Shown piece after piece: positions 1-50,163 of a DNA stretch of 50,163 bases. The stretch spans positions 1 through 50,163 of IMG/VR virus record IMGVR_UViG_3300009528_000007. One strand, 5' to 3'. The translations under genes and the position numbers were made by a program. This DNA is from a virus (Duplodnaviria > Caudoviricetes). The notes below the pieces were generated by a model that saw only the letters and a list, made by a program, of their open reading frames with translations, ran no database searches and was not told the origin of the DNA. The stretch's first letter is position 1, and the number at the start of each line of letters is the position of its first letter.

Positions 1-123
1 ATGTCGGAGATGGTGAATCAAATTTCCCAATGTTCCCTACTAAGTACTACAAGACAATGATGGCAAACCCAGAGAAGCAATCAATCTTTTGGTCTCAGCA
101 CCAGTGTAACCCACAGAAAGCGA
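1..123. repeat. Terminal direct repeat, copy 1 (identical to 50041-50163); circular-assembly overlap
   Basis: 123 nt exact match between the two window ends; the TerL frame runs continuously across the junction. Confidence 0.95.
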
Positions 124-812
124 CAGGGCTTACTAAGATTGAGAGAGAGTGGATTCATTTCTACAGAATAGAGGAGAGAGAGAAGGGTACTTACTTTGTT
201 TGTGACAAGTGTAAGATAGAAGTGCCATTGGCGGCGATCCCCCTGTACGGCATGGCTGACGTGGCTGGGTTTGGTGAGACTAAGTCCGTGAAGGGTGCGG
301 CGAGGAACGCACTGCTTGTCGGCGGGCAGCCCATAGACATGATACAGAAGTTTGTGGTGTTCGCCTGGGCGATGAGATTAAAAAAACCGAGCGTGTTTCG
401 AGAAAAGCTGTATGAGACACACAAAAAGTACAAACCCAGAGCGTGGAGAATAGATGACAAGGGCGTGGGGTCTACTATGTTCGGGGATATACTTGAAGAG
501 AGACAAAAGAAGTGTCCACAGATGAATATCTCCCCGCTACCTCATGATACACAAAAAGACATTAAAAATACCGATATCCAGGCACTCATAAATCCCGTAG
601 CTAATGGCGAGATTCATCTACATCAGACTATGACAGATTTAATTTCAGAGATGATACAATATCCTCGTGGGCTTACAGTAGACTTGGTTGAGATGTTGGC
701 GAAACTTAATCGTATCTACTGGATGAGAACCAAGATGGTGGATGTTTCTAAGTTCGCAAAAGAGAGTCATGTGTGGAGTGTGACAAGTAGAGACCAGACG
801 ACGGGGTATTGA
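1..812 (+). CDS. terL: Terminase large subunit, C-terminal RNase H-like nuclease part
   Basis: GMADVAG, IDDKGVG, K..DIQAL..PV..G.I and YPRGLTVDLVE motifs typical of TerL nuclease domains; follows the TerS-like ORF across the junction. Confidence 0.85.
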   Translation, partial: VGDGESNFPMFPTKYYKTMMANPEKQSIFWSQHQCNPQKATGLTKIEREWIHFYRIEEREKGTYFVCDKCKIEVPLAAIPLYGMADVAGFGETKSVKGAARNALLVGGQPIDMIQKFVVFAWAMRLKKPSVFREKLYETHKKYKPRAWRIDDKGVGSTMFGDILEERQKKCPQMNISPLPHDTQKDIKNTDIQALINPVANGEIHLHQTMTDLISEMIQYPRGLTVDLVEMLAKLNRIYWMRTKMVDVSKFAKESHVWSVTSRDQTTGY

Positions 813-983
813 TTATTTCTTTTTATTTATATCTTCTATCCTCACAACTCCCCTTCCAAAAGTAAATGGACTATCAGGGTTGCCAGTTTTACCCTCTTTG
901 TAAGTAACAACTTTAACACCCAGAAATTCCATTAATGCCCACACATCATCTCTTAGCTCTCTTAGCCTTTCTTCAGTGTTCAT
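813..983 (-). CDS. Hypothetical protein, 56 aa (MNTEERLRELRDD...)
   Basis: Manual translation; AGGAGG RBS upstream; converges on the terL stop. Confidence 0.6.
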   Translation of the reverse strand: MNTEERLRELRDDVWALMEFLGVKVVTYKEGKTGNPDSPFTFGRGVVRIEDINKKK

Positions 984-1032
984 TTTTTCCTCCTATTATT
1001 TTAGGAGCTTGACTTATCAAGCCCGCAGTATT

Positions 1033-1060
1033 GGTTAATATAACATTCCTTATGCAACAC
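1033..1060 (-). repeat. dif-like XerC/XerD site D1: GTGTTGCATAA GGAATG TTATATTAACC
   Basis: 11-6-11 layout resembling E. coli dif (GGTGCGCATAA TGTATA TTATGTTAAAT); the TAA stop of ORF 1050..1301 lies in the XerC arm. Confidence 0.7.
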
Positions 1061-1301
1061 AATCAGCCCGCATATAAACTCCCTTAATTCTCACATAAGC
1101 AACACCAGGATTTAATAGGGCTACAGATAGTTCGCCGTCATTCCCCGTTTCTGCCCAGTACGTTTTTACTTCATACAAAGAAATATTCATTATCCTTGCT
1201 ACTTCTTTTTGACTTGTGGTAGCAATAATTGTCCTCAGTTGTTTTAAGCCACTTTCTAATCTGTAAAATTCATTACCACCATAAACTTTTAATTTTCTCA
1301 C
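1050..1301 (-). CDS. Hypothetical protein flanked by dif-like sites
   Basis: 83-aa ORF with GGAGG RBS. Confidence 0.65.
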   Translation of the reverse strand: MRKLKVYGGNEFYRLESGLKQLRTIIATTSQKEVARIMNISLYEVKTYWAETGNDGELSVALLNPGVAYVRIKGVYMRADCVA

Positions 1302-1312
1302 CTTTACCTCCT

Positions 1313-1340
1313 AGCAGACATGATCTCCTCTATTTACCCC
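1313..1340 (-). repeat. Degenerate dif-like site D2 (XerD-like arm TCATGTCTGCT followed by AGGAGG)
   Basis: XerD-like arm plus RBS; the upstream stop TAG falls 6 bp before the arm, where the XerC-arm TAA would be. Confidence 0.45.
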
Positions 1341-1515
1341 GATTTTTTTCTATGAGTTTATCAATCAAGTTCCTCGCTTCCCTGATAGATTCTAATTTTA
1401 TTGGTAGTCCACTATGGTTGTGAATCGGGTCTTTCATCCATTCAATAACATCCTGTTCTCTTTTTCCTAGACATAAGCTTGCCATCCTTAACTCATGTTG
1501 TGTATCTCTTTTCAT
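1330..1515 (-). CDS. Hypothetical protein ending KNRGK*
   Basis: 61-aa ORF between D3 and D2. Confidence 0.6.
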   Translation of the reverse strand: MKRDTQHELRMASLCLGKREQDVIEWMKDPIHNHSGLPIKLESIREARNLIDKLIEKNRGK

Positions 1516-1528
1516 GTTAATACTCCCT

Positions 1529-1545
1529 AGTTAACATAATCTTCA
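1529..1545 (-). repeat. Half dif-like site D3: TGA AGA TTATGTTAACT, followed by AGGGAG
   Basis: Near-perfect XerD arm between a stop codon and an RBS; XerC arm lost. Confidence 0.55.
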
Positions 1546-1935
1546 CTTCCTCCCCCTCATCCCCTCAAGCTCCGCAAGAAGTTCCTCAACTTCATCCTGC
1601 TCTGTCCTCGGCTCTTGGGGCTTCACTTCTTTAATCTCACCACCGTAGAGTGGCTCTCCGAAGATCTCCTTGTGTATCTCGCCTAATAATTCAGCGACAT
1701 TTTTGAGCATATCGGGCTCGAAGCTGATGAACCTATATGGTCTCTGTAGGGACATGGAGATGCCCTTATCTTTCCCCTTATGTTGAAATATTTGGGTGAG
1801 TCTCACTTTGTGGTATGGAATCTCAGTCTCGTCATCCTTCTTGAATACACCCTTTTTGTGTGTAATGAAGAGTCCCTGTTTTTTCTTGTTCACGAAACAA
1901 TAGCCTTCGGACTTATGTAATTTAATTTTATTCAT
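1543..1935 (-). CDS. Hypothetical protein with acidic C-terminal helix (possible nucleic-acid-binding protein)
   Basis: 130-aa ORF; basic beta-rich N-terminus and acidic tail. Confidence 0.5.
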   Translation of the reverse strand: MNKIKLHKSEGYCFVNKKKQGLFITHKKGVFKKDDETEIPYHKVRLTQIFQHKGKDKGISMSLQRPYRFISFEPDMLKNVAELLGEIHKEIFGEPLYGGEIKEVKPQEPRTEQDEVEELLAELEGMRGRK

Positions 1936-2029
1936 TGTATTAACCCAATTCCTTGTTCCTTATTACAATCGTTGCCCCGTGGGAACGAAATACCCTAGCC
2001 AGCACACTTCAATCATTTTTTTTCATAGG

Positions 2030-2353
2030 TCACAACCTAATATCTTCAACTTCCTGAACAGGGTCATACTTTTTACCTGGCTTGAAATTATTTCTATTAA
2101 ATAACCCAGTATACTCTCTCCCTCTTCGTCTAATATATGTAGAAGGAAAGGTTCCAAATCTCAAAAACCACAGGGGGCAGTTTAGGTTGCAACAAAATTG
2201 TATTGTTTTGACGCCACCACAACAACAGTCAAGACATTGCTTTCTTATTTGCTTTAATGCAGATGGTCTTGGTAGTTTCATTTCTTTAAATTTTCTAAAT
2301 AAGAGTATGTCCCATCCCGCTTGAGTGCAGGAGCAGTAACGCATTTCTCCCAC
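2030..2353 (-). CDS. Cys-rich phage hypothetical protein
   Basis: IRKQCLDCCCG...C...CPLW..RFG motif; true start probably at MKLPRP. Confidence 0.55.
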   Translation of the reverse strand: MGEMRYCSCTQAGWDILLFRKFKEMKLPRPSALKQIRKQCLDCCCGGVKTIQFCCNLNCPLWFLRFGTFPSTYIRRRGREYTGLFNRNNFKPGKKYDPVQEVEDIRL

Positions 2354-2466
2354 AAGCCCTTAGCCCCACACTCACTACACTTGAAGCTCACTATCGCCCT
2401 CTCGGTGTGGAGTAGGATCTCGGTTTCGTAGTTGCATTTTTTGCATTGAAGTATGAATATCGGCAC
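2278..2466 (-). CDS. FmdB-like zinc-ribbon protein
   Basis: MPIFILQCKKC...CSECG pattern. Confidence 0.65.
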   Translation of the reverse strand: MPIFILQCKKCNYETEILLHTERAIVSFKCSECGAKGLWEKCVTAPALKRDGTYSYLENLKK

Positions 2467-2796
2467 TTACTTCTCCTCCTCAAGTACGGCTAATACGGCT
2501 TTCAGGCAAGCTTCAAGTGGGGTTTTACCTCTATAATGAGTAACGCAGAAAGTTGAGGAACTTATTTCTACTTGAAATGTTTTGTTTCCATGAAGCCAAT
2601 GTAAAGCCTCGAAATTCATTTTCAAAAACTCCAAGCAGTCGGATATAGTCCAAGATTGCATTTCTCCTGCATCCTTAACCATCTTAGCAAGTTCTTTCCA
2701 ACTTAAATTAGAGGGCTTCCACTTCGTATCTAAGATTTCTCCATGCTTTCTATAAATCTGCTTACACAGGCTTATTTCTTCTTTGGTGAATTTCAT
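2467..2796 (-). CDS. Phage hypothetical protein (ABA-sandwich-like C-terminus)
   Basis: GKTPLEACLKAVL motif; start MKFTKEE after AGGAGG. Confidence 0.5.
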   Translation of the reverse strand: MKFTKEEISLCKQIYRKHGEILDTKWKPSNLSWKELAKMVKDAGEMQSWTISDCLEFLKMNFEALHWLHGNKTFQVEISSSTFCVTHYRGKTPLEACLKAVLAVLEEEK

Positions 2797-3029
2797 GTCT
2801 CCTCCTTGTGTTTCTCGTAGAATCTCCTTAACTCTTCTCCCTTCCAATCCCGAAAAATATCTATAAAAACTAAATCATCCTCTGGCTTTTTCTCTCTTAC
2901 CACATCGAAATACCAGATATGTCTCGCACCACACTTACAGCACCATTGACTTAAAAAGCTATTAGTCTTCAGGGTTAGGGGAGGTTCCATCTCGTTAAAT
3001 TTAATTTTCACCTCACTCCTCCTTCTCAA
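2793..3029 (-). CDS. Hypothetical protein (CCxCG..H motif)
   Basis: ORF track; similar motif in ORF 18397..18696. Confidence 0.5.
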   Translation of the reverse strand: MRRRSEVKIKFNEMEPPLTLKTNSFLSQWCCKCGARHIWYFDVVREKKPEDDLVFIDIFRDWKGEELRRFYEKHKEET

Positions 3030-3257
3030 AGAAACAGCTCAGGAAATTTTTCAGCCTCATAATAACATATGCTTCCCTACTTTTTTTTCTTATAGAAGTC
3101 TATGGATATCCCAAGATTAAGAATGGTAATACCAAAAAAACTAAAAGACGGGTGTATATCTGCGTAGATATCGAGAAAATGGAGTGGAAAACAGCCACCA
3201 TCCTTCATGGAACAACTGCACCAATAATTTAAAAATTCAATTTTCATTTTCATCTCC

Positions 3258-3617
3258 TTAGTAGTAATCGTAATACTCTTTAATCCAGTATTTCCTGTCC
3301 TTCCAAATCCATATTTCTTTCCTACAGCCCTTGGGCATTTTTAGTGCTTGGATAGCATCTCTGGTTTTAGCATCACATCGGTTAGACTTTGTTTGGATAA
3401 AGAGTAGGTGAGAGCCATCTGGGGCTAGGGCGCAAACATCAAAGAGTCCAAACAAGTCTAATGAACAATACTTAGTCCTAATGACTTTCCAGATTAAGGA
3501 GATGGGCTTGTCTTTTATTTTGATTTTGTCTTGGGTATAGCCCATTTCTTTGAGTACATCCGCACAAGCCTTCTCTTTCCTTGTCCCCTTGGCTACCGTG
3601 TTAATCATTTTTTTCAT
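3258..3617 (-). CDS. Holliday junction resolvase-like PD-(D/E)XK nuclease (Hjc-like)
   Basis: KG.RKEK..AD.L...GY, DLFGLFDV.A and FIQTKS motifs. Confidence 0.7.
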   Translation of the reverse strand: MKKMINTVAKGTRKEKACADVLKEMGYTQDKIKIKDKPISLIWKVIRTKYCSLDLFGLFDVCALAPDGSHLLFIQTKSNRCDAKTRDAIQALKMPKGCRKEIWIWKDRKYWIKEYYDYY

Positions 3618-3885
3618 CCCTTATCTCCTCATTAAAGTTATCTTCTATGTACTTCTTGATATATCCTAACTCCTCCTCGGTTACGGTCTTGAAGTCCCAC
3701 TTCTCCCTAAGCTTCTCATACTCATCTACCCTGTCTGTGTGGAAATGTACTTCTTCTTTGTCGTAGGCATCTTTAGCTGGCTCGGGACTCACCTCCATGC
3801 GACACACGATCTTCACCTTTTGCTTCGGCCAGAATTCTTCCACAAAACTCAAAAAGTACTTATTCATCCACAATCTCCACGCCAA
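3601..3885 (-). CDS. Hypothetical protein
   Basis: ORF track; overlaps neighbours as in an operon. Confidence 0.5.
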   Translation of the reverse strand: MAWRLWMNKYFLSFVEEFWPKQKVKIVCRMEVSPEPAKDAYDKEEVHFHTDRVDEYEKLREKWDFKTVTEEELGYIKKYIEDNFNEEIRDEKND

Positions 3886-4072
3886 GCTCGGTAAGCATAT
3901 CCCTCATGGTGTCCTCTATGTAGCTTGCGTCTTGATTGTTATGAACCCTACTCCACGCCTCGTTAGCCCAGCCCTGAATGTCTCTCTTGGTTATCCTGAA
4001 CTTCTTGTACGCATCAGCCAAGCCCCTCTCATACTCCCTTACTTTTATTGCCAAGAGTTCACTCTTTCTCAC
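3860..4072 (-). CDS. Hypothetical protein downstream of dif-like site D4
   Basis: GTG start after an AGGAGG adjoining the XerD arm. Confidence 0.6.
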   Translation of the reverse strand: MRKSELLAIKVREYERGLADAYKKFRITKRDIQGWANEAWSRVHNNQDASYIEDTMRDMLTELGVEIVDE

Positions 4073-4083
4073 TTAGCCCTCCT

Positions 4084-4107
4084 AGTTGACATAATCTTAT
4101 GCGACAC
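4084..4107 (-). repeat. dif-like site D4: GTGTCGCATAA GA TTATGTCAACT (2-bp spacer)
   Basis: Both arms match the local consensus; spacer is truncated; stop of ORF 4097..4300 lies in the XerC arm. Confidence 0.8.
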
Positions 4108-4300
4108 GGCCTCCGAATAGGCGACAGTTATGAAATCCATATTTGTCAGTTCCTTTGAGGCGTTTTTTATGGGAAGTTCCTCTTATATCAAACCATGCAA
4201 GCCACCTGTGTTTTCCTTCTTGGTCTTTGCCAAGCCAAGGAATGATTAATTTCCCCCACGAAGATAAGGGGTCATGGATTTTGTCAAGTGGTCTATTCAT
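4097..4300 (-). CDS. Hypothetical protein in the D5-D4 module
   Basis: 67-aa ORF with GGAGG RBS. Confidence 0.6.
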   Translation of the reverse strand: MNRPLDKIHDPLSSWGKLIIPWLGKDQEGKHRWLAWFDIRGTSHKKRLKGTDKYGFHNCRLFGGRVA

Positions 4301-4436
4301 TCACTCCTCCTAAGTAGGTTTCGTGACATTTTGGGCAGAAATATTCATCTTTGCTTAATTGAATAACTTTACCCAACTTGTGATATTCGATATTGTATTT
4401 TTTAATTAATTTCTCTCCACAATTTTTACATCTCAT
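4293..4436 (-). CDS. Small zinc-ribbon protein, 47 aa (MRCKNCG...FCPKCHE)
   Basis: Manual translation; AGGAGGTG RBS directly after the D5 XerD arm. Confidence 0.65.
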   Translation of the reverse strand: MRCKNCGEKLIKKYNIEYHKLGKVIQLSKDEYFCPKCHETYLGGVNE

Positions 4437-4447
4437 TTTCACCTCCT

Positions 4448-4475
4448 AGTAGACATAATATCCCTTATCCGACAC
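4448..4475 (-). repeat. dif-like site D5: GTGTCGGATAA GGGATA TTATGTCTACT
   Basis: Full 11-6-11 site followed by AGGAGG. Confidence 0.8.
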
Positions 4476-4645
4476 TATTCCCTTTCAAGTTCCTCACTAC
4501 AAAATGGGCAATAAAATATTTGCATGTGTATTTCTTTTTTAATATCTGTCCTAAATCTACAAATGTAATAACTTTTGTTATACCAAGCAATAAAACCATT
4601 CTTTAAAGCTTTGTATCTCTTGTCACATTCGCAATATTTTCCCAT
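4475..4645 (-). CDS. Small Cys-containing protein, 56 aa (MGKYCEC...IFYCPFC)
   Basis: Manual translation; fills the interval between D6 and D5. Confidence 0.65.
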   Translation of the reverse strand: MGKYCECDKRYKALKNGFIAWYNKSYYICRFRTDIKKEIHMQIFYCPFCSEELERE

Positions 4646-4658
4646 TCTTACCTCCCGA

Positions 4659-4683
4659 AGTTGACATAATCCTTATGCGACAC
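4659..4683 (-). repeat. dif-like site D6: GTGTCGCATAA GGA TTATGTCAACT (3-bp spacer)
   Basis: Both arms match the consensus; GGGAGG follows. Confidence 0.8.
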
Positions 4684-4862
4684 TATAAACCCTTAAAATT
4701 AGTAAGGTTATAAAGGCTTTTTTCGTATGTTTCTCTAATCCTTCTTGTTTTCTCTAAATGCTCCTCAGATTTAAAATGTTCGATAGCTTCTAGGGATTTC
4801 GATGGGAAAGTTTTATTGCAAATCCCACATCGAATCATTCCTTTTGGTATTTTTTTCTTCAT
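4683..4862 (-). CDS. C2H2/U1-type zinc-finger-like small protein (MKKKIPKGMIRCGICNK...HFKSEEH)
   Basis: CxxC...H.....H pattern; start re-assigned to follow the AAGGAGG next to D7. Confidence 0.6.
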   Translation of the reverse strand: MKKKIPKGMIRCGICNKTFPSKSLEAIEHFKSEEHLEKTRRIRETYEKSLYNLTNFKGL

Positions 4863-4874
4863 CTTCACCTCCTT

Positions 4875-4902
4875 AGTTGACATAATTACTATTATGCGAC
4901 AC
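4875..4902 (-). repeat. dif-like site D7: GTGTCGCATAA TAGTAA TTATGTCAACT
   Basis: Canonical 28-bp dif layout. Confidence 0.85.
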
Positions 4903-4906
4903 TGAT

Positions 4907-5113
4907 TTATGGTCGCCACAATTCTGTTTCGTCTTGAAAATGCGGATACTCTGCTTTTAGGTATATTTCATGTTTACACATATCGCACTTATGGAGAAAA
5001 CTCGTGTCTGCAACACTTTGCAACTGGTATAACATTTTTCCCTTCTCACATTTCGGACACACATAATCAATCCTAATTTTATATACTTTCCTCCTAATTA
5101 AACTCATCCTCAC
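4907..5113 (-). CDS. Zinc-ribbon protein (CPKC...HKCDMC)
   Basis: ORF track. Confidence 0.6.
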   Translation of the reverse strand: MRMSLIRRKVYKIRIDYVCPKCEKGKMLYQLQSVADTSFLHKCDMCKHEIYLKAEYPHFQDETELWRP

Positions 5114-5116
5114 CTC

Positions 5117-5305
5117 CTAAGGCAACTCCTGTCCACACTTCTTACACACTCTCTCTTTGGGGATTATGAATCTCCTCACTTCCAAGAAAAGTATGTTCCA
5201 GAATCTAAACTCCGCATTCCTCTCGTTAGGCCACCAGCCCCAGTTGATACACCACCAAGAGAGAGATAGGGGCCACCGCACTACCTCCCAGTTACGCCAC
5301 CTCAT
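5117..5305 (-). CDS. Trp-rich hypothetical protein
   Basis: ORF track. Confidence 0.45.
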   Translation of the reverse strand: MRWRNWEVVRWPLSLSWWCINWGWWPNERNAEFRFWNILFLEVRRFIIPKERVCKKCGQELP

Positions 5306-5600
5306 CTAATCTCTCCTTGATTATTTCAAGAGCATCAATAACCACTTGAACAGAATCGGGATTCTCAAATCTCCACCTAGCGATTGTGTCCAACTCATCT
5401 GTAGTTTTCCCTACATCTCCTTCGAGTTTTGTTCCGATTGGCAGTGTTTGTTTTTCAAGTCTATAAATAATAAGCTCGTTGTTAAGTTGTCCTTTTTCTG
5501 CCCCATGAGCTATGCCTAAATCCCCATACCCAAACACAATGACCTCTCTTTTTCTATTCACCCTACCCTCCTCGGTATACTCGTCTGTTTCTCCACCCAC
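5292..5600 (-). CDS. Hypothetical protein
   Basis: ORF track; likely start VNRKREV after GGAGG. Confidence 0.55.
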   Translation of the reverse strand: MGGETDEYTEEGRVNRKREVIVFGYGDLGIAHGAEKGQLNNELIIYRLEKQTLPIGTKLEGDVGKTTDELDTIARWRFENPDSVQVVIDALEIIKERLDEVA

Positions 5601-5776
5601 CCTAGCCCCACGCCTATCCGTTCTGCCTCTCTCTTACACTTGGGACACAGAGAGTATCTGGGGTCTTGCCACATACCAGCCTTGAACCTTCGCCGACAGT
5701 CCTTCCTCCAGCACCTTGTCCACACTCCGCTCTGGTTGCCTCGTGCTTGCCTTCGAGGGAGAGATTTGATGTTCAT
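5558..5776 (-). CDS. Hypothetical Cys-containing protein
   Basis: ORF track. Confidence 0.45.
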   Translation of the reverse strand: MNIKSLPRRQARGNQSGVWTRCWRKDCRRRFKAGMWQDPRYSLCPKCKREAERIGVGLGWVEKQTSIPRRVG

Positions 5777-5930
5777 GCTTCTTTCTCCACATGAATAATC
5801 CTATCTCTAATCTCCAACCCGTTATCATAGATTAGGTGTATCAAGTCCTCTAATGCCATGTACTCCAGATTTTTAAAAAATTCAGGAGGTGATACTCGGC
5901 GTAACCAAGCTAAGGCTTCTGTTTTAGTCA

Positions 5931-6716
5931 TCACTCACTCCTTGGAATAATTATTTTATAAATCTGTTTGCGGTTATCTTTCTTCCCGCTCGTACACCCC
6001 TTAAATGTTACCTTAATATGCTCTGTGGTAGCCGAGGGCTTCGCTTTCTCCTCTGCGTAGCTACCGTCCCACTCAAGGGCAGAGCCAGTAATGTAGTTAT
6101 AACCGATATGTTTAAGCACCCTTGTCTTGCCTGCATCGTACCAGGTAAAGGGTATCCTGCTTGTAATGTGGAAATGCCCACTGAAGATGGCATCGGCAGT
6201 CGGTACTATCTTACGCAGGGCATCGGCACGGTTCACTTTGCCTCCGTGGGTGTAACCGCCCCCGTAGTTGTGATGAAAATAACAGGTAAATGAATTGGGT
6301 GTCTTGCTTTCCATCTGCAATACAGCAAGGGAAGAGTATCCACCATAGGGAACATCGAGTTGAATGCCGATGTATTGCTCGGGGGTTAACCCAACCATTC
6401 TATGTGTCCTGCTCTCATGGTTTCCTGCGATCATAAACAGACCCTTCTCCTTGACTGGAGATAAAACCTCTACAATGTACTCCATCTGTTCCTTCGGCGG
6501 TAGCACCTGTGTATATACATCTGACTTACTACCCACCACGGCATTCTCCATGAAGTCACCCATTCCAACCCAGTAAGCATCATTATCTCTTTCAATTTCT
6601 CTTATTATTTGCTTAATAAACTCCTCGTTACATTGCCGACTGCCAAAATGCCAGTCTCCTATTGGATATAGCGTTATTTGTTTTGTTTCAAACTTTCGAT
6701 GATAAAACTTCATCAA
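5931..6716 (-). CDS. Calcineurin-like metallophosphoesterase
   Basis: GDWHFG, MGD, GNHE, FHH and SGHFH motifs. Confidence 0.85.
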   Translation of the reverse strand: MMKFYHRKFETKQITLYPIGDWHFGSRQCNEEFIKQIIREIERDNDAYWVGMGDFMENAVVGSKSDVYTQVLPPKEQMEYIVEVLSPVKEKGLFMIAGNHESRTHRMVGLTPEQYIGIQLDVPYGGYSSLAVLQMESKTPNSFTCYFHHNYGGGYTHGGKVNRADALRKIVPTADAIFSGHFHITSRIPFTWYDAGKTRVLKHIGYNYITGSALEWDGSYAEEKAKPSATTEHIKVTFKGCTSGKKDNRKQIYKIIIPRSE

Positions 6717-7804
6717 TACCTTCCTTTTTTCTCAAATGGGTCTGAATCGTCATCATGCCATATACCTTGAGGAATTATCTTTGCCCCGTTAACTATCTTA
6801 AACTCATGCACAAGCCCCACGGGGTTGCGTGTTCCATGCCAGTTCTTCCCACTGATTATTTTCATCTTTCCCCACTGCATTGTTAGATACAGCCTTGCAT
6901 AATCAATAGTATAACCAGCACCACGCCCAAGTTCCTTGTATGATTCTTTTTGAATGACCACAATACAGAAGCCTCCACGTAATTTATCGTGAATGGCCTT
7001 TATTGTGTCTCCAATCCTCCATGCTTTATCTGGGGTTGCTATCCAATCAAATATTATGAAATCATCCTCTTTTCCTATTATCGCATCTCCATAGTTAGCA
7101 CTTCTTAGGTAAGGCGTGAAGTTCCAGTCCTCCACATCATCGAACTTCTCTAACCGTAGCTTTAATTCCTGCTCTGCCATCTCACATGAAAAATAATGTA
7201 TTTTGTGTTTGTGCATGTTCATGCGAATGATATTAAACATTAGTGTGCTCTTGCCACTGTCTTTGTTTCCCGCAACCACAACCACATTAGAGGGATAGAT
7301 ATCAACTAATTCCTCTATCGCGAAAGGCCAACTGATATCTAACGATTTCATTGGGGCATTTTTCCAGTCGAGAATTTCACTGTCAGCCATAACCCTTCTG
7401 TATTTGCCATCCTTATATGGACTTGGAAAGACAATGCCCTTGTCCTTCTCTCTAACTAGACAAGTAGAAATATTCTTTCGTAGCTTTCTTCTGCCCTCAT
7501 TATCTGTAGACAAATGTAGACTCTTATAGATATCATCTACCGAGAACCAAGCACCCTCTGTGGTCATAATGTAATCACTAACCTCTCTCGCCACACTGAG
7601 GCTCTCATCCTTGTTCCTCTCCACCATGTGGACGATACGCCCGATAGCTCTACTAAGGTCAATAGCATATGCATCAACAATCACGTCCTTTAACCATCGT
7701 TCTAACTGACGGGGACTCTCAACTTCGTAGATATTTTTAGGAAATTCGTTCTCATCGACGTACTCTACATTTACGTGAGTCCACTTCTTATTGTTCTTGT
7801 TCAC
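6713..7804 (-). CDS. Replication ATPase/helicase (DnaB/RecA-like P-loop)
   Basis: Walker A GNKDSGKS, YFSCEM, Walker B IIFD, VVIQK motif. Confidence 0.75.
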   Translation of the reverse strand: MNKNNKKWTHVNVEYVDENEFPKNIYEVESPRQLERWLKDVIVDAYAIDLSRAIGRIVHMVERNKDESLSVAREVSDYIMTTEGAWFSVDDIYKSLHLSTDNEGRRKLRKNISTCLVREKDKGIVFPSPYKDGKYRRVMADSEILDWKNAPMKSLDISWPFAIEELVDIYPSNVVVVAGNKDSGKSTLMFNIIRMNMHKHKIHYFSCEMAEQELKLRLEKFDDVEDWNFTPYLRSANYGDAIIGKEDDFIIFDWIATPDKAWRIGDTIKAIHDKLRGGFCIVVIQKESYKELGRGAGYTIDYARLYLTMQWGKMKIISGKNWHGTRNPVGLVHEFKIVNGAKIIPQGIWHDDDSDPFEKKGRY

Positions 7805-7979
7805 TCAAATCCACATCTTTAGGTAGTATCCTATCAATTGTCACCTCAGGGAACTCCAACCACTTGAGAATCACCCTGAATGTCTTAGCCCAAGCCCACA
7901 CATTGTCCTCCCAAGAAACATCGAGCTTCATTTTGATTCCATGTTGGTTTGTTACTTCTATAGATTCATTTTGTGGCAT
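7788..7979 (-). CDS. Hypothetical protein
   Basis: ORF track. Confidence 0.5.
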   Translation of the reverse strand: MPQNESIEVTNQHGIKMKLDVSWEDNVWAWAKTFRVILKWLEFPEVTIDRILPKDVDLSEQEQ

Positions 7980-8371
7980 TTTTTCTCCTGTTTTTAAATT
8001 TACCCACTTCTAACTCAAACCCAAGGATGGTGATAGAGAAATATCGAGGAGTATAATAATTCCAAAACTCACCACACCATAACAACTCAAGCAGAGTAAA
8101 CCACCCACTCCTTACAGACCAGTAATTCCAAGTGCTGTTTATTGAAATATACCACCCGTGTTGAGTTGGTTTTATTAAATATTTCATTCCTTCCTCCTTG
8201 CTCTCGCCTGCCACCCCAGAATCCAACTCAGGACACAGATGAACTTTATATCCTCACCTTGTAAGTAAAAGGTGAACATCTTGCCCTGTAAGTCCTCCGG
8301 GGCTTTATCCTAAAGCTTACCCCCACGCTTGTACTTCTCTGGTAAGTGGGGGGTGTCTTTCGAACTAAACA

Positions 8372-8992
8372 TTATGTTTTCTTGAGGATGCGAAAGGTTT
8401 GACCATGTTGTTCAACTTTATACCCATCCTCATGCCCAGAACATATTTGAAAACCCCCCTTATTTACATATGCCATTTTATCTCCATTTAAATATGTCCC
8501 ATAGAGCAAGTAGGGGAGCGTAGCTCCTTTATAATTCTCTGTAATCCATGTAATCTCACCCGTAACATCCACCCACTCTTCCCTTTTCTCTTCCTTCACA
8601 TAACCCGTTAGCGCTTCCCACTTTGAGTCCTTTTCCTCTTCTTCCATCCACCAGATATATACCTTGCGTAAGAAATTAAGCTCGGCTAGGGCGTTGGCTG
8701 GGGTTTTGTCATTAAAGAAATCATTGTATGGTGTTCCAGAGCAACTACCCAAACCTTCTTTAGTGTGTGGCCTTATCGGACATGATTGACCACATACATA
8801 GCGTTCACCATCGGGACTCTCCAATAAGCACAAGGCACACGCCGAATCATTAAAATAATCCACATCCTCCACAATCCTCTCCCACCTCTCAATCGTTTTC
8901 TTAAACGCCTCTTTGATTTGTTCCCTAGTTGGTTCATTCATTTTACTACCTCCTAAGATTTTCTTCATTCCAATCTTCCGAATCCCCCACAT
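8372..8992 (-). CDS. Hypothetical Cys-containing phage protein
   Basis: CALC...C..CPI...C motif; likely start MNEPTRE. Confidence 0.55.
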   Translation of the reverse strand: MWGIRKIGMKKILGGSKMNEPTREQIKEAFKKTIERWERIVEDVDYFNDSACALCLLESPDGERYVCGQSCPIRPHTKEGLGSCSGTPYNDFFNDKTPANALAELNFLRKVYIWWMEEEEKDSKWEALTGYVKEEKREEWVDVTGEITWITENYKGATLPYLLYGTYLNGDKMAYVNKGGFQICSGHEDGYKVEQHGQTFRILKKT

Positions 8993-9218
8993 CGCTCATT
9001 ATCTCCTCGATGCGATCCGAGAGGATTTCTATTTCATCAATCCCCTCATCAATAGTTTCTTGTAATTCTTGGTTTTTTTGTTCAAGAACTTCATTCTGAA
9101 CTTTTAACTCAGCAATAAAAACCACCGCCCCAGTCAGCATAACCATCAAGATAGCAACCAAGGTAATCAAGGCATATTGGAAGTAGTGGTCTTTCATCTC
9201 ACCCACACCTTCCACCAC
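8946..9218 (-). CDS. Membrane-anchored coiled-coil protein
   Basis: N-terminal hydrophobic helix followed by coiled coil. Confidence 0.55.
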   Translation of the reverse strand: MVEGVGEMKDHYFQYALITLVAILMVMLTGAVVFIAELKVQNEVLEQKNQELQETIDEGIDEIEILSDRIEEIMSDVGDSEDWNEENLRR

Positions 9219-9388
9219 TTGCGTTTGTAGTCTTTACAATCATTGTGAGCATTTACCGCCCAGGGGTCTTGTCCTTTCCATGTTCTTTTCCTAATTGCAG
9301 TGCTATATAATTCCTTCTTTGGGAAACACCACTCTCCGTACTCACTAAAACAACAATGCCTACAATCCTCACAATAAACTTTCTTCAT
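9194..9388 (-). CDS. Cys-rich hypothetical protein
   Basis: KVYCEDCRHC...N.HNDCKDY. Confidence 0.55.
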   Translation of the reverse strand: MKKVYCEDCRHCCFSEYGEWCFPKKELYSTAIRKRTWKGQDPWAVNAHNDCKDYKRKWWKVWVR

Positions 9389-10044
9389 TTCCCAATCTCC
9401 TTCCTTAGATTATAAATATCCAAGCATCTCAAAAATATTTCCCAATGCACACTCACATCTTCTCTCTGCCCCTCCCTGAATCCCTTGTCTTTATCTGTGG
9501 GTATCACCAACACCTTGCAAGCACTAACCTTCTTTCCACTCTCTTTTAAGAGGTTCACATACGCTGAGAGCTGGATAAATTGATCGTCATAAATCCCACT
9601 GGATTTGAAGTCAAGGAGTGTCTCACACCCATCAACAAAACCATAGAAGTCGGGTGTACCCCCATACTTGTATGTTTCTGACACCAACTGCTCCTCCAAA
9701 AGGAGGGGTTTGAGTTTGTGTTGCTTCTCCCACTTTAAGAATGACTCAAAGCTGTTGCCCGCCAAGTCAATCTGGTTCTGTGAGTAGTCGGACGTGGTGA
9801 CTTCTTCACCCCTCAAGTGGTGAAATATCATAGAGTGGGCTAAAGTACCGATGTCAGCGAGGAAGTCTAGGTGTTTTCTATGGTCTATCCCATCTCTACC
9901 CAGCTTCCAGTACCAGTTATAGAGTGGGAACTTGGCGAGGATGCCCGTGATGGTCGTGACTCCCGCAACCTGAGTTCCACTCTCAAGCCTGTAGCGAGTG
10001 TGAGCCTTGGTTTTCATCAATCCCAAAGTTTTATAACCCAACAA
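9385..10044 (-). CDS. PD-(D/E)XK exonuclease (Cas4/lambda-exonuclease-like)
   Basis: GVTTIT, GT.AH, YGGTPD, LLDFKS and QLSAY motifs. Confidence 0.85.
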   Translation of the reverse strand: MLGYKTLGLMKTKAHTRYRLESGTQVAGVTTITGILAKFPLYNWYWKLGRDGIDHRKHLDFLADIGTLAHSMIFHHLRGEEVTTSDYSQNQIDLAGNSFESFLKWEKQHKLKPLLLEEQLVSETYKYGGTPDFYGFVDGCETLLDFKSSGIYDDQFIQLSAYVNLLKESGKKVSACKVLVIPTDKDKGFREGQREDVSVHWEIFLRCLDIYNLRKEIGK

Positions 10045-10177
10045 TCTTCCTTTTCTTCCCAGCTAGCCTCACACGTATATTCTTTTCCAGATTCGCTCAC
10101 AACCTTTCCTTTAATCCCATCAATTTCATTTTCAAGTAAATTAATAAGCCCATTAATAGTTAAATATATTACATCGC

Positions 10178-10687
10178 TCATTTCTCAATCTCTTCTTTAA
10201 TCATCTCCCAAAGAGCCTTGAACTTCTCTCCTATCCCCTCCTCACTCATCTTGCTCAAGTCGAGGAGATTCATCAGCCCCAACGCCCCCTGCATAGCAGA
10301 GATAGAGTTCTTGTCAATCCTGTCTATCCCTCTTCTCTGCTTAACGGGAGGCTTCTCCACGCCCTCTTCTTCGGGGGGTTCTTCGGGGAGTTCATCATTC
10401 CCTACGAGCTTGATTGAGCTGAAGTTCTTGAATCCCTTGGCATTCTGTATGTACTCAATCTCCACTGTGTCGCCCTCGCTCACACCCTCGATGTATTTAC
10501 CCACCTTAGAATCGAAGGTACTGAACCACTCACCGTCAGAACTAAGAAGGGCATACCTGAGTCCATCGCCCGCAGGCTTGACGCTTACGAGTTTTACTCG
10601 TTTTGTAACATTCATATTCACTCCTTTAAAATTATTTATTATCTTATATTCTCCGAACACACGCTTGAAGTCTGCGAGTGTTGCCAA
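10178..10687 (-). CDS. Putative single-stranded DNA-binding (OB-fold) protein
   Basis: WFSTFD...GDTVEIEY...GFKN pattern; adjacent to the exonuclease; likely start MNVTK. Confidence 0.55.
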   Translation of the reverse strand: MATLADFKRVFGEYKIINNFKGVNMNVTKRVKLVSVKPAGDGLRYALLSSDGEWFSTFDSKVGKYIEGVSEGDTVEIEYIQNAKGFKNFSSIKLVGNDELPEEPPEEEGVEKPPVKQRRGIDRIDKNSISAMQGALGLMNLLDLSKMSEEGIGEKFKALWEMIKEEIEK

Positions 10688-10691
10688 TTAT

Positions 10692-10901
10692 TTATTTCTT
10701 GGTTTTCTTGCTACTGTCAGCCCTCTTTTTCTCAGCCAAGAAGCTCATTGAGTGTCCATTGGGACAATAAAAAGCCTCCAAGTCTCTTATCCTCTGCTCT
10801 CGAAGTTCACGGGGCATAACAAACGTAACCCCACAATCAACACAGGTTTCAGTTGTTAAGTTTGTCTTAACCCATATTTCTTCACTCATGTTTTCCTCCA
10901 T
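10692..10901 (-). CDS. Zinc-binding hypothetical protein (CVDCG...FYCPNGH)
   Basis: ORF track. Confidence 0.6.
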   Translation of the reverse strand: MEENMSEEIWVKTNLTTETCVDCGVTFVMPRELREQRIRDLEAFYCPNGHSMSFLAEKKRADSSKKTKK

Positions 10902-11122
10902 TCCTTATTTTTAATCCCACAGTAAAGACGGGTTAAACCTGCAACCTGAACTTGCCGACACCCCTCACTACACCCCAAACAGATATCAAGGGTAGGGTAG
11001 TCCCGAGATCGTGCCTCTATGAGGCTCTCCTGTGTTTTCAGCCAAAAGATTCGATCTATAAATGGGACTTTAGCTTTTTGCCTATCTTCTTTCTCTACCA
11101 ACTCCATGATGTTAATTAGCAT
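10886..11122 (-). CDS. Hypothetical protein
   Basis: ORF track; downstream of a sigma70-like promoter. Confidence 0.5.
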   Translation of the reverse strand: MLINIMELVEKEDRQKAKVPFIDRIFWLKTQESLIEARSRDYPTLDICLGCSEGCRQVQVAGLTRLYCGIKNKEWRKT

Positions 11123-11146
11123 AGCACACCTTTTAAATTATGTCAA
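11118..11146 (-). promoter_or_regulatory. sigma70-like promoter TTGACA-N17-TATGCT
   Basis: Consensus -35 with 17-bp spacer. Confidence 0.6.
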
Positions 11147-11538
11147 GCCCATCCCATTCCTTTCGCTATTAGCTTGACAAACAAGTAAACGAGATACCAG
11201 CCACCCGCACAGATGGCAGATATAACCAGGAATCCCACGACGAATCCCCGGTTTATTCTTCTTAAAATATTCATCTAAGCCTCCTCACCACAACTCTTTA
11301 AGTTGTTTTCCAATCTCATGGCATAGCCACACGAAGCACACGACTATGAGTAAGGGCAAGAGATAGTCAATCATTTTTCTCTCCTTTAGGCTCATACACC
11401 ACCCTCCCCACTCCTTGCTTTTTCTTCTTGCACCCCTCACAGCAGATGACAAACCAGATGCCGACCTGTTTACCAGTGAGATCCTCTTCTTTGAATTCTT
11501 TACCGCAGATATCACAGTGGGGGAGTGGGGTGGTCATT

Positions 11539-11685
11539 CTACTTGCCCCGATTTTTCAATGTAAATCCACAACCCATTAAACACACAAACTCTTTGGGCC
11601 AGATTCTTCTTGCCATTGTCTTTCCACACTTGGGGCAAATGGCGAATGTCCCGTTTGACATCTTTGCATACTTGGTTTTATTCAT
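11539..11685 (-). CDS. Small zinc-ribbon protein, 48 aa, ending KNRGK*
   Basis: Manual translation; AGGAGG RBS. Confidence 0.6.
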   Translation of the reverse strand: MNKTKYAKMSNGTFAICPKCGKTMARRIWPKEFVCLMGCGFTLKNRGK

Positions 11686-11700
11686 TTTTTCCTCCTTTCC

Positions 11701-11961
11701 CTAGGCTTTCTCTGGATATGGGCCATGATTACCAGATGGGTATTTTAAATCCCTGCCTACCCCGATTGGTTCAGAACCCTCAATTATAATTTCGATTGCC
11801 TTTATATCGAAATATAATCTTTCTTCATAAATATCATCTATCAACCTGTTTAATATCCCTGTTACTTCGCCCCGTAGCTGTATTCTATTTAATTGTCTCT
11901 CATAACTCCCGACTGATTTACGTTTTATTATCACGTTTCCTCCCTTGACCGATTTTCCCAA
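11701..11961 (-). CDS. Hypothetical protein
   Basis: ORF track. Confidence 0.5.
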   Translation of the reverse strand: MGKSVKGGNVIIKRKSVGSYERQLNRIQLRGEVTGILNRLIDDIYEERLYFDIKAIEIIIEGSEPIGVGRDLKYPSGNHGPYPEKA

Positions 11962-12140
11962 GTCTTTTTCATTGTCTCCGCAATCTCTATTCTCTCTTCA
12001 TCTGCTACTCCTTCACCATACTCATAGAAAAACTCATCATAAATCTCATCTGCCTTTTTGATAATAAAATCCTCAAATGTTTCCATCTTTATCTCCTTTT
12101 TTTGCTCGCCTAGATTGGTATTGCCACAATAAAAAGCCAA
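11931..12140 (-). CDS. Hypothetical acidic protein (likely start METFED)
   Basis: ORF track; AAGGAG RBS. Confidence 0.5.
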   Translation of the reverse strand: MAFYCGNTNLGEQKKEIKMETFEDFIIKKADEIYDEFFYEYGEGVADEERIEIAETMKKTWENRSREET

Positions 12141-12192
12141 TATGACACAACCAAAGGGCGATTTTTTTAATCGTTTTTCATCTCCATTTTAT

Positions 12193-12369
12193 TTATCCCG
12201 ATTTTAGAACCGCAATTCTTATATTAAAGTTTAATACCCACATGTGCAATTCTATCAATGGGTTGTAATGTTTCAGTGGTTCAAGAATGCTTGTTATAGA
12301 AAACCAATGTATTATTCGCCACTCTCTCCAATTATCCCAATTATTGAATATCTTTATTTCTACCCTCAT
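12193..12369 (-). CDS. Hypothetical protein, about 58 aa (MRVEIKIF...VLKSG*)
   Basis: Manual translation. Confidence 0.5.
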   Translation of the reverse strand: MRVEIKIFNNWDNWREWRIIHWFSITSILEPLKHYNPLIELHMWVLNFNIRIAVLKSG

Positions 12370-12378
12370 TTCTTTTTC

Positions 12379-12549
12379 TTACCCCGATTTCTTGTCTATG
12401 GAATCTCCCAAATACCATTCTTTACCATCCCATGATTTACTTCCCTTAGCGCAGGGACAACCATCTTCTTTCCACCATTGACACTTATCATCACAATCTC
12501 CATCACCAAGCCCCTTAAAATAAGCTGTACATTCATAGCCTGTTTTCAT
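12379..12549 (-). CDS. Cys-rich protein, about 56 aa (MKTGYEC...DKKSG*)
   Basis: Manual translation. Confidence 0.5.
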   Translation of the reverse strand: MKTGYECTAYFKGLGDGDCDDKCQWWKEDGCPCAKGSKSWDGKEWYLGDSIDKKSG

Positions 12550-12715
12550 TTTTCTTGCCCGATTCGTGGAAATTCTGGTACAATTTCATTATTAACTCAT
12601 TTGCTTTCTTTTTCCCTACCTTTCTTCCATTTAGGGCAGCCTCGATTAAATATAACTCTTTGTCTTTTAATTCTCCCTTAAATACTTGGTCTTCTCTTTT
12701 CATTTTACGCTCCTT

Positions 12716-12919
12716 TTATTTATTTACCCGAAAAATCGGGACAATACCCCTACTTAACCACCTGCTTGCCCTATTCTCCCACTTCAACACCTTGTTACGC
12801 CCATATAGCCTCAGACCACATTCGGGGCAAATCAGCTTAACCTCATCTACGGGCAATACAAACAACAAGGGCATACCGCAATTTGGACAACAGGTTATGG
12901 TTTCGTTCACCCAGGCCAC
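12716..12919 (-). CDS. Zinc-ribbon (Lar-like) small protein
   Basis: CPNCG...CPECG....WENR. Confidence 0.5.
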   Translation of the reverse strand: MAWVNETITCCPNCGMPLLFVLPVDEVKLICPECGLRLYGRNKVLKWENRASRWLSRGIVPIFRVNK

Positions 12920-13374
12920 CCATCCCCACCAAAGAGCTGTAGTATATTACTCAGCTTCAAGTACGCCCTCTTTGGGTCAAGGTCTAAGACTAGAAGCAAA
13001 CTCCTTGCCCTCTCTTGATCGGCTCCATACTCATCAGCCAGCACTTGAGAGGCTACATCAAATAGGTTGTAGGTCATTTAAGCCTCCTTTTATCTATATC
13101 GTGTTATTACCTTATTTCTTGCCCGATTTGTTGAATATTCCCACCACGAAAGAACCGACTCCAATAATCGCAGTAAGGGCAAGTATGTCCCATCTTACCT
13201 GAGTTGCGGGGATGGGGATAAACACTATTGTAAGAAAAATCCCCACGCAAAAGATAATTAAAATACTTCCAAAAATTTTTTGTATATTCATTAGTCTACT
13301 CCGTTTTACTCCGATTGACCTTTTATTAAATGATTTCCCTAATTAATTTTTCCCAATTTGTCATTAAAACCTCC

Positions 13375-13707
13375 TTAATAAAATCTTGGTTTTGAATACT
13401 TAGAAAACCTTATCCAGTTACCATTCCTTAGCTCACTCTCAATGGGTGAATAAGGCTGTTGTTTTTTTAAGAAATGATATATATGATACAAGGACTTTTG
13501 GCTTATCCGCTCAGTCTTTTCATTGATAATTCGCCATAGAGTCATGGCAGATACCCCGATCATAAACTTAGCAAGTCTATGGAAAGAATAGGGATGGGTG
13601 GAGTGGTAGTTGCGGAGTGAATCTAGTAAGACTTCTTTGTGTTTACTATAATCTTGTGTCGCATAACGGTTATTATGTCTAGCATCATTCATCTTTTGCC
13701 TCACCAT
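13375..13707 (-). CDS. Putative HTH DNA-binding protein
   Basis: SFHRLAKFMIGVSAMTLWRII HTH-like segment. Confidence 0.55.
   Translation of the reverse strand: MVRQKMNDARHNNRYATQDYSKHKEVLLDSLRNYHSTHPYSFHRLAKFMIGVSAMTLWRIINEKTERISQKSLYHIYHFLKKQQPYSPIESELRNGNWIRFSKYSKPRFY
13656..13683 (+). repeat. dif-like site D8: GTGTCGCATAA CGGTTA TTATGTCTAGC
   Basis: Full 11-6-11 site, opposite in orientation to D1-D7. Confidence 0.75.
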
Positions 13708-14035
13708 TCATGTGCTCAAGTAACTTGCTTATTTTCTTATTGCTTTTCAAGTATTCATCAAGCTTCTTTTTAACAAGAATCTCTATCAACTCATCAATCT
13801 TCATATCGCAAATATTTGGAGAGAAGTTACTTGATAATAATGTGCTTGGATTCATCTTCAATATTTGACACGCTTTAATCAAGTCTTTAACAAGTATATC
13901 GTTTTGAACATGCTTGAGTGCTGTCAACCAGTTTGGGTTCTTCCCCATCTTTCTTGAAAAATCTTTTCCTGTCATGTCTATTTCCTTTAACCTTGCGTTG
14001 ATCTTCTTTACCACTTTGTCTAATATCTTTTCCAT
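13685..14035 (-). CDS. XRE-family HTH transcriptional regulator (repressor-like)
   Basis: MTGKDFSRKMGKNPNWLTALK...DL..ACQIL...PSTLL. Confidence 0.7.
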   Translation of the reverse strand: MEKILDKVVKKINARLKEIDMTGKDFSRKMGKNPNWLTALKHVQNDILVKDLIKACQILKMNPSTLLSSNFSPNICDMKIDELIEILVKKKLDEYLKSNKKISKLLEHMNGEAKDE

Positions 14036-14180
14036 TTTTAGTCTTCTTGTTTTCCTCTTATCCTTTGCACAAAATTCCCTATAATAAATATTAACCCAAC
14101 GATCAACCTTAAAACCACACCCACCACAGCCAGTGCTACTAAAATTATGATTATGGTAAATACAACTGAAAGTATGGTCT

Positions 14181-14567
14181 TCATCTTATCTCACTCACAT
14201 AAAACTCGCTATTCCCCTCGTTCCTCTTAAATGGAAAGTACACCTTGCCTGTCCTCTTCACCTTCTCAAGTATATCATACTTCTTCAAGAAACTCCCTGC
14301 GGTAATGTGCCAGGCATTTCTCTGTTTGTTGTTTACAAGGCCGTATGAGCCGATCACTGGTTCTTTCCAAAACCACAAACCAAGATTGTCTCTCTTTTTA
14401 TCAAAGTACAAGACTGCATACTTGTACTCTTCGCCGACTTCTTTAACCGCCTCTCTGTTTATGTAGATCCCCCACCTTGATATGTGAAGCATGGGAAGGT
14501 CGAAGGTTTCCCACCTTCCACCTCTACGTGCTTCAAACTTTTCATAGCCTTCGGGTGTTTGTTGCAT
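14181..14567 (-). CDS. Hypothetical protein
   Basis: 128-aa ORF with AAGGAG RBS. Confidence 0.55.
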   Translation of the reverse strand: MQQTPEGYEKFEARRGGRWETFDLPMLHISRWGIYINREAVKEVGEEYKYAVLYFDKKRDNLGLWFWKEPVIGSYGLVNNKQRNAWHITAGSFLKKYDILEKVKRTGKVYFPFKRNEGNSEFYVSEIR

Positions 14568-14618
14568 GTTGTTCTCCTTTATTCCATCCTCCCAAGTCTA
14601 TCACCCAAGATATTAAAG

Positions 14619-14837
14619 TCAAGTCTTTTCTTTGCCCTTGTAATAATCATCACATTCTTTACACAGATAATAGTCAGTGGACTTGATCAACGCCCTCTTG
14701 TCTTTTAAAATAAGATTTTTTTTAGTAAAACACTCAATACAAACCCTGTGTTTCATAGATTGATATTGAGCTTGCTCAAGTGCCGACCAATGATCTCCCA
14801 TTACATCAATCCAGTCATTCTTAGTTTTTAATTCCAC
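14619..14837 (-). CDS. Cys-containing hypothetical protein
   Basis: CIEC...LCKEC; TTGACA promoter at 14877-14882 on the minus strand. Confidence 0.55.
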   Translation of the reverse strand: MELKTKNDWIDVMGDHWSALEQAQYQSMKHRVCIECFTKKNLILKDKRALIKSTDYYLCKECDDYYKGKEKT

Positions 14838-15100
14838 GTTAAGCTCCTTTAGAGTTTATAACTCCATCCCCGGCCATGTCAAGTCAGACACAGACAGGGG
14901 GGAGTGGTAAGCTTTATAGTTTATCATCAGTTTAATTGAGGATAAACTACTTAGCCTAGTCTGCGTGGCTATCATTTGCCTCAATCCTTGCAAAGTAGCA
15001 CAGCCGGCACACTAGCCGGTCAGCTTTCAGGTCCCAGATTAGTTGGTCTTGGTTCACCCAGTAGTGGCAGCACTCACACATCTGATAGATTATCTCTTGC

Positions 15101-15463
15101 TTATTTATTTAGTTCCTTGCCGCGATTTTTTGGTATTTTCCTTAATTCTTCCCACTCTTTTAGCCTTGCCATGATTTCCTGTTTGTATTCTTTCCCCTCT
15201 TCTATACACGTGGGCATGAGGGTAATTTTGTCCATAAATCCCACGAGGTCTTTTGTTTTTATCATAAGTATTTTCTTATTTCGCCCTGATTTTTCTTCGT
15301 TCCAATCGTAGCTTGAGTGTTCAAAATCTTCCCATCCGTTGTGGCCACATTTAGAACAGTAGCCATAAAATCTTACCCATCCAAACTCCAAGAATTCATA
15401 TTTGCCGTCATACTCAAAATTATCTTCGCATCCTTTTTTGTTCTTACAAATTTGTTTCTTCAT
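15101..15463 (-). CDS. Hypothetical protein, apparent fusion of two small genes
   Basis: N-terminal zinc ribbon; C-terminal half resembles ORF 16961..17140. Confidence 0.55.
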   Translation of the reverse strand: MKKQICKNKKGCEDNFEYDGKYEFLEFGWVRFYGYCSKCGHNGWEDFEHSSYDWNEEKSGRNKKILMIKTKDLVGFMDKITLMPTCIEEGKEYKQEIMARLKEWEELRKIPKNRGKELNK

Positions 15464-15481
15464 TTTAATCCCTCCTATTAT

Positions 15482-15688
15482 TTATTTATTTGGTTGCCTC
15501 GATTCTATTTGTTTTAAGACTTTAAATGATTTTCCTCGACCCCTTAAATCTATTCCGTCTATTCCATAACTCTCTTTTGCTTGCCTAATTGCATCTCTTT
15601 CACTTATTGCTCTAATCCACATCTCGCCACCACCAGGAGTTAAAACGATATAATATGGATTGTACATTCTCATCTCCTTTTTATTCAT
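15482..15688 (-). CDS. Hypothetical protein
   Basis: ORF track. Confidence 0.5.
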   Translation of the reverse strand: MNKKEMRMYNPYYIVLTPGGGEMWIRAISERDAIRQAKESYGIDGIDLRGRGKSFKVLKQIESRQPNK

Positions 15689-15844
15689 TTACTCTTAATC
15701 TATGTCTTTTACCTTCACCTGTCAATACCTTTTGAGATGATATTTGAATATCATCTTTACTTTAACTCCCCTCGATACAACCCCTCAAATAAGATGATAT
15801 GTTTTACTCAAAGTAGAGAGTTTCGCCTCACCCCCCTAACTCTA

Positions 15845-16042
15845 TCACTTGTCTTCATTAAAGATTTCAATGGAGATTACATCATCTTGTCTAACTATAA
15901 GATTACTCTTTTCACACTCTATTACCACAAAGTCTTGAAAGGCTTGTTTAACCTTGCCTTTAATGTTTTGAGGCCTCTCTCTTACTTCAATGCTTACTCT
16001 CTTTCCCACTAAGAATACAAAGCTAAAGTTACTTGACTTCAT
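15845..16042 (-). CDS. Putative Sm/LSm (Hfq-like) fold protein
   Basis: LVGKRVSIEV...IKGKV...DFVVIE...LIVRQDDVISIE resembles the Sm1/Sm2 pattern. Confidence 0.45.
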   Translation of the reverse strand: MKSSNFSFVFLVGKRVSIEVRERPQNIKGKVKQAFQDFVVIECEKSNLIVRQDDVISIEIFNEDK

Positions 16043-16512
16043 AACACTCTCCTTATATTAGTATATATATACTAAAGAGTCTTCAAGTAAGACTCTTACC
16101 TTAGTATAAAGACTTACTCTCTTTGTGTCAAGCTTATAAATCTTTTCGTCGGTGTACTCAAAGATTTATTAACTTATGTTTGATAACACTTGTCTTTATC
16201 AAAACACTCTTTCATATCAACCCTGACTATGTTACACCCTATGTGAAAACTTACCTTGACTTTGTTACACCATGTATTGTGTTAAAGTGGGTGCTTCATG
16301 GTGTAATATACCAACATCTTGTTTTATGTAGCATCTATCTTATGAGGGTATGTTTTACATAAGGGGGGAAGCTTTCCTTTTACCTAAGAGCGGATGTGCA
16401 GTCCGCTTTCACCTATCAAGGATCATCAGTTAGGCTAAGCTTCTTGCATATAAAATACGCAGATATCCAATATACGAATATCCCAAAAAACCAACCTATT
16501 ACTAATCCAATT

Positions 16513-16755
16513 TCAAACATTGGCACCCTTGTCTCTTGGTGAATTAATCTTAATTATTGCCTCTACCTTTTCCGGCTCAATTCTGTGTTCTCCTTGTCCT
16601 TCTTGATAAAACCTAAAGTGATCTCTATCGCTTGTTTTTATTCTCCAGGCTGTCTTAGCAATGAAATTAATTCCAGTTGTTAAACACACAACAAACATGC
16701 CCTCAATTCTTTCATGTCTTTCATCATTCATGAAATCATCTTTTAAGTTTTTCAT
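16513..16755 (-). CDS. Hypothetical protein, first gene of the left arm
   Basis: GAGGTG RBS; promoter at about 16774-16801. Confidence 0.55.
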   Translation of the reverse strand: MKNLKDDFMNDERHERIEGMFVVCLTTGINFIAKTAWRIKTSDRDHFRFYQEGQGEHRIEPEKVEAIIKINSPRDKGANV

Positions 16756-16773
16756 TCTTTCACCTCACCACTC

Positions 16774-16942
16774 AATCTATTTATATTTTAGCAAATGTCA
16801 AGTCCTTAAATTAAATCATATTGTAAACAATAAAGTTAACCATCAAATATCATCGCTTCATCACCCTTCACCTCAAGGGAGCTGTTAAATACGACTAACC
16901 CCCCTTGTTTTTCTTGACAATGCTTGTGGTCTATGCTATGGT
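16774..16942. promoter_or_regulatory. Divergent promoter pair at the arm switch (minus: TTGACA..TAGATT; plus: TTGACA-N17-TATGGT)
   Basis: Both have a consensus -35 and are followed by a GTGAGGTGA RBS. Confidence 0.6.
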
Positions 16943-16960
16943 TTAGTGTGAGGTGATGAG

Positions 16961-17140
16961 ATGAAAACTAGAGAGTTGATTGAAATCTTAAAGAGAGAAC
17001 TAGGGACAGTGAAGAGTAATAATGTGGTAGATAGGGCAAGGGATGAGGTTATTGAAAGACTGGAAGAGCTTGGGGAGTTGAAGGTTAGGTTAAAGGAGAT
17101 TGAGGCCAAGGCTAGAGATTACCGAGATGTGTTATTCTAA
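16961..17140 (+). CDS. Hypothetical helical protein, 59 aa (MKTRELIEIL...)
   Basis: Manual translation; RBS and promoter upstream. Confidence 0.6.
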   Translation: MKTRELIEILKRELGTVKSNNVVDRARDEVIERLEELGELKVRLKEIEAKARDYRDVLF

Positions 17141-17286
17141 TTGAGAATCATTCTCAATATCATATTCTCTACCCCTGATATTGTCTCTTGCTCTTCACAT
17201 CTCTTTCCCCCACATTTTACCGAATCCCCCAAAGCCTTGAATTCCCCCAGATAACTCCACTCCGACACAGCCAACAGGGGTGAGTT

Positions 17287-17314
17287 GGTTCGCATAACTA
17301 CTATTATGTCAACT
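17287..17314 (+). repeat. dif-like site D9: GGTTCGCATAA CTACTA TTATGTCAACT (candidate attP or dimer-resolution site)
   Basis: Best match to canonical dif; alone in a non-coding region of about 400 bp. Confidence 0.8.
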
Positions 17315-17504
17315 AGAATCGCTGATAATGCACAAGTTACCCCTGATAATCCCCTCATACCCCGAGATCGCTTCAAGAGAGAGCCAAAACCCCCATTTTC
17401 GTTTATTATCATAGATTACCTGCCCTAGAGTATAGGCTACAAAACAAGCATATATAATATAAGGGGTATAATAAAGGGGTAAAGAGGAGTACTTCATAAA
17501 AGAC

Positions 17505-17533
17505 TTGACATAAGGTGTGTTTTACTTTATTAT
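17505..17533 (+). promoter_or_regulatory. sigma70-like promoter TTGACA-N17-TATTAT
   Basis: ATG at 17541 lies at the predicted +1 (leaderless). Confidence 0.65.
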
Positions 17534-17540
17534 TTACAAC

Positions 17541-18176
17541 ATGAGTTTGGGGTGGCCAGAAGATTTTATCAATAAGATAATCTGTGGAGACTGCCTTGAA
17601 GTGATGAAGGATATGCCTGATGGGTGTGTGGATTTAATAATAACTGACCCACCGAGGGGCATTGATTTAGATTATGGTAAATATTGTGATAATAGGGATA
17701 ATTTAGGGGAGCTAATAAAGAAAATAATGCCTGAGATACTCAGGGTGGGAAAGAGAGTTTTAATAGCATGCGGTTTATTAGAAATAAATTTTTACCCACA
17801 ACCAGATTGGATATTAGCATGGGTTTATAAGGGGGGCAACAATCGGTGTAGCTGGGGGTTCCAATGCTGGCAGCCAATCTTGGCTTATGGAAAAGACCCA
17901 TACTTACAAGATGGATTAGGTGGACGACCTGATATTATTTTCGATAACAGACCACCCGCAAAAAGTGAGCATCCTTGTCCTAAGCCAATTCAGTTTTGGG
18001 AAAACTTACTTTTGCGAGGAAGCGTTAGGGAAGAAGATGTTGTTCTTGATCCATTTTTAGGCTCTGGAACAACAGTAGAGGTGTGTAAACTGACACACCG
18101 CAATTTCATCGGCATAGAGATAAACCCTGACTACTGCAAGATAGCCGAGGAGAGGCTGGCCCAAGGTGTTCTATGA
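17541..18176 (+). CDS. DNA N6-A/N4-C methyltransferase (beta class)
   Basis: GDCLEVM, DLIITDPP(R), HPCPKP, LDPFLGSGTT and GIEINPDY motifs. Confidence 0.9.
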   Translation: MSLGWPEDFINKIICGDCLEVMKDMPDGCVDLIITDPPRGIDLDYGKYCDNRDNLGELIKKIMPEILRVGKRVLIACGLLEINFYPQPDWILAWVYKGGNNRCSWGFQCWQPILAYGKDPYLQDGLGGRPDIIFDNRPPAKSEHPCPKPIQFWENLLLRGSVREEDVVLDPFLGSGTTVEVCKLTHRNFIGIEINPDYCKIAEERLAQGVL

Positions 18177-18177
18177 C

Positions 18178-18206
18178 TTGACATCCCACATGTTTTACTT
18201 TATACT
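18178..18206 (+). promoter_or_regulatory. sigma70-like promoter TTGACA-N17-TATACT
   Basis: Near-consensus. Confidence 0.75.
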
Positions 18207-18224
18207 TTAACACATGGAGTTGAG

Positions 18225-18419
18225 GTGAAGAAGATTACCATTGAAGAGTTTGGTAAGATTATCAAGGCAAGGGATGTGAATATTCCCTTGCCCTTCATGC
18301 CTATATTTGATGAGAATGGAGAGGCGTGGGTAATGGAGGGTACGGTAGAAGAGTACGAGTCTGCGAGGGATTATTTTAAGGAACTTTATAAGGAAAATGA
18401 CAAAATATACCAAACATGA
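18225..18419 (+). CDS. Hypothetical protein
   Basis: ORF track. Confidence 0.5.
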   Translation: MKKITIEEFGKIIKARDVNIPLPFMPIFDENGEAWVMEGTVEEYESARDYFKELYKENDKIYQT

Positions 18420-18696
18420 GAATGACGAGGTTTTCATCATAAAGCTAAACGAGGTGGTGAGGCTTGCTTGTTGTGATTGTGGGCTTGTTCACACAACTGC
18501 TTTTTTAGTTAACAACAACTCTCATTACAGGGAAGCATGTAAGCAGAGTGGATATAAGTTTTTAAAGAAGAATCAGATTGGAGTGGTCATGAGGAGAGGG
18601 CCGAGGGCTACTGCACGGTTGAGGCGGCACAAGTATGGGGATCTTCAACGCCCCATTAGGGGAGATAAGTATAATTTAATGCGGAGGCAAGAATGA
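18397..18696 (+). CDS. Hypothetical protein (CCDCGLVH motif)
   Basis: ORF track. Confidence 0.55.
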   Translation: MTKYTKHENDEVFIIKLNEVVRLACCDCGLVHTTAFLVNNNSHYREACKQSGYKFLKKNQIGVVMRRGPRATARLRRHKYGDLQRPIRGDKYNLMRRQE

Positions 18697-18944
18697 TATA
18701 CAAGTTAATCGGGTGGTATTTAAAGAGACAGAGAATAAGGAGAAAAAGGACATTGAGGGAGTTTTGTCTTACCCAGAGGTATGATGCAAGTACAATTAGT
18801 AGGTTAGAGAGGGGGTATTATTTTAAGATTGCCCCCGAAATGGAGTATTTTCATAGAAGCCACAGGTTGGTGAATGGTGAGTGGGTAGAGATAGCCGATA
18901 TTAAGGAGGGAACAAGGGTTGCTAGTTTTGGCAAGGAGGACTAA
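18693..18944 (+). CDS. XRE-like HTH protein
   Basis: TLREFC....DASTISRLERG. Confidence 0.6.
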   Translation: MIYKLIGWYLKRQRIRRKRTLREFCLTQRYDASTISRLERGYYFKIAPEMEYFHRSHRLVNGEWVEIADIKEGTRVASFGKED

Positions 18945-19241
18945 ATGACAAAAACACTTATAGATAAGAACAAGTATAGTGAAAACGCCAGGTTAAAGAA
19001 AGGGGAGCTTTTGGAATGGCTTGAAGGTCTCTTTAAATCAAAGGGATTAACCATAAGAGCGTGGACAACTAGAGATGAACAAGCCTACCGACAAATAAAA
19101 GAGCTGATCCAGAAGCCAGGGGTCACCGAGGAGTTCGTGGGGAAGTGGACTGAAGAATTTGCGGCTTGTAATGATTATCCAATGACGGGGGATTTATTAA
19201 GAGAAATGCTCAAAGAGGCGGGCATGGGGGTATCGGGGTAA
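18945..19241 (+). CDS. Hypothetical protein
   Basis: AGGAGG RBS. Confidence 0.55.
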   Translation: MTKTLIDKNKYSENARLKKGELLEWLEGLFKSKGLTIRAWTTRDEQAYRQIKELIQKPGVTEEFVGKWTEEFAACNDYPMTGDLLREMLKEAGMGVSG

Positions 19242-19300
19242 GGCGTAACGAACTATGGTATGTTTTTGTTACAGGAGTGTACACGCTTCATGGACAAGAC

Positions 19301-19329
19301 TTGACAATGAACATGATTTACTTTATAAT
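19301..19329 (+). promoter_or_regulatory. sigma70 promoter TTGACA-N17-TATAAT
   Basis: Perfect consensus. Confidence 0.85.
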
Positions 19330-19348
19330 CTTCATTAGGAGGTAACAC

Positions 19349-19567
19349 ATGATGCATTCTTGTCCTGAATTAGATAAGTATGATTTACAGGATTATGACA
19401 AGCCCCCACATTGGCTTAGCCCTAGCTTAAAGGATTCACCCGATGGGGATGCCTTGATATTCACGGTTGTGTACACGAATACAGAAGACAATACAAAAGT
19501 AGGCATGGGGATGAAATTTGATTTTTGCCCTTGTTGTGGTGAGAAAATAAGGGGTCGAGATGAGTAA
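19349..19567 (+). CDS. Hypothetical protein (FCPCCGEK C-terminus)
   Basis: AGGAGG RBS. Confidence 0.6.
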   Translation: MMHSCPELDKYDLQDYDKPPHWLSPSLKDSPDGDALIFTVVYTNTEDNTKVGMGMKFDFCPCCGEKIRGRDE

Positions 19568-19820
19568 AGAGCAAGAGATCCAGGACGGGCTAGAGAAGTA
19601 CTGGGGTCAGTTGGATAGGATTGAAGAATCTACGATTTTCCTGCGCAATCAAATCAACAGATTTGACAAGGTGGAGAGGATGTTGAAATGGCTTGTGGTG
19701 AAGAGACTCGATGATGAGAGATATTTTTATAGTCTTGATGGGAGAACATATCACTACAGTAGGCTTCAAAAAATGATTCCCGACATAAGTGACATCCTCG
19801 ATGACGTGGAGAAGAAATGA
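19560..19820 (+). CDS. Paralogue 1 of the MLKWLV...PDISDIL family
   Basis: Shares both motifs with its neighbours. Confidence 0.65.
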   Translation: MSKEQEIQDGLEKYWGQLDRIEESTIFLRNQINRFDKVERMLKWLVVKRLDDERYFYSLDGRTYHYSRLQKMIPDISDILDDVEKK

Positions 19821-20122
19821 AAAAAGTAAATAGAGCACAGCAACAACCACAAACTAAGGGAGATTGGCCCCCTAAAAGCCCTTGTGTCAGTCAGGCTACT
19901 TCTAAAATGACAGATGAAATAAAAGAACTTTTACATGATACAATAAACACAGGAGTACAAAACAACAGAATGCTCAAGTGGCTTGTGGTGAGATGTAATG
20001 TTGATGGTATTGAAAATGCGAGTTTTCATGCAGATGAAGAGAAGGCTAAGAAACTCTTAGAAGCCGCAGAGCACTTAGCGGTAGATTTGCCCGACATCAG
20101 CGACATCTTGGAGGAGAAATGA
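19817..20122 (+). CDS. Paralogue 2 of the MLKWLV...PDISDIL family
   Basis: Shares both motifs. Confidence 0.65.
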   Translation: MKKVNRAQQQPQTKGDWPPKSPCVSQATSKMTDEIKELLHDTINTGVQNNRMLKWLVVRCNVDGIENASFHADEEKAKKLLEAAEHLAVDLPDISDILEEK

Positions 20123-20538
20123 AGAAGAAAACAAAAATTAATAGAGAAGAAGCCAAGGAATTACTTTACGATTTATATTGGCACGAGAAGAAATCGATAA
20201 GAGAAATAGCAAAGATAATAAAAGCAGACCCTGCTACTGTCCGGGATTGGCTAAAATATCACAATATTAAAACAAGAAACCTCAAGGAGTCTAGCAAAAA
20301 TAGAGGCATGTTTAAAGAAAAACATTATAATTGGAAAGGGGGGAAGCTCACCTACTGGGGTCGTGTAGCACGTAGAGCGTGGGGCGAATATTGGGGAGAA
20401 GAAGTTTCTAAGGGTTATGTTATTCATCATGTAGACAGAAATAAAGAAAATAACGACATTTGCAATTTGGCGCTAATTACGAAAAAACTTCACAGTCAGA
20501 TTCATGTAAAGAGGGATTATTATGAACACGCGAGATAA
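20119..20538 (+). CDS. HNH homing endonuclease with N-terminal HTH
   Basis: IHHVDRNKENNDICNL...HSQIH; NWKGG. Confidence 0.8.
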   Translation: MKKKTKINREEAKELLYDLYWHEKKSIREIAKIIKADPATVRDWLKYHNIKTRNLKESSKNRGMFKEKHYNWKGGKLTYWGRVARRAWGEYWGEEVSKGYVIHHVDRNKENNDICNLALITKKLHSQIHVKRDYYEHAR

Positions 20539-20677
20539 AAAATTAAATGAAATACACAAAATGCTGAGATGGCTCATAGCTGAGGCGATCTATACAGACG
20601 GAGATGTATTGGACGAGATGAGGCTGAAGGCGGAGTGTAACCAGCCTGATATTACGGATATTCTGGAGGGGAAGTGA
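20522..20677 (+). CDS. Paralogue 3, 51 aa (MNTRDKK...MLRWLIA...QPDITDILEGK)
   Basis: Manual translation; not in the ORF track. Confidence 0.65.
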   Translation: MNTRDKKLNEIHKMLRWLIAEAIYTDGDVLDEMRLKAECNQPDITDILEGK

Positions 20678-20988
20678 AACAGCTAGATCGTATCGAGCAA
20701 GCTCTTGAACGCCTAGAGAGGTATTTAATATATCTCAGAAGGGGGTTAATTTGTATTTATCCCCATGGTTCACCAGAGAGGGATGTTTTACATGAGCTTG
20801 AGATACACGATAAATTACATGGTGAGTTCATGGACATTCCAGATAATATTCGGAAAATATGGGATATCCCCATTCCTGAAGATGGGCAGTGTATTTGCCC
20901 CACTTGTGAGGAGAGAAGGAAGAGAAACAAGGATAAAAAGTGTAAGTGGTGGAGGCCGATGCGTTCTGTAAAAAAGGAGTCTAAGTGA
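20674..20988 (+). CDS. Hypothetical protein, distant member of the paralogue family (QLDRIE)
   Basis: ORF track. Confidence 0.5.
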   Translation: MKQLDRIEQALERLERYLIYLRRGLICIYPHGSPERDVLHELEIHDKLHGEFMDIPDNIRKIWDIPIPEDGQCICPTCEERRKRNKDKKCKWWRPMRSVKKESK

Positions 20989-21194
20989 ACTCCCTCGATC
21001 GTGCCTACAAGCGATTGATGAAGGACTCAAGGGAGTATCTCTCTGATATTGTGAAGAAATACAATAAGGCGAACACAGACAAGGAGAAGGCACTGAGGGT
21101 GCTGCATACTTACCGACATTTCTTTGGGGTTGCGGCACATCTCTGCACCTTGCATGAGGATATCAAGAATGGGAAGTTTGAGGAGGGGGGATGA
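20985..21194 (+). CDS. Hypothetical protein
   Basis: ORF track. Confidence 0.5.
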   Translation: MNSLDRAYKRLMKDSREYLSDIVKKYNKANTDKEKALRVLHTYRHFFGVAAHLCTLHEDIKNGKFEEGG

Positions 21195-21367
21195 GCGAAA
21201 CAACCTTACGGCAAATTGAAATGTTAACCAATGCCTGGGATACTATCGCCAATATGTTTATCAAGGATAAAGAATTAAGAGAAAGAAAAAACACTCTTCT
21301 CGATAAGCTTACGGGAAAAATTCTTGATAAAGTAGATTTTTATTTTAAATCGGACAAGGCTGGGTGA
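21191..21367 (+). CDS. Hypothetical protein, 58 aa (MSETTLRQ...)
   Basis: Manual translation; GGAGG RBS. Confidence 0.55.
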   Translation: MSETTLRQIEMLTNAWDTIANMFIKDKELRERKNTLLDKLTGKILDKVDFYFKSDKAG

Positions 21368-21649
21368 GAAAAGATTGGTGACTTTGTAGGTAAGCTAAAC
21401 AATAAACCCACCATGGACGGAGAGCGTTGTTAACGCTCCATGCATACCGTAGACACCATATGACCCCAGCCTTGACCTCCCGAGTTGGTCGTATGATGTG
21501 GTTTGGGTGGTCAGTTGAGTAAGATTAGTCAGCGTGGTGAGTAATGAGAACAAGGCTTAAGCGAATCTTTCAGATAGCGATCATCTGCCTCTTGTGGGGC
21601 GTGGTTGTCTGTGGTATTCTTTTTTTGGTGTTTATAGTGAGGTGAGGAT

Positions 21650-22072
21650 ATGAGAGAGACTAAATTCAGGGCTTGGGACAAGAATGGAAAGCAGATGTAT
21701 TATCCAGGTGACTTTCCTCCCTCCGAGGAAACTACGGCACACTTAATATCTGTGGACATGGAGGGCATGGGACTCCTCTTTGATGGACAACCTATCGCCT
21801 GCGATGAATGCGGAAGCTTTGCCTATCTCACTCCAGATAGATATATCCTCATGCAATACACGGGCTTAAGGGACAAGAACGGCAAGGAGATTTATGAGGG
21901 TGATATCTATTTCAATGACAGATGGACGGGAGGATGTAAGGGACAAGCTGTAGAATGGGATGGTAGGGGTGGATTTGTTTGTTTTTGTGATGGGGAGTAT
22001 GGAGAGAACCATGAGGAGGTAGAAATCATCGGCAACATCTATGAGAACCCCGAGCTTTTAGAAGAAAAATAA
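21650..22072 (+). CDS. YopX-family phage protein
   Basis: MRETKFRAWD...LMQYTGLRDKNGKEIYEGDI...EIIGNIYENPELLE. Confidence 0.9.
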   Translation: MRETKFRAWDKNGKQMYYPGDFPPSEETTAHLISVDMEGMGLLFDGQPIACDECGSFAYLTPDRYILMQYTGLRDKNGKEIYEGDIYFNDRWTGGCKGQAVEWDGRGGFVCFCDGEYGENHEEVEIIGNIYENPELLEEK

Positions 22073-22157
22073 AAATAAATTCACTGTATATATAATACAG
22101 CCTTTCCAGTAAAATAAAGCTTGACAAATCGGGGGGTAGATCACCATATTAATTAAT

Positions 22158-22347
22158 GGTGACGTGCCTGAAGTAACCCTTTCACTTTCGGGGTAAGGGA
22201 ACCTGCCTTGCTGAATACACAGCAATGTATAAGGCGGGGGTGCTTGGCAATGCAAGATTATTGAATGATATCAATAAGCTAGTTGGTGGTCAAGTTGAAA
22301 GCATGTTTGCCTCTCGTAGCTGGGGAGTAGATAACCTTTCCGTTACC
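22158..22347 (+). ncRNA. Candidate structured ncRNA of about 190 nt
   Basis: Starts just downstream of a TTGACA..CATATT promoter; ends pair (GGUGACG/CGUUACC); several internal hairpins. Confidence 0.45.
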
Positions 22348-22357
22348 GCTTAATACC

Positions 22358-22564
22358 ATGAAAGACAAAGAAGCAAGGGTTCCCTTATTCACTATCGGGT
22401 TTAAGCTTGATGAACAAGGTAATCTTGTTATGGATACATTTCGTGTGTACAATGAATTTATGAAACTATCTATGGAATTACAACATGAACTGATAAATGG
22501 AGCCATGGAAGAACTGGGAGAGAGGCCAGCATGCGCTGGTAGGGAGAAATTAAGTCTTAATTAA
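22358..22564 (+). CDS. Hypothetical protein
   Basis: ORF track. Confidence 0.5.
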   Translation: MKDKEARVPLFTIGFKLDEQGNLVMDTFRVYNEFMKLSMELQHELINGAMEELGERPACAGREKLSLN

Positions 22565-22605
22565 TAATGCTTGGGGAAGCATGAGACTTGTTATGGAGAT
22601 GATTT

Positions 22606-22776
22606 TTGCCGTATAGGGTTTCTGGAAAAAGGGTTTTACACAAGAAGGGTGGCAAGTGGAAGACGAAACAGGTGTGTGCGTCTCCTGCCGCGGCGAAGAA
22701 AGCGGTGAATCTACTTCGTGGGGTAGAACACGGTTGGAAACCCACTAGCAGGCTTGCGAGAAGGAGAAAGAAGTAA
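22606..22776 (+). CDS. Small basic protein, 56 aa (MPYRVSGKRVLHKKGGKW...RGVEHGWKPT)
   Basis: Manual translation; TTG start after GGAG. Confidence 0.55.
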   Translation: MPYRVSGKRVLHKKGGKWKTKQVCASPAAAKKAVNLLRGVEHGWKPTSRLARRRKK

Positions 22777-22990
22777 CATGGAATCAAAGAAAAAGAAGAA
22801 GGAAGTTAAGGATTGCCCACACTGTGGGAAATGTCCCGTGTGCGGACGGCGGAACATTGAGGTGCAACCTTGGTATCCGTATTATCCATATCCTTATCAG
22901 CCGTATCCCTATACTACTAATCCTTGGGATACTGGTACTACATGGACTTCTGATAGTACAGGTAACGATACAACTATTACTTTTAGTTAG
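22754..22990 (+). CDS. Hypothetical protein, PY-rich with zinc knuckle
   Basis: CPHCGKCPVCG followed by YP repeats. Confidence 0.55.
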   Translation: MREGERSNMESKKKKKEVKDCPHCGKCPVCGRRNIEVQPWYPYYPYPYQPYPYTTNPWDTGTTWTSDSTGNDTTITFS

Positions 22991-23162
22991 GATGATTTAA
23001 TGCCTCTCTGGAAATGTGGGAATTGTATGCATGAGTGGGAGGGGCAATTCAATGAACCATGCGATTGGTGTGGTGGTATTCAAGTTAGGATATTACAAAA
23101 AACCACGCCCTTTGAAGAATGGATAGAAGATTTTATTAAAAGTCAGCAAAAGGGGTTAAATA

Positions 23163-23816
23163 GTGGCTAGGGGTAGAAAAACAGGTGGGCGACAAAAAGA
23201 AGGAGTAAATAAAACCTGTAAAATTTGTGGGGAAGCATTTTATGTTCCTCAATGTAGAAAGGAGTCTGCAATATGTTGTTCTACCGAATGTAGAATAAAG
23301 GCTTGGTCTAAGGCTGGGAGGGACAGTCGTCGCAGGGTTGTTGCGTGTCCTGGTTGTGGTGATAATAAAAAGCATCATAGTCGGGGATTTTGTCATTCTT
23401 GTTACAATAAATTTATATGGAATAAAAATCCAAAAAAACTTGAATATGACAAAACATATTATTTAGCAAATAAAGAATATCTAAAAAAAGCCGCTGGACA
23501 ATATAGAAAAACATTAGCTGGAAAGTTGTCTCATAGGAAAAATTATTACAGTCGTGGTGGGAAAGCTCAATATAACACACAAGAAGTTAAAAGGGCTATT
23601 TATTTTAATTTCTTTAAATATGGGGGACATCATTGCGAGAATTGTAAGACATTTCTAGGTGATTCTCAGCGTTGGTTTTATCAGGTAGACCACATTCACG
23701 CTTTAACAAAGGGTGGTCTAACCGAGTTTAATAATCTACAGATTTTGTGTCAAAAATGTAACCTAGATAAGCGGGGAAAGACAATTGATTATAGGTTTAG
23801 GGAATTAAATGCCTAA
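23163..23816 (+). CDS. HNH endonuclease
   Basis: CENC...QVDHIH....GG....NNLQILCQKCNLDK. Confidence 0.85.
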   Translation: MARGRKTGGRQKEGVNKTCKICGEAFYVPQCRKESAICCSTECRIKAWSKAGRDSRRRVVACPGCGDNKKHHSRGFCHSCYNKFIWNKNPKKLEYDKTYYLANKEYLKKAAGQYRKTLAGKLSHRKNYYSRGGKAQYNTQEVKRAIYFNFFKYGGHHCENCKTFLGDSQRWFYQVDHIHALTKGGLTEFNNLQILCQKCNLDKRGKTIDYRFRELNA

Positions 23817-25794
23817 GAAGACAAAAAAAATAACAAAACAACAGAAAGAACAAGCCACAAAAGAAGACATTACGGGTTTTAAAGGAGGATTTGAAGTCAA
23901 CCTCTCTAGGGTTATGGAGTCTGGCGAGAAGCTCAGGGATGTACTCTCGCAGCATGTCGGTCAAACCTTGGATTTGGAGTTAAAGAACCAGGAAGACCTC
24001 ATAAACAAACTCCCTTACTGGCATGACCAGTATCGGGGTAAAAGAGAACCCAAGTCATTTCCTTGGGAGAATTGTGCCAACGTGGCAATTCCCCTCACTC
24101 GATCCAACACAGATGCTATCTTCGTAAGAATCATAGATGCAATCTTCAATAAAGTAAAACTCTGGATAGCAAAAGCACAGACGAAAGAGTTTGTCGGGTT
24201 TGATAAGGAACTTGAAGACCAGCTTAACTGGTTTCAGAAGAATGTTCTTCAGCTTAAAAAGAAGTTATTCTCCCCTCTACTTGAATGCGTAAAAACTGGG
24301 ACTGGGATTGTGATGATAACTAATGTGGAGAGGCATGATGAACGGATGGCCTATGCTACTCCTGCGGAACTGAAGGATAAAGATGTTAAAAAATATTCGG
24401 CAAAGGGAACTCCAAGTAAATTAGTTAAGCGAATAGATAAAACCTATACTGGCCCAGATATTTTTCCCATTCCGAGAAGTGACTGGGTAATGTCTTCTGA
24501 TGCTACGAGTATTGATGATGCCTATATGTGCGGATTCAGGAGCAGGTTTAGAAAACCCCAGATTGACCTAAAGGTAAGGCAGGATTTATATGACAAAGAA
24601 GAAGCCGAGAAATTAACTCAACCAGATGAGGTTGATGAGGCCACGAAGCGCAGGGCCGAGGCTCAGGGCAAAGAGATTAAGAAGACAGAATACGAAGGGC
24701 CTTATGAAATCTGGCAACTGCACATGTACTATGATGTGGATGAAGATGGCGAAGAAGATGATATCGTTATCAGCTATCATAGGAATACGGGGGCTATTTT
24801 AAGGTGTATTTATAACCCATTATTTAAGAAGTTTCGACCCTTTCAGGATTTTATTTTCTATCCCACCGAGTATTGTTCTGATGGAGAGGGTATCTGTGAG
24901 ATCCTTGAGCCACTCCAGAAAGTAGCTGATACAATTACGAACCAGAGGCTTGACACCATGACGCTGATGAATGCGCCGTGGATATTTGTTAGGGCTGGTG
25001 CAGGGATTGATGATCTCAAGCCATCACCAGGTAAGGTTACACCCATAAATGACGAACTGGAGGGTGCTATCAAGATTATTCAGCACCCAGGGCCACCCCC
25101 AGTAACATTCCAGAGTGAGGACAGGATTAATGCCTACGCCGACAGGGCAGTGGGGATTACACCTGCTGTTATGGGGATATCTACTGCTGAGAGGCCCGTT
25201 GCCAAGGAGACCCTGGCTTTACAGCAAGAAGCGAATAAGAAATTCAAGGCTGGAATAGATAATCTTCGAGATAAATTTACCGAATTTGTTTGGAAGCTTA
25301 TTGATTTCTTTACTCAATATCAACCAACCTACAAGTATGGTGATATGGGGGAAGAGCAAACAATAAAGTTTCCCACTGAATACATGAGAGATGGGATAAA
25401 TATCGAACTTGCCACGTCTTCCGAGATGTTGAACCAAGAGATAAGGCGGGAGATTACTTTAACCATATATCAGATTTTAAGTGACTATATGACCAAGATT
25501 GCTGGTATGGGACAGATGATAACAAGTAAAGAAGTGCCGAGTGATTTTAAAAAGTTACTTGTCGAAGGAAATAAGATTAGCGTGAAATTACTAAATAGAC
25601 TACTTGAGGATTTCGAGATTAAAGATGCTGAAGACCTTGTTCTGGATATTGAAAAGAGCATGGATACGAAGAAGGCGATACAGGAGAGTATCGATCTCAT
25701 GCAACCACAGCCCCAGCCTGGGCAGGGGGGCGCACCACAACCAGGTCAGGTGAGACCACCACAGGGAGTTAAGCCGCCACAGGCACCGATGTAA
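23809..25794 (+). CDS. Portal protein (P22/T7-like podovirus type)
   Basis: 661 aa; FPWENCANVAIPLT, GTGIV, GEGI.E.L.PLQ...N motifs; PQ-rich tail; precedes scaffold and capsid. Confidence 0.85.
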   Translation: MPKKTKKITKQQKEQATKEDITGFKGGFEVNLSRVMESGEKLRDVLSQHVGQTLDLELKNQEDLINKLPYWHDQYRGKREPKSFPWENCANVAIPLTRSNTDAIFVRIIDAIFNKVKLWIAKAQTKEFVGFDKELEDQLNWFQKNVLQLKKKLFSPLLECVKTGTGIVMITNVERHDERMAYATPAELKDKDVKKYSAKGTPSKLVKRIDKTYTGPDIFPIPRSDWVMSSDATSIDDAYMCGFRSRFRKPQIDLKVRQDLYDKEEAEKLTQPDEVDEATKRRAEAQGKEIKKTEYEGPYEIWQLHMYYDVDEDGEEDDIVISYHRNTGAILRCIYNPLFKKFRPFQDFIFYPTEYCSDGEGICEILEPLQKVADTITNQRLDTMTLMNAPWIFVRAGAGIDDLKPSPGKVTPINDELEGAIKIIQHPGPPPVTFQSEDRINAYADRAVGITPAVMGISTAERPVAKETLALQQEANKKFKAGIDNLRDKFTEFVWKLIDFFTQYQPTYKYGDMGEEQTIKFPTEYMRDGINIELATSSEMLNQEIRREITLTIYQILSDYMTKIAGMGQMITSKEVPSDFKKLLVEGNKISVKLLNRLLEDFEIKDAEDLVLDIEKSMDTKKAIQESIDLMQPQPQPGQGGAPQPGQVRPPQGVKPPQAPM

Positions 25795-26030
25795 TGCCCG
25801 ACGTAATAGAACTTGAAAGAGAACTCGATGAAATCAAGAGAAAGGACTTCTGGGCACTATACATAACAGAAATCGGCAAAGAGAGAGAAAGCGCAGTTAA
25901 TCACTGCATCCAAGATAAAGAGCGAGAGAGTATAAGATTTTTTCAGGGGAAGATACAAGTAATAGACGATATTTTATCTTTACCTAAAAGAATTTTAAAA
26001 GAACTCCGAAATAAAGGTGGGGTAGCGTGA
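25794..26030 (+). CDS. Small head-module protein (QGKI...D.ILSLP family)
   Basis: Typical position between portal and scaffold. Confidence 0.6.
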   Translation: MPDVIELERELDEIKRKDFWALYITEIGKERESAVNHCIQDKERESIRFFQGKIQVIDDILSLPKRILKELRNKGGVA

Positions 26031-26067
26031 AAATCGTCCCACTAAAAAATATATGGAGGAATAATTA

Positions 26068-26907
26068 ATGGCAGAAAAGGACAAGGGGAAGACAGCAGAT
26101 CCTGTGGAACCCGATCCTAGTGATCCTACCCCACAGCCCGAACCTGTTCCCGAACCAGAGCCAAAGGAGCCTCCTGTACCGACTATTCCAAAAGAATACG
26201 AGGGTAAGACATTGGAGGAAATGATCCGAATGGATCAAGAATCGCAGAAGACGATAGGTGAGCAAGCCAAGCAAGTTGGCGATCTCAAGAATAATTTAGC
26301 CTATTCAGATCAACTGCGAGAACTGGCAATGCAGAGAGCCAGGGAAGGTAGCCAGGCTGTTCAACAGCCCGAGGAACTGAAGCTCGATTGGAATTTCGAA
26401 AAACCAATCGAATCTGTTCAAGAGATAGTCAAGAGAGAGCTTGATACAAGAGAGAAGAAGAGGCAGGTGAATGATTTAGAAAAGGTGAAAGCCGAAGCTA
26501 AGTCAAACTATGCCGAAGGTCGAAGCTTGGCCTTGAAACAAAATCCAGATCTTTTTGAGGGCATTGAACGTGAGACTGAAGATGCGGTCTATAATTCTTA
26601 TATGACTGGCATTATAGGTGCACACGCTCTAAGGAATCCAGAAGCATGGAACATGGCAGCCAAGTTAATTCATTTGCGTGATGGTAAAATTGACCGACTT
26701 CAATCTACTGGTGTTAAGCCCGTTGAGACTGTCGGCGGTGAACTTCCAACTCCTGCAAAACCAGGAACTACTGAGAAGCCGTTTACTGGACTCGACTATA
26801 CCGATGAAGGAGTCCAGAAAATGATGAAACAGTATGGGTTAACAAAAGAGGAAGCAGAGGAAATTGTTAAAGAGGGACAGGAAAGAGTTGCAAGGGGGGA
26901 GAAATAA
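26068..26907 (+). CDS. Capsid scaffolding protein
   Basis: PE-rich N-terminus, IPKEYEGK.LEE, coiled coil, GLTKEE tail. Confidence 0.7.
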   Translation: MAEKDKGKTADPVEPDPSDPTPQPEPVPEPEPKEPPVPTIPKEYEGKTLEEMIRMDQESQKTIGEQAKQVGDLKNNLAYSDQLRELAMQRAREGSQAVQQPEELKLDWNFEKPIESVQEIVKRELDTREKKRQVNDLEKVKAEAKSNYAEGRSLALKQNPDLFEGIERETEDAVYNSYMTGIIGAHALRNPEAWNMAAKLIHLRDGKIDRLQSTGVKPVETVGGELPTPAKPGTTEKPFTGLDYTDEGVQKMMKQYGLTKEEAEEIVKEGQERVARGEK

Positions 26908-27389
26908 TGTATTTAAGTGATATAAAGTTTATCAACTTAGAAGCCTCTAAGTGGAATAAAGAGAAATCCAAGCCTCAAGATGGTGTATACGACTTTGATG
27001 AGAAGATCGAGGTAGACTATCGGGGGACAGGGAAGGCTCGTGAATCGAATTGGTGGTTCACTTGGTGCAGATATGACCCTCGAAACAACTATCAGGAACT
27101 TAGAGAGTGGAAGATAATGTTCGGAAATAGCGGGTTCACTCCAGTTAATGTGGACACAGACCCCTATTGGCCCGAACCACTTGCACCCGATGAGAATGGG
27201 AACTATGTTTTTGGCGATCTCATTCTTGTTAAATGTAGGCTTATTGATTACTTGAAGGATAAACTGGAGAGGAAAAAACGTGCTCGTTCCAATGTTGGGC
27301 GTGCCAAACTTGATAAATGGCAGGAACAAATGGAAAAGCATGGTGCTTCTATCCCATCCTCAATGTTTGATGAGCTTATGCCCAAATAA
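26907..27389 (+). CDS. Hypothetical head-module protein
   Basis: GDLILVK motif; position in head module. Confidence 0.55.
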   Translation: MYLSDIKFINLEASKWNKEKSKPQDGVYDFDEKIEVDYRGTGKARESNWWFTWCRYDPRNNYQELREWKIMFGNSGFTPVNVDTDPYWPEPLAPDENGNYVFGDLILVKCRLIDYLKDKLERKKRARSNVGRAKLDKWQEQMEKHGASIPSSMFDELMPK

Positions 27390-27461
27390 GTTTCTTTTCC
27401 TACAATTTAGGTTTTCTCTGCTGAATCGTTAATCCGAAAAAACTAAAAGGAGAAAACTATA

Positions 27462-27941
27462 ATGGCTTTAGCTGCTGGCGCTGTAGAAAGCGTACAACTA
27501 TATAGTGGTGTCGAAAGTCAAGTTGTCCCAGCTCAAGAAGGAGGCACTCTTTCTGCCAATGCCTGGTATAAAGGCGATCTGGTTGTATTCGCAGCCGATG
27601 GTGCTGTTGATACGGTTGGTGCCACTGGTGCATTTAGTGGAATTGCAAGTGACGCTTGTACTGGAACAGATGACACAAAGTTTGAACTATTCCTGATTGA
27701 TCCCGCTGCAATTTACATGATGAGAGTGGAGACTGCTAAAAATTCTGCCATAGCGTATTTAGGAAATGCGTATGGCTTGAATTTTACGGCTGGCACACAA
27801 CGCATAGACCCAGACAATGCTTCTACTGTAGACATTTATGTTGTTGGGCAACACCCATCTGATGTTGGAGTTGCTGGTGCTGGTGTAGATGAAGGAAGAA
27901 TGCTCGTGCGGTTTAACTACGATGTCTTTATTGGCATCTAA
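27462..27941 (+). CDS. Putative capsid decoration/cement protein
   Basis: GDLV, G/A-rich beta protein directly before the major capsid gene. Confidence 0.6.
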   Translation: MALAAGAVESVQLYSGVESQVVPAQEGGTLSANAWYKGDLVVFAADGAVDTVGATGAFSGIASDACTGTDDTKFELFLIDPAAIYMMRVETAKNSAIAYLGNAYGLNFTAGTQRIDPDNASTVDIYVVGQHPSDVGVAGAGVDEGRMLVRFNYDVFIGI

Positions 27942-27952
27942 GGGAGATAACA

Positions 27953-28885
27953 ATGGCGATAATTAGACTAGGTTTTGATACCACAAGCAATAAAGACTTA
28001 CTAAAAACTGGTGCACTTCGGAAGATTTTTGACAATACCGTCCGTGAAGCTAAGACTGAATATCAGGTTCTTTGTAAAGACCTGAAAACTTCAGATGAGT
28101 ATGAACGTGACCAAGAAATGTCAGGTCTCGTAGAGGCTGTCGAGATTTCTGAGGGTCAAAATATTCCTATCCAAGCCCCTGCTTTGGGTGAATCTAAAAC
28201 ATACACTCAGAGGCGGTTTGCTGCTGGATTCAGAATGACTCACAGTTTTGATTATTTTAATAAGTATTCATTTTGGAAAAGGTGGGCAAGAGACCTCGGA
28301 AAAATTCAGAAGGAATCCAAAGACATCGAAATTGCAACTATGTTCAACGATCCAGACAGCACAACTCTAACTTGTGGAACTGGATTTGATGGCAATGCGA
28401 TTGCCGATGCCACGCATGATAACCCAAGTGCTGCCGTAGCGACTTATAACAACTATGGTAACGCTGCCATGAGTATCACTTCTATTCAGAATGCAAGATA
28501 CTATTTTGCTACCCTGAAAGATGCTAATGGCAAATGGGTGGGTGCAATTCCAACTGTACTCTACTACGAACCGACTTTGCATTTTACTGCGAATGAGATT
28601 TTTGGTAGTGAACTGAAGGCTCATGAATTGTCAAATACTATTAATGTTCTCGGTGATATGAATTTAAAGCTCTTTGAATACCATCGACTTACAACTACAA
28701 CTCACTGGGGTTTAGCGGCTCCAAATGATCCAGATTACGATTTCAATGTTTTTACAAGTATGGAACCAATTTTCGTGACTCGCGATGCTCCGGATAATAC
28801 ACTTGATAAGATTAACATTTCACTTCAGTATTTCACGTACGGATGGGGCGATCCTAGATTGCTCTATGTTGGATATGGTGCATAA
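27953..28885 (+). CDS. Major capsid protein
   Basis: 310 aa; EG..IP, GFDG...H, P..L..P.L..TA.EI..S and GWGDPR motifs of HK97-fold capsid proteins. Confidence 0.85.
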   Translation: MAIIRLGFDTTSNKDLLKTGALRKIFDNTVREAKTEYQVLCKDLKTSDEYERDQEMSGLVEAVEISEGQNIPIQAPALGESKTYTQRRFAAGFRMTHSFDYFNKYSFWKRWARDLGKIQKESKDIEIATMFNDPDSTTLTCGTGFDGNAIADATHDNPSAAVATYNNYGNAAMSITSIQNARYYFATLKDANGKWVGAIPTVLYYEPTLHFTANEIFGSELKAHELSNTINVLGDMNLKLFEYHRLTTTTHWGLAAPNDPDYDFNVFTSMEPIFVTRDAPDNTLDKINISLQYFTYGWGDPRLLYVGYGA

Positions 28886-28939
28886 GTTTTTGTTGAAAAT
28901 TTACGTATGCAAGATGCGTAAATAGATTTTGATTTTTAA

Positions 28940-28976
28940 GGGGACTCGACCAAATCTTAATCGGTTGGGTCTCCTT
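28940..28976 (+). terminator. Hairpin after the major capsid gene (probable terminator)
   Basis: GGGACTCGACC...GGTTGGGTCTCC. Confidence 0.45.
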
Positions 28977-29036
28977 CAACCTATTATTCTTTGAGGAGGA
29001 TGGTTTTGGTTGGAAAGAAAATAGGAGAAAAATAAA

Positions 29037-31556
29037 ATGGCTAAAATAAGTGATATTTCGGGTGCAAGCAATATTTGGCTTGGCTCGAAATCAAACACAC
29101 AACAGGGAATAGTTTATATTCCCGCAAGCAGCGTGGCTGGTAGTGGAACTGCTGACAAGCCTGGGCTGCTTTTTCTTGAAGCTGTAGATAGTACTGGTAC
29201 TATGCAAGATGGTTTATACCTCTGGGCAGATAGTTCGGACAAACTTCGCTATAGTTCTACGTATCCTACAGATGAAGATGGCTCTGGAGACCCACTTGAT
29301 AATACTGCAACTAGTGCCATGGTCAACAAACAGTTAAGTAATCTTGGTACTGTTGCTATTAATACTAGTATTCAATCTGATGGCGACCTTGCTGATGACC
29401 TTGGTGACGCTTCGTATCAATGGGTATCTCTTTATGCAAGAGATTTGTACCTGAATTCTACCGCTACGATGAAAGGTGGAACTGGTGGCAAGATTAATGT
29501 TGTTGGTATAATGGAATTTGGTGCTAGTGGCGGTGATGCTGGTAATGCTGATATTGTATGGCACGCTCACACTGATACTAATTTTATCACATTTGACGAA
29601 GATGAAGAAGCTCTAACATTTGAAGATGATACTATTCTGAAATTTGGTACTGGGAATGACATACAATTTATGTCAGATGGTACTGATTTAACTATTGTTG
29701 GTCGTGCTGACGATGTGAAAATCATTTCTGGTGTTAGTCAAGATATAGATTGGATTTGGGAAAGCAAAACAGGTACAGGAAAAGATATTGGCTGGGTAGC
29801 TGATATTTATACATTTCAAATTACCGATGGTACTATTTTTCAGATTGGTGGTAGTGCGGTAGATACGATTACTGATGGTTTTCAGATCATATTTGATGGT
29901 AGTGAAACATTGAATATTGACCCTGTTAGTGGTCATGCGAATGACGTAGTTAGGATTGGCGAGAGTGTTGTTGCAGATTTTTATCTTGATGGTGCTAGTT
30001 ACGACATAAATTGGGACGGCTCTGAAAGTGAACTTGTTTTTAATGATAGTGCTAAACTTGTATTTGGAGGTTCTGCTGGTGCTGGAACCGATGACCTCAT
30101 TATTGCATCTGGAGGGGACGTAACTAATGTTACATTTGGTGCTACTACCAATAGCATAGTAGTGCAATCTTATGCGTCGCAAACCGTTGCTGCCCTAGAC
30201 TTTGATAATGATACGGCTGAATGGGCTGGGGCTAATGATGTTGGATTACTACATATTAGATCTGACGCTGCTTTAGGTAATGCTGGTGCTAGTTTATTCT
30301 ACATTGACAATAGTGGAAAACCCATCGGTTCGGCAGAAGGCTTTATGGTGCGGTGGATTGACGGTTCATCTAATACGTCAGGTACTTATGCCGCAGAGAT
30401 GTTTTCAAATGCTAACCACTTTCTGAAAATACATACTGGTGCGGTTGGAGTTACACCCTTAACCATAACACCACATACTGCCGCAACTGCTGCTGGTATT
30501 TTTGTTGATGGAACTACGGGTACTTGGGTTGGTGGTACCGATATAGGATTAGTTGATATTGATAGTGATGGCTCATTGGTTGCGGGGGCAAATTTACTTC
30601 GTGTAGACCAAGCTGGTGCACAAGCTGCTGCAAGTTATGTATGTGAACTTATCGCTAGTGGAACCCTTGCTAATGCAACGGAAGGTAATGTTTTACGAAT
30701 AATTGATAGCGGGACTCCCACTACTGGAACGTCTTATGCAACTTATGTTAATTCGACAGCTAGTAATGCGATGAAGCTAGAGACTGCTGCTGCTGCTAAG
30801 ACAGCCTTGACCATAGAGTGTGCTACTAATGCGACTGCTTCTGGTCTTATTATGGATGGTACGGCTAATAACTATCTCGGTGGTGCTGACACTGGTTTAC
30901 TTCATGTTATGAATGATACCGTAGCGACAGACAATGCTTCTACTTTGTTATTTATTGACTGTGCGGTGCAGCCTAAGGCTGGTCAGACTGGTGCTTGTGC
31001 AAGGTTTATTCAAAGTACAGGTAATGCTCGGACAGATGGTTGGTTAGTGGAGATTGCTGCCATAACGACTGGTGGAGCACTGAGAGTAAATACTGGTATT
31101 GTTACTTTTGATGAAAGCCTAAGTGTTGGAACTACTCTTGGCGTTACTGGTGCTGCTACTTTTGCTCTTGGACAACAGACTTCTGCTACTGCAAGAACTA
31201 GTAATGATACCGCTGGTAGTGGAACGTCTCAGATTGCTGCTGGCGAAGGTTATATTGCGGTTACTTCTAGTGGTGATGCTGATGACCATATAGTGTTACC
31301 TGCCCCCGTGGTTGGAAATGTTATATGGCTTTATGTTGGTGCCACTGGTTATGAGTTGTCGGTTCATGCTACTAATTGTACGACTATTACTCTTAATGGT
31401 GCTGCTGCTACAAGTGATCATGCCTCAAGTTCTGTTGCTGCAAATACTCTTGTTAGATGTGTTTGCCCTGTTGCTAATAAGTGGATAGCTACTGGTTATG
31501 GCACTGATGGTACCGAAGGCCCGCTAGAAGCTGCTACAAGTTGTTCTGCTTCTTAA
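29037..31556 (+). CDS. Large virion structural protein (head or tail fibre-like) with three internal repeats
   Basis: 839 aa, G/A/T/D-rich, directly after the major capsid gene. Confidence 0.6.
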   Translation: MAKISDISGASNIWLGSKSNTQQGIVYIPASSVAGSGTADKPGLLFLEAVDSTGTMQDGLYLWADSSDKLRYSSTYPTDEDGSGDPLDNTATSAMVNKQLSNLGTVAINTSIQSDGDLADDLGDASYQWVSLYARDLYLNSTATMKGGTGGKINVVGIMEFGASGGDAGNADIVWHAHTDTNFITFDEDEEALTFEDDTILKFGTGNDIQFMSDGTDLTIVGRADDVKIISGVSQDIDWIWESKTGTGKDIGWVADIYTFQITDGTIFQIGGSAVDTITDGFQIIFDGSETLNIDPVSGHANDVVRIGESVVADFYLDGASYDINWDGSESELVFNDSAKLVFGGSAGAGTDDLIIASGGDVTNVTFGATTNSIVVQSYASQTVAALDFDNDTAEWAGANDVGLLHIRSDAALGNAGASLFYIDNSGKPIGSAEGFMVRWIDGSSNTSGTYAAEMFSNANHFLKIHTGAVGVTPLTITPHTAATAAGIFVDGTTGTWVGGTDIGLVDIDSDGSLVAGANLLRVDQAGAQAAASYVCELIASGTLANATEGNVLRIIDSGTPTTGTSYATYVNSTASNAMKLETAAAAKTALTIECATNATASGLIMDGTANNYLGGADTGLLHVMNDTVATDNASTLLFIDCAVQPKAGQTGACARFIQSTGNARTDGWLVEIAAITTGGALRVNTGIVTFDESLSVGTTLGVTGAATFALGQQTSATARTSNDTAGSGTSQIAAGEGYIAVTSSGDADDHIVLPAPVVGNVIWLYVGATGYELSVHATNCTTITLNGAAATSDHASSSVAANTLVRCVCPVANKWIATGYGTDGTEGPLEAATSCSAS

Positions 31557-31568
31557 TATTGATTTTTC

Positions 31569-31598
31569 AGGGTGGGGACGAGAGTCCCCTCCCTTTTC
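31569..31598 (+). terminator. Rho-independent terminator
   Basis: AGGG.GGGGAC GAGA GTCCCC.CCCT followed by TTT. Confidence 0.6.
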
Positions 31599-31607
31599 TC
31601 AAGAGAA

Positions 31608-32150
31608 ATGACAGAGCATAGGGATATCAATAAGATAATTATTATTGGAATGGGGTCTAGTTGGAAAAAAGCTCCGATGGAAGGCGAGACTTGGAGTCTT
31701 AACAATATGTTATCGAGCAGGCCCGTAAAACTTTTGTTTCTTATGCACGACATTGACTTACTTCTTAAAGAAGGTTTACACGATACCGAAGAAATAATAG
31801 AAAATGTAAACAAACTCGGCATCCCAGTAATGACTCTTAAAGAGTATCCTTACTTACCAACTGCAATAATATTTCCAGTAGATGATATGCACTCTAATTA
31901 TTATACTTGTAGTTTTGCCTACATGATAGCTTATGCTGTTCATAAGGGGGCAACTGCAATAGATATATATGGAGTGCCGTTGGTTAATAAATTAGAGTAT
32001 AGAGAACAAAGAGCTTGTGTGGAATACTGGATAGGTTACGCTAGGGGCAGGGGGATAGAGGTTAATATTTTTGGACTAACAACTCTTTTTGGTACTGGGT
32101 TGGGCGTAGGTAGGTATGGATACGAGTGGTGTGGGCATTATCAAAAATGA
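31608..32150 (+). CDS. Putative Maf/DUF115-like glycosyltransferase-fold protein
   Basis: IIIIG.G.S, W.LN, S.AY.IAYA...GA..I.IYGV and EY..QR...EYW motifs. Confidence 0.5.
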   Translation: MTEHRDINKIIIIGMGSSWKKAPMEGETWSLNNMLSSRPVKLLFLMHDIDLLLKEGLHDTEEIIENVNKLGIPVMTLKEYPYLPTAIIFPVDDMHSNYYTCSFAYMIAYAVHKGATAIDIYGVPLVNKLEYREQRACVEYWIGYARGRGIEVNIFGLTTLFGTGLGVGRYGYEWCGHYQK

Positions 32151-32998
32151 ATTGTATTTTGTGCGGTGAAAAGAAATTAGAAGTATTAACTAGGAAGTTA
32201 CGAAATAATGAACCTGGGATTGTGCGGTATTGTCCAGAATGTGATTTAGGGATACTTGAGGACAATTTAAGTCCCGAAGAAATACGTAGGTGGTATGAAG
32301 GTGATTATCGAAAAAGCCACAAATTAATGCCCGATAAAGAGTATGCTGATTATCAAATACAGCGTGTCAATCTTTTAATGCCATATCTTAATATGAATAC
32401 GGTACTTTTAGATGTGGGCTGTTCAGGGGGGCATTTCCTTAGAGCGGTTCAATCCTTTGTGAAAAAAGCTGTTGGGGTTGATTGCGATTCAACTACTGTA
32501 ATACCAGGCGAATTGTTTGATGTTATTACAGTAATGCACGTTTTAGAGCATACATACGACCCGATTAGTTTTTTAGAGATGATTAAGGAAAACCTAAAAC
32601 CGAATGGGATGGTTTATATAGAAGTCCCAAATATGAATGATATAATCAATGTAGTCTATGGGAGTGAAGGGTTTAAGGATGTTCTTTTCCATAGAGCACA
32701 TAGATGGTATTTTACGCCGAAATCGTTGGCGAAGACAATGGAGAAAGTTGGTTTTTCGGGGACACTTCTTTTCTTAAATATGTATAATGTGCTGAATCAC
32801 ATGAGTTGGGCTTCAACAGATAAGCCGATAGATACAAAACGGGCAATTGGGAAACCGATTCTCCCTATGGTAGAGGATGTTCCTGAAGATATCAAACATG
32901 ATCTACAAGAATGGATTATTGATGTTAATACAACCTATGGGAATATCTTGTCAACACATGGTATTTCTGGGGAGATAGGTTTTATTGGATATGACTAA
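32147..32998 (+). CDS. Class I SAM-dependent methyltransferase
   Basis: N-terminal CxxC...CPEC; LLDVGCSGG; FDVIT..HVLEH..DP; LKPNG..YIEVPN. Confidence 0.85.
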   Translation: MNCILCGEKKLEVLTRKLRNNEPGIVRYCPECDLGILEDNLSPEEIRRWYEGDYRKSHKLMPDKEYADYQIQRVNLLMPYLNMNTVLLDVGCSGGHFLRAVQSFVKKAVGVDCDSTTVIPGELFDVITVMHVLEHTYDPISFLEMIKENLKPNGMVYIEVPNMNDIINVVYGSEGFKDVLFHRAHRWYFTPKSLAKTMEKVGFSGTLLFLNMYNVLNHMSWASTDKPIDTKRAIGKPILPMVEDVPEDIKHDLQEWIIDVNTTYGNILSTHGISGEIGFIGYD

Positions 32999-33018
32999 AG
33001 AGCCTTCGGGCTTTAAAA
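32996..33018 (+). terminator. Hairpin AAAGAGCC TTCG GGCTTT
   Basis: UUCG-loop stem. Confidence 0.55.
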
Positions 33019-33038
33019 TATTATAGGAGGTTTCATTT

Positions 33039-33326
33039 ATGTCTGAAGAAATTAAATTCAGTCCCAGTGAGGAGGCTACGAGAGTCAAGGCTCAGTTTGA
33101 TAAGCTGGTTGACCAAAGAGACCAGTTGATGAAACAAAGGTCTGAGGTTGATCGAGCACTCAATGAGATTGGGACTGGGATATTAAGACTTCAAGGGGCT
33201 TATGAGATGGCAATGAGGATTCTGGGGAAAGATACTGCTGGCAATGAGCTAGTTGTTCCCCCAAGTCCTGGGAAAGAGAAACAAAAACCAGAAGAAACAA
33301 TACCTGGCAAAAAGAAAAAGAAGTAA
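33039..33326 (+). CDS. Coiled-coil hypothetical protein (possible fibre chaperone)
   Basis: LRLQGA motif. Confidence 0.5.
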   Translation: MSEEIKFSPSEEATRVKAQFDKLVDQRDQLMKQRSEVDRALNEIGTGILRLQGAYEMAMRILGKDTAGNELVVPPSPGKEKQKPEETIPGKKKKK

Positions 33327-33454
33327 TTCTTTTTCACTAATTTAATTGCTTTTACCGTACGGCGAAAGCACAAGAATCGCCCTCACTAAAGGGGGTACGT
33401 GTACTGTCTAACTACGTCTAGCCATGGCGTGTATGAGACGAAAAGGAGGATAAC

Positions 33455-34033
33455 ATGGCAAATTCAATAGAAACCAAGTCCAAATTATGGATTTTAAACA
33501 CAAGCGAGCTTATTTCGGCAGCCCCTATCTGCATTCACAAGGTTCAGATGATAGTAAACGCAACGAGCGATGTGGGGACTTTTTATTCTTTATTTGGCAG
33601 CACGGCGACAGACCACGATAATTATTTTACAAACCTGACGTTTAATGCTAATACTTACACAATTCTCGATGCGGCTACTGGTAACAAATGGACTAATATT
33701 GCTGCCAATGATTGGGTTCATATCACCGAATGTAGTATAGCGGCTAATGATGGATGGTGGTATCTCAAGACCGATGGTGGTGATAGTACTTTTGATATAG
33801 AACATACTACTCTAGTACGTGGTGTTGCTAGGGTTCTTACTGCTGGGACTAGTGCTACTGCCAGAATAAGAACGTATACTCCCGAAATATGCATGAAGGT
33901 AATTGCAGATAATATTTCTACACTTTCTCATCCAGTGCCATTGGACTGGGGAGATAAGGGAAGATGGTTTGAGAACCTTTCATATCTACAGGGGTCTAGC
34001 GATACTCACGAAATTTACCTTTATATCAAATAA
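33455..34033 (+). CDS. Putative virion structural protein
   Basis: Beta-rich composition; structural-module context. Confidence 0.5.
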   Translation: MANSIETKSKLWILNTSELISAAPICIHKVQMIVNATSDVGTFYSLFGSTATDHDNYFTNLTFNANTYTILDAATGNKWTNIAANDWVHITECSIAANDGWWYLKTDGGDSTFDIEHTTLVRGVARVLTAGTSATARIRTYTPEICMKVIADNISTLSHPVPLDWGDKGRWFENLSYLQGSSDTHEIYLYIK

Positions 34034-34548
34034 TGGGAAAAAGCACAATTCGCCCTAAACCCCCATCCATGTCACCAGGGGAACACTCAAAGTGGAAGCC
34101 CTGTCGGCTGTGCGGCACAAGGTGGGTAACAGCAGAACTCAAGTTTGATAGTGGCTCAACGCTCCCAGTTGTGGGGGAAACTCTTGAGGGAGCTACTTCT
34201 GGAGATACAGGAGTGGTTACTGAGGTAGAGACTTTAATCTCTGGTGCGTGGGGTGATAGTGATGCGGCTGGATACTTACATGTGGACACGCTCTCGGGTG
34301 ATGATCCCGAGCAGTATTCAATCTTCACAGATGATGAACTCATTAATGGAAGCACAGCGGGCGATAGCTGTTTAACTGCGGATGGTCAAGGGAACATCAA
34401 AATATGGGCGATTTTGTGGCCAAAACGAATGCTCACTAAATTTCGGGGGTTTTGGTATTGTAATGAACACCTCGGGTGGAGGACACGACCCAAGCTAAGA
34501 GACGAGGATAAGCTTATTGTAACAGAAGAGGAGCGGGGCAAGGAATGA
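34033..34548 (+). CDS. Hypothetical protein: Zn-finger-like ends flanking a GETLEGATSG beta domain
   Basis: CRLC ... CNEH. Confidence 0.5.
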   Translation: MGKSTIRPKPPSMSPGEHSKWKPCRLCGTRWVTAELKFDSGSTLPVVGETLEGATSGDTGVVTEVETLISGAWGDSDAAGYLHVDTLSGDDPEQYSIFTDDELINGSTAGDSCLTADGQGNIKIWAILWPKRMLTKFRGFWYCNEHLGWRTRPKLRDEDKLIVTEEERGKE

Positions 34549-34763
34549 AGCGTTTCCCATTAAGTAAAATCAAGTGTGTGTACTGTGAACGCTCGGTACA
34601 TACTTTTGATATGGATAAGCATGGCAGGAAGATTATGGTTGATTATGACGTTTTTTGGTGTCCCAACTGCAAGAAAATCCTCAACCTAAGAGAAATAATC
34701 TTTACAGAAACAAAGGAGGGATTACATGGCAACCCAAACAGGCAAACCTGGAAAGATCTCTAA
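34545..34763 (+). CDS. Zinc-ribbon protein
   Basis: CVYC...CPNC. Confidence 0.5.
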   Translation: MKRFPLSKIKCVYCERSVHTFDMDKHGRKIMVDYDVFWCPNCKKILNLREIIFTETKEGLHGNPNRQTWKDL

Positions 34764-34953
34764 AAAGATTAAGTGGACTTGTGATATTTGTGAAGAGAAA
34801 AAGGAATATCCCAAGGACAAGATTTTTAGGATAGGGGACTATCATGAAGTTATCTGTGCAGAGTGTTATGACCGTGGCTTACTCTGGAGTATCAAAGAGG
34901 GCTATAAATGGCGAGGGCAAGTTATTATAGATGCAAAGAGGGGTAAGGCATGA
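34726..34953 (+). CDS. Zinc-binding protein
   Basis: CDIC...CAEC. Confidence 0.5.
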   Translation: MATQTGKPGKISKKIKWTCDICEEKKEYPKDKIFRIGDYHEVICAECYDRGLLWSIKEGYKWRGQVIIDAKRGKA

Positions 34954-35252
34954 AAGACATGAGCATAAAGATAATTCCTTGTGGTAAAAGACTCTTGGTT
35001 CAACTGACTCCTGTCAAGGAGAAGGTGACTAAGGGTGGTATTGTGCTGCCTGATACGCATGGCGAGGAGTCTCGGATTGGCTCGGTTATAGCGGTGGGTG
35101 ATGAGGTTGATAAGAAATTCCAACTTGGGGATAAGATCCTCATTGCGTTCTTCAGCGGCACTCCGCTTCACTTTCCTGATGAGGGTATACTTGATGATAC
35201 AGTGAGGATTATAACGCAGAGTGAAATTATGGGGAAAATTTCAGAGGAGTAA
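34950..35252 (+). CDS. groES: Co-chaperonin GroES (Cpn10)
   Basis: IIPCGKRLLV...TKGGIVLPD...G.VIAVG...GDKIL...I....EIMG. Confidence 0.9.
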   Translation: MKDMSIKIIPCGKRLLVQLTPVKEKVTKGGIVLPDTHGEESRIGSVIAVGDEVDKKFQLGDKILIAFFSGTPLHFPDEGILDDTVRIITQSEIMGKISEE

Positions 35253-35255
35253 ATT

Positions 35256-35951
35256 ATGAGCGGCACATTCGGCTTTGATGATTTTACTGACTATTTACAG
35301 ATTATGTTTGGGGAAAGAGGGGATTTAACATCCATTGGGGGCGTAAACCTCTATGAAAAATTTATAAATCTAGCTTATATTCGCCTCACAACTCGAAACA
35401 GATTCTGGGGACTAAAAAAGAGTTTTTACTTCCCAGAACTTGAAGTTGACAACAGCGGAACAGACACTACTGACGGAACTGCCTATATCACCACACCCAC
35501 TGATGCCCTGATTATAAGAGAAGTCTGGGATAGCACAAATGATGTGCGGCTAAATAACATTCCGCATAGTAAGTACATTGGATACACGGGTCGTGCTGAT
35601 TCAAGCTCTGAGGGTGAGCCAAAAGAATGGGTAAGGCGGGGTACATATATTTACCTACACCCGACTCCTGATGCTACTTATTCCATGTATGTTTATTACA
35701 GGAAGATTCCTACCATTCTTTCGAGTAGTGCAAAAACTGTCATAGGCACAGAGTGGGATGAGGTGATCTTACAGATGGCTTACATTATAGGAAAAGAGTG
35801 GTTAGGAGAATATGACAAGGCAGGGGCGATGAAGAAAGACCTTGCCGAGAGCTTTGCTGGAATTATAGGAATTTACGATTTAGAAGAGATGGCGAGGCGA
35901 CCAAAGGCCACGCCAGAGAGTATGGCTCTTCTTGATTCTGGATACAAATAA
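35256..35951 (+). CDS. Tail tubular/head-tail adaptor protein
   Basis: G.P...., IYLHPTPDATY and YYRK motifs typical of podovirus adaptors. Confidence 0.65.
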   Translation: MSGTFGFDDFTDYLQIMFGERGDLTSIGGVNLYEKFINLAYIRLTTRNRFWGLKKSFYFPELEVDNSGTDTTDGTAYITTPTDALIIREVWDSTNDVRLNNIPHSKYIGYTGRADSSSEGEPKEWVRRGTYIYLHPTPDATYSMYVYYRKIPTILSSSAKTVIGTEWDEVILQMAYIIGKEWLGEYDKAGAMKKDLAESFAGIIGIYDLEEMARRPKATPESMALLDSGYK

Positions 35952-35985
35952 GGCATCCTTAACCTAGGGGGGTTGCCTACTATAT

Positions 35986-36014
35986 AGGGTGAGGAGAGGC
36001 CTCTTCTCACCCCC
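35986..36014 (+). terminator. Strong hairpin (terminator-like)
   Basis: GGGTGAGGAGAG GC CTCTTCTCACCC. Confidence 0.55.
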
Positions 36015-36034
36015 AATCCTATCAAGGAATTTCA

Positions 36035-37354
36035 ATGGGAAAGAAATATGTTATTCGACTAAACAAGGGACTAGACTACACTTCTCCCGCACTTTACGCC
36101 CCGCCTGGTTCCATGCTTTACCCTTCCAAAAATGTAAGGATAGACCAGAATAGCGCAAAGAAGCGGTGGGGATACCACACGGCACACAAGAGCATGGGTG
36201 CTGGGGTTGATGTTCAGCATATTATTGACTATCAGTTAAAGACTGGGACGGCGGCAACAAGGCATACGTTGTATTTAACTGATACTGATTTATGCAAAAA
36301 GGAAACTGGTGGAAGTAATACTTTCTCATATAAAACAGATACGGGAGATTATGATAGTTCCGTTACCAACATAACAACCGATACGGTTACATTTAAGGCA
36401 AACACAATAGCGAAGACGGAGAACATAGCGGTAGATGATAAATTTATTCTTGATATTGATCATTCTTCATCAATAGAGCCTGATGAGCATTGGGGAACAA
36501 TTAAAACAGTAAATACAAATGGGGATTATTTTACAAGCATAGTTCTTGATGATGCCTATACGGGGACAGATGGTGACCACGCAGATGTAGATTGTCTTAT
36601 TCGTAGGATATATAGCATGCCGACCAATGAGCGTTGGTCATGGGCTATAGTGGATGATAAATTTTGTTTTACTAATGGAAATACAGATGTTCAATATTGG
36701 GATGGAGCAGCAGATACTTACGCTGTTGACCTTGAAACAGCCCTCACTGTAGCCAGGCAGGCAAGGTATTGTATCGAGTTTGCGAATCGCCTGATTATAG
36801 CTGACTACGGCACCACTCGTGACCCGCTGGGGCTGGGGTGGTCTAAAGAGGGAGATCCCACAAACTGGACTGCAAGCTCTGCTGGGGCTGTAGCTTTTCT
36901 GCAATCTGCGGACTTTATCACTGGATTAGGAAAGATTGGAACCAGTCTATTTGTTTATAAAAAAGACTCTTACCATGTTGGTAATAGAACGGGGAACGCA
37001 TTTAAACCACTTGAATTTCCTGTGCACAAGTTAGGGCTTGGATTAACAGCACCATACAGCCTTGTTGATTTTATGGGAACTAATGCATTTTTGGGGCGGG
37101 ATAACTTCTATGCAATTGTTGGTATATATCCCCAAGCGATTGGTGATGCGATACAAGAGCTCTTCTTCGGTGAGGTTACACAGGCTGAGGTAGAAAAGAC
37201 ATGGGGATTTGTGAATGAACTGGAACACGAGATTCACTGGATAGCTGAAACGACCACTTATGGGCAGCTTGACTTTGTTTATAACTGGTTCAATCGGCGG
37301 TGGATGATTTATGACTTTCACGATGGCATTACAGGAGCGGGGCGAGGCGTGTAA
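36035..37354 (+). CDS. Tail nozzle / DNA-stabilisation protein (P22 gp10 or T7 gp12-like), N-terminal part
   Basis: NVRID..., NRLII, WS..GDP..W, ITGL and G..APYS beta-propeller motifs. Confidence 0.7.
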   Translation: MGKKYVIRLNKGLDYTSPALYAPPGSMLYPSKNVRIDQNSAKKRWGYHTAHKSMGAGVDVQHIIDYQLKTGTAATRHTLYLTDTDLCKKETGGSNTFSYKTDTGDYDSSVTNITTDTVTFKANTIAKTENIAVDDKFILDIDHSSSIEPDEHWGTIKTVNTNGDYFTSIVLDDAYTGTDGDHADVDCLIRRIYSMPTNERWSWAIVDDKFCFTNGNTDVQYWDGAADTYAVDLETALTVARQARYCIEFANRLIIADYGTTRDPLGLGWSKEGDPTNWTASSAGAVAFLQSADFITGLGKIGTSLFVYKKDSYHVGNRTGNAFKPLEFPVHKLGLGLTAPYSLVDFMGTNAFLGRDNFYAIVGIYPQAIGDAIQELFFGEVTQAEVEKTWGFVNELEHEIHWIAETTTYGQLDFVYNWFNRRWMIYDFHDGITGAGRGV

Positions 37355-37806
37355 TGACTACTTTTAATAGATACCTCGGCACAGACGCTGGAACCGTGCA
37401 TCTCCATCACGCAGACTACAAGGGTGATGGTGGAGAAGATATTGCGGCAACGTGGATTTCGGGGAGACTTGATTTTGTCGATCAGATACCAGAAGCATCT
37501 GGTAGGTGGAAAACACTAAACAGCCTCGAACTCACATATGTTGATATGGGAGATATTTCCATAACTGTATCTGTGAGTGTAGATGGTGGAGTAAGCTGGA
37601 CAGATAGTTCGGCAACTACCATAGGAACTGATGCCGCAGGGAGCGATGCCACATTAAGGAAAGTAAAGACCAAGTTGTTTTATTATCGTATCACGGGGCG
37701 ACACTTTAATTTCAAGATAACCTTCACTGCAAGTGCTGATATTTTTCAGTGGTTGGAGTTGGAGGCAGACCTGACAATAGGGGGCGAATACTTCGATATA
37801 TCATGA
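37354..37806 (+). CDS. Tail nozzle C-terminal part encoded as a separate gene
   Basis: S.DGG.SW and GR.F.FKIT motifs usually found at the nozzle C-terminus. Confidence 0.55.
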   Translation: MTTFNRYLGTDAGTVHLHHADYKGDGGEDIAATWISGRLDFVDQIPEASGRWKTLNSLELTYVDMGDISITVSVSVDGGVSWTDSSATTIGTDAAGSDATLRKVKTKLFYYRITGRHFNFKITFTASADIFQWLELEADLTIGGEYFDIS

Positions 37807-39809
37807 AAATTTCAAGACGCATGGAATGGCCTTATATAGATGAGTTTGAATCCCTCGAAGATGTTTCGAGTTATTGTCAATTATTGTATCAAACATTAAC
37901 AGAGGAGTCTGCATTAAGGGCAATAGAGCTAGATGTGCCCTATACTGATGGCTACAATGTGTTCCTGGGTCATGAAGCTGGCATAAGCAATACAATATCC
38001 CTTGATGATACTGAAGGAGTCTATAATGTTTTTATAGGGCATCAGGCTGGGTATTCAAATACTACGGGAATTAAGAATATTGGTATTGGATATAAACCAC
38101 TATACACAAACACTACTGGTGGCGAAAATACTGCCCTCGGTTCAGAGGCTTTATATTCAAATACTACGGGAGCCAATAACGTAGCCCTTGGGAACGATGC
38201 TTTATACACAAATGCAACTGGAAATTACAATGTTGCAGTTGGGTTTGAAGCATTAAAAGTATCTACCGCTAGTAATAACGTGGCAGTCGGTTATCAGGCC
38301 TTGGTAGCAAATACAAGTGGGGCGAATAATATTGCCCTTGGATATCAAACCCTTGATGCTAACAGCACGGGTGCAGGGAATGTAGCAATTGGAGAGTCTG
38401 CTTTAACTGCGAACACTACAGCAAGTTTTAATCTGGCGATAGGCTATAACGCCCTTACATCAAATACGGATGGACACACCAACATAGCGATTGGACACAG
38501 TGCCCTAACTGGAAACACGAGTGCAGATTATAATATAGCCATAGGTTACCAAGCCTTGGATGCCTCGAATACTGGAGATAAAAATATCGCCATCGGATTT
38601 GGTTGCCTGGGAACAAACACTTCGGGGTATGAAAATGTTGCCATTGGTTATGAAGCATTAAAAGTTAATGTAGGTGGTTATTATAATGTAGCTATTGGTG
38701 TTGGGTGTGGAATAGGCATGACTTCGGGAGATTCTAATGTAGCTATTGGTTATCAAAGTTTATATACAAATACAATTAGCGATAATAATGTAGCAATAGG
38801 ACATAAGGCATTGTATTCTCACCTTGATTCTGCTGGTAGTAATGTTGCTATTGGATGGCTTGCAGGAGAGGACACTACAGGAGGTAGCAATGTTATGGTC
38901 GGTGCTGTAGCTGGACAAAATGTACTTGGTGCTGAAAATACTCTTATTGGCTCTGGTGCTGGACAAGGTGGGAACGGCTCAACAGCCACAAAAAATGTAT
39001 GTGTTGGAACTGATGCAGGGGGGAGTCTCACTACAGGTGAAAAAAATGTTTTCATTGGTTATCAGTGTGCCTATACCAGAGAAACTACTGGCTCTAACAA
39101 ACTCTACATAGCAAACTCCAACACAGCCACGCCTCTTATCTATGGTAAGTTTGATAATGGCTTTCTTGCTATTAATGACAATGCCAACACCAAAATGACG
39201 GCAGGGCTTACCATAAACCAAGGTGCATACGACAATGAAATCCTTGCCTTTAAATCAAGTGATATAGCTCATGGATGTACTGTTAGAGCAGAAACAGATA
39301 CATTTGGATATTTTAAAAAAGTCTCGGCTACTGGAGGTGGCCTAGATATAACGGGGTTTGGTGAAGGGCAATACGGACTTTATTTTATCGGTGCCACTGG
39401 AACTGATAATACCGATAAAGACGCAACTGCTCATGCAACAATAATACTAGACACATATACAATATCTGGGACAAATTGGGGCGCAAAAGGTGCAGATGCT
39501 AATATTCTTGCCGTAAAGGCGGTGGGTGGGACTAGATTCATAGTAGATGAGGATGGTGATGTTCTTTATGACGGTACAGCAGGTGCTTATCAAGACCATG
39601 ATGATATAGAATTACTCGCCGAACTTGAAGTAAATTTAGATAAATCAAATAAATTAAAAAGCAATAATAAATATAAGAAAAAAGACTTAGAAGATGCGAA
39701 ATTACTAAGACCATTTCTGAGCACCAAGAGATTGAACATGCTCCAGATGGGGGCAATACGTCAACTTAATGAGAAAATCGAGGCATTAGAGGCGAGGTTA
39801 GATGAGTAG
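37803..39809 (+). CDS. Tail fibre/spike with about 14-aa N.A.G (YadA-head-like) repeats and C-terminal coiled coil
   Basis: Many NxAxGxxAL repeats; GAIRQLNEKIEALEARL end. Confidence 0.75.
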   Translation: MKISRRMEWPYIDEFESLEDVSSYCQLLYQTLTEESALRAIELDVPYTDGYNVFLGHEAGISNTISLDDTEGVYNVFIGHQAGYSNTTGIKNIGIGYKPLYTNTTGGENTALGSEALYSNTTGANNVALGNDALYTNATGNYNVAVGFEALKVSTASNNVAVGYQALVANTSGANNIALGYQTLDANSTGAGNVAIGESALTANTTASFNLAIGYNALTSNTDGHTNIAIGHSALTGNTSADYNIAIGYQALDASNTGDKNIAIGFGCLGTNTSGYENVAIGYEALKVNVGGYYNVAIGVGCGIGMTSGDSNVAIGYQSLYTNTISDNNVAIGHKALYSHLDSAGSNVAIGWLAGEDTTGGSNVMVGAVAGQNVLGAENTLIGSGAGQGGNGSTATKNVCVGTDAGGSLTTGEKNVFIGYQCAYTRETTGSNKLYIANSNTATPLIYGKFDNGFLAINDNANTKMTAGLTINQGAYDNEILAFKSSDIAHGCTVRAETDTFGYFKKVSATGGGLDITGFGEGQYGLYFIGATGTDNTDKDATAHATIILDTYTISGTNWGAKGADANILAVKAVGGTRFIVDEDGDVLYDGTAGAYQDHDDIELLAELEVNLDKSNKLKSNNKYKKKDLEDAKLLRPFLSTKRLNMLQMGAIRQLNEKIEALEARLDE

Positions 39810-40269
39810 ATACATAGCGAGGTTTATAACTCATGAAGACTACAAGTGCAATCATTGCAGGCGACTCCCCGTAGACTTCTACAGCGACGACGGTGGAGTA
39901 AGGAGTAGGACACCAGTTATTTATCAGGAGTTTTTTTCAGCATATGAAAAATTCAGAGTGCCTTGGGGGCGACCAATCCACTGGACATCAGGTTACCGCT
40001 GTCCTTATTGGAATGAACATGAAGGTGGCAGCCCCATAAGTATCCATATATTTGGATTGGCTGGTGATTTAGAATGTAAAGATAATGACGAACTTGAAGG
40101 GCTTTATCAATGTATTCTTACATTTAGCCCAGAGCTAAGGCTTGGGAAGTATAGGGAAAGAATTATAGATGGGAAGAAGATAAATCCCTTTATTCACTAT
40201 GATGTTGGTTATGAAATAATCCCAAGGTTGACTAAGAAGTGGCGTAAGATGGCGAGATGGACGGGGTAA
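39802..40269 (+). CDS. Peptidase M15A-family endolysin
   Basis: SGYRCP..N...GGS..S.H..G.A.D...FIH.D. Confidence 0.85.
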   Translation: MSRYIARFITHEDYKCNHCRRLPVDFYSDDGGVRSRTPVIYQEFFSAYEKFRVPWGRPIHWTSGYRCPYWNEHEGGSPISIHIFGLAGDLECKDNDELEGLYQCILTFSPELRLGKYRERIIDGKKINPFIHYDVGYEIIPRLTKKWRKMARWTG

Positions 40270-40340
40270 TCATGGGAAAATATAACAGAAAAGATAGACA
40301 AAAACCTCCTTTTTGTAATATACTTACAAAGGAGGTCGAG

Positions 40341-40760
40341 ATGAAACATCTAAAACTTAGCTTAATTAGCCTTGTTATTTTGTCTCTAATTTATTGTGCA
40401 AGTGCAAGAGTTACTCCATATCCAAAACTTAATTACACGCCTACGAAACCCAAGGAAGTTCTGATTTATTATATGCCACCTACAGTTGAGTTTGAAATTA
40501 TTGGAGAAATAGAGGGAGCTGGTGCTGCGCTAGCTTCATGGAACACAGTTAGGAATGTCATGAAAAAAGCGGCTGCTTCTATTGGGGGAGATGCAATTAT
40601 TATCGTTGATAAAAAAACGCCATATGTGGGAACGTATCGTACACCTGATACCGCAAATGCTTTTATTTATGGAAATTACGTCTATTATACCTATCGTCCA
40701 GGAACATCTTATGCTATTCATAGGAAATATGTTTTAGGCATAGTGGTAAAATGGAGATAG
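40341..40760 (+). CDS. Putative lipoprotein (YbjQ-like)
   Basis: Signal peptide with Cys (LSLIYC); KKAAASIGGDAIII; AGGAGG RBS. Confidence 0.6.
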   Translation: MKHLKLSLISLVILSLIYCASARVTPYPKLNYTPTKPKEVLIYYMPPTVEFEIIGEIEGAGAALASWNTVRNVMKKAAASIGGDAIIIVDKKTPYVGTYRTPDTANAFIYGNYVYYTYRPGTSYAIHRKYVLGIVVKWR

Positions 40761-40864
40761 GGAAATAATTCTTTTATAAACTACTCAAAGAAAGGTGAGA
40801 ATAAAGAGTTGGTTAGTTTTTATTATTTACTGTATCATCTTGACATTGGCTTATTTATAATCTA

Positions 40865-41347
40865 ATGGAATATAAATATTTCAAACCATTCAAACCAACT
40901 GATGTGAAGATAAAAGAGTTGGCAAGTAGATTAATGAATGATTATCTTTATCTTTCGGACGAATTTAGGGACTGGAAAATAATCTATAAAATACTCTTCA
41001 ATAATATTAGTAACAAAAAGTCTAATGATTTTTGGGAAATTGGTGAATTTGGTGGAATACTTGGCTTTACTGGTATTTTAGAGGGCTGGAAATGTGGAGT
41101 AACCCTGAAGTTTTGGGATAAGAAACTATGGGGGACAAAATTTGTAAGAGAGGCAAGAGAATTAATAAAGGAGATTATGAATAAATATAACTTAAAGCGT
41201 ATATCAACTTCGAGCCCGGATGAAAGAATTGTAAAAATGGCAAAGTTGGTAAGATTCAAAGTTGAGGGAAGGTTTAAATGTGGATTCAAATGGAATAATA
41301 AATTTTATACGCTTCATATGTTAAGAATTTTAAAGGAGGAATTATAA
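40865..41347 (+). CDS. GNAT-fold acetyltransferase
   Basis: LKRI.T......KMA..V.FKVEG; position before the ejection genes. Confidence 0.65.
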   Translation: MEYKYFKPFKPTDVKIKELASRLMNDYLYLSDEFRDWKIIYKILFNNISNKKSNDFWEIGEFGGILGFTGILEGWKCGVTLKFWDKKLWGTKFVREARELIKEIMNKYNLKRISTSSPDERIVKMAKLVRFKVEGRFKCGFKWNNKFYTLHMLRILKEEL

Positions 41348-42072
41348 TGTGTTGTGAACTTTTTGAAGGAAAGGAGATAGATTTTGAAGCAATGGTACCC
41401 GAACACCAAAAGGAGTTTGCGAAGAAGTTCTTTGAAGACTTTCTTACGCCCGCACTGGGGAAATTTACCTTGGGGCGAGGGGCGACACCTTTTGAGGGGC
41501 CTTTGACAGCACCTGCTATGAACCCGTTTACCCAGAGTGCAATGGGAATGATGGCAAAGTCTCCATACGGCAAAATGGGAAACTGGGGACAGATGCCAGG
41601 CTTTGGAACCGCCATGGGTTATCCTGGTGCAACAGACTGGTCTACTTCTCCCGATGAAGATTATCCAATAACCATTGATGACCCAGATTTTAGGCCAATA
41701 AATGGAGACGAAGATGGAGATGATGGAGACGGGGGTGGAAAAGATGGGGATGAAGACGAAGAGGATAAAGACAAAGTAAAAAAGGTTCAACATGGATTTC
41801 ATGGCACAGTAACTGGGCCGAAAACTTTTCAGGTGGAACCAGGAGTTAGGGAACGTGTCGATATTTCACCAATGCGGGGGCAAATGCCTGGAAGGCAACG
41901 ACCACCGACAGGAACTGGACAAGACCTCATGCAGTTGTTTTCTTTAATACAGCGACTTTCACAGCTTCCACAGCGACCACCGATGGGGCAAATGCCTGGG
42001 GTGCGTCAACCAGGAATGACAGGGGGACGAGTTGGGGCGATGCAACGGCCACGCCTGCCCTTTATGCGATGA
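41347..42072 (+). CDS. Putative internal virion/ejection protein
   Basis: Low complexity with acidic and PGQM-rich tracts. Confidence 0.5.
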   Translation: MCCELFEGKEIDFEAMVPEHQKEFAKKFFEDFLTPALGKFTLGRGATPFEGPLTAPAMNPFTQSAMGMMAKSPYGKMGNWGQMPGFGTAMGYPGATDWSTSPDEDYPITIDDPDFRPINGDEDGDDGDGGGKDGDEDEEDKDKVKKVQHGFHGTVTGPKTFQVEPGVRERVDISPMRGQMPGRQRPPTGTGQDLMQLFSLIQRLSQLPQRPPMGQMPGVRQPGMTGGRVGAMQRPRLPFMR

Positions 42073-42260
42073 TGAAAAACCGATTAAATAAATTATGGAA
42101 TCTACCCATAAAAAACCCTACTCAGACGAGTAGATATTTCAGATTTTTGAAAGGGCCTGATTCAGAGATAAAAACAATGTTTACTGAGAGTGCTAAAAAA
42201 TTTAATGAGAAAAACAAAGATTTACTAAAGACAAGATACTCAAGATTTCTAGAGGATTAA
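42069..42260 (+). CDS. Hypothetical protein
   Basis: ORF track. Confidence 0.4.
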   Translation: MMKNRLNKLWNLPIKNPTQTSRYFRFLKGPDSEIKTMFTESAKKFNEKNKDLLKTRYSRFLED

Positions 42261-42261
42261 A

Positions 42262-43563
42262 ATGATAGACACAACAAAAATACTAGATTTAGAAAAACTC
42301 ACACGTACTCCAGGGTACCAGGCTAATATTCCAGGTGCCCGTCCTCCAGAGTGGGGAACTCGCCCAACTGGAGATTACGGTTGGGGAGGAGCGGGATGGA
42401 CGCCAGCGGGGGACATACCAGCAGAGTGGGCTAAGTTTTCAACACAACCTTGGTCATCCGAACTCGCTTCGGCAGCATCCTGGCCACAACCAACTACAGC
42501 GATAGACCTAGAGAGGCTATCTCGTACTCCAGGATATACTGCAAACATTCCTGGAGCACGCCCCCCAGAATGGGGGACACGTCCAGATGCGGGTTACAGC
42601 TGGGGTGGAACAAGTTGGATGCCAACAACACAGATACCGCAGGAGTGGGCTAAGTTTTCAGAGCAGCCTTGGTCATCCGAACTTGGTGCAGCGGCATTTA
42701 TGCAACAACCACAGCAACTTCCGCCACCACCAGGTCAAATGTTTGATATAGAAAAACTCACACGCACACCAGGGTACACTACCAATATCCCTGGGGCACG
42801 TCCTCCCGAATGGGAAACATATCCAGGTGAAGGTTATAGTTGGGGTGGAACGAGGTGGATGAGAACAGAAGAAATACCAGCAGAATGGGCTAAATTCTCG
42901 ACACAACCCTGGTCTCCTGAAGCTGTTTCAATGGCAGCTGCACAACCATGGAAACAAATAGAAGAGGCACCTCCAGGGGGAGAAGAATTTCCATATCCTA
43001 CACAATGGGGAGTAGCAAGTGATGTATTAACAGAGATGGCACAAACAGGTATGCCAGGAATGACAGAAGAGTACGCACAGCAAGCTTGGTTGCCGTACAA
43101 GAGAAGGGGACAAGAAGAAGCCATGCAGGCGAGAGAACAGGCTGGTCTTTCAGGCCTTCGCTGGTCAACACCACTTGCTGGTAGGCTTGAGGATATATGG
43201 GGCGGAGCATCGGAAAGATTTGGAAGCGAAATGGAACAAATGAGAATGCAGGATATAGCGGGTCAAAGAGGAGCACGCTTAGGGGCCACGGGACAGTTAG
43301 CAGGACTGGGTGAACAATACGCACGCTTACCAACTGACATATCACAACAAATGATGGGAATGGGAGGCATGTTACAGCAAATGCAACAACAAGAGATTGC
43401 CCCATTACTTCAAGAGTTTATGAGAACTCAACCTGAATACTCACCTTTACTTCAGTATATGTTTGGTGGAGCCACTGGACTTCCAACTGGGCCCCAAATG
43501 TATGGGCCTTCTGCTGGGGGTAATATAATGAGTTGGCTTCCGTTTTTATTGGGGCTTTTATAA
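42262..43563 (+). CDS. Putative DNA-ejection protein with three tandem Trp/Pro-rich repeats
   Basis: Q/A/G-rich C-terminus typical of pilot or ejection proteins. Confidence 0.6.
   Translation: MIDTTKILDLEKLTRTPGYQANIPGARPPEWGTRPTGDYGWGGAGWTPAGDIPAEWAKFSTQPWSSELASAASWPQPTTAIDLERLSRTPGYTANIPGARPPEWGTRPDAGYSWGGTSWMPTTQIPQEWAKFSEQPWSSELGAAAFMQQPQQLPPPPGQMFDIEKLTRTPGYTTNIPGARPPEWETYPGEGYSWGGTRWMRTEEIPAEWAKFSTQPWSPEAVSMAAAQPWKQIEEAPPGGEEFPYPTQWGVASDVLTEMAQTGMPGMTEEYAQQAWLPYKRRGQEEAMQAREQAGLSGLRWSTPLAGRLEDIWGGASERFGSEMEQMRMQDIAGQRGARLGATGQLAGLGEQYARLPTDISQQMMGMGGMLQQMQQQEIAPLLQEFMRTQPEYSPLLQYMFGGATGLPTGPQMYGPSAGGNIMSWLPFLLGLL
42286..42940 (+). repeat. Three tandem intragenic repeats (periods 219 and 240 nt)
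   Basis: D(L/I)E(K/R)L.RTPGY..NIPGARPPEW.T.P...Y.WGG..W....IP.EWAKFS.QPWS.E. Confidence 0.9.
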
Positions 43564-43599
43564 TCATAAACTTAAAGTAATATTGATGATGGGCTTGAT

Positions 43600-44292
43600 A
43601 TGGTGTATAATATAGGCATGATGAAACAATATGAAGATAAGGATTGGCTACAAAAGAAGTATTGGGATGAAGAATTAAGCACATATGAGATGGCTAGGTT
43701 GTGTGAGTGTTCACAAAGTACAATTTGTTATTGGATGCATAAATCAAGAATTAAATTACGAAATCATTCAGAAGTACGATTAATAATACGAAAAAAATGC
43801 AAGCTTATATATTGGAATAAAGATTGGTTAACTGAACAATATTGGAAAAAGCAATTAAGTTCTTGTCAAATTGCTAAAATTTGTGGTGTTCGCAAAAATG
43901 CCATTCTCCGCTCGATGAAGAAGCTTAATATTCCAAGAAGAACCCTTAGCGAGGCTCGTAAAGGAAAGTTTTCCGGCAGTAATAATGCTCAATGGAAGGG
44001 TGGAAGAAGCGTAGCGAAAGGAGGCTATGTTTATATTTATGTTTTTGAACATCCTAATAAAAATAACCGAAATTGTGTATTTGAACATCGGCTTATAATG
44101 GAAAAACACATCGGAAGATACTTATATCTCTGGGAAACTGTCCACCATATTAATGGAATTAAAACAGATAATAGAATTGAGAATTTAAAATTACTCCCAG
44201 GGAATGAACACAATACAAGAGTACAGGAAGTTTATAAAGAAAATCTATTCTTAAAAGAACAACTAGCTAATTTTTTAAGCATTAAAACTTAA
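43600..44292 (+). CDS. HNH homing endonuclease with duplicated HTH N-terminus
   Basis: KDWL...YW twice; WKGG; EHRLIME; [16 protein letters not shown]. Confidence 0.85.
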
Positions 44293-44304
44293 CGGAGATA
44301 TAAA

Positions 44305-45240
44305 ATGGACGGTAGACAAAGACAGGGATATTCTTATTATGGTAGGCCTCAATCACAAGGCCCTTGGCACGATCCCTATCAGAAGGGCCCAGCATGGGGA
44401 CGGGGAATAAGAGATTTATTACAAAACATCATGATGATGAAACAGTTAAAAGAAGAACGGGGCGAAGAACGTGGCGAGAGAGAATTCGAGAGAGGAATTG
44501 AGAGAGAAGAGCGAGAGAGGAAGTTTGAACGCTGGGGAGTACAGGAAGAGTTGTGGAAAGCCCAGACTGAAAAAACATTGCAACCACCTAAACCACCTAC
44601 AACTCCCGACTATCTTCAAAAAGCAGATTCTTTGGTAGCAGAAGGAGTGGCAAAGGACAGGGGCGAAGCATTGTCTATGATATTAAAGATAGGGCAAGAA
44701 CCAATAGATGTTTATTCTAGGAAAAAGAAAGACCTAGGTGAAGCCTTACGAGTAGGAACTATTACTCAGGATCAATATAACAAGTCTCTATTTAATTTGA
44801 AACAAGAACTAACACCAGGTGAATTGAGGCGTAAGGGAGCTACAATTAGAGATGGTAACATGAGGGAAATAAGGGATTTTTTTAAAACCATCCCTGGTCT
44901 CATAGATAACAAGGGGCGTATGGTTTCTAGGAAATTAAGGAAAATAGTAGAAAAACAAGAAGGGGGTCTTCCCCTCTCATCACAGGGATATAGGCTAGAT
45001 ATGCCCGAAAGATACAATAGGGCTATCTTAAATAAAAGAGATGGCGTGCCAACAGTAGAGGATTTAGATGTAATCGCAAAGTACGATGCCATGTTCAGTG
45101 TCTTTCGGGATAGATTAATGGCAGGAGGCATTGATTCATTTAAAAAATACATAGCATCGCCAAATACAAGAGACTTGAGAGATGACCCAAATTTTGATAA
45201 CGGTCAAATTAAATTATGGTATGAGATTTTTAAGAAATAA
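44305..45240 (+). CDS. Putative internal virion/ejection protein
   Basis: Position and charged helical composition. Confidence 0.5.
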   Translation: MDGRQRQGYSYYGRPQSQGPWHDPYQKGPAWGRGIRDLLQNIMMMKQLKEERGEERGEREFERGIEREERERKFERWGVQEELWKAQTEKTLQPPKPPTTPDYLQKADSLVAEGVAKDRGEALSMILKIGQEPIDVYSRKKKDLGEALRVGTITQDQYNKSLFNLKQELTPGELRRKGATIRDGNMREIRDFFKTIPGLIDNKGRMVSRKLRKIVEKQEGGLPLSSQGYRLDMPERYNRAILNKRDGVPTVEDLDVIAKYDAMFSVFRDRLMAGGIDSFKKYIASPNTRDLRDDPNFDNGQIKLWYEIFKK

Positions 45241-45242
45241 CA

Positions 45243-47594
45243 ATGCCTGAGCAAGAAGATTATCTAACCAAGTGGATGAACCCAACCCAACAACCCCAAG
45301 CTACCCAGAAACAAACTGATTATTTATCCAAGTGGATGGAGCAGGCTAAACCCATCACACCCGAGGGTGGCACTTCTCGTTGGCAAGAAGAATTCTGGCC
45401 TTCGCTAGGAGAAGTTGTTAAGGAGATACCCGCAGTCAAGGGTTGGTCTAAGTTTATAACTGAACAAGCTCCCTCAAAGGAGTTCTGGAAAAGATCGGGG
45501 AAAAACCTAGCAACCGAAATACAACAATTTATGCGTGAGAAAATCATAGACGAAAGAGAGGCTTCTAGGATAGCAGTAAGGCTTGGCGAGAAGATGAGCC
45601 CAGAACTACAAGAATGGTATGGTGAAAATGTATACAGGAGTGTCGTGGGCGGAGAAGAGCCACAGGCTATCCTTCAATCAATAAAGAAAAAACCTGGACT
45701 CAAGGAAATAGGAGTTGGTGCTGGAAAAGGTGTCATTGATTTTTTCACATACTTGCCAGAAATATTTGATAAGTTTGTCCAAAACCCTGGTGATACAATA
45801 GAAAATAACCCAGCAGGCATCTTGATGTTGGCCTTTGTAACCGCAAGAGGTGGGTACAAGTCAATGAAAGCAAAGGCAAAGGCTGGGAAGCCTACCACTG
45901 GGAAAGATATACACCGAGTTATAGATGAGATGCCTAATAAGCTTTTAAGTAAGAAACAAAAACTTGAGATAAAATCAAAGATTCCAGGACAGCTAGAATT
46001 ACCACTTGGAAACATAGAACAGCTATCCCCGTATCAGAAAGTTGTAAATGCTATTACAGAGGCGGGTAAAACCAGGAAAGTGCAGGAAGCATTGTATGTA
46101 GAAGCACGTGGGAAGAAGTTCGTAAAAGCAGAAGCAGTTGGCAAAAAGGTTAAGGGTGAAAAAGGATATTATACTGAGATAGCACAACTGAAGGGTGAAT
46201 TACCAAAAGCTGGGTTTGAATCTATTAGGAATAAACTAACACAGGCAGATATTGATTCAATGTTTAAACAGATTACTGATAGTCCAGCATTAACTTGGTT
46301 GGAAACAGTTCCAGCCAGAAAGGGACTTGCTAAATTATTTGGGGAATATGGTGGTGTTGTACCTACTGAAGGAGAATTAGTTTTACTAAATCGTGTTTTC
46401 CCCAAGGAATTTATTCAAACTATAATGAGTAAGCGTCCCGTGTGGGATAAAATTAAGACTGGTATGCTAGAGGGAGCAAATGTTCCTCGGGCACTTATGG
46501 CATCGTTTGATTTATCTTTTGGTCTCAGGCAGGGCGTGTTTCTTGCAGCTCGCTATCCCAAGGAGTTTGCAAAATCTTTCGCTGCTCAATTCAAGTTATT
46601 CGGGAGCGAAAAAGCATCCAAGTTACTAAGTGAAGAAATAGCCAGTCGCCCAACTTATAAACTAATGAAGCGATACGGTAAAAAACAACTGGCACTTACG
46701 GAGATGGACGCTACTCTTAGTTTGCGAGAGGAAGCATTTATGGGAGCAGCGTGGGCAGAGAAAATACCACTCGTTGGCAAGGGAGTTAGGGCATCGAATA
46801 GGGCATACACTGGTTTTGCAAATAAACTAAGGGCAGATGTGTTCGACCATTTAGTAAGGGCAGCCGAGAAGACTGGACGCAACCCATGGAAAGACCCTAA
46901 GCTCGTAGATAGTATTATTGAGTTCGTTAACGCAGGGAGTGGGCGTGGTTCGTGGAAGATACTTGAAAGGTCTGCCGTCAATCTCAACACAGTTCTGTTT
47001 TCACCAAGATTAATGGCCTCCCGACTAAACTTACTTAATCCTGGGTTTTATATAAAGCTAGACCCATTTGTCAGGAAGCAAGCATTACAATCTTTATTTG
47101 CATTTGCAGGAGCAGCTACAACTGTCTTAGGGATGGCAAGGTTAGCTGGTGCTGATGTAGAGACTAATATGCGCAGTGCTGACTTTGGTAAGATTAGAAT
47201 TGAGGATACTCGTATCGACATTATGGGTGGTTTCCAACAATACATTAGAACGGCAGCACAGTTCACGACTGGTCAGATTAAAAGCACGACAACGGGAGAA
47301 ATCACTGGAGTTGGCGAGGGATATAAGCCTCCAACTAGGTTGGGTCTTGTGGGGAGGGGATTGGAATATAAACTAGCCCCTGTCGCATCTTTTGCTGTTG
47401 CTTTATTGCGAGGCCGTGGCCCCTTTGGTGGAAGCATACCTAGTGAAGCTGCCAAAAAGTTTGTACCGATGGTTATGCAAGACATATATGAATTAGCTGA
47501 AGAAGATCCCGAGTTGTTGCCAGTGTCTATCTTAGGAATTTTTGGTACTGGGATACAAACATATGGCACAAGAGGTCCGAAGGTTATTTATTAA
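45243..47594 (+). CDS. Large internal virion/ejection protein
   Basis: 783 aa; ASFDLS..LRQG, LFSPRL and S.DFGKI motifs seen in large podovirus ejection proteins. Confidence 0.6.
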   Translation: MPEQEDYLTKWMNPTQQPQATQKQTDYLSKWMEQAKPITPEGGTSRWQEEFWPSLGEVVKEIPAVKGWSKFITEQAPSKEFWKRSGKNLATEIQQFMREKIIDEREASRIAVRLGEKMSPELQEWYGENVYRSVVGGEEPQAILQSIKKKPGLKEIGVGAGKGVIDFFTYLPEIFDKFVQNPGDTIENNPAGILMLAFVTARGGYKSMKAKAKAGKPTTGKDIHRVIDEMPNKLLSKKQKLEIKSKIPGQLELPLGNIEQLSPYQKVVNAITEAGKTRKVQEALYVEARGKKFVKAEAVGKKVKGEKGYYTEIAQLKGELPKAGFESIRNKLTQADIDSMFKQITDSPALTWLETVPARKGLAKLFGEYGGVVPTEGELVLLNRVFPKEFIQTIMSKRPVWDKIKTGMLEGANVPRALMASFDLSFGLRQGVFLAARYPKEFAKSFAAQFKLFGSEKASKLLSEEIASRPTYKLMKRYGKKQLALTEMDATLSLREEAFMGAAWAEKIPLVGKGVRASNRAYTGFANKLRADVFDHLVRAAEKTGRNPWKDPKLVDSIIEFVNAGSGRGSWKILERSAVNLNTVLFSPRLMASRLNLLNPGFYIKLDPFVRKQALQSLFAFAGAATTVLGMARLAGADVETNMRSADFGKIRIEDTRIDIMGGFQQYIRTAAQFTTGQIKSTTTGEITGVGEGYKPPTRLGLVGRGLEYKLAPVASFAVALLRGRGPFGGSIPSEAAKKFVPMVMQDIYELAEEDPELLPVSILGIFGTGIQTYGTRGPKVIY

Positions 47595-47595
47595 A

Positions 47596-47793
47596 ATGGG
47601 TAAAATAAAAGTTAGGACTTCTATTGCTTTTTTGATTTGGGCTGCTCTGCTCAGCGGTGCCTTTGTGTTTACTGGATTTCGTGAAACTGCCCAATTCAGC
47701 ACCTACGCTACGTGGATTACGCTGGGACTCACGGCATACACAGGGAAGCGATTATTTCAGAGGCATCAGAAACTTAATGGTGGAAAGCAATGA
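47596..47793 (+). CDS. Putative holin (2 TM helices)
   Basis: Two hydrophobic helices and basic tail. Confidence 0.45.
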   Translation: MGKIKVRTSIAFLIWAALLSGAFVFTGFRETAQFSTYATWITLGLTAYTGKRLFQRHQKLNGGKQ

Positions 47794-48404
47794 ACCTAAA
47801 GGGTGTCACAGTAGTTGTCGCACTAAGCTTGGCGATGGTGTTTCTCTTGATGGACAAATGCGGCAACTCCCGCAAGGCGGATGAGTTGAAGGAGCGGTAT
47901 GAAGAAGCCAGTCAGATAGCTAAAGTGGAGAGGCTGATAAAGGAAGAGATAATAAAGGAACAAGAGAAGAGGATTGAAGAACAAGATTTACTAATCGCTG
48001 AAGCTAATAAAAAGGTTGAGATAAAGGAGAGTCATATTTCAATTTTGGGTAATACGGTTACTGAGCTAGAGGAAGAGTTTGGTGGCCTTGCCGACAAAGA
48101 CGCCAAAATTGACAACCTCATGAAACAAGTCGAAGTGTGGAAGGAGAAGTTTTCACTAAGCCAGAGTATTATTGCAGATAAAGATGACATAATATTCAGC
48201 CTTACTGCACAATATCAGGCACAACTGGTCATTAGTAATGCATATAAAGATATGTATGATACCCTTACCTTGAATATGAAGAAGCTAGAATCTATTGTAA
48301 CCGCTCAGGATTGGCAAATAAAAAGACTCAAGCTAACTGGTGGGCTTAAAACAAGTATAGTATTAGGTTTAGCTGGACTTATTATCTTCAATATGGTAAA
48401 ATAA
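47790..48404 (+). CDS. Membrane-anchored coiled-coil protein (spanin-like)
   Basis: N-terminal TM, long coiled coil, C-terminal hydrophobic segment. Confidence 0.5.
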   Translation: MNLKGVTVVVALSLAMVFLLMDKCGNSRKADELKERYEEASQIAKVERLIKEEIIKEQEKRIEEQDLLIAEANKKVEIKESHISILGNTVTELEEEFGGLADKDAKIDNLMKQVEVWKEKFSLSQSIIADKDDIIFSLTAQYQAQLVISNAYKDMYDTLTLNMKKLESIVTAQDWQIKRLKLTGGLKTSIVLGLAGLIIFNMVK

Positions 48405-48408
48405 ATAT

Positions 48409-48807
48409 ATGAACAAATATAGAAAAGTCATGGAACAAAAACTAGGGAGGAAATTAAATCCCAAAGAACTAGTACACCATAAAGACGGCGACTCACATAA
48501 TGATAACCCAGGAAATTTAGCATTAACAGACAACAAAACACATCCAACATTACCTCACCTTGACTCCAAGGAGTGGGAAAGGGTTGTTCTAAATATACTT
48601 GAGAAAGAAGGTGATTTTCGGGGAGTTTCATTAAGTAGGAGTTTGGATGCTTTTTTTACCGCAAGACAAAAGGAAATTATTTTCAGTAGGTTACATGAAT
48701 TCTCCCAATCTAAAACAGAACAAGAGTACTATTCTCGTACCATAAAGAAGAAATTACGAGCCTTGGCAAATCCTATGCTACAAAGACTTGTAAATTACAT
48801 ATTATAA
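48409..48807 (+). CDS. HNH endonuclease domain protein
   Basis: LGRKL...ELVHHKDGDSHNDNPGNL. Confidence 0.75.
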   Translation: MNKYRKVMEQKLGRKLNPKELVHHKDGDSHNDNPGNLALTDNKTHPTLPHLDSKEWERVVLNILEKEGDFRGVSLSRSLDAFFTARQKEIIFSRLHEFSQSKTEQEYYSRTIKKKLRALANPMLQRLVNYIL

Positions 48808-48821
48808 TTAAAGGATTAATT

Positions 48822-49004
48822 ATGGACATAAATGGACTACACCAAATTGTTATTTTTCTACGTGAGGACTTTAAAGCCTTTCGGAACAACGAGTTTCATT
48901 CGCTTGAAGAAAAAGTTAATAAACTTAGTGTAAAAATTGCTTGGATGCTGGGTGGCTTCACTGTGTTAAACGGACTAGTCTGGGTGTTGATTAAGATACT
49001 ATGA
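48822..49004 (+). CDS. Small membrane protein (XhlA/holin-like)
   Basis: Coiled coil followed by C-terminal TM helix. Confidence 0.5.
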   Translation: MDINGLHQIVIFLREDFKAFRNNEFHSLEEKVNKLSVKIAWMLGGFTVLNGLVWVLIKIL

Positions 49005-49258
49005 CCAAGAAACTCGTACCCATTGACCATCACAAAGAGAAAGACCTGAGACTCATACGTGAAAGACTACTAAAGATCATCAAAGATGAGGACTCCAAGG
49101 CTAAAGATGTAACAGATGCCTCGAAGCTACTCGCTAGAGTCCATAAAGCACTACTCCCAGAAAAGATAGAGAAGGTATCACCCGAAGAAAAGAAAAGAGA
49201 ACAAGAGCTGACAGATACAGATAAGGATGTAATAAAGGAAGCTCTTGGATTTAGCTAA
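49001..49258 (+). CDS. terS: Putative terminase small subunit
   Basis: Overlaps the terL start; helical, D...ASKLL motif. Confidence 0.5.
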   Translation: MTKKLVPIDHHKEKDLRLIRERLLKIIKDEDSKAKDVTDASKLLARVHKALLPEKIEKVSPEEKKREQELTDTDKDVIKEALGFS

Positions 49259-50163
49259 CCTCACTCTCTCTCAACTCCGCTTCATCACCGACAGCTCACT
49301 CTTTTGGTTTATCAAGATTTTCGGGAGGGCGGCAAAGGAAGCGGGTGAGGACTCCACTCTAGAAATTCATAAGCCACTCTGCGACTGGTGGCAAGACCCC
49401 AACAATAAGAGAATCGGACTTGGTATGCCTCGTGACTGGTTGAAAAGCACGGACTTCACATGTTGGGATGCCATACGAGACTATCTTCTAAACCCAGAGG
49501 AACGGCAGCTTATCGGCATGGAGAAAGCAGGGTTAGCTAAGAAGAAACTAAACTGGATAAAACAACAACTCCTGAGTAATAAACTTCTTAGGAAAGTCTA
49601 CGCCGATAGACTCCATAAAGTTACTCCCGCATGGACTAAGGATAAAGATGTTCGCTGGAGTTCTGAGATAATAGATTTACCACGAGAGGGAATATATGCT
49701 GACCCTAGTATCCAAATTGTTGGGATAAAGAGTGCTGCTCAATCAGGACATTTCACCATAATTAGACCCGACGATATTATCGGAAAGGCCGCTCTTGATT
49801 CTATAGTTGTAATGAAGAATGCCTTCACGTGGATAGACAACTTAAATGAACTTCTCGTTGACCCTCACTGGGAGAGACCATCGGGTAGTAGGATTAAAAT
49901 GGTCGGCTCTCCTTGGGGAGAAGGAGATGTGTATGACTATACCAGGAGAGAATACCCAGAGTATCAATGGAAGATAGCCCCCGCTTTAAAGGATATAGAA
50001 CTAAAGGATACAGAACAGATTACTTGGGTGCAGAATCCCAATGTCGGAGATGGTGAATCAAATTTCCCAATGTTCCCTACTAAGTACTACAAGACAATGA
50101 TGGCAAACCCAGAGAAGCAATCAATCTTTTGGTCTCAGCACCAGTGTAACCCACAGAAAGCGA
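49245..50163 (+). CDS. terL: Terminase large subunit, N-terminal ATPase part (continues at 1..812; about 535 aa in total)
   Basis: Not in the ORF track. Manual translation from TTG at 49245 (AAGGAAG upstream) gives MDLANLTLSQLRFITD...GMPRDWLKST (Walker A-like)...IIRPDD (Walker B-like)...MVGSPW, in frame with ORF 30..812. Confidence 0.85.
   Translation, partial: MDLANLTLSQLRFITDSSLFWFIKIFGRAAKEAGEDSTLEIHKPLCDWWQDPNNKRIGLGMPRDWLKSTDFTCWDAIRDYLLNPEERQLIGMEKAGLAKKKLNWIKQQLLSNKLLRKVYADRLHKVTPAWTKDKDVRWSSEIIDLPREGIYADPSIQIVGIKSAAQSGHFTIIRPDDIIGKAALDSIVVMKNAFTWIDNLNELLVDPHWERPSGSRIKMVGSPWGEGDVYDYTRREYPEYQWKIAPALKDIELKDTEQITWVQNPNVGDGESNFPMFPTKYYKTMMANPEKQSIFWSQHQCNPQKA
50041..50163. repeat. Terminal direct repeat, copy 2
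   Basis: Identical to 1-123. Confidence 0.95.

What the first reader, a model, noticed from the sequence alone, without database searches (positions are those of the whole stretch)
4084..4902. Integron-like gene-cassette array built from directly repeated dif (XerC/XerD) sites in a phage
Seen: four sites in the same orientation within 820 bp. Read on the minus strand they are D7 GTGTCGCATAA-TAGTAA-TTATGTCAACT, D6 GTGTCGCATAA-GGA-TTATGTCAACT, D5 GTGTCGGATAA-GGGATA-TTATGTCTACT and D4 GTGTCGCATAA-GA-TTATGTCAACT. Each sits at a gene boundary. The upstream ORF stops inside or within 5 bp of the XerC arm, and the GGAGG RBS of the next ORF starts within 3 bp of the XerD arm. The intervals hold 1-2 promoterless mini-genes, mostly Cys/zinc-binding proteins of 47-67 aa. 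Established: the 11-6-11 layout matches chromosomal dif (E. coli GGTGCGCATAA TGTATA TTATGTTAAAT) bound by XerCD. Dif modules are known on Acinetobacter plasmids (pdif, usually inverted pairs), and IMEX phages use single attP sites. Inference: this phage captures, stacks and excises single-gene cassettes using host XerCD, acting as an integrase-free integron analogue. I am not aware of this being described for tailed phages.
Basis: partly seen in the sequence, partly recalled or inferred. Interest (0 to 1): 0.92.

Follow-up and report, generated by a model that had tools for sequence, protein, structure and literature searches.

The report
Host-dif copies between phage mini-genes
A tailed phage of an uncultured bacterium carries exact copies of its host's chromosome-resolution site (dif) between tiny early genes, and in about a hundred related phage fragments these copies mark the points where genes have been swapped.

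Summary
Four co-oriented sites lie at 4084-4107, 4448-4475, 4659-4683 and 4875-4902 (minus strand), each between a stop codon and the next ribosome-binding site.

The resemblance to dif is real:
- The two 11-nt arms are identical (22 of 22) to a single-copy site in low-GC MAGs, some labelled Ca. Aminicenantes.
- In a 6.47-Mb contig of another phylum, a site with the same core lies 3.07 Mb from dnaA.
- Five related phage records, three of them 99-100% complete, have no tyrosine or serine recombinase. The host MAGs carry XerD-like genes.

I collected 288 such sites on about 103 related viral and metagenome contigs. The sites stay conserved while the genes between them differ. Ends of nucleotide homology are enriched about fourfold at the sites. 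Several recombinants have their crossover inside a site.

The integron-like reading is only partly supported:
- Only 137 of 288 sites have the canonical 6-nt spacer. The rest have 0-5 nt, yet their arms are just as conserved.
- I found no precise one-cassette insertion or deletion, no excised circle and no prophage.
- Gene junctions without a site are also highly mosaic.

Best reading: host-dif copies act as portable cassette junctions, most likely through host XerCD acting on the canonical sites. My literature searches listed no description of this in tailed phages.

The parts
4875..4902 (-). Site D7: left (XerC-type) arm, 6-nt spacer tagtaa, right (XerD-type) arm. It lies between w1 and w2.
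   Evidence: A site with identical arms and spacer occurs in relative G004 between unrelated genes. Contigs of the source run break exactly at 4875-4904.
4659..4683 (-). Site D6: perfect arms with a 3-nt spacer gga (non-canonical). It lies between w2 and w3.
   Evidence: The 'gga' spacer recurs in G001 and L162.
4448..4475 (-). Site D5: one mismatch in each arm and a 6-nt spacer gggata. It lies between w3 and w4.
   Evidence: The same spacer occurs in G004 and G002 and in the dif-type site of MAG locus L083.
4084..4107 (-). Site D4: perfect arms with a 2-nt spacer ga (non-canonical). Its TAA is the stop codon of w5. It lies between w5 and w6.
   Evidence: The 'ga' spacer recurs in G004, G003, L143 and L162.
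4907..5113 (-). w1, a 68-aa Cys-rich mini-protein upstream of D7.
   Evidence: zinc-ribbon match below cut-off. A 62%-identical homologue in L250 is followed by a site with spacer GTCA and different downstream DNA.
4683..4862 (-). w2, a 59-aa mini-protein with a C2H2-like motif. It is the single gene of the unit between D7 and D6 (191 nt).
   Evidence: No homologue was found in the other contigs.
4475..4645 (-). w3, a 56-aa Cys-rich mini-protein. It is the single gene of the unit between D6 and D5 (183 nt).
   Evidence: No homologue was found in the other contigs.
4293..4436 (-). w4, a 47-aa protein with two CxxC pairs. It is the first gene of the two-gene unit between D5 and D4.
   Evidence: An 89%-identical homologue (35 aa aligned) in L249 forms a single-gene unit between sites with spacers CTACGA and GTGAAA. 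A 52%-identical homologue lies in L261.
4097..4300 (-). w5, a 67-aa protein that overlaps the end of w4 and ends in the TAA of the D4 left arm.
   Evidence: A 70%-identical homologue in L210 is followed by a site with spacer GGTCA.
3860..4072 (-). w6, a 70-aa protein that forms the conserved flank downstream of the array.
   Evidence: It is 81% identical in L236 behind a decayed right-arm remnant. It is 35% identical in G004, where no site precedes it.
1033..1060 (-). Degenerate site in the same orientation (1 + 3 mismatches, 6-nt spacer) at the end of ORF 1050-1301.
1529..1539 (-). Right-arm-only copy (TTATGTTAACT) followed by a ribosome-binding site. A weaker one lies at about 1301-1325.
   Evidence: repeat family D4, 6 copies.
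13656..13683 (+). Site A, in the opposite orientation. It has a perfect left arm, the spacer cggtta (identical to the dif-type site of MAG loci L087 and L100) and a degenerate right arm. It lies in the 5' end of ORF 13375-13707, beside a gene that reads by eye like an XRE-type HTH regulator; neither gene matched Pfam or PHROGs.
   Evidence: An equivalent site occurs in G001. A contig of the source run joins window 13649 onward to 18 nt that equal the left flank of the L087 site.
17287..17314 (+). Site B, in the opposite orientation, with a 6-nt spacer ctacta. It lies in the non-coding divergent region. It could be an attP-like or a multimer-resolution site.
   Evidence: The site plus about 38 nt of upstream flank is conserved in G004 (68 nt, 82%).
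9385..10044 (-). Phage exonuclease (phrog_298). With the SbcD-like exonuclease at 5931-6716 it is a possible phage recombination function, relevant to the homologous-recombination rival.

Best explanation
The four sites are copies of the host chromosome's dif site: an XerC-type arm, a spacer and an XerD-type arm. They sit as junctions between small promoterless gene units in the early operon of a tailed phage. In this phage lineage they are the conserved, portable borders at which units are gained, lost and exchanged.

The recombinase is most likely the host XerC/XerD pair acting rarely on sites with a 6-nt spacer. That would be FtsK-independent single-strand exchange resolved by replication, as in known Xer-exploiting elements. 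The phages have no recombinase of their own.

Sites with 0-5-nt spacers are probably no longer Xer substrates. They persist as junction modules that supply a stop codon, sometimes a Shine-Dalgarno sequence and a start codon, and 22 nt of shared sequence.

Shown: identity to the dif-type site, placement, conservation, mosaic breakpoints at the sites, and absence of a phage recombinase. Inferred: XerCD catalysis, the mode of strand exchange, and the 'locked' state of short-spacer sites.
For: 1. Identity with dif.
In 109 of 120 the next base is T.
- 5 of 5 genomes tested hold exactly one copy.
- In one 6.47-Mb contig the copy lies 3.07 Mb from dnaA.
- The exact phage arms occur in low-GC (0.35-0.43) MAG loci. 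These include the spacers CGGTTA (as in window site A) and GGGATA (as in D5).
- Three candidate host MAGs each have two or more XerD-family genes.

2. No phage recombinase. PF00589 and PF00239 match 0 of 5 related phage records, three of them 99-100% complete.

3. Conserved sites with changing genes.
- Relative G004 (neighbouring gene 72% identical) has five full and two half sites at another genome position. The spacers tagtaa, gggata and ga recur there, but none of w1-w5 does.
- I found 288 sites on about 103 contigs. The 172 site-to-site units have a median length of 309 nt.

4. Breakpoints.
- 112 of 445 internal ends of homology lie within 10 nt of a site, against a null mean of 29.5 (maximum 47).
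- Given upstream homology, synteny breaks at 126 of 156 site junctions against 173 of 283 site-less gene junctions.
- L209, L251 and L234 share an upstream unit up to the left arm and then continue into three different units.
- L228 combines the left side of L218 with the right side of L223 inside a site.
- Between the conserved flanks w0 and w6 (about 81% nt), the window and L236 hold entirely different units.

5. Adjacent sites with identical 6-nt spacers are rare (1 of 39, null 1.7). Adjacent identical short spacers are enriched (10 of 48, null 3.8, P=0.005). This is what is expected if only 6-nt sites delete the DNA between them.

6. Spacers longer than 6 nt are almost absent (2 of 288), although 7-8 nt were searched.
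Against: - 151 of 288 sites, including D6 and D4 here, have spacers other than 6 nt. Their arms are no more decayed (non-trigger sites: 1.5-2.1 mismatches for 2-5 nt against 2.0 for 6 nt).
- Short spacer variants such as GA, GGA and GGGAA recur across different phages with different flanking genes. Whatever conserves the arms therefore does not need canonical XerCD spacing.
- No pair showing a precise one-unit insertion or deletion between conserved flanks was found (0). All 17 pairs with both flanks shared had the same middle.
- Site-less gene junctions also break often (61%).
- Crossover points could not be mapped to the spacer borders.
- No second site lies within the fetched stretch (2.7-8 kb) around the host site in 17 of 17 loci.
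- No relative of the terminase was found in 339 genomes of the candidate host's class.
- The only public run holding the phage is kept as contigs. It showed no joint within the array.
- Arm variants do not cluster by contig.
- The phage has exonucleases that could support homologous recombination at short shared sequences.
- The candidate host is uncertain. Record titles of the exact-arm MAGs disagree: Aminicenantes, 'Eubacteriales', 'Chitinophagales' and one archaeal label.
Confidence: 0.55

Rival explanations
1. The dif-like sequence is only a conserved linker. Units are shuffled by homologous or short-homology recombination between co-infecting phages, using the 22-28 shared bases. Host RecA or the phage's own exonuclease-based system would do this. 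XerCD plays no present role.
For: - Breakpoints fall at sites whatever the spacer length.
- Short-spacer variants are shared between phages with different flanking genes.
- The phage encodes an exonuclease (phrog_298) and an SbcD-like nuclease.
- Site-less junctions are also mosaic.
- No precise cassette insertion was seen.
Against: - It does not explain why the linker is a 22-of-22 copy of the candidate hosts' single-copy dif-type site.
- It does not explain why spacers stop at 6 nt.
- It does not explain why adjacent identical 6-nt spacers are rare while short ones are enriched.
- It does not explain why the same phages carry further sites with host-type spacers in non-coding or regulatory DNA.
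- 11-nt arms are very short for homologous recombination (general knowledge, not tested here).
Confidence: 0.2
2. The arms are protein-binding sites with a regulatory or takeover role. Host XerC and XerD might bind each arm separately as transcription roadblocks, or be titrated away from the chromosome. A phage DNA-binding protein might use them as co-oriented intergenic operators, like the 'stoperators' of Cluster A mycobacteriophages (recalled, not checked here). Mosaicism would then be a by-product.
For: - Arms are equally conserved whatever the spacing.
- All array sites are co-oriented with transcription and sit between a stop codon and a ribosome-binding site.
- Two further sites lie beside a gene that looks by eye like an HTH regulator (no family match) and in the divergent control region.
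Against: - Nothing was identified that would bind them.
- Sites are confined to a hypervariable mini-gene stretch rather than spread over operons.
- A binding role does not predict the enrichment of homology breakpoints or the 6-nt upper limit.
- Titration by 4-8 sites per genome is speculative.
Confidence: 0.12
3. The sites are decaying scars of past Xer-mediated insertions of tiny selfish circles, or of repeated integration and excision at the host dif. They have no present function.
For: - Decayed remnants exist: the right-arm remnant before w6 in L236, half sites in G004 and in the window, and truncated right arms in L216 and L183.
- The spacer series looks like stepwise deletion.
Against: - Many sites have perfect arms in phages whose proteins are only 35-72% identical. 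That needs selection or continual renewal.
- No integrated copies and no units at the host dif were found.
Confidence: 0.1
4. It is a chance resemblance, or an intercistronic translation signal (stop, Shine-Dalgarno, start) that merely looks like dif, or an RNA element.
For: - The site supplies the stop codon for 10 of 29 called upstream ORFs and an in-arm ATG for 6 of 34 called downstream ORFs.
Against: - There is 22-of-22 identity to candidate host sites, including shared spacers.
- RNA folds are no better than shuffles (z from -1.73 to +0.77).
- There is no Rfam match.
- Promoter-like sites are fewer than in shuffles (12 against 18.0).
Confidence: 0.02

Closest known systems
pdif (Xer-site) modules of Acinetobacter plasmids
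   Same: Both have several copies of a XerC/XerD-type site on one replicon. The copies bound small gene modules that appear in different contexts, and no dedicated recombinase gene is present. I saw this only in search listings and abstracts (PMC9771954, PMC10132070, bioRxiv 10.1101/2022.01.12.475240) and from recall.
   Different: - The pdif sites flanking a module are, as I recall, in inverted orientation with 6-nt spacers, on plasmids, and the modules have their own promoters.
- Here the sites are direct repeats co-oriented with one operon.
- The units are single promoterless mini-genes of 113 to about 900 nt.
- Half the spacers are shortened.
- The replicon is a tailed phage.
IMEX: integrative mobile elements exploiting Xer (CTXphi, VGJphi, TLCphi; also double jelly-roll vibriophages)
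   Same: Both lack their own integrase and carry dif-like sites matching the host dif. Window sites A and B have a host-type spacer or a conserved non-coding setting, as an attP would. I saw abstracts only (PMC4246890, PMC6744903, PMC12715192, PMC9966536).
   Different: - Known IMEX are filamentous or non-tailed phages or islands, with one attP, integrated at the host dif.
- Here the phage is tailed (portal, terminase, tail spike).
- It has 4-8 extra sites inside an operon.
- No integrated copy was found.
- No DUF3653 match was found. The link between DUF3653 and the TLCphi activator is recalled, not checked.
Integrons (IntI, attI, attC cassettes)
   Same: Both have a row of promoterless, mostly single-gene units in one orientation. 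Each unit is bounded by a recombination-type site, the content is hypervariable, and the flanks are conserved.
   Different: There is no integrase, no attI and no attC-type folded single-strand site. Fold energies are no better than shuffles. The sites copy the host dif. This is an analogy of layout, not membership.
   Same: Both are short conserved intergenic repeats at which gene modules are exchanged between related phages.
   Different: Those repeats are promoter or terminator-type sequences, or sequences specific to the phage. Here the repeat is an exact copy of a host recombination site.

Membership tests
XerC/XerD dif-type recombination site | Two 11-nt arms matching the host's chromosomal dif | tested here: met
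   22 of 22 arm positions are identical to single-copy sites in low-GC MAG loci (L087, L100, L040, L041, L086, L028, L083, L109, L112, L127, L122). There is one copy per genome in 5 of 5 genomes.
XerC/XerD dif-type recombination site | Central region of 6 nt (6-8 in known systems; recalled) | tested here: inconclusive
   Met by D7 and D5. Not met by D6 (3 nt) or D4 (2 nt). Across 288 sites the counts are 137 with 6 nt, 149 with 0-5 nt and 2 with 7-8 nt.
XerC/XerD dif-type recombination site | Bound and recombined by XerC and XerD | not testable with these tools
   I could only show that candidate host MAGs encode XerD-family genes, with two or more matches in each of 3 genomes.
IMEX (Xer-exploiting integrative element) | No integrase of its own | tested here: met
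   PF00589 and PF00239 match 0 of 5 phage records at E<=0.1. The controls respond in 14 and 13 of 14 genomes.
IMEX (Xer-exploiting integrative element) | Found integrated at the host dif, flanked by dif-like sites | tested here: not met
   The terminase fragment matched 0 of 339 genomes of the class of the L087 genome. All 17 host loci hold a single site and no phage genes other than a ParB relative. One contig of the source run may be a host-phage junction at 13649, but I could not inspect it.
Integron | IntI tyrosine recombinase with attI and a Pc promoter next to the array | tested here: not met
   There is no PF00589 match. Promoter-like sites are not in excess.
Integron | attC sites (imperfect palindromes that recombine as folded single strands) | tested here: not met
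   Only a 5-nt inverted core is present. Fold z-scores run from -1.73 to +0.77.
pdif modules | Modules flanked by Xer sites in inverted orientation (recalled definition) | tested here: not met
   All array sites are direct repeats. Only 6 of about 103 contigs have sites in both orientations.
Stoperator-type operators | A phage repressor binds co-oriented intergenic sites spread through the operons | not testable with these tools
   Co-orientation and intergenic placement are met. No binding protein is known. The sites are confined to one short region.

The most novel reading that the evidence does not exclude
A lineage of tailed phages of an uncultured, low-GC bacterial group (possibly Aminicenantes) runs an integrase-free gene-cassette system built on copies of the host dif site.

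Host XerCD occasionally recombines the canonical 6-nt copies, within a genome and between co-infecting genomes. This shuffles single promoterless mini-genes, which are likely host-takeover or counter-defence proteins, into and out of the early operon. Spacer shortening then locks useful cassettes in place.

The same phages may also use a further dif copy (site A or B) to integrate at, or be resolved like, the host chromosome. This would be a functional analogue of the integron that needs no element-encoded enzyme.
Probability: 0.35. Interest if true: 0.9.

Novelty: new variant of a known kind. Interest (0 to 1): 0.8.

Why it matters
Xer-exploiting elements are known as single-site integrators (filamentous and non-tailed phages, islands) and as dif modules on Acinetobacter plasmids. 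Rows of host-dif copies that separate promoterless mini-genes inside the operon of a tailed phage would be new. The pattern recurs on about a hundred related environmental contigs.

If host XerCD drives the exchange, it would extend the use of a universal housekeeping recombinase to cassette shuffling in viruses. It would also offer a mechanistic answer to how hypervariable early-gene regions of phages are rebuilt at gene borders.

The finding gives a practical handle as well:
- The arms identify the host by its dif.
- The sites delimit candidate accessory genes, about 170 units in this data set, for functional screens.

If XerCD turns out not to act on the sites, an unusually clear conserved recombination junction with an unexplained origin still remains.

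Tried and rejected
- **RNA element.** Folds of the four sites are no better than shuffles. There is no Rfam family in 1-18000. Rejected.
- **Promoters or terminators at the sites.** There were 12 promoter-like sites against 18.0 in shuffles, and no minus-strand terminator in the array. On the opposite strand the right arm contains TTGACA, but by my reading no -10 box follows at 16-18 nt. Rejected.
- **Known phages.** blastn of 3600-5600 against 50,697 phage records gave no match.
- **Prophage search.** The terminase fragment matched 0 of 339 genomes. The host-flank-plus-arm pattern gave 0 hits in viral contigs.
- **Second arm variant.** GCGTCGCATAA gave only 2 single-site viral contigs, which I did not analyse further. 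So I could not show the same layout for hosts with another dif variant.
- **Covariation of arm variants with contig.** None was found.
- **Crossover mapping.** The 15 upstream-only and 6 downstream-only homologous pairs gave no consistent point.
- **Precise cassette insertion or replacement.** I found 0 pairs and 17 trivial pairs.
- **Read evidence.** Only one run holds the region. It is probably the source sample and is kept as contigs. It shows no joint within the array and one unrelated 635-nt skip at 8352-8988. I could not inspect the loose end at 13649 further.
- **XafT-like activator.** DUF3653 matched 0 of 5 records. The link between this family and the activator is recalled.
- **Scans with mostly chance hits.** The right-arm-plus-RBS scan of viral contigs gave 26 stretches. 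Five repeated contigs already held (L133, L134, L135, L139, L140). Of the 21 new stretches only two were new arrays (L162, L168); one more (L157) has a right arm and RBS only, and the other 18 look like chance.
- **Rows dropped.**
  - G002 (same contig as L176) and G003a were left out of the unit and breakpoint counts.
  - Seven further near-duplicate contigs (L259, L232, L265, L256, L244, L235, L260) were left out only.
  - HSP pairs are not independent, because some contigs come from the same populations.
- **Not seen.** Supplements of papers were closed and not consulted. They may list dif-like sites in phages that I could not see. All papers were seen only as search listings and abstract starts.
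Full report
**What is in the window**

The window is a complete virus record of 50,163 bp with a 123-bp terminal repeat. It is a tailed phage, with a portal, both halves of the terminase large subunit, a head-tail adaptor match and tail-spike-like repeats. Genes from about 800 to about 15,500 run on the minus strand. Genes from 17,500 onward run on the plus strand.

Their spacers are 6, 3, 6 and 2 nt. Each site lies between the stop codon of one small ORF and the GGAGG-type ribosome-binding site of the next. The gapped pattern matches 4 times on the minus strand, 0 times on the plus strand and 0 times for the backwards-read control.

The same operon holds decayed copies at 1033-1060, 1529-1539 and about 1301-1325. 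Two full sites lie in the opposite orientation:
- Site A (13656-13683) has a degenerate right arm. It sits in the 5' end of ORF 13375-13707, beside a gene that reads by eye like an HTH regulator. Neither gene matched Pfam or PHROGs.
- Site B (17287-17314) sits in the non-coding divergent region.

**Is it really dif?**

I scanned one genome per species for the core TCGCATAA-N6-TTATGTCAAC. In 109 of 120 the next base is T, as in the phage.

The hits fall in Polyangiaceae and Sorangium, in MAGs labelled Aminicenantes, and in other groups, with one hit per stretch. In 5 of 5 genomes checked there is exactly one copy. In a 6.47-Mb Terriglobia contig the copy lies 3.07 Mb from dnaA. In an Aminicenantes MAG it is not on the dnaA contig. 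I take this to be the chromosomal dif of these groups.

The exact phage arms (22 of 22) occur in eleven loci of 0.35-0.51 GC, ten of them at 0.35-0.43 (the phage is 0.41). Their record titles disagree: Ca. Aminicenantes, 'uncultured Eubacteriales', 'Chitinophagales' and one archaeal label. However, 13 of the 17 low-GC loci I scanned share a ParB-like gene beside the site. In L087 I also read the ORFs, and a ParA-like gene lies just upstream of it. Four of those 13 carry an Aminicenantes label.

Two of the eleven exact-arm loci (L087, L100) have the spacer CGGTTA, the same as window site A. One (L083) has GGGATA, the spacer of D5. The MAGs behind L087, L117 and L120 each have two or more XerD-family matches.

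The single public run that holds the phage is probably its source. It has a contig that matches the window from 13649 onward and is preceded by 30 other letters. The last 18 of these equal the left flank of the L087 site. So a close relative of that MAG lives in the same sample. The contig could even be a host-phage junction, but I could not inspect it.

**No recombinase in the phages**

Phage_integrase and Resolvase profiles match 0 of 5 related records, three of which are 99-100% complete. The controls respond. DUF3653 is also absent.

**Relatives**

The SbcD-like gene at 5931-6716 led to five related viral contigs. The closest is G004 (52.9 kb, 72% identity in that protein). It has five full and two half sites, placed between the helicase and the SbcD-like gene instead of downstream of it. 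The spacers tagtaa, gggata and ga recur there, but none of the window's units w1-w5 does.

Pattern scans found 16 viral contigs with exact arms, two more arrays and 93 metagenome contigs. Together these give 288 sites on about 103 contigs. Only 6 contigs have sites in both orientations.

The three near-complete genomes share one plan: an array in one orientation, and one or two further sites in the other orientation in regulatory or non-coding DNA. Site B and about 38 nt of its upstream flank are conserved between the window and G004 (68 nt, 82%).

**Units and junctions**

The 172 complete site-to-site units have a median length of 309 nt. Most are 113 to about 900 nt, which is one or two mini-genes.

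The site often supplies coding signals:
- 10 of 29 called upstream ORFs end in the left arm's TAA.
- 6 of 34 called downstream ORFs start at the ATG inside the right arm. In at least two of these (G004 15323, G002 7012) there is no ribosome-binding site after the arm, and the purine-rich spacer is in the right place.

The window's units give only sub-threshold zinc-ribbon or C2H2 matches. Promoter-like sites are not in excess and no terminator separates the units.

**Evidence for exchange at the sites**

Clustering the units by nucleotide similarity gave 52 clusters, and many occur with different neighbours. The clearest cases come:
- L209, L251 and L234 share a nearly identical upstream unit through the left arm, then continue into three unrelated units.
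- L228 has the left side of L218 and the right side of L223, with the change inside the site.
- A conserved upstream gene (cluster 1) is followed in five contigs by four different spacers and five different units.

The window's own units behave the same way:
- w4 recurs in L249 as a single-gene unit between sites with spacers CTACGA and GTGAAA.
- w1 recurs in L250 followed by a GTCA site.
- w5 recurs in L210 followed by a GGTCA site.
- The flanks w0 and w6 recur in L236 at about 81% nt identity. Between them the window has 1,011 nt (five genes, four sites). L236 has 663 nt of unrelated genes with two sites, plus a decayed right-arm remnant before w6.

Two counts put numbers on this:
- 112 of 445 internal ends of nucleotide homology lie within 10 nt of a site. 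Random placement in the same regions gives a mean of 29.5 and a maximum of 47 in 200 trials.
- Given homology upstream of a gene junction, synteny breaks at 126 of 156 pairs for junctions with a site and at 173 of 283 for junctions without one.

The pairs are not independent. The 'without' class probably includes decayed sites and some false ORF ends.

**Evidence that does not fit canonical Xer recombination**

- Spacer lengths are 6 nt (137 sites), 5 (61), 4 (33), 2 (30), 3 (18), 0 (7), 7 (1) and 8 (1).
- Arms of short-spacer sites are as well conserved as those of 6-nt sites.
- A small set of short spacers recurs across phages with different flanking genes: GGGAA 26 times, GA 20, GGA 14, GTCA 14.
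- I found no pair in which one contig has flank-site-flank and another has flank-site-unit-site-flank (0). All 17 pairs that share both flanks also share the middle.
- The crossover could not be placed at a spacer border.
- No units sit beside the host site.
- No prophage was found.
- The available contigs show no deletion joint within the array.

**Points in favour of Xer activity on the canonical sites**

- Spacers longer than 6 nt are almost absent, although I searched up to 8 nt.
- Adjacent sites with identical 6-nt spacers are rare (1 of 39, null 1.7). Adjacent identical short spacers are enriched (10 of 48, null 3.8, P=0.005). That is the pattern expected if repeated active sites delete what lies between them and shortened sites do not. 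The numbers are small.
- The source-run contigs break exactly at 4875-4904, which is D7 plus two bases. This means another sequence in that sample shares the site but not its flanks. It is one of five such breaks in the first 20 kb.

**Reading**

I consider the following well supported:
1. The sites are copies of the host dif.
2. They are conserved, portable junctions of a hypervariable mini-gene region.
3. Exchange between phages happens preferentially at them.

That host XerCD performs the exchange is the most economical inference. It rests on the identity to dif, the lack of a phage enzyme, the 6-nt ceiling and the spacer-repeat asymmetry. It remains unproven, and half the sites cannot be canonical substrates.

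The main rival is homologous recombination at the shared 22-28 nt, perhaps through the phage's exonuclease (phrog_298) and SbcD-like nuclease. A binding or regulatory role for the arms would explain their spacing-independent conservation, but it would not explain the breakpoints.

**Comparison with known systems**

This is not an integron, because it has no IntI, attI or attC. It is not a classical IMEX, because it is tailed, has many sites and has no known integrated form. It differs from Acinetobacter pdif modules in site orientation, unit size, promoterless units and replicon type.

Three full-text searches listed Xer-exploiting filamentous and double jelly-roll phages and pdif modules. They listed nothing on dif arrays in tailed phages (listings and abstract starts only). 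I rate this as a new variant of a known kind.

No earlier findings were used.

Noticed in passing
window 13649-13683: A contig of the single public run matches the window from 13649 onward. It is preceded by 30 other letters, and the last 18 equal the left flank of the dif-type site in MAG locus L087. This could be a host-phage (attL-type) junction through site A, or only the host's own dif region.
   Followed up: partly
window 17200-17420; G004 28554-28620: Site B lies in a C-rich non-coding stretch between the divergent operons. The site plus about 38 nt upstream is conserved in G004 (68 nt, 82%), while downstream DNA is not. This may be an attP or a multimer-resolution site with an accessory flank.
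   Followed up: partly
window 17502-17554, 18175-18227, 19298-19327 (+): Three copies of a repeat (GACTTGACAT...TTTAC TTTAT) read as sigma-70-type promoters, with TTGACA, 17 nt, then TATTAT or TATACT. They stand ahead of the plus-strand genes.
   Followed up: no
window 3795-3811 (-): A left-arm-like sequence (9 of 11) is followed directly by GGAGGTG inside ORF 3601-3885. It may be a relic of a site whose right arm was lost, so this ORF could be a fusion or mis-called.
   Followed up: no
L087 2703-4377 and 12 other host loci; G001 1427-3103: In 13 of 17 low-GC host loci a ParB-like gene lies within about 1 kb of the single dif-type site. In L087, the one locus whose ORFs I read, a ParA-like gene lies just upstream of it. 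Phage G001 encodes a 558-aa ParB-like protein (31-40% identical over about 150 aa) just after its array.
   Followed up: partly
window 42284-42951 and 38055-39062 (+): There are three tandem copies of about 210-240 nt (69-70% identical) inside ORF 42262-43563. Many 51-nt-spaced repeats lie inside the tail-spike-like ORF 37749-39809.
   Followed up: no
window 17517-18176 (+): An N6/N4 DNA methyltransferase (PF01555, E=2e-22) is the first gene of the plus-strand operon.
   Followed up: no
window 8352-8988: One contig of the source run skips 635 nt here (depth 7.7 against about 16). This suggests a variant that lacks most of ORF 8372-8992. No dif-like site lies at either end.
   Followed up: no
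L216 921-950; L183 895-925: Close relatives of the window's gene 3258-3617 (95-96% aa) are preceded by a site whose right arm lacks its first four bases (left arm, 3 nt, GTCAACT, then a ribosome-binding site). The window has no site there, and the upstream ORF overlaps the gene.
   Followed up: partly
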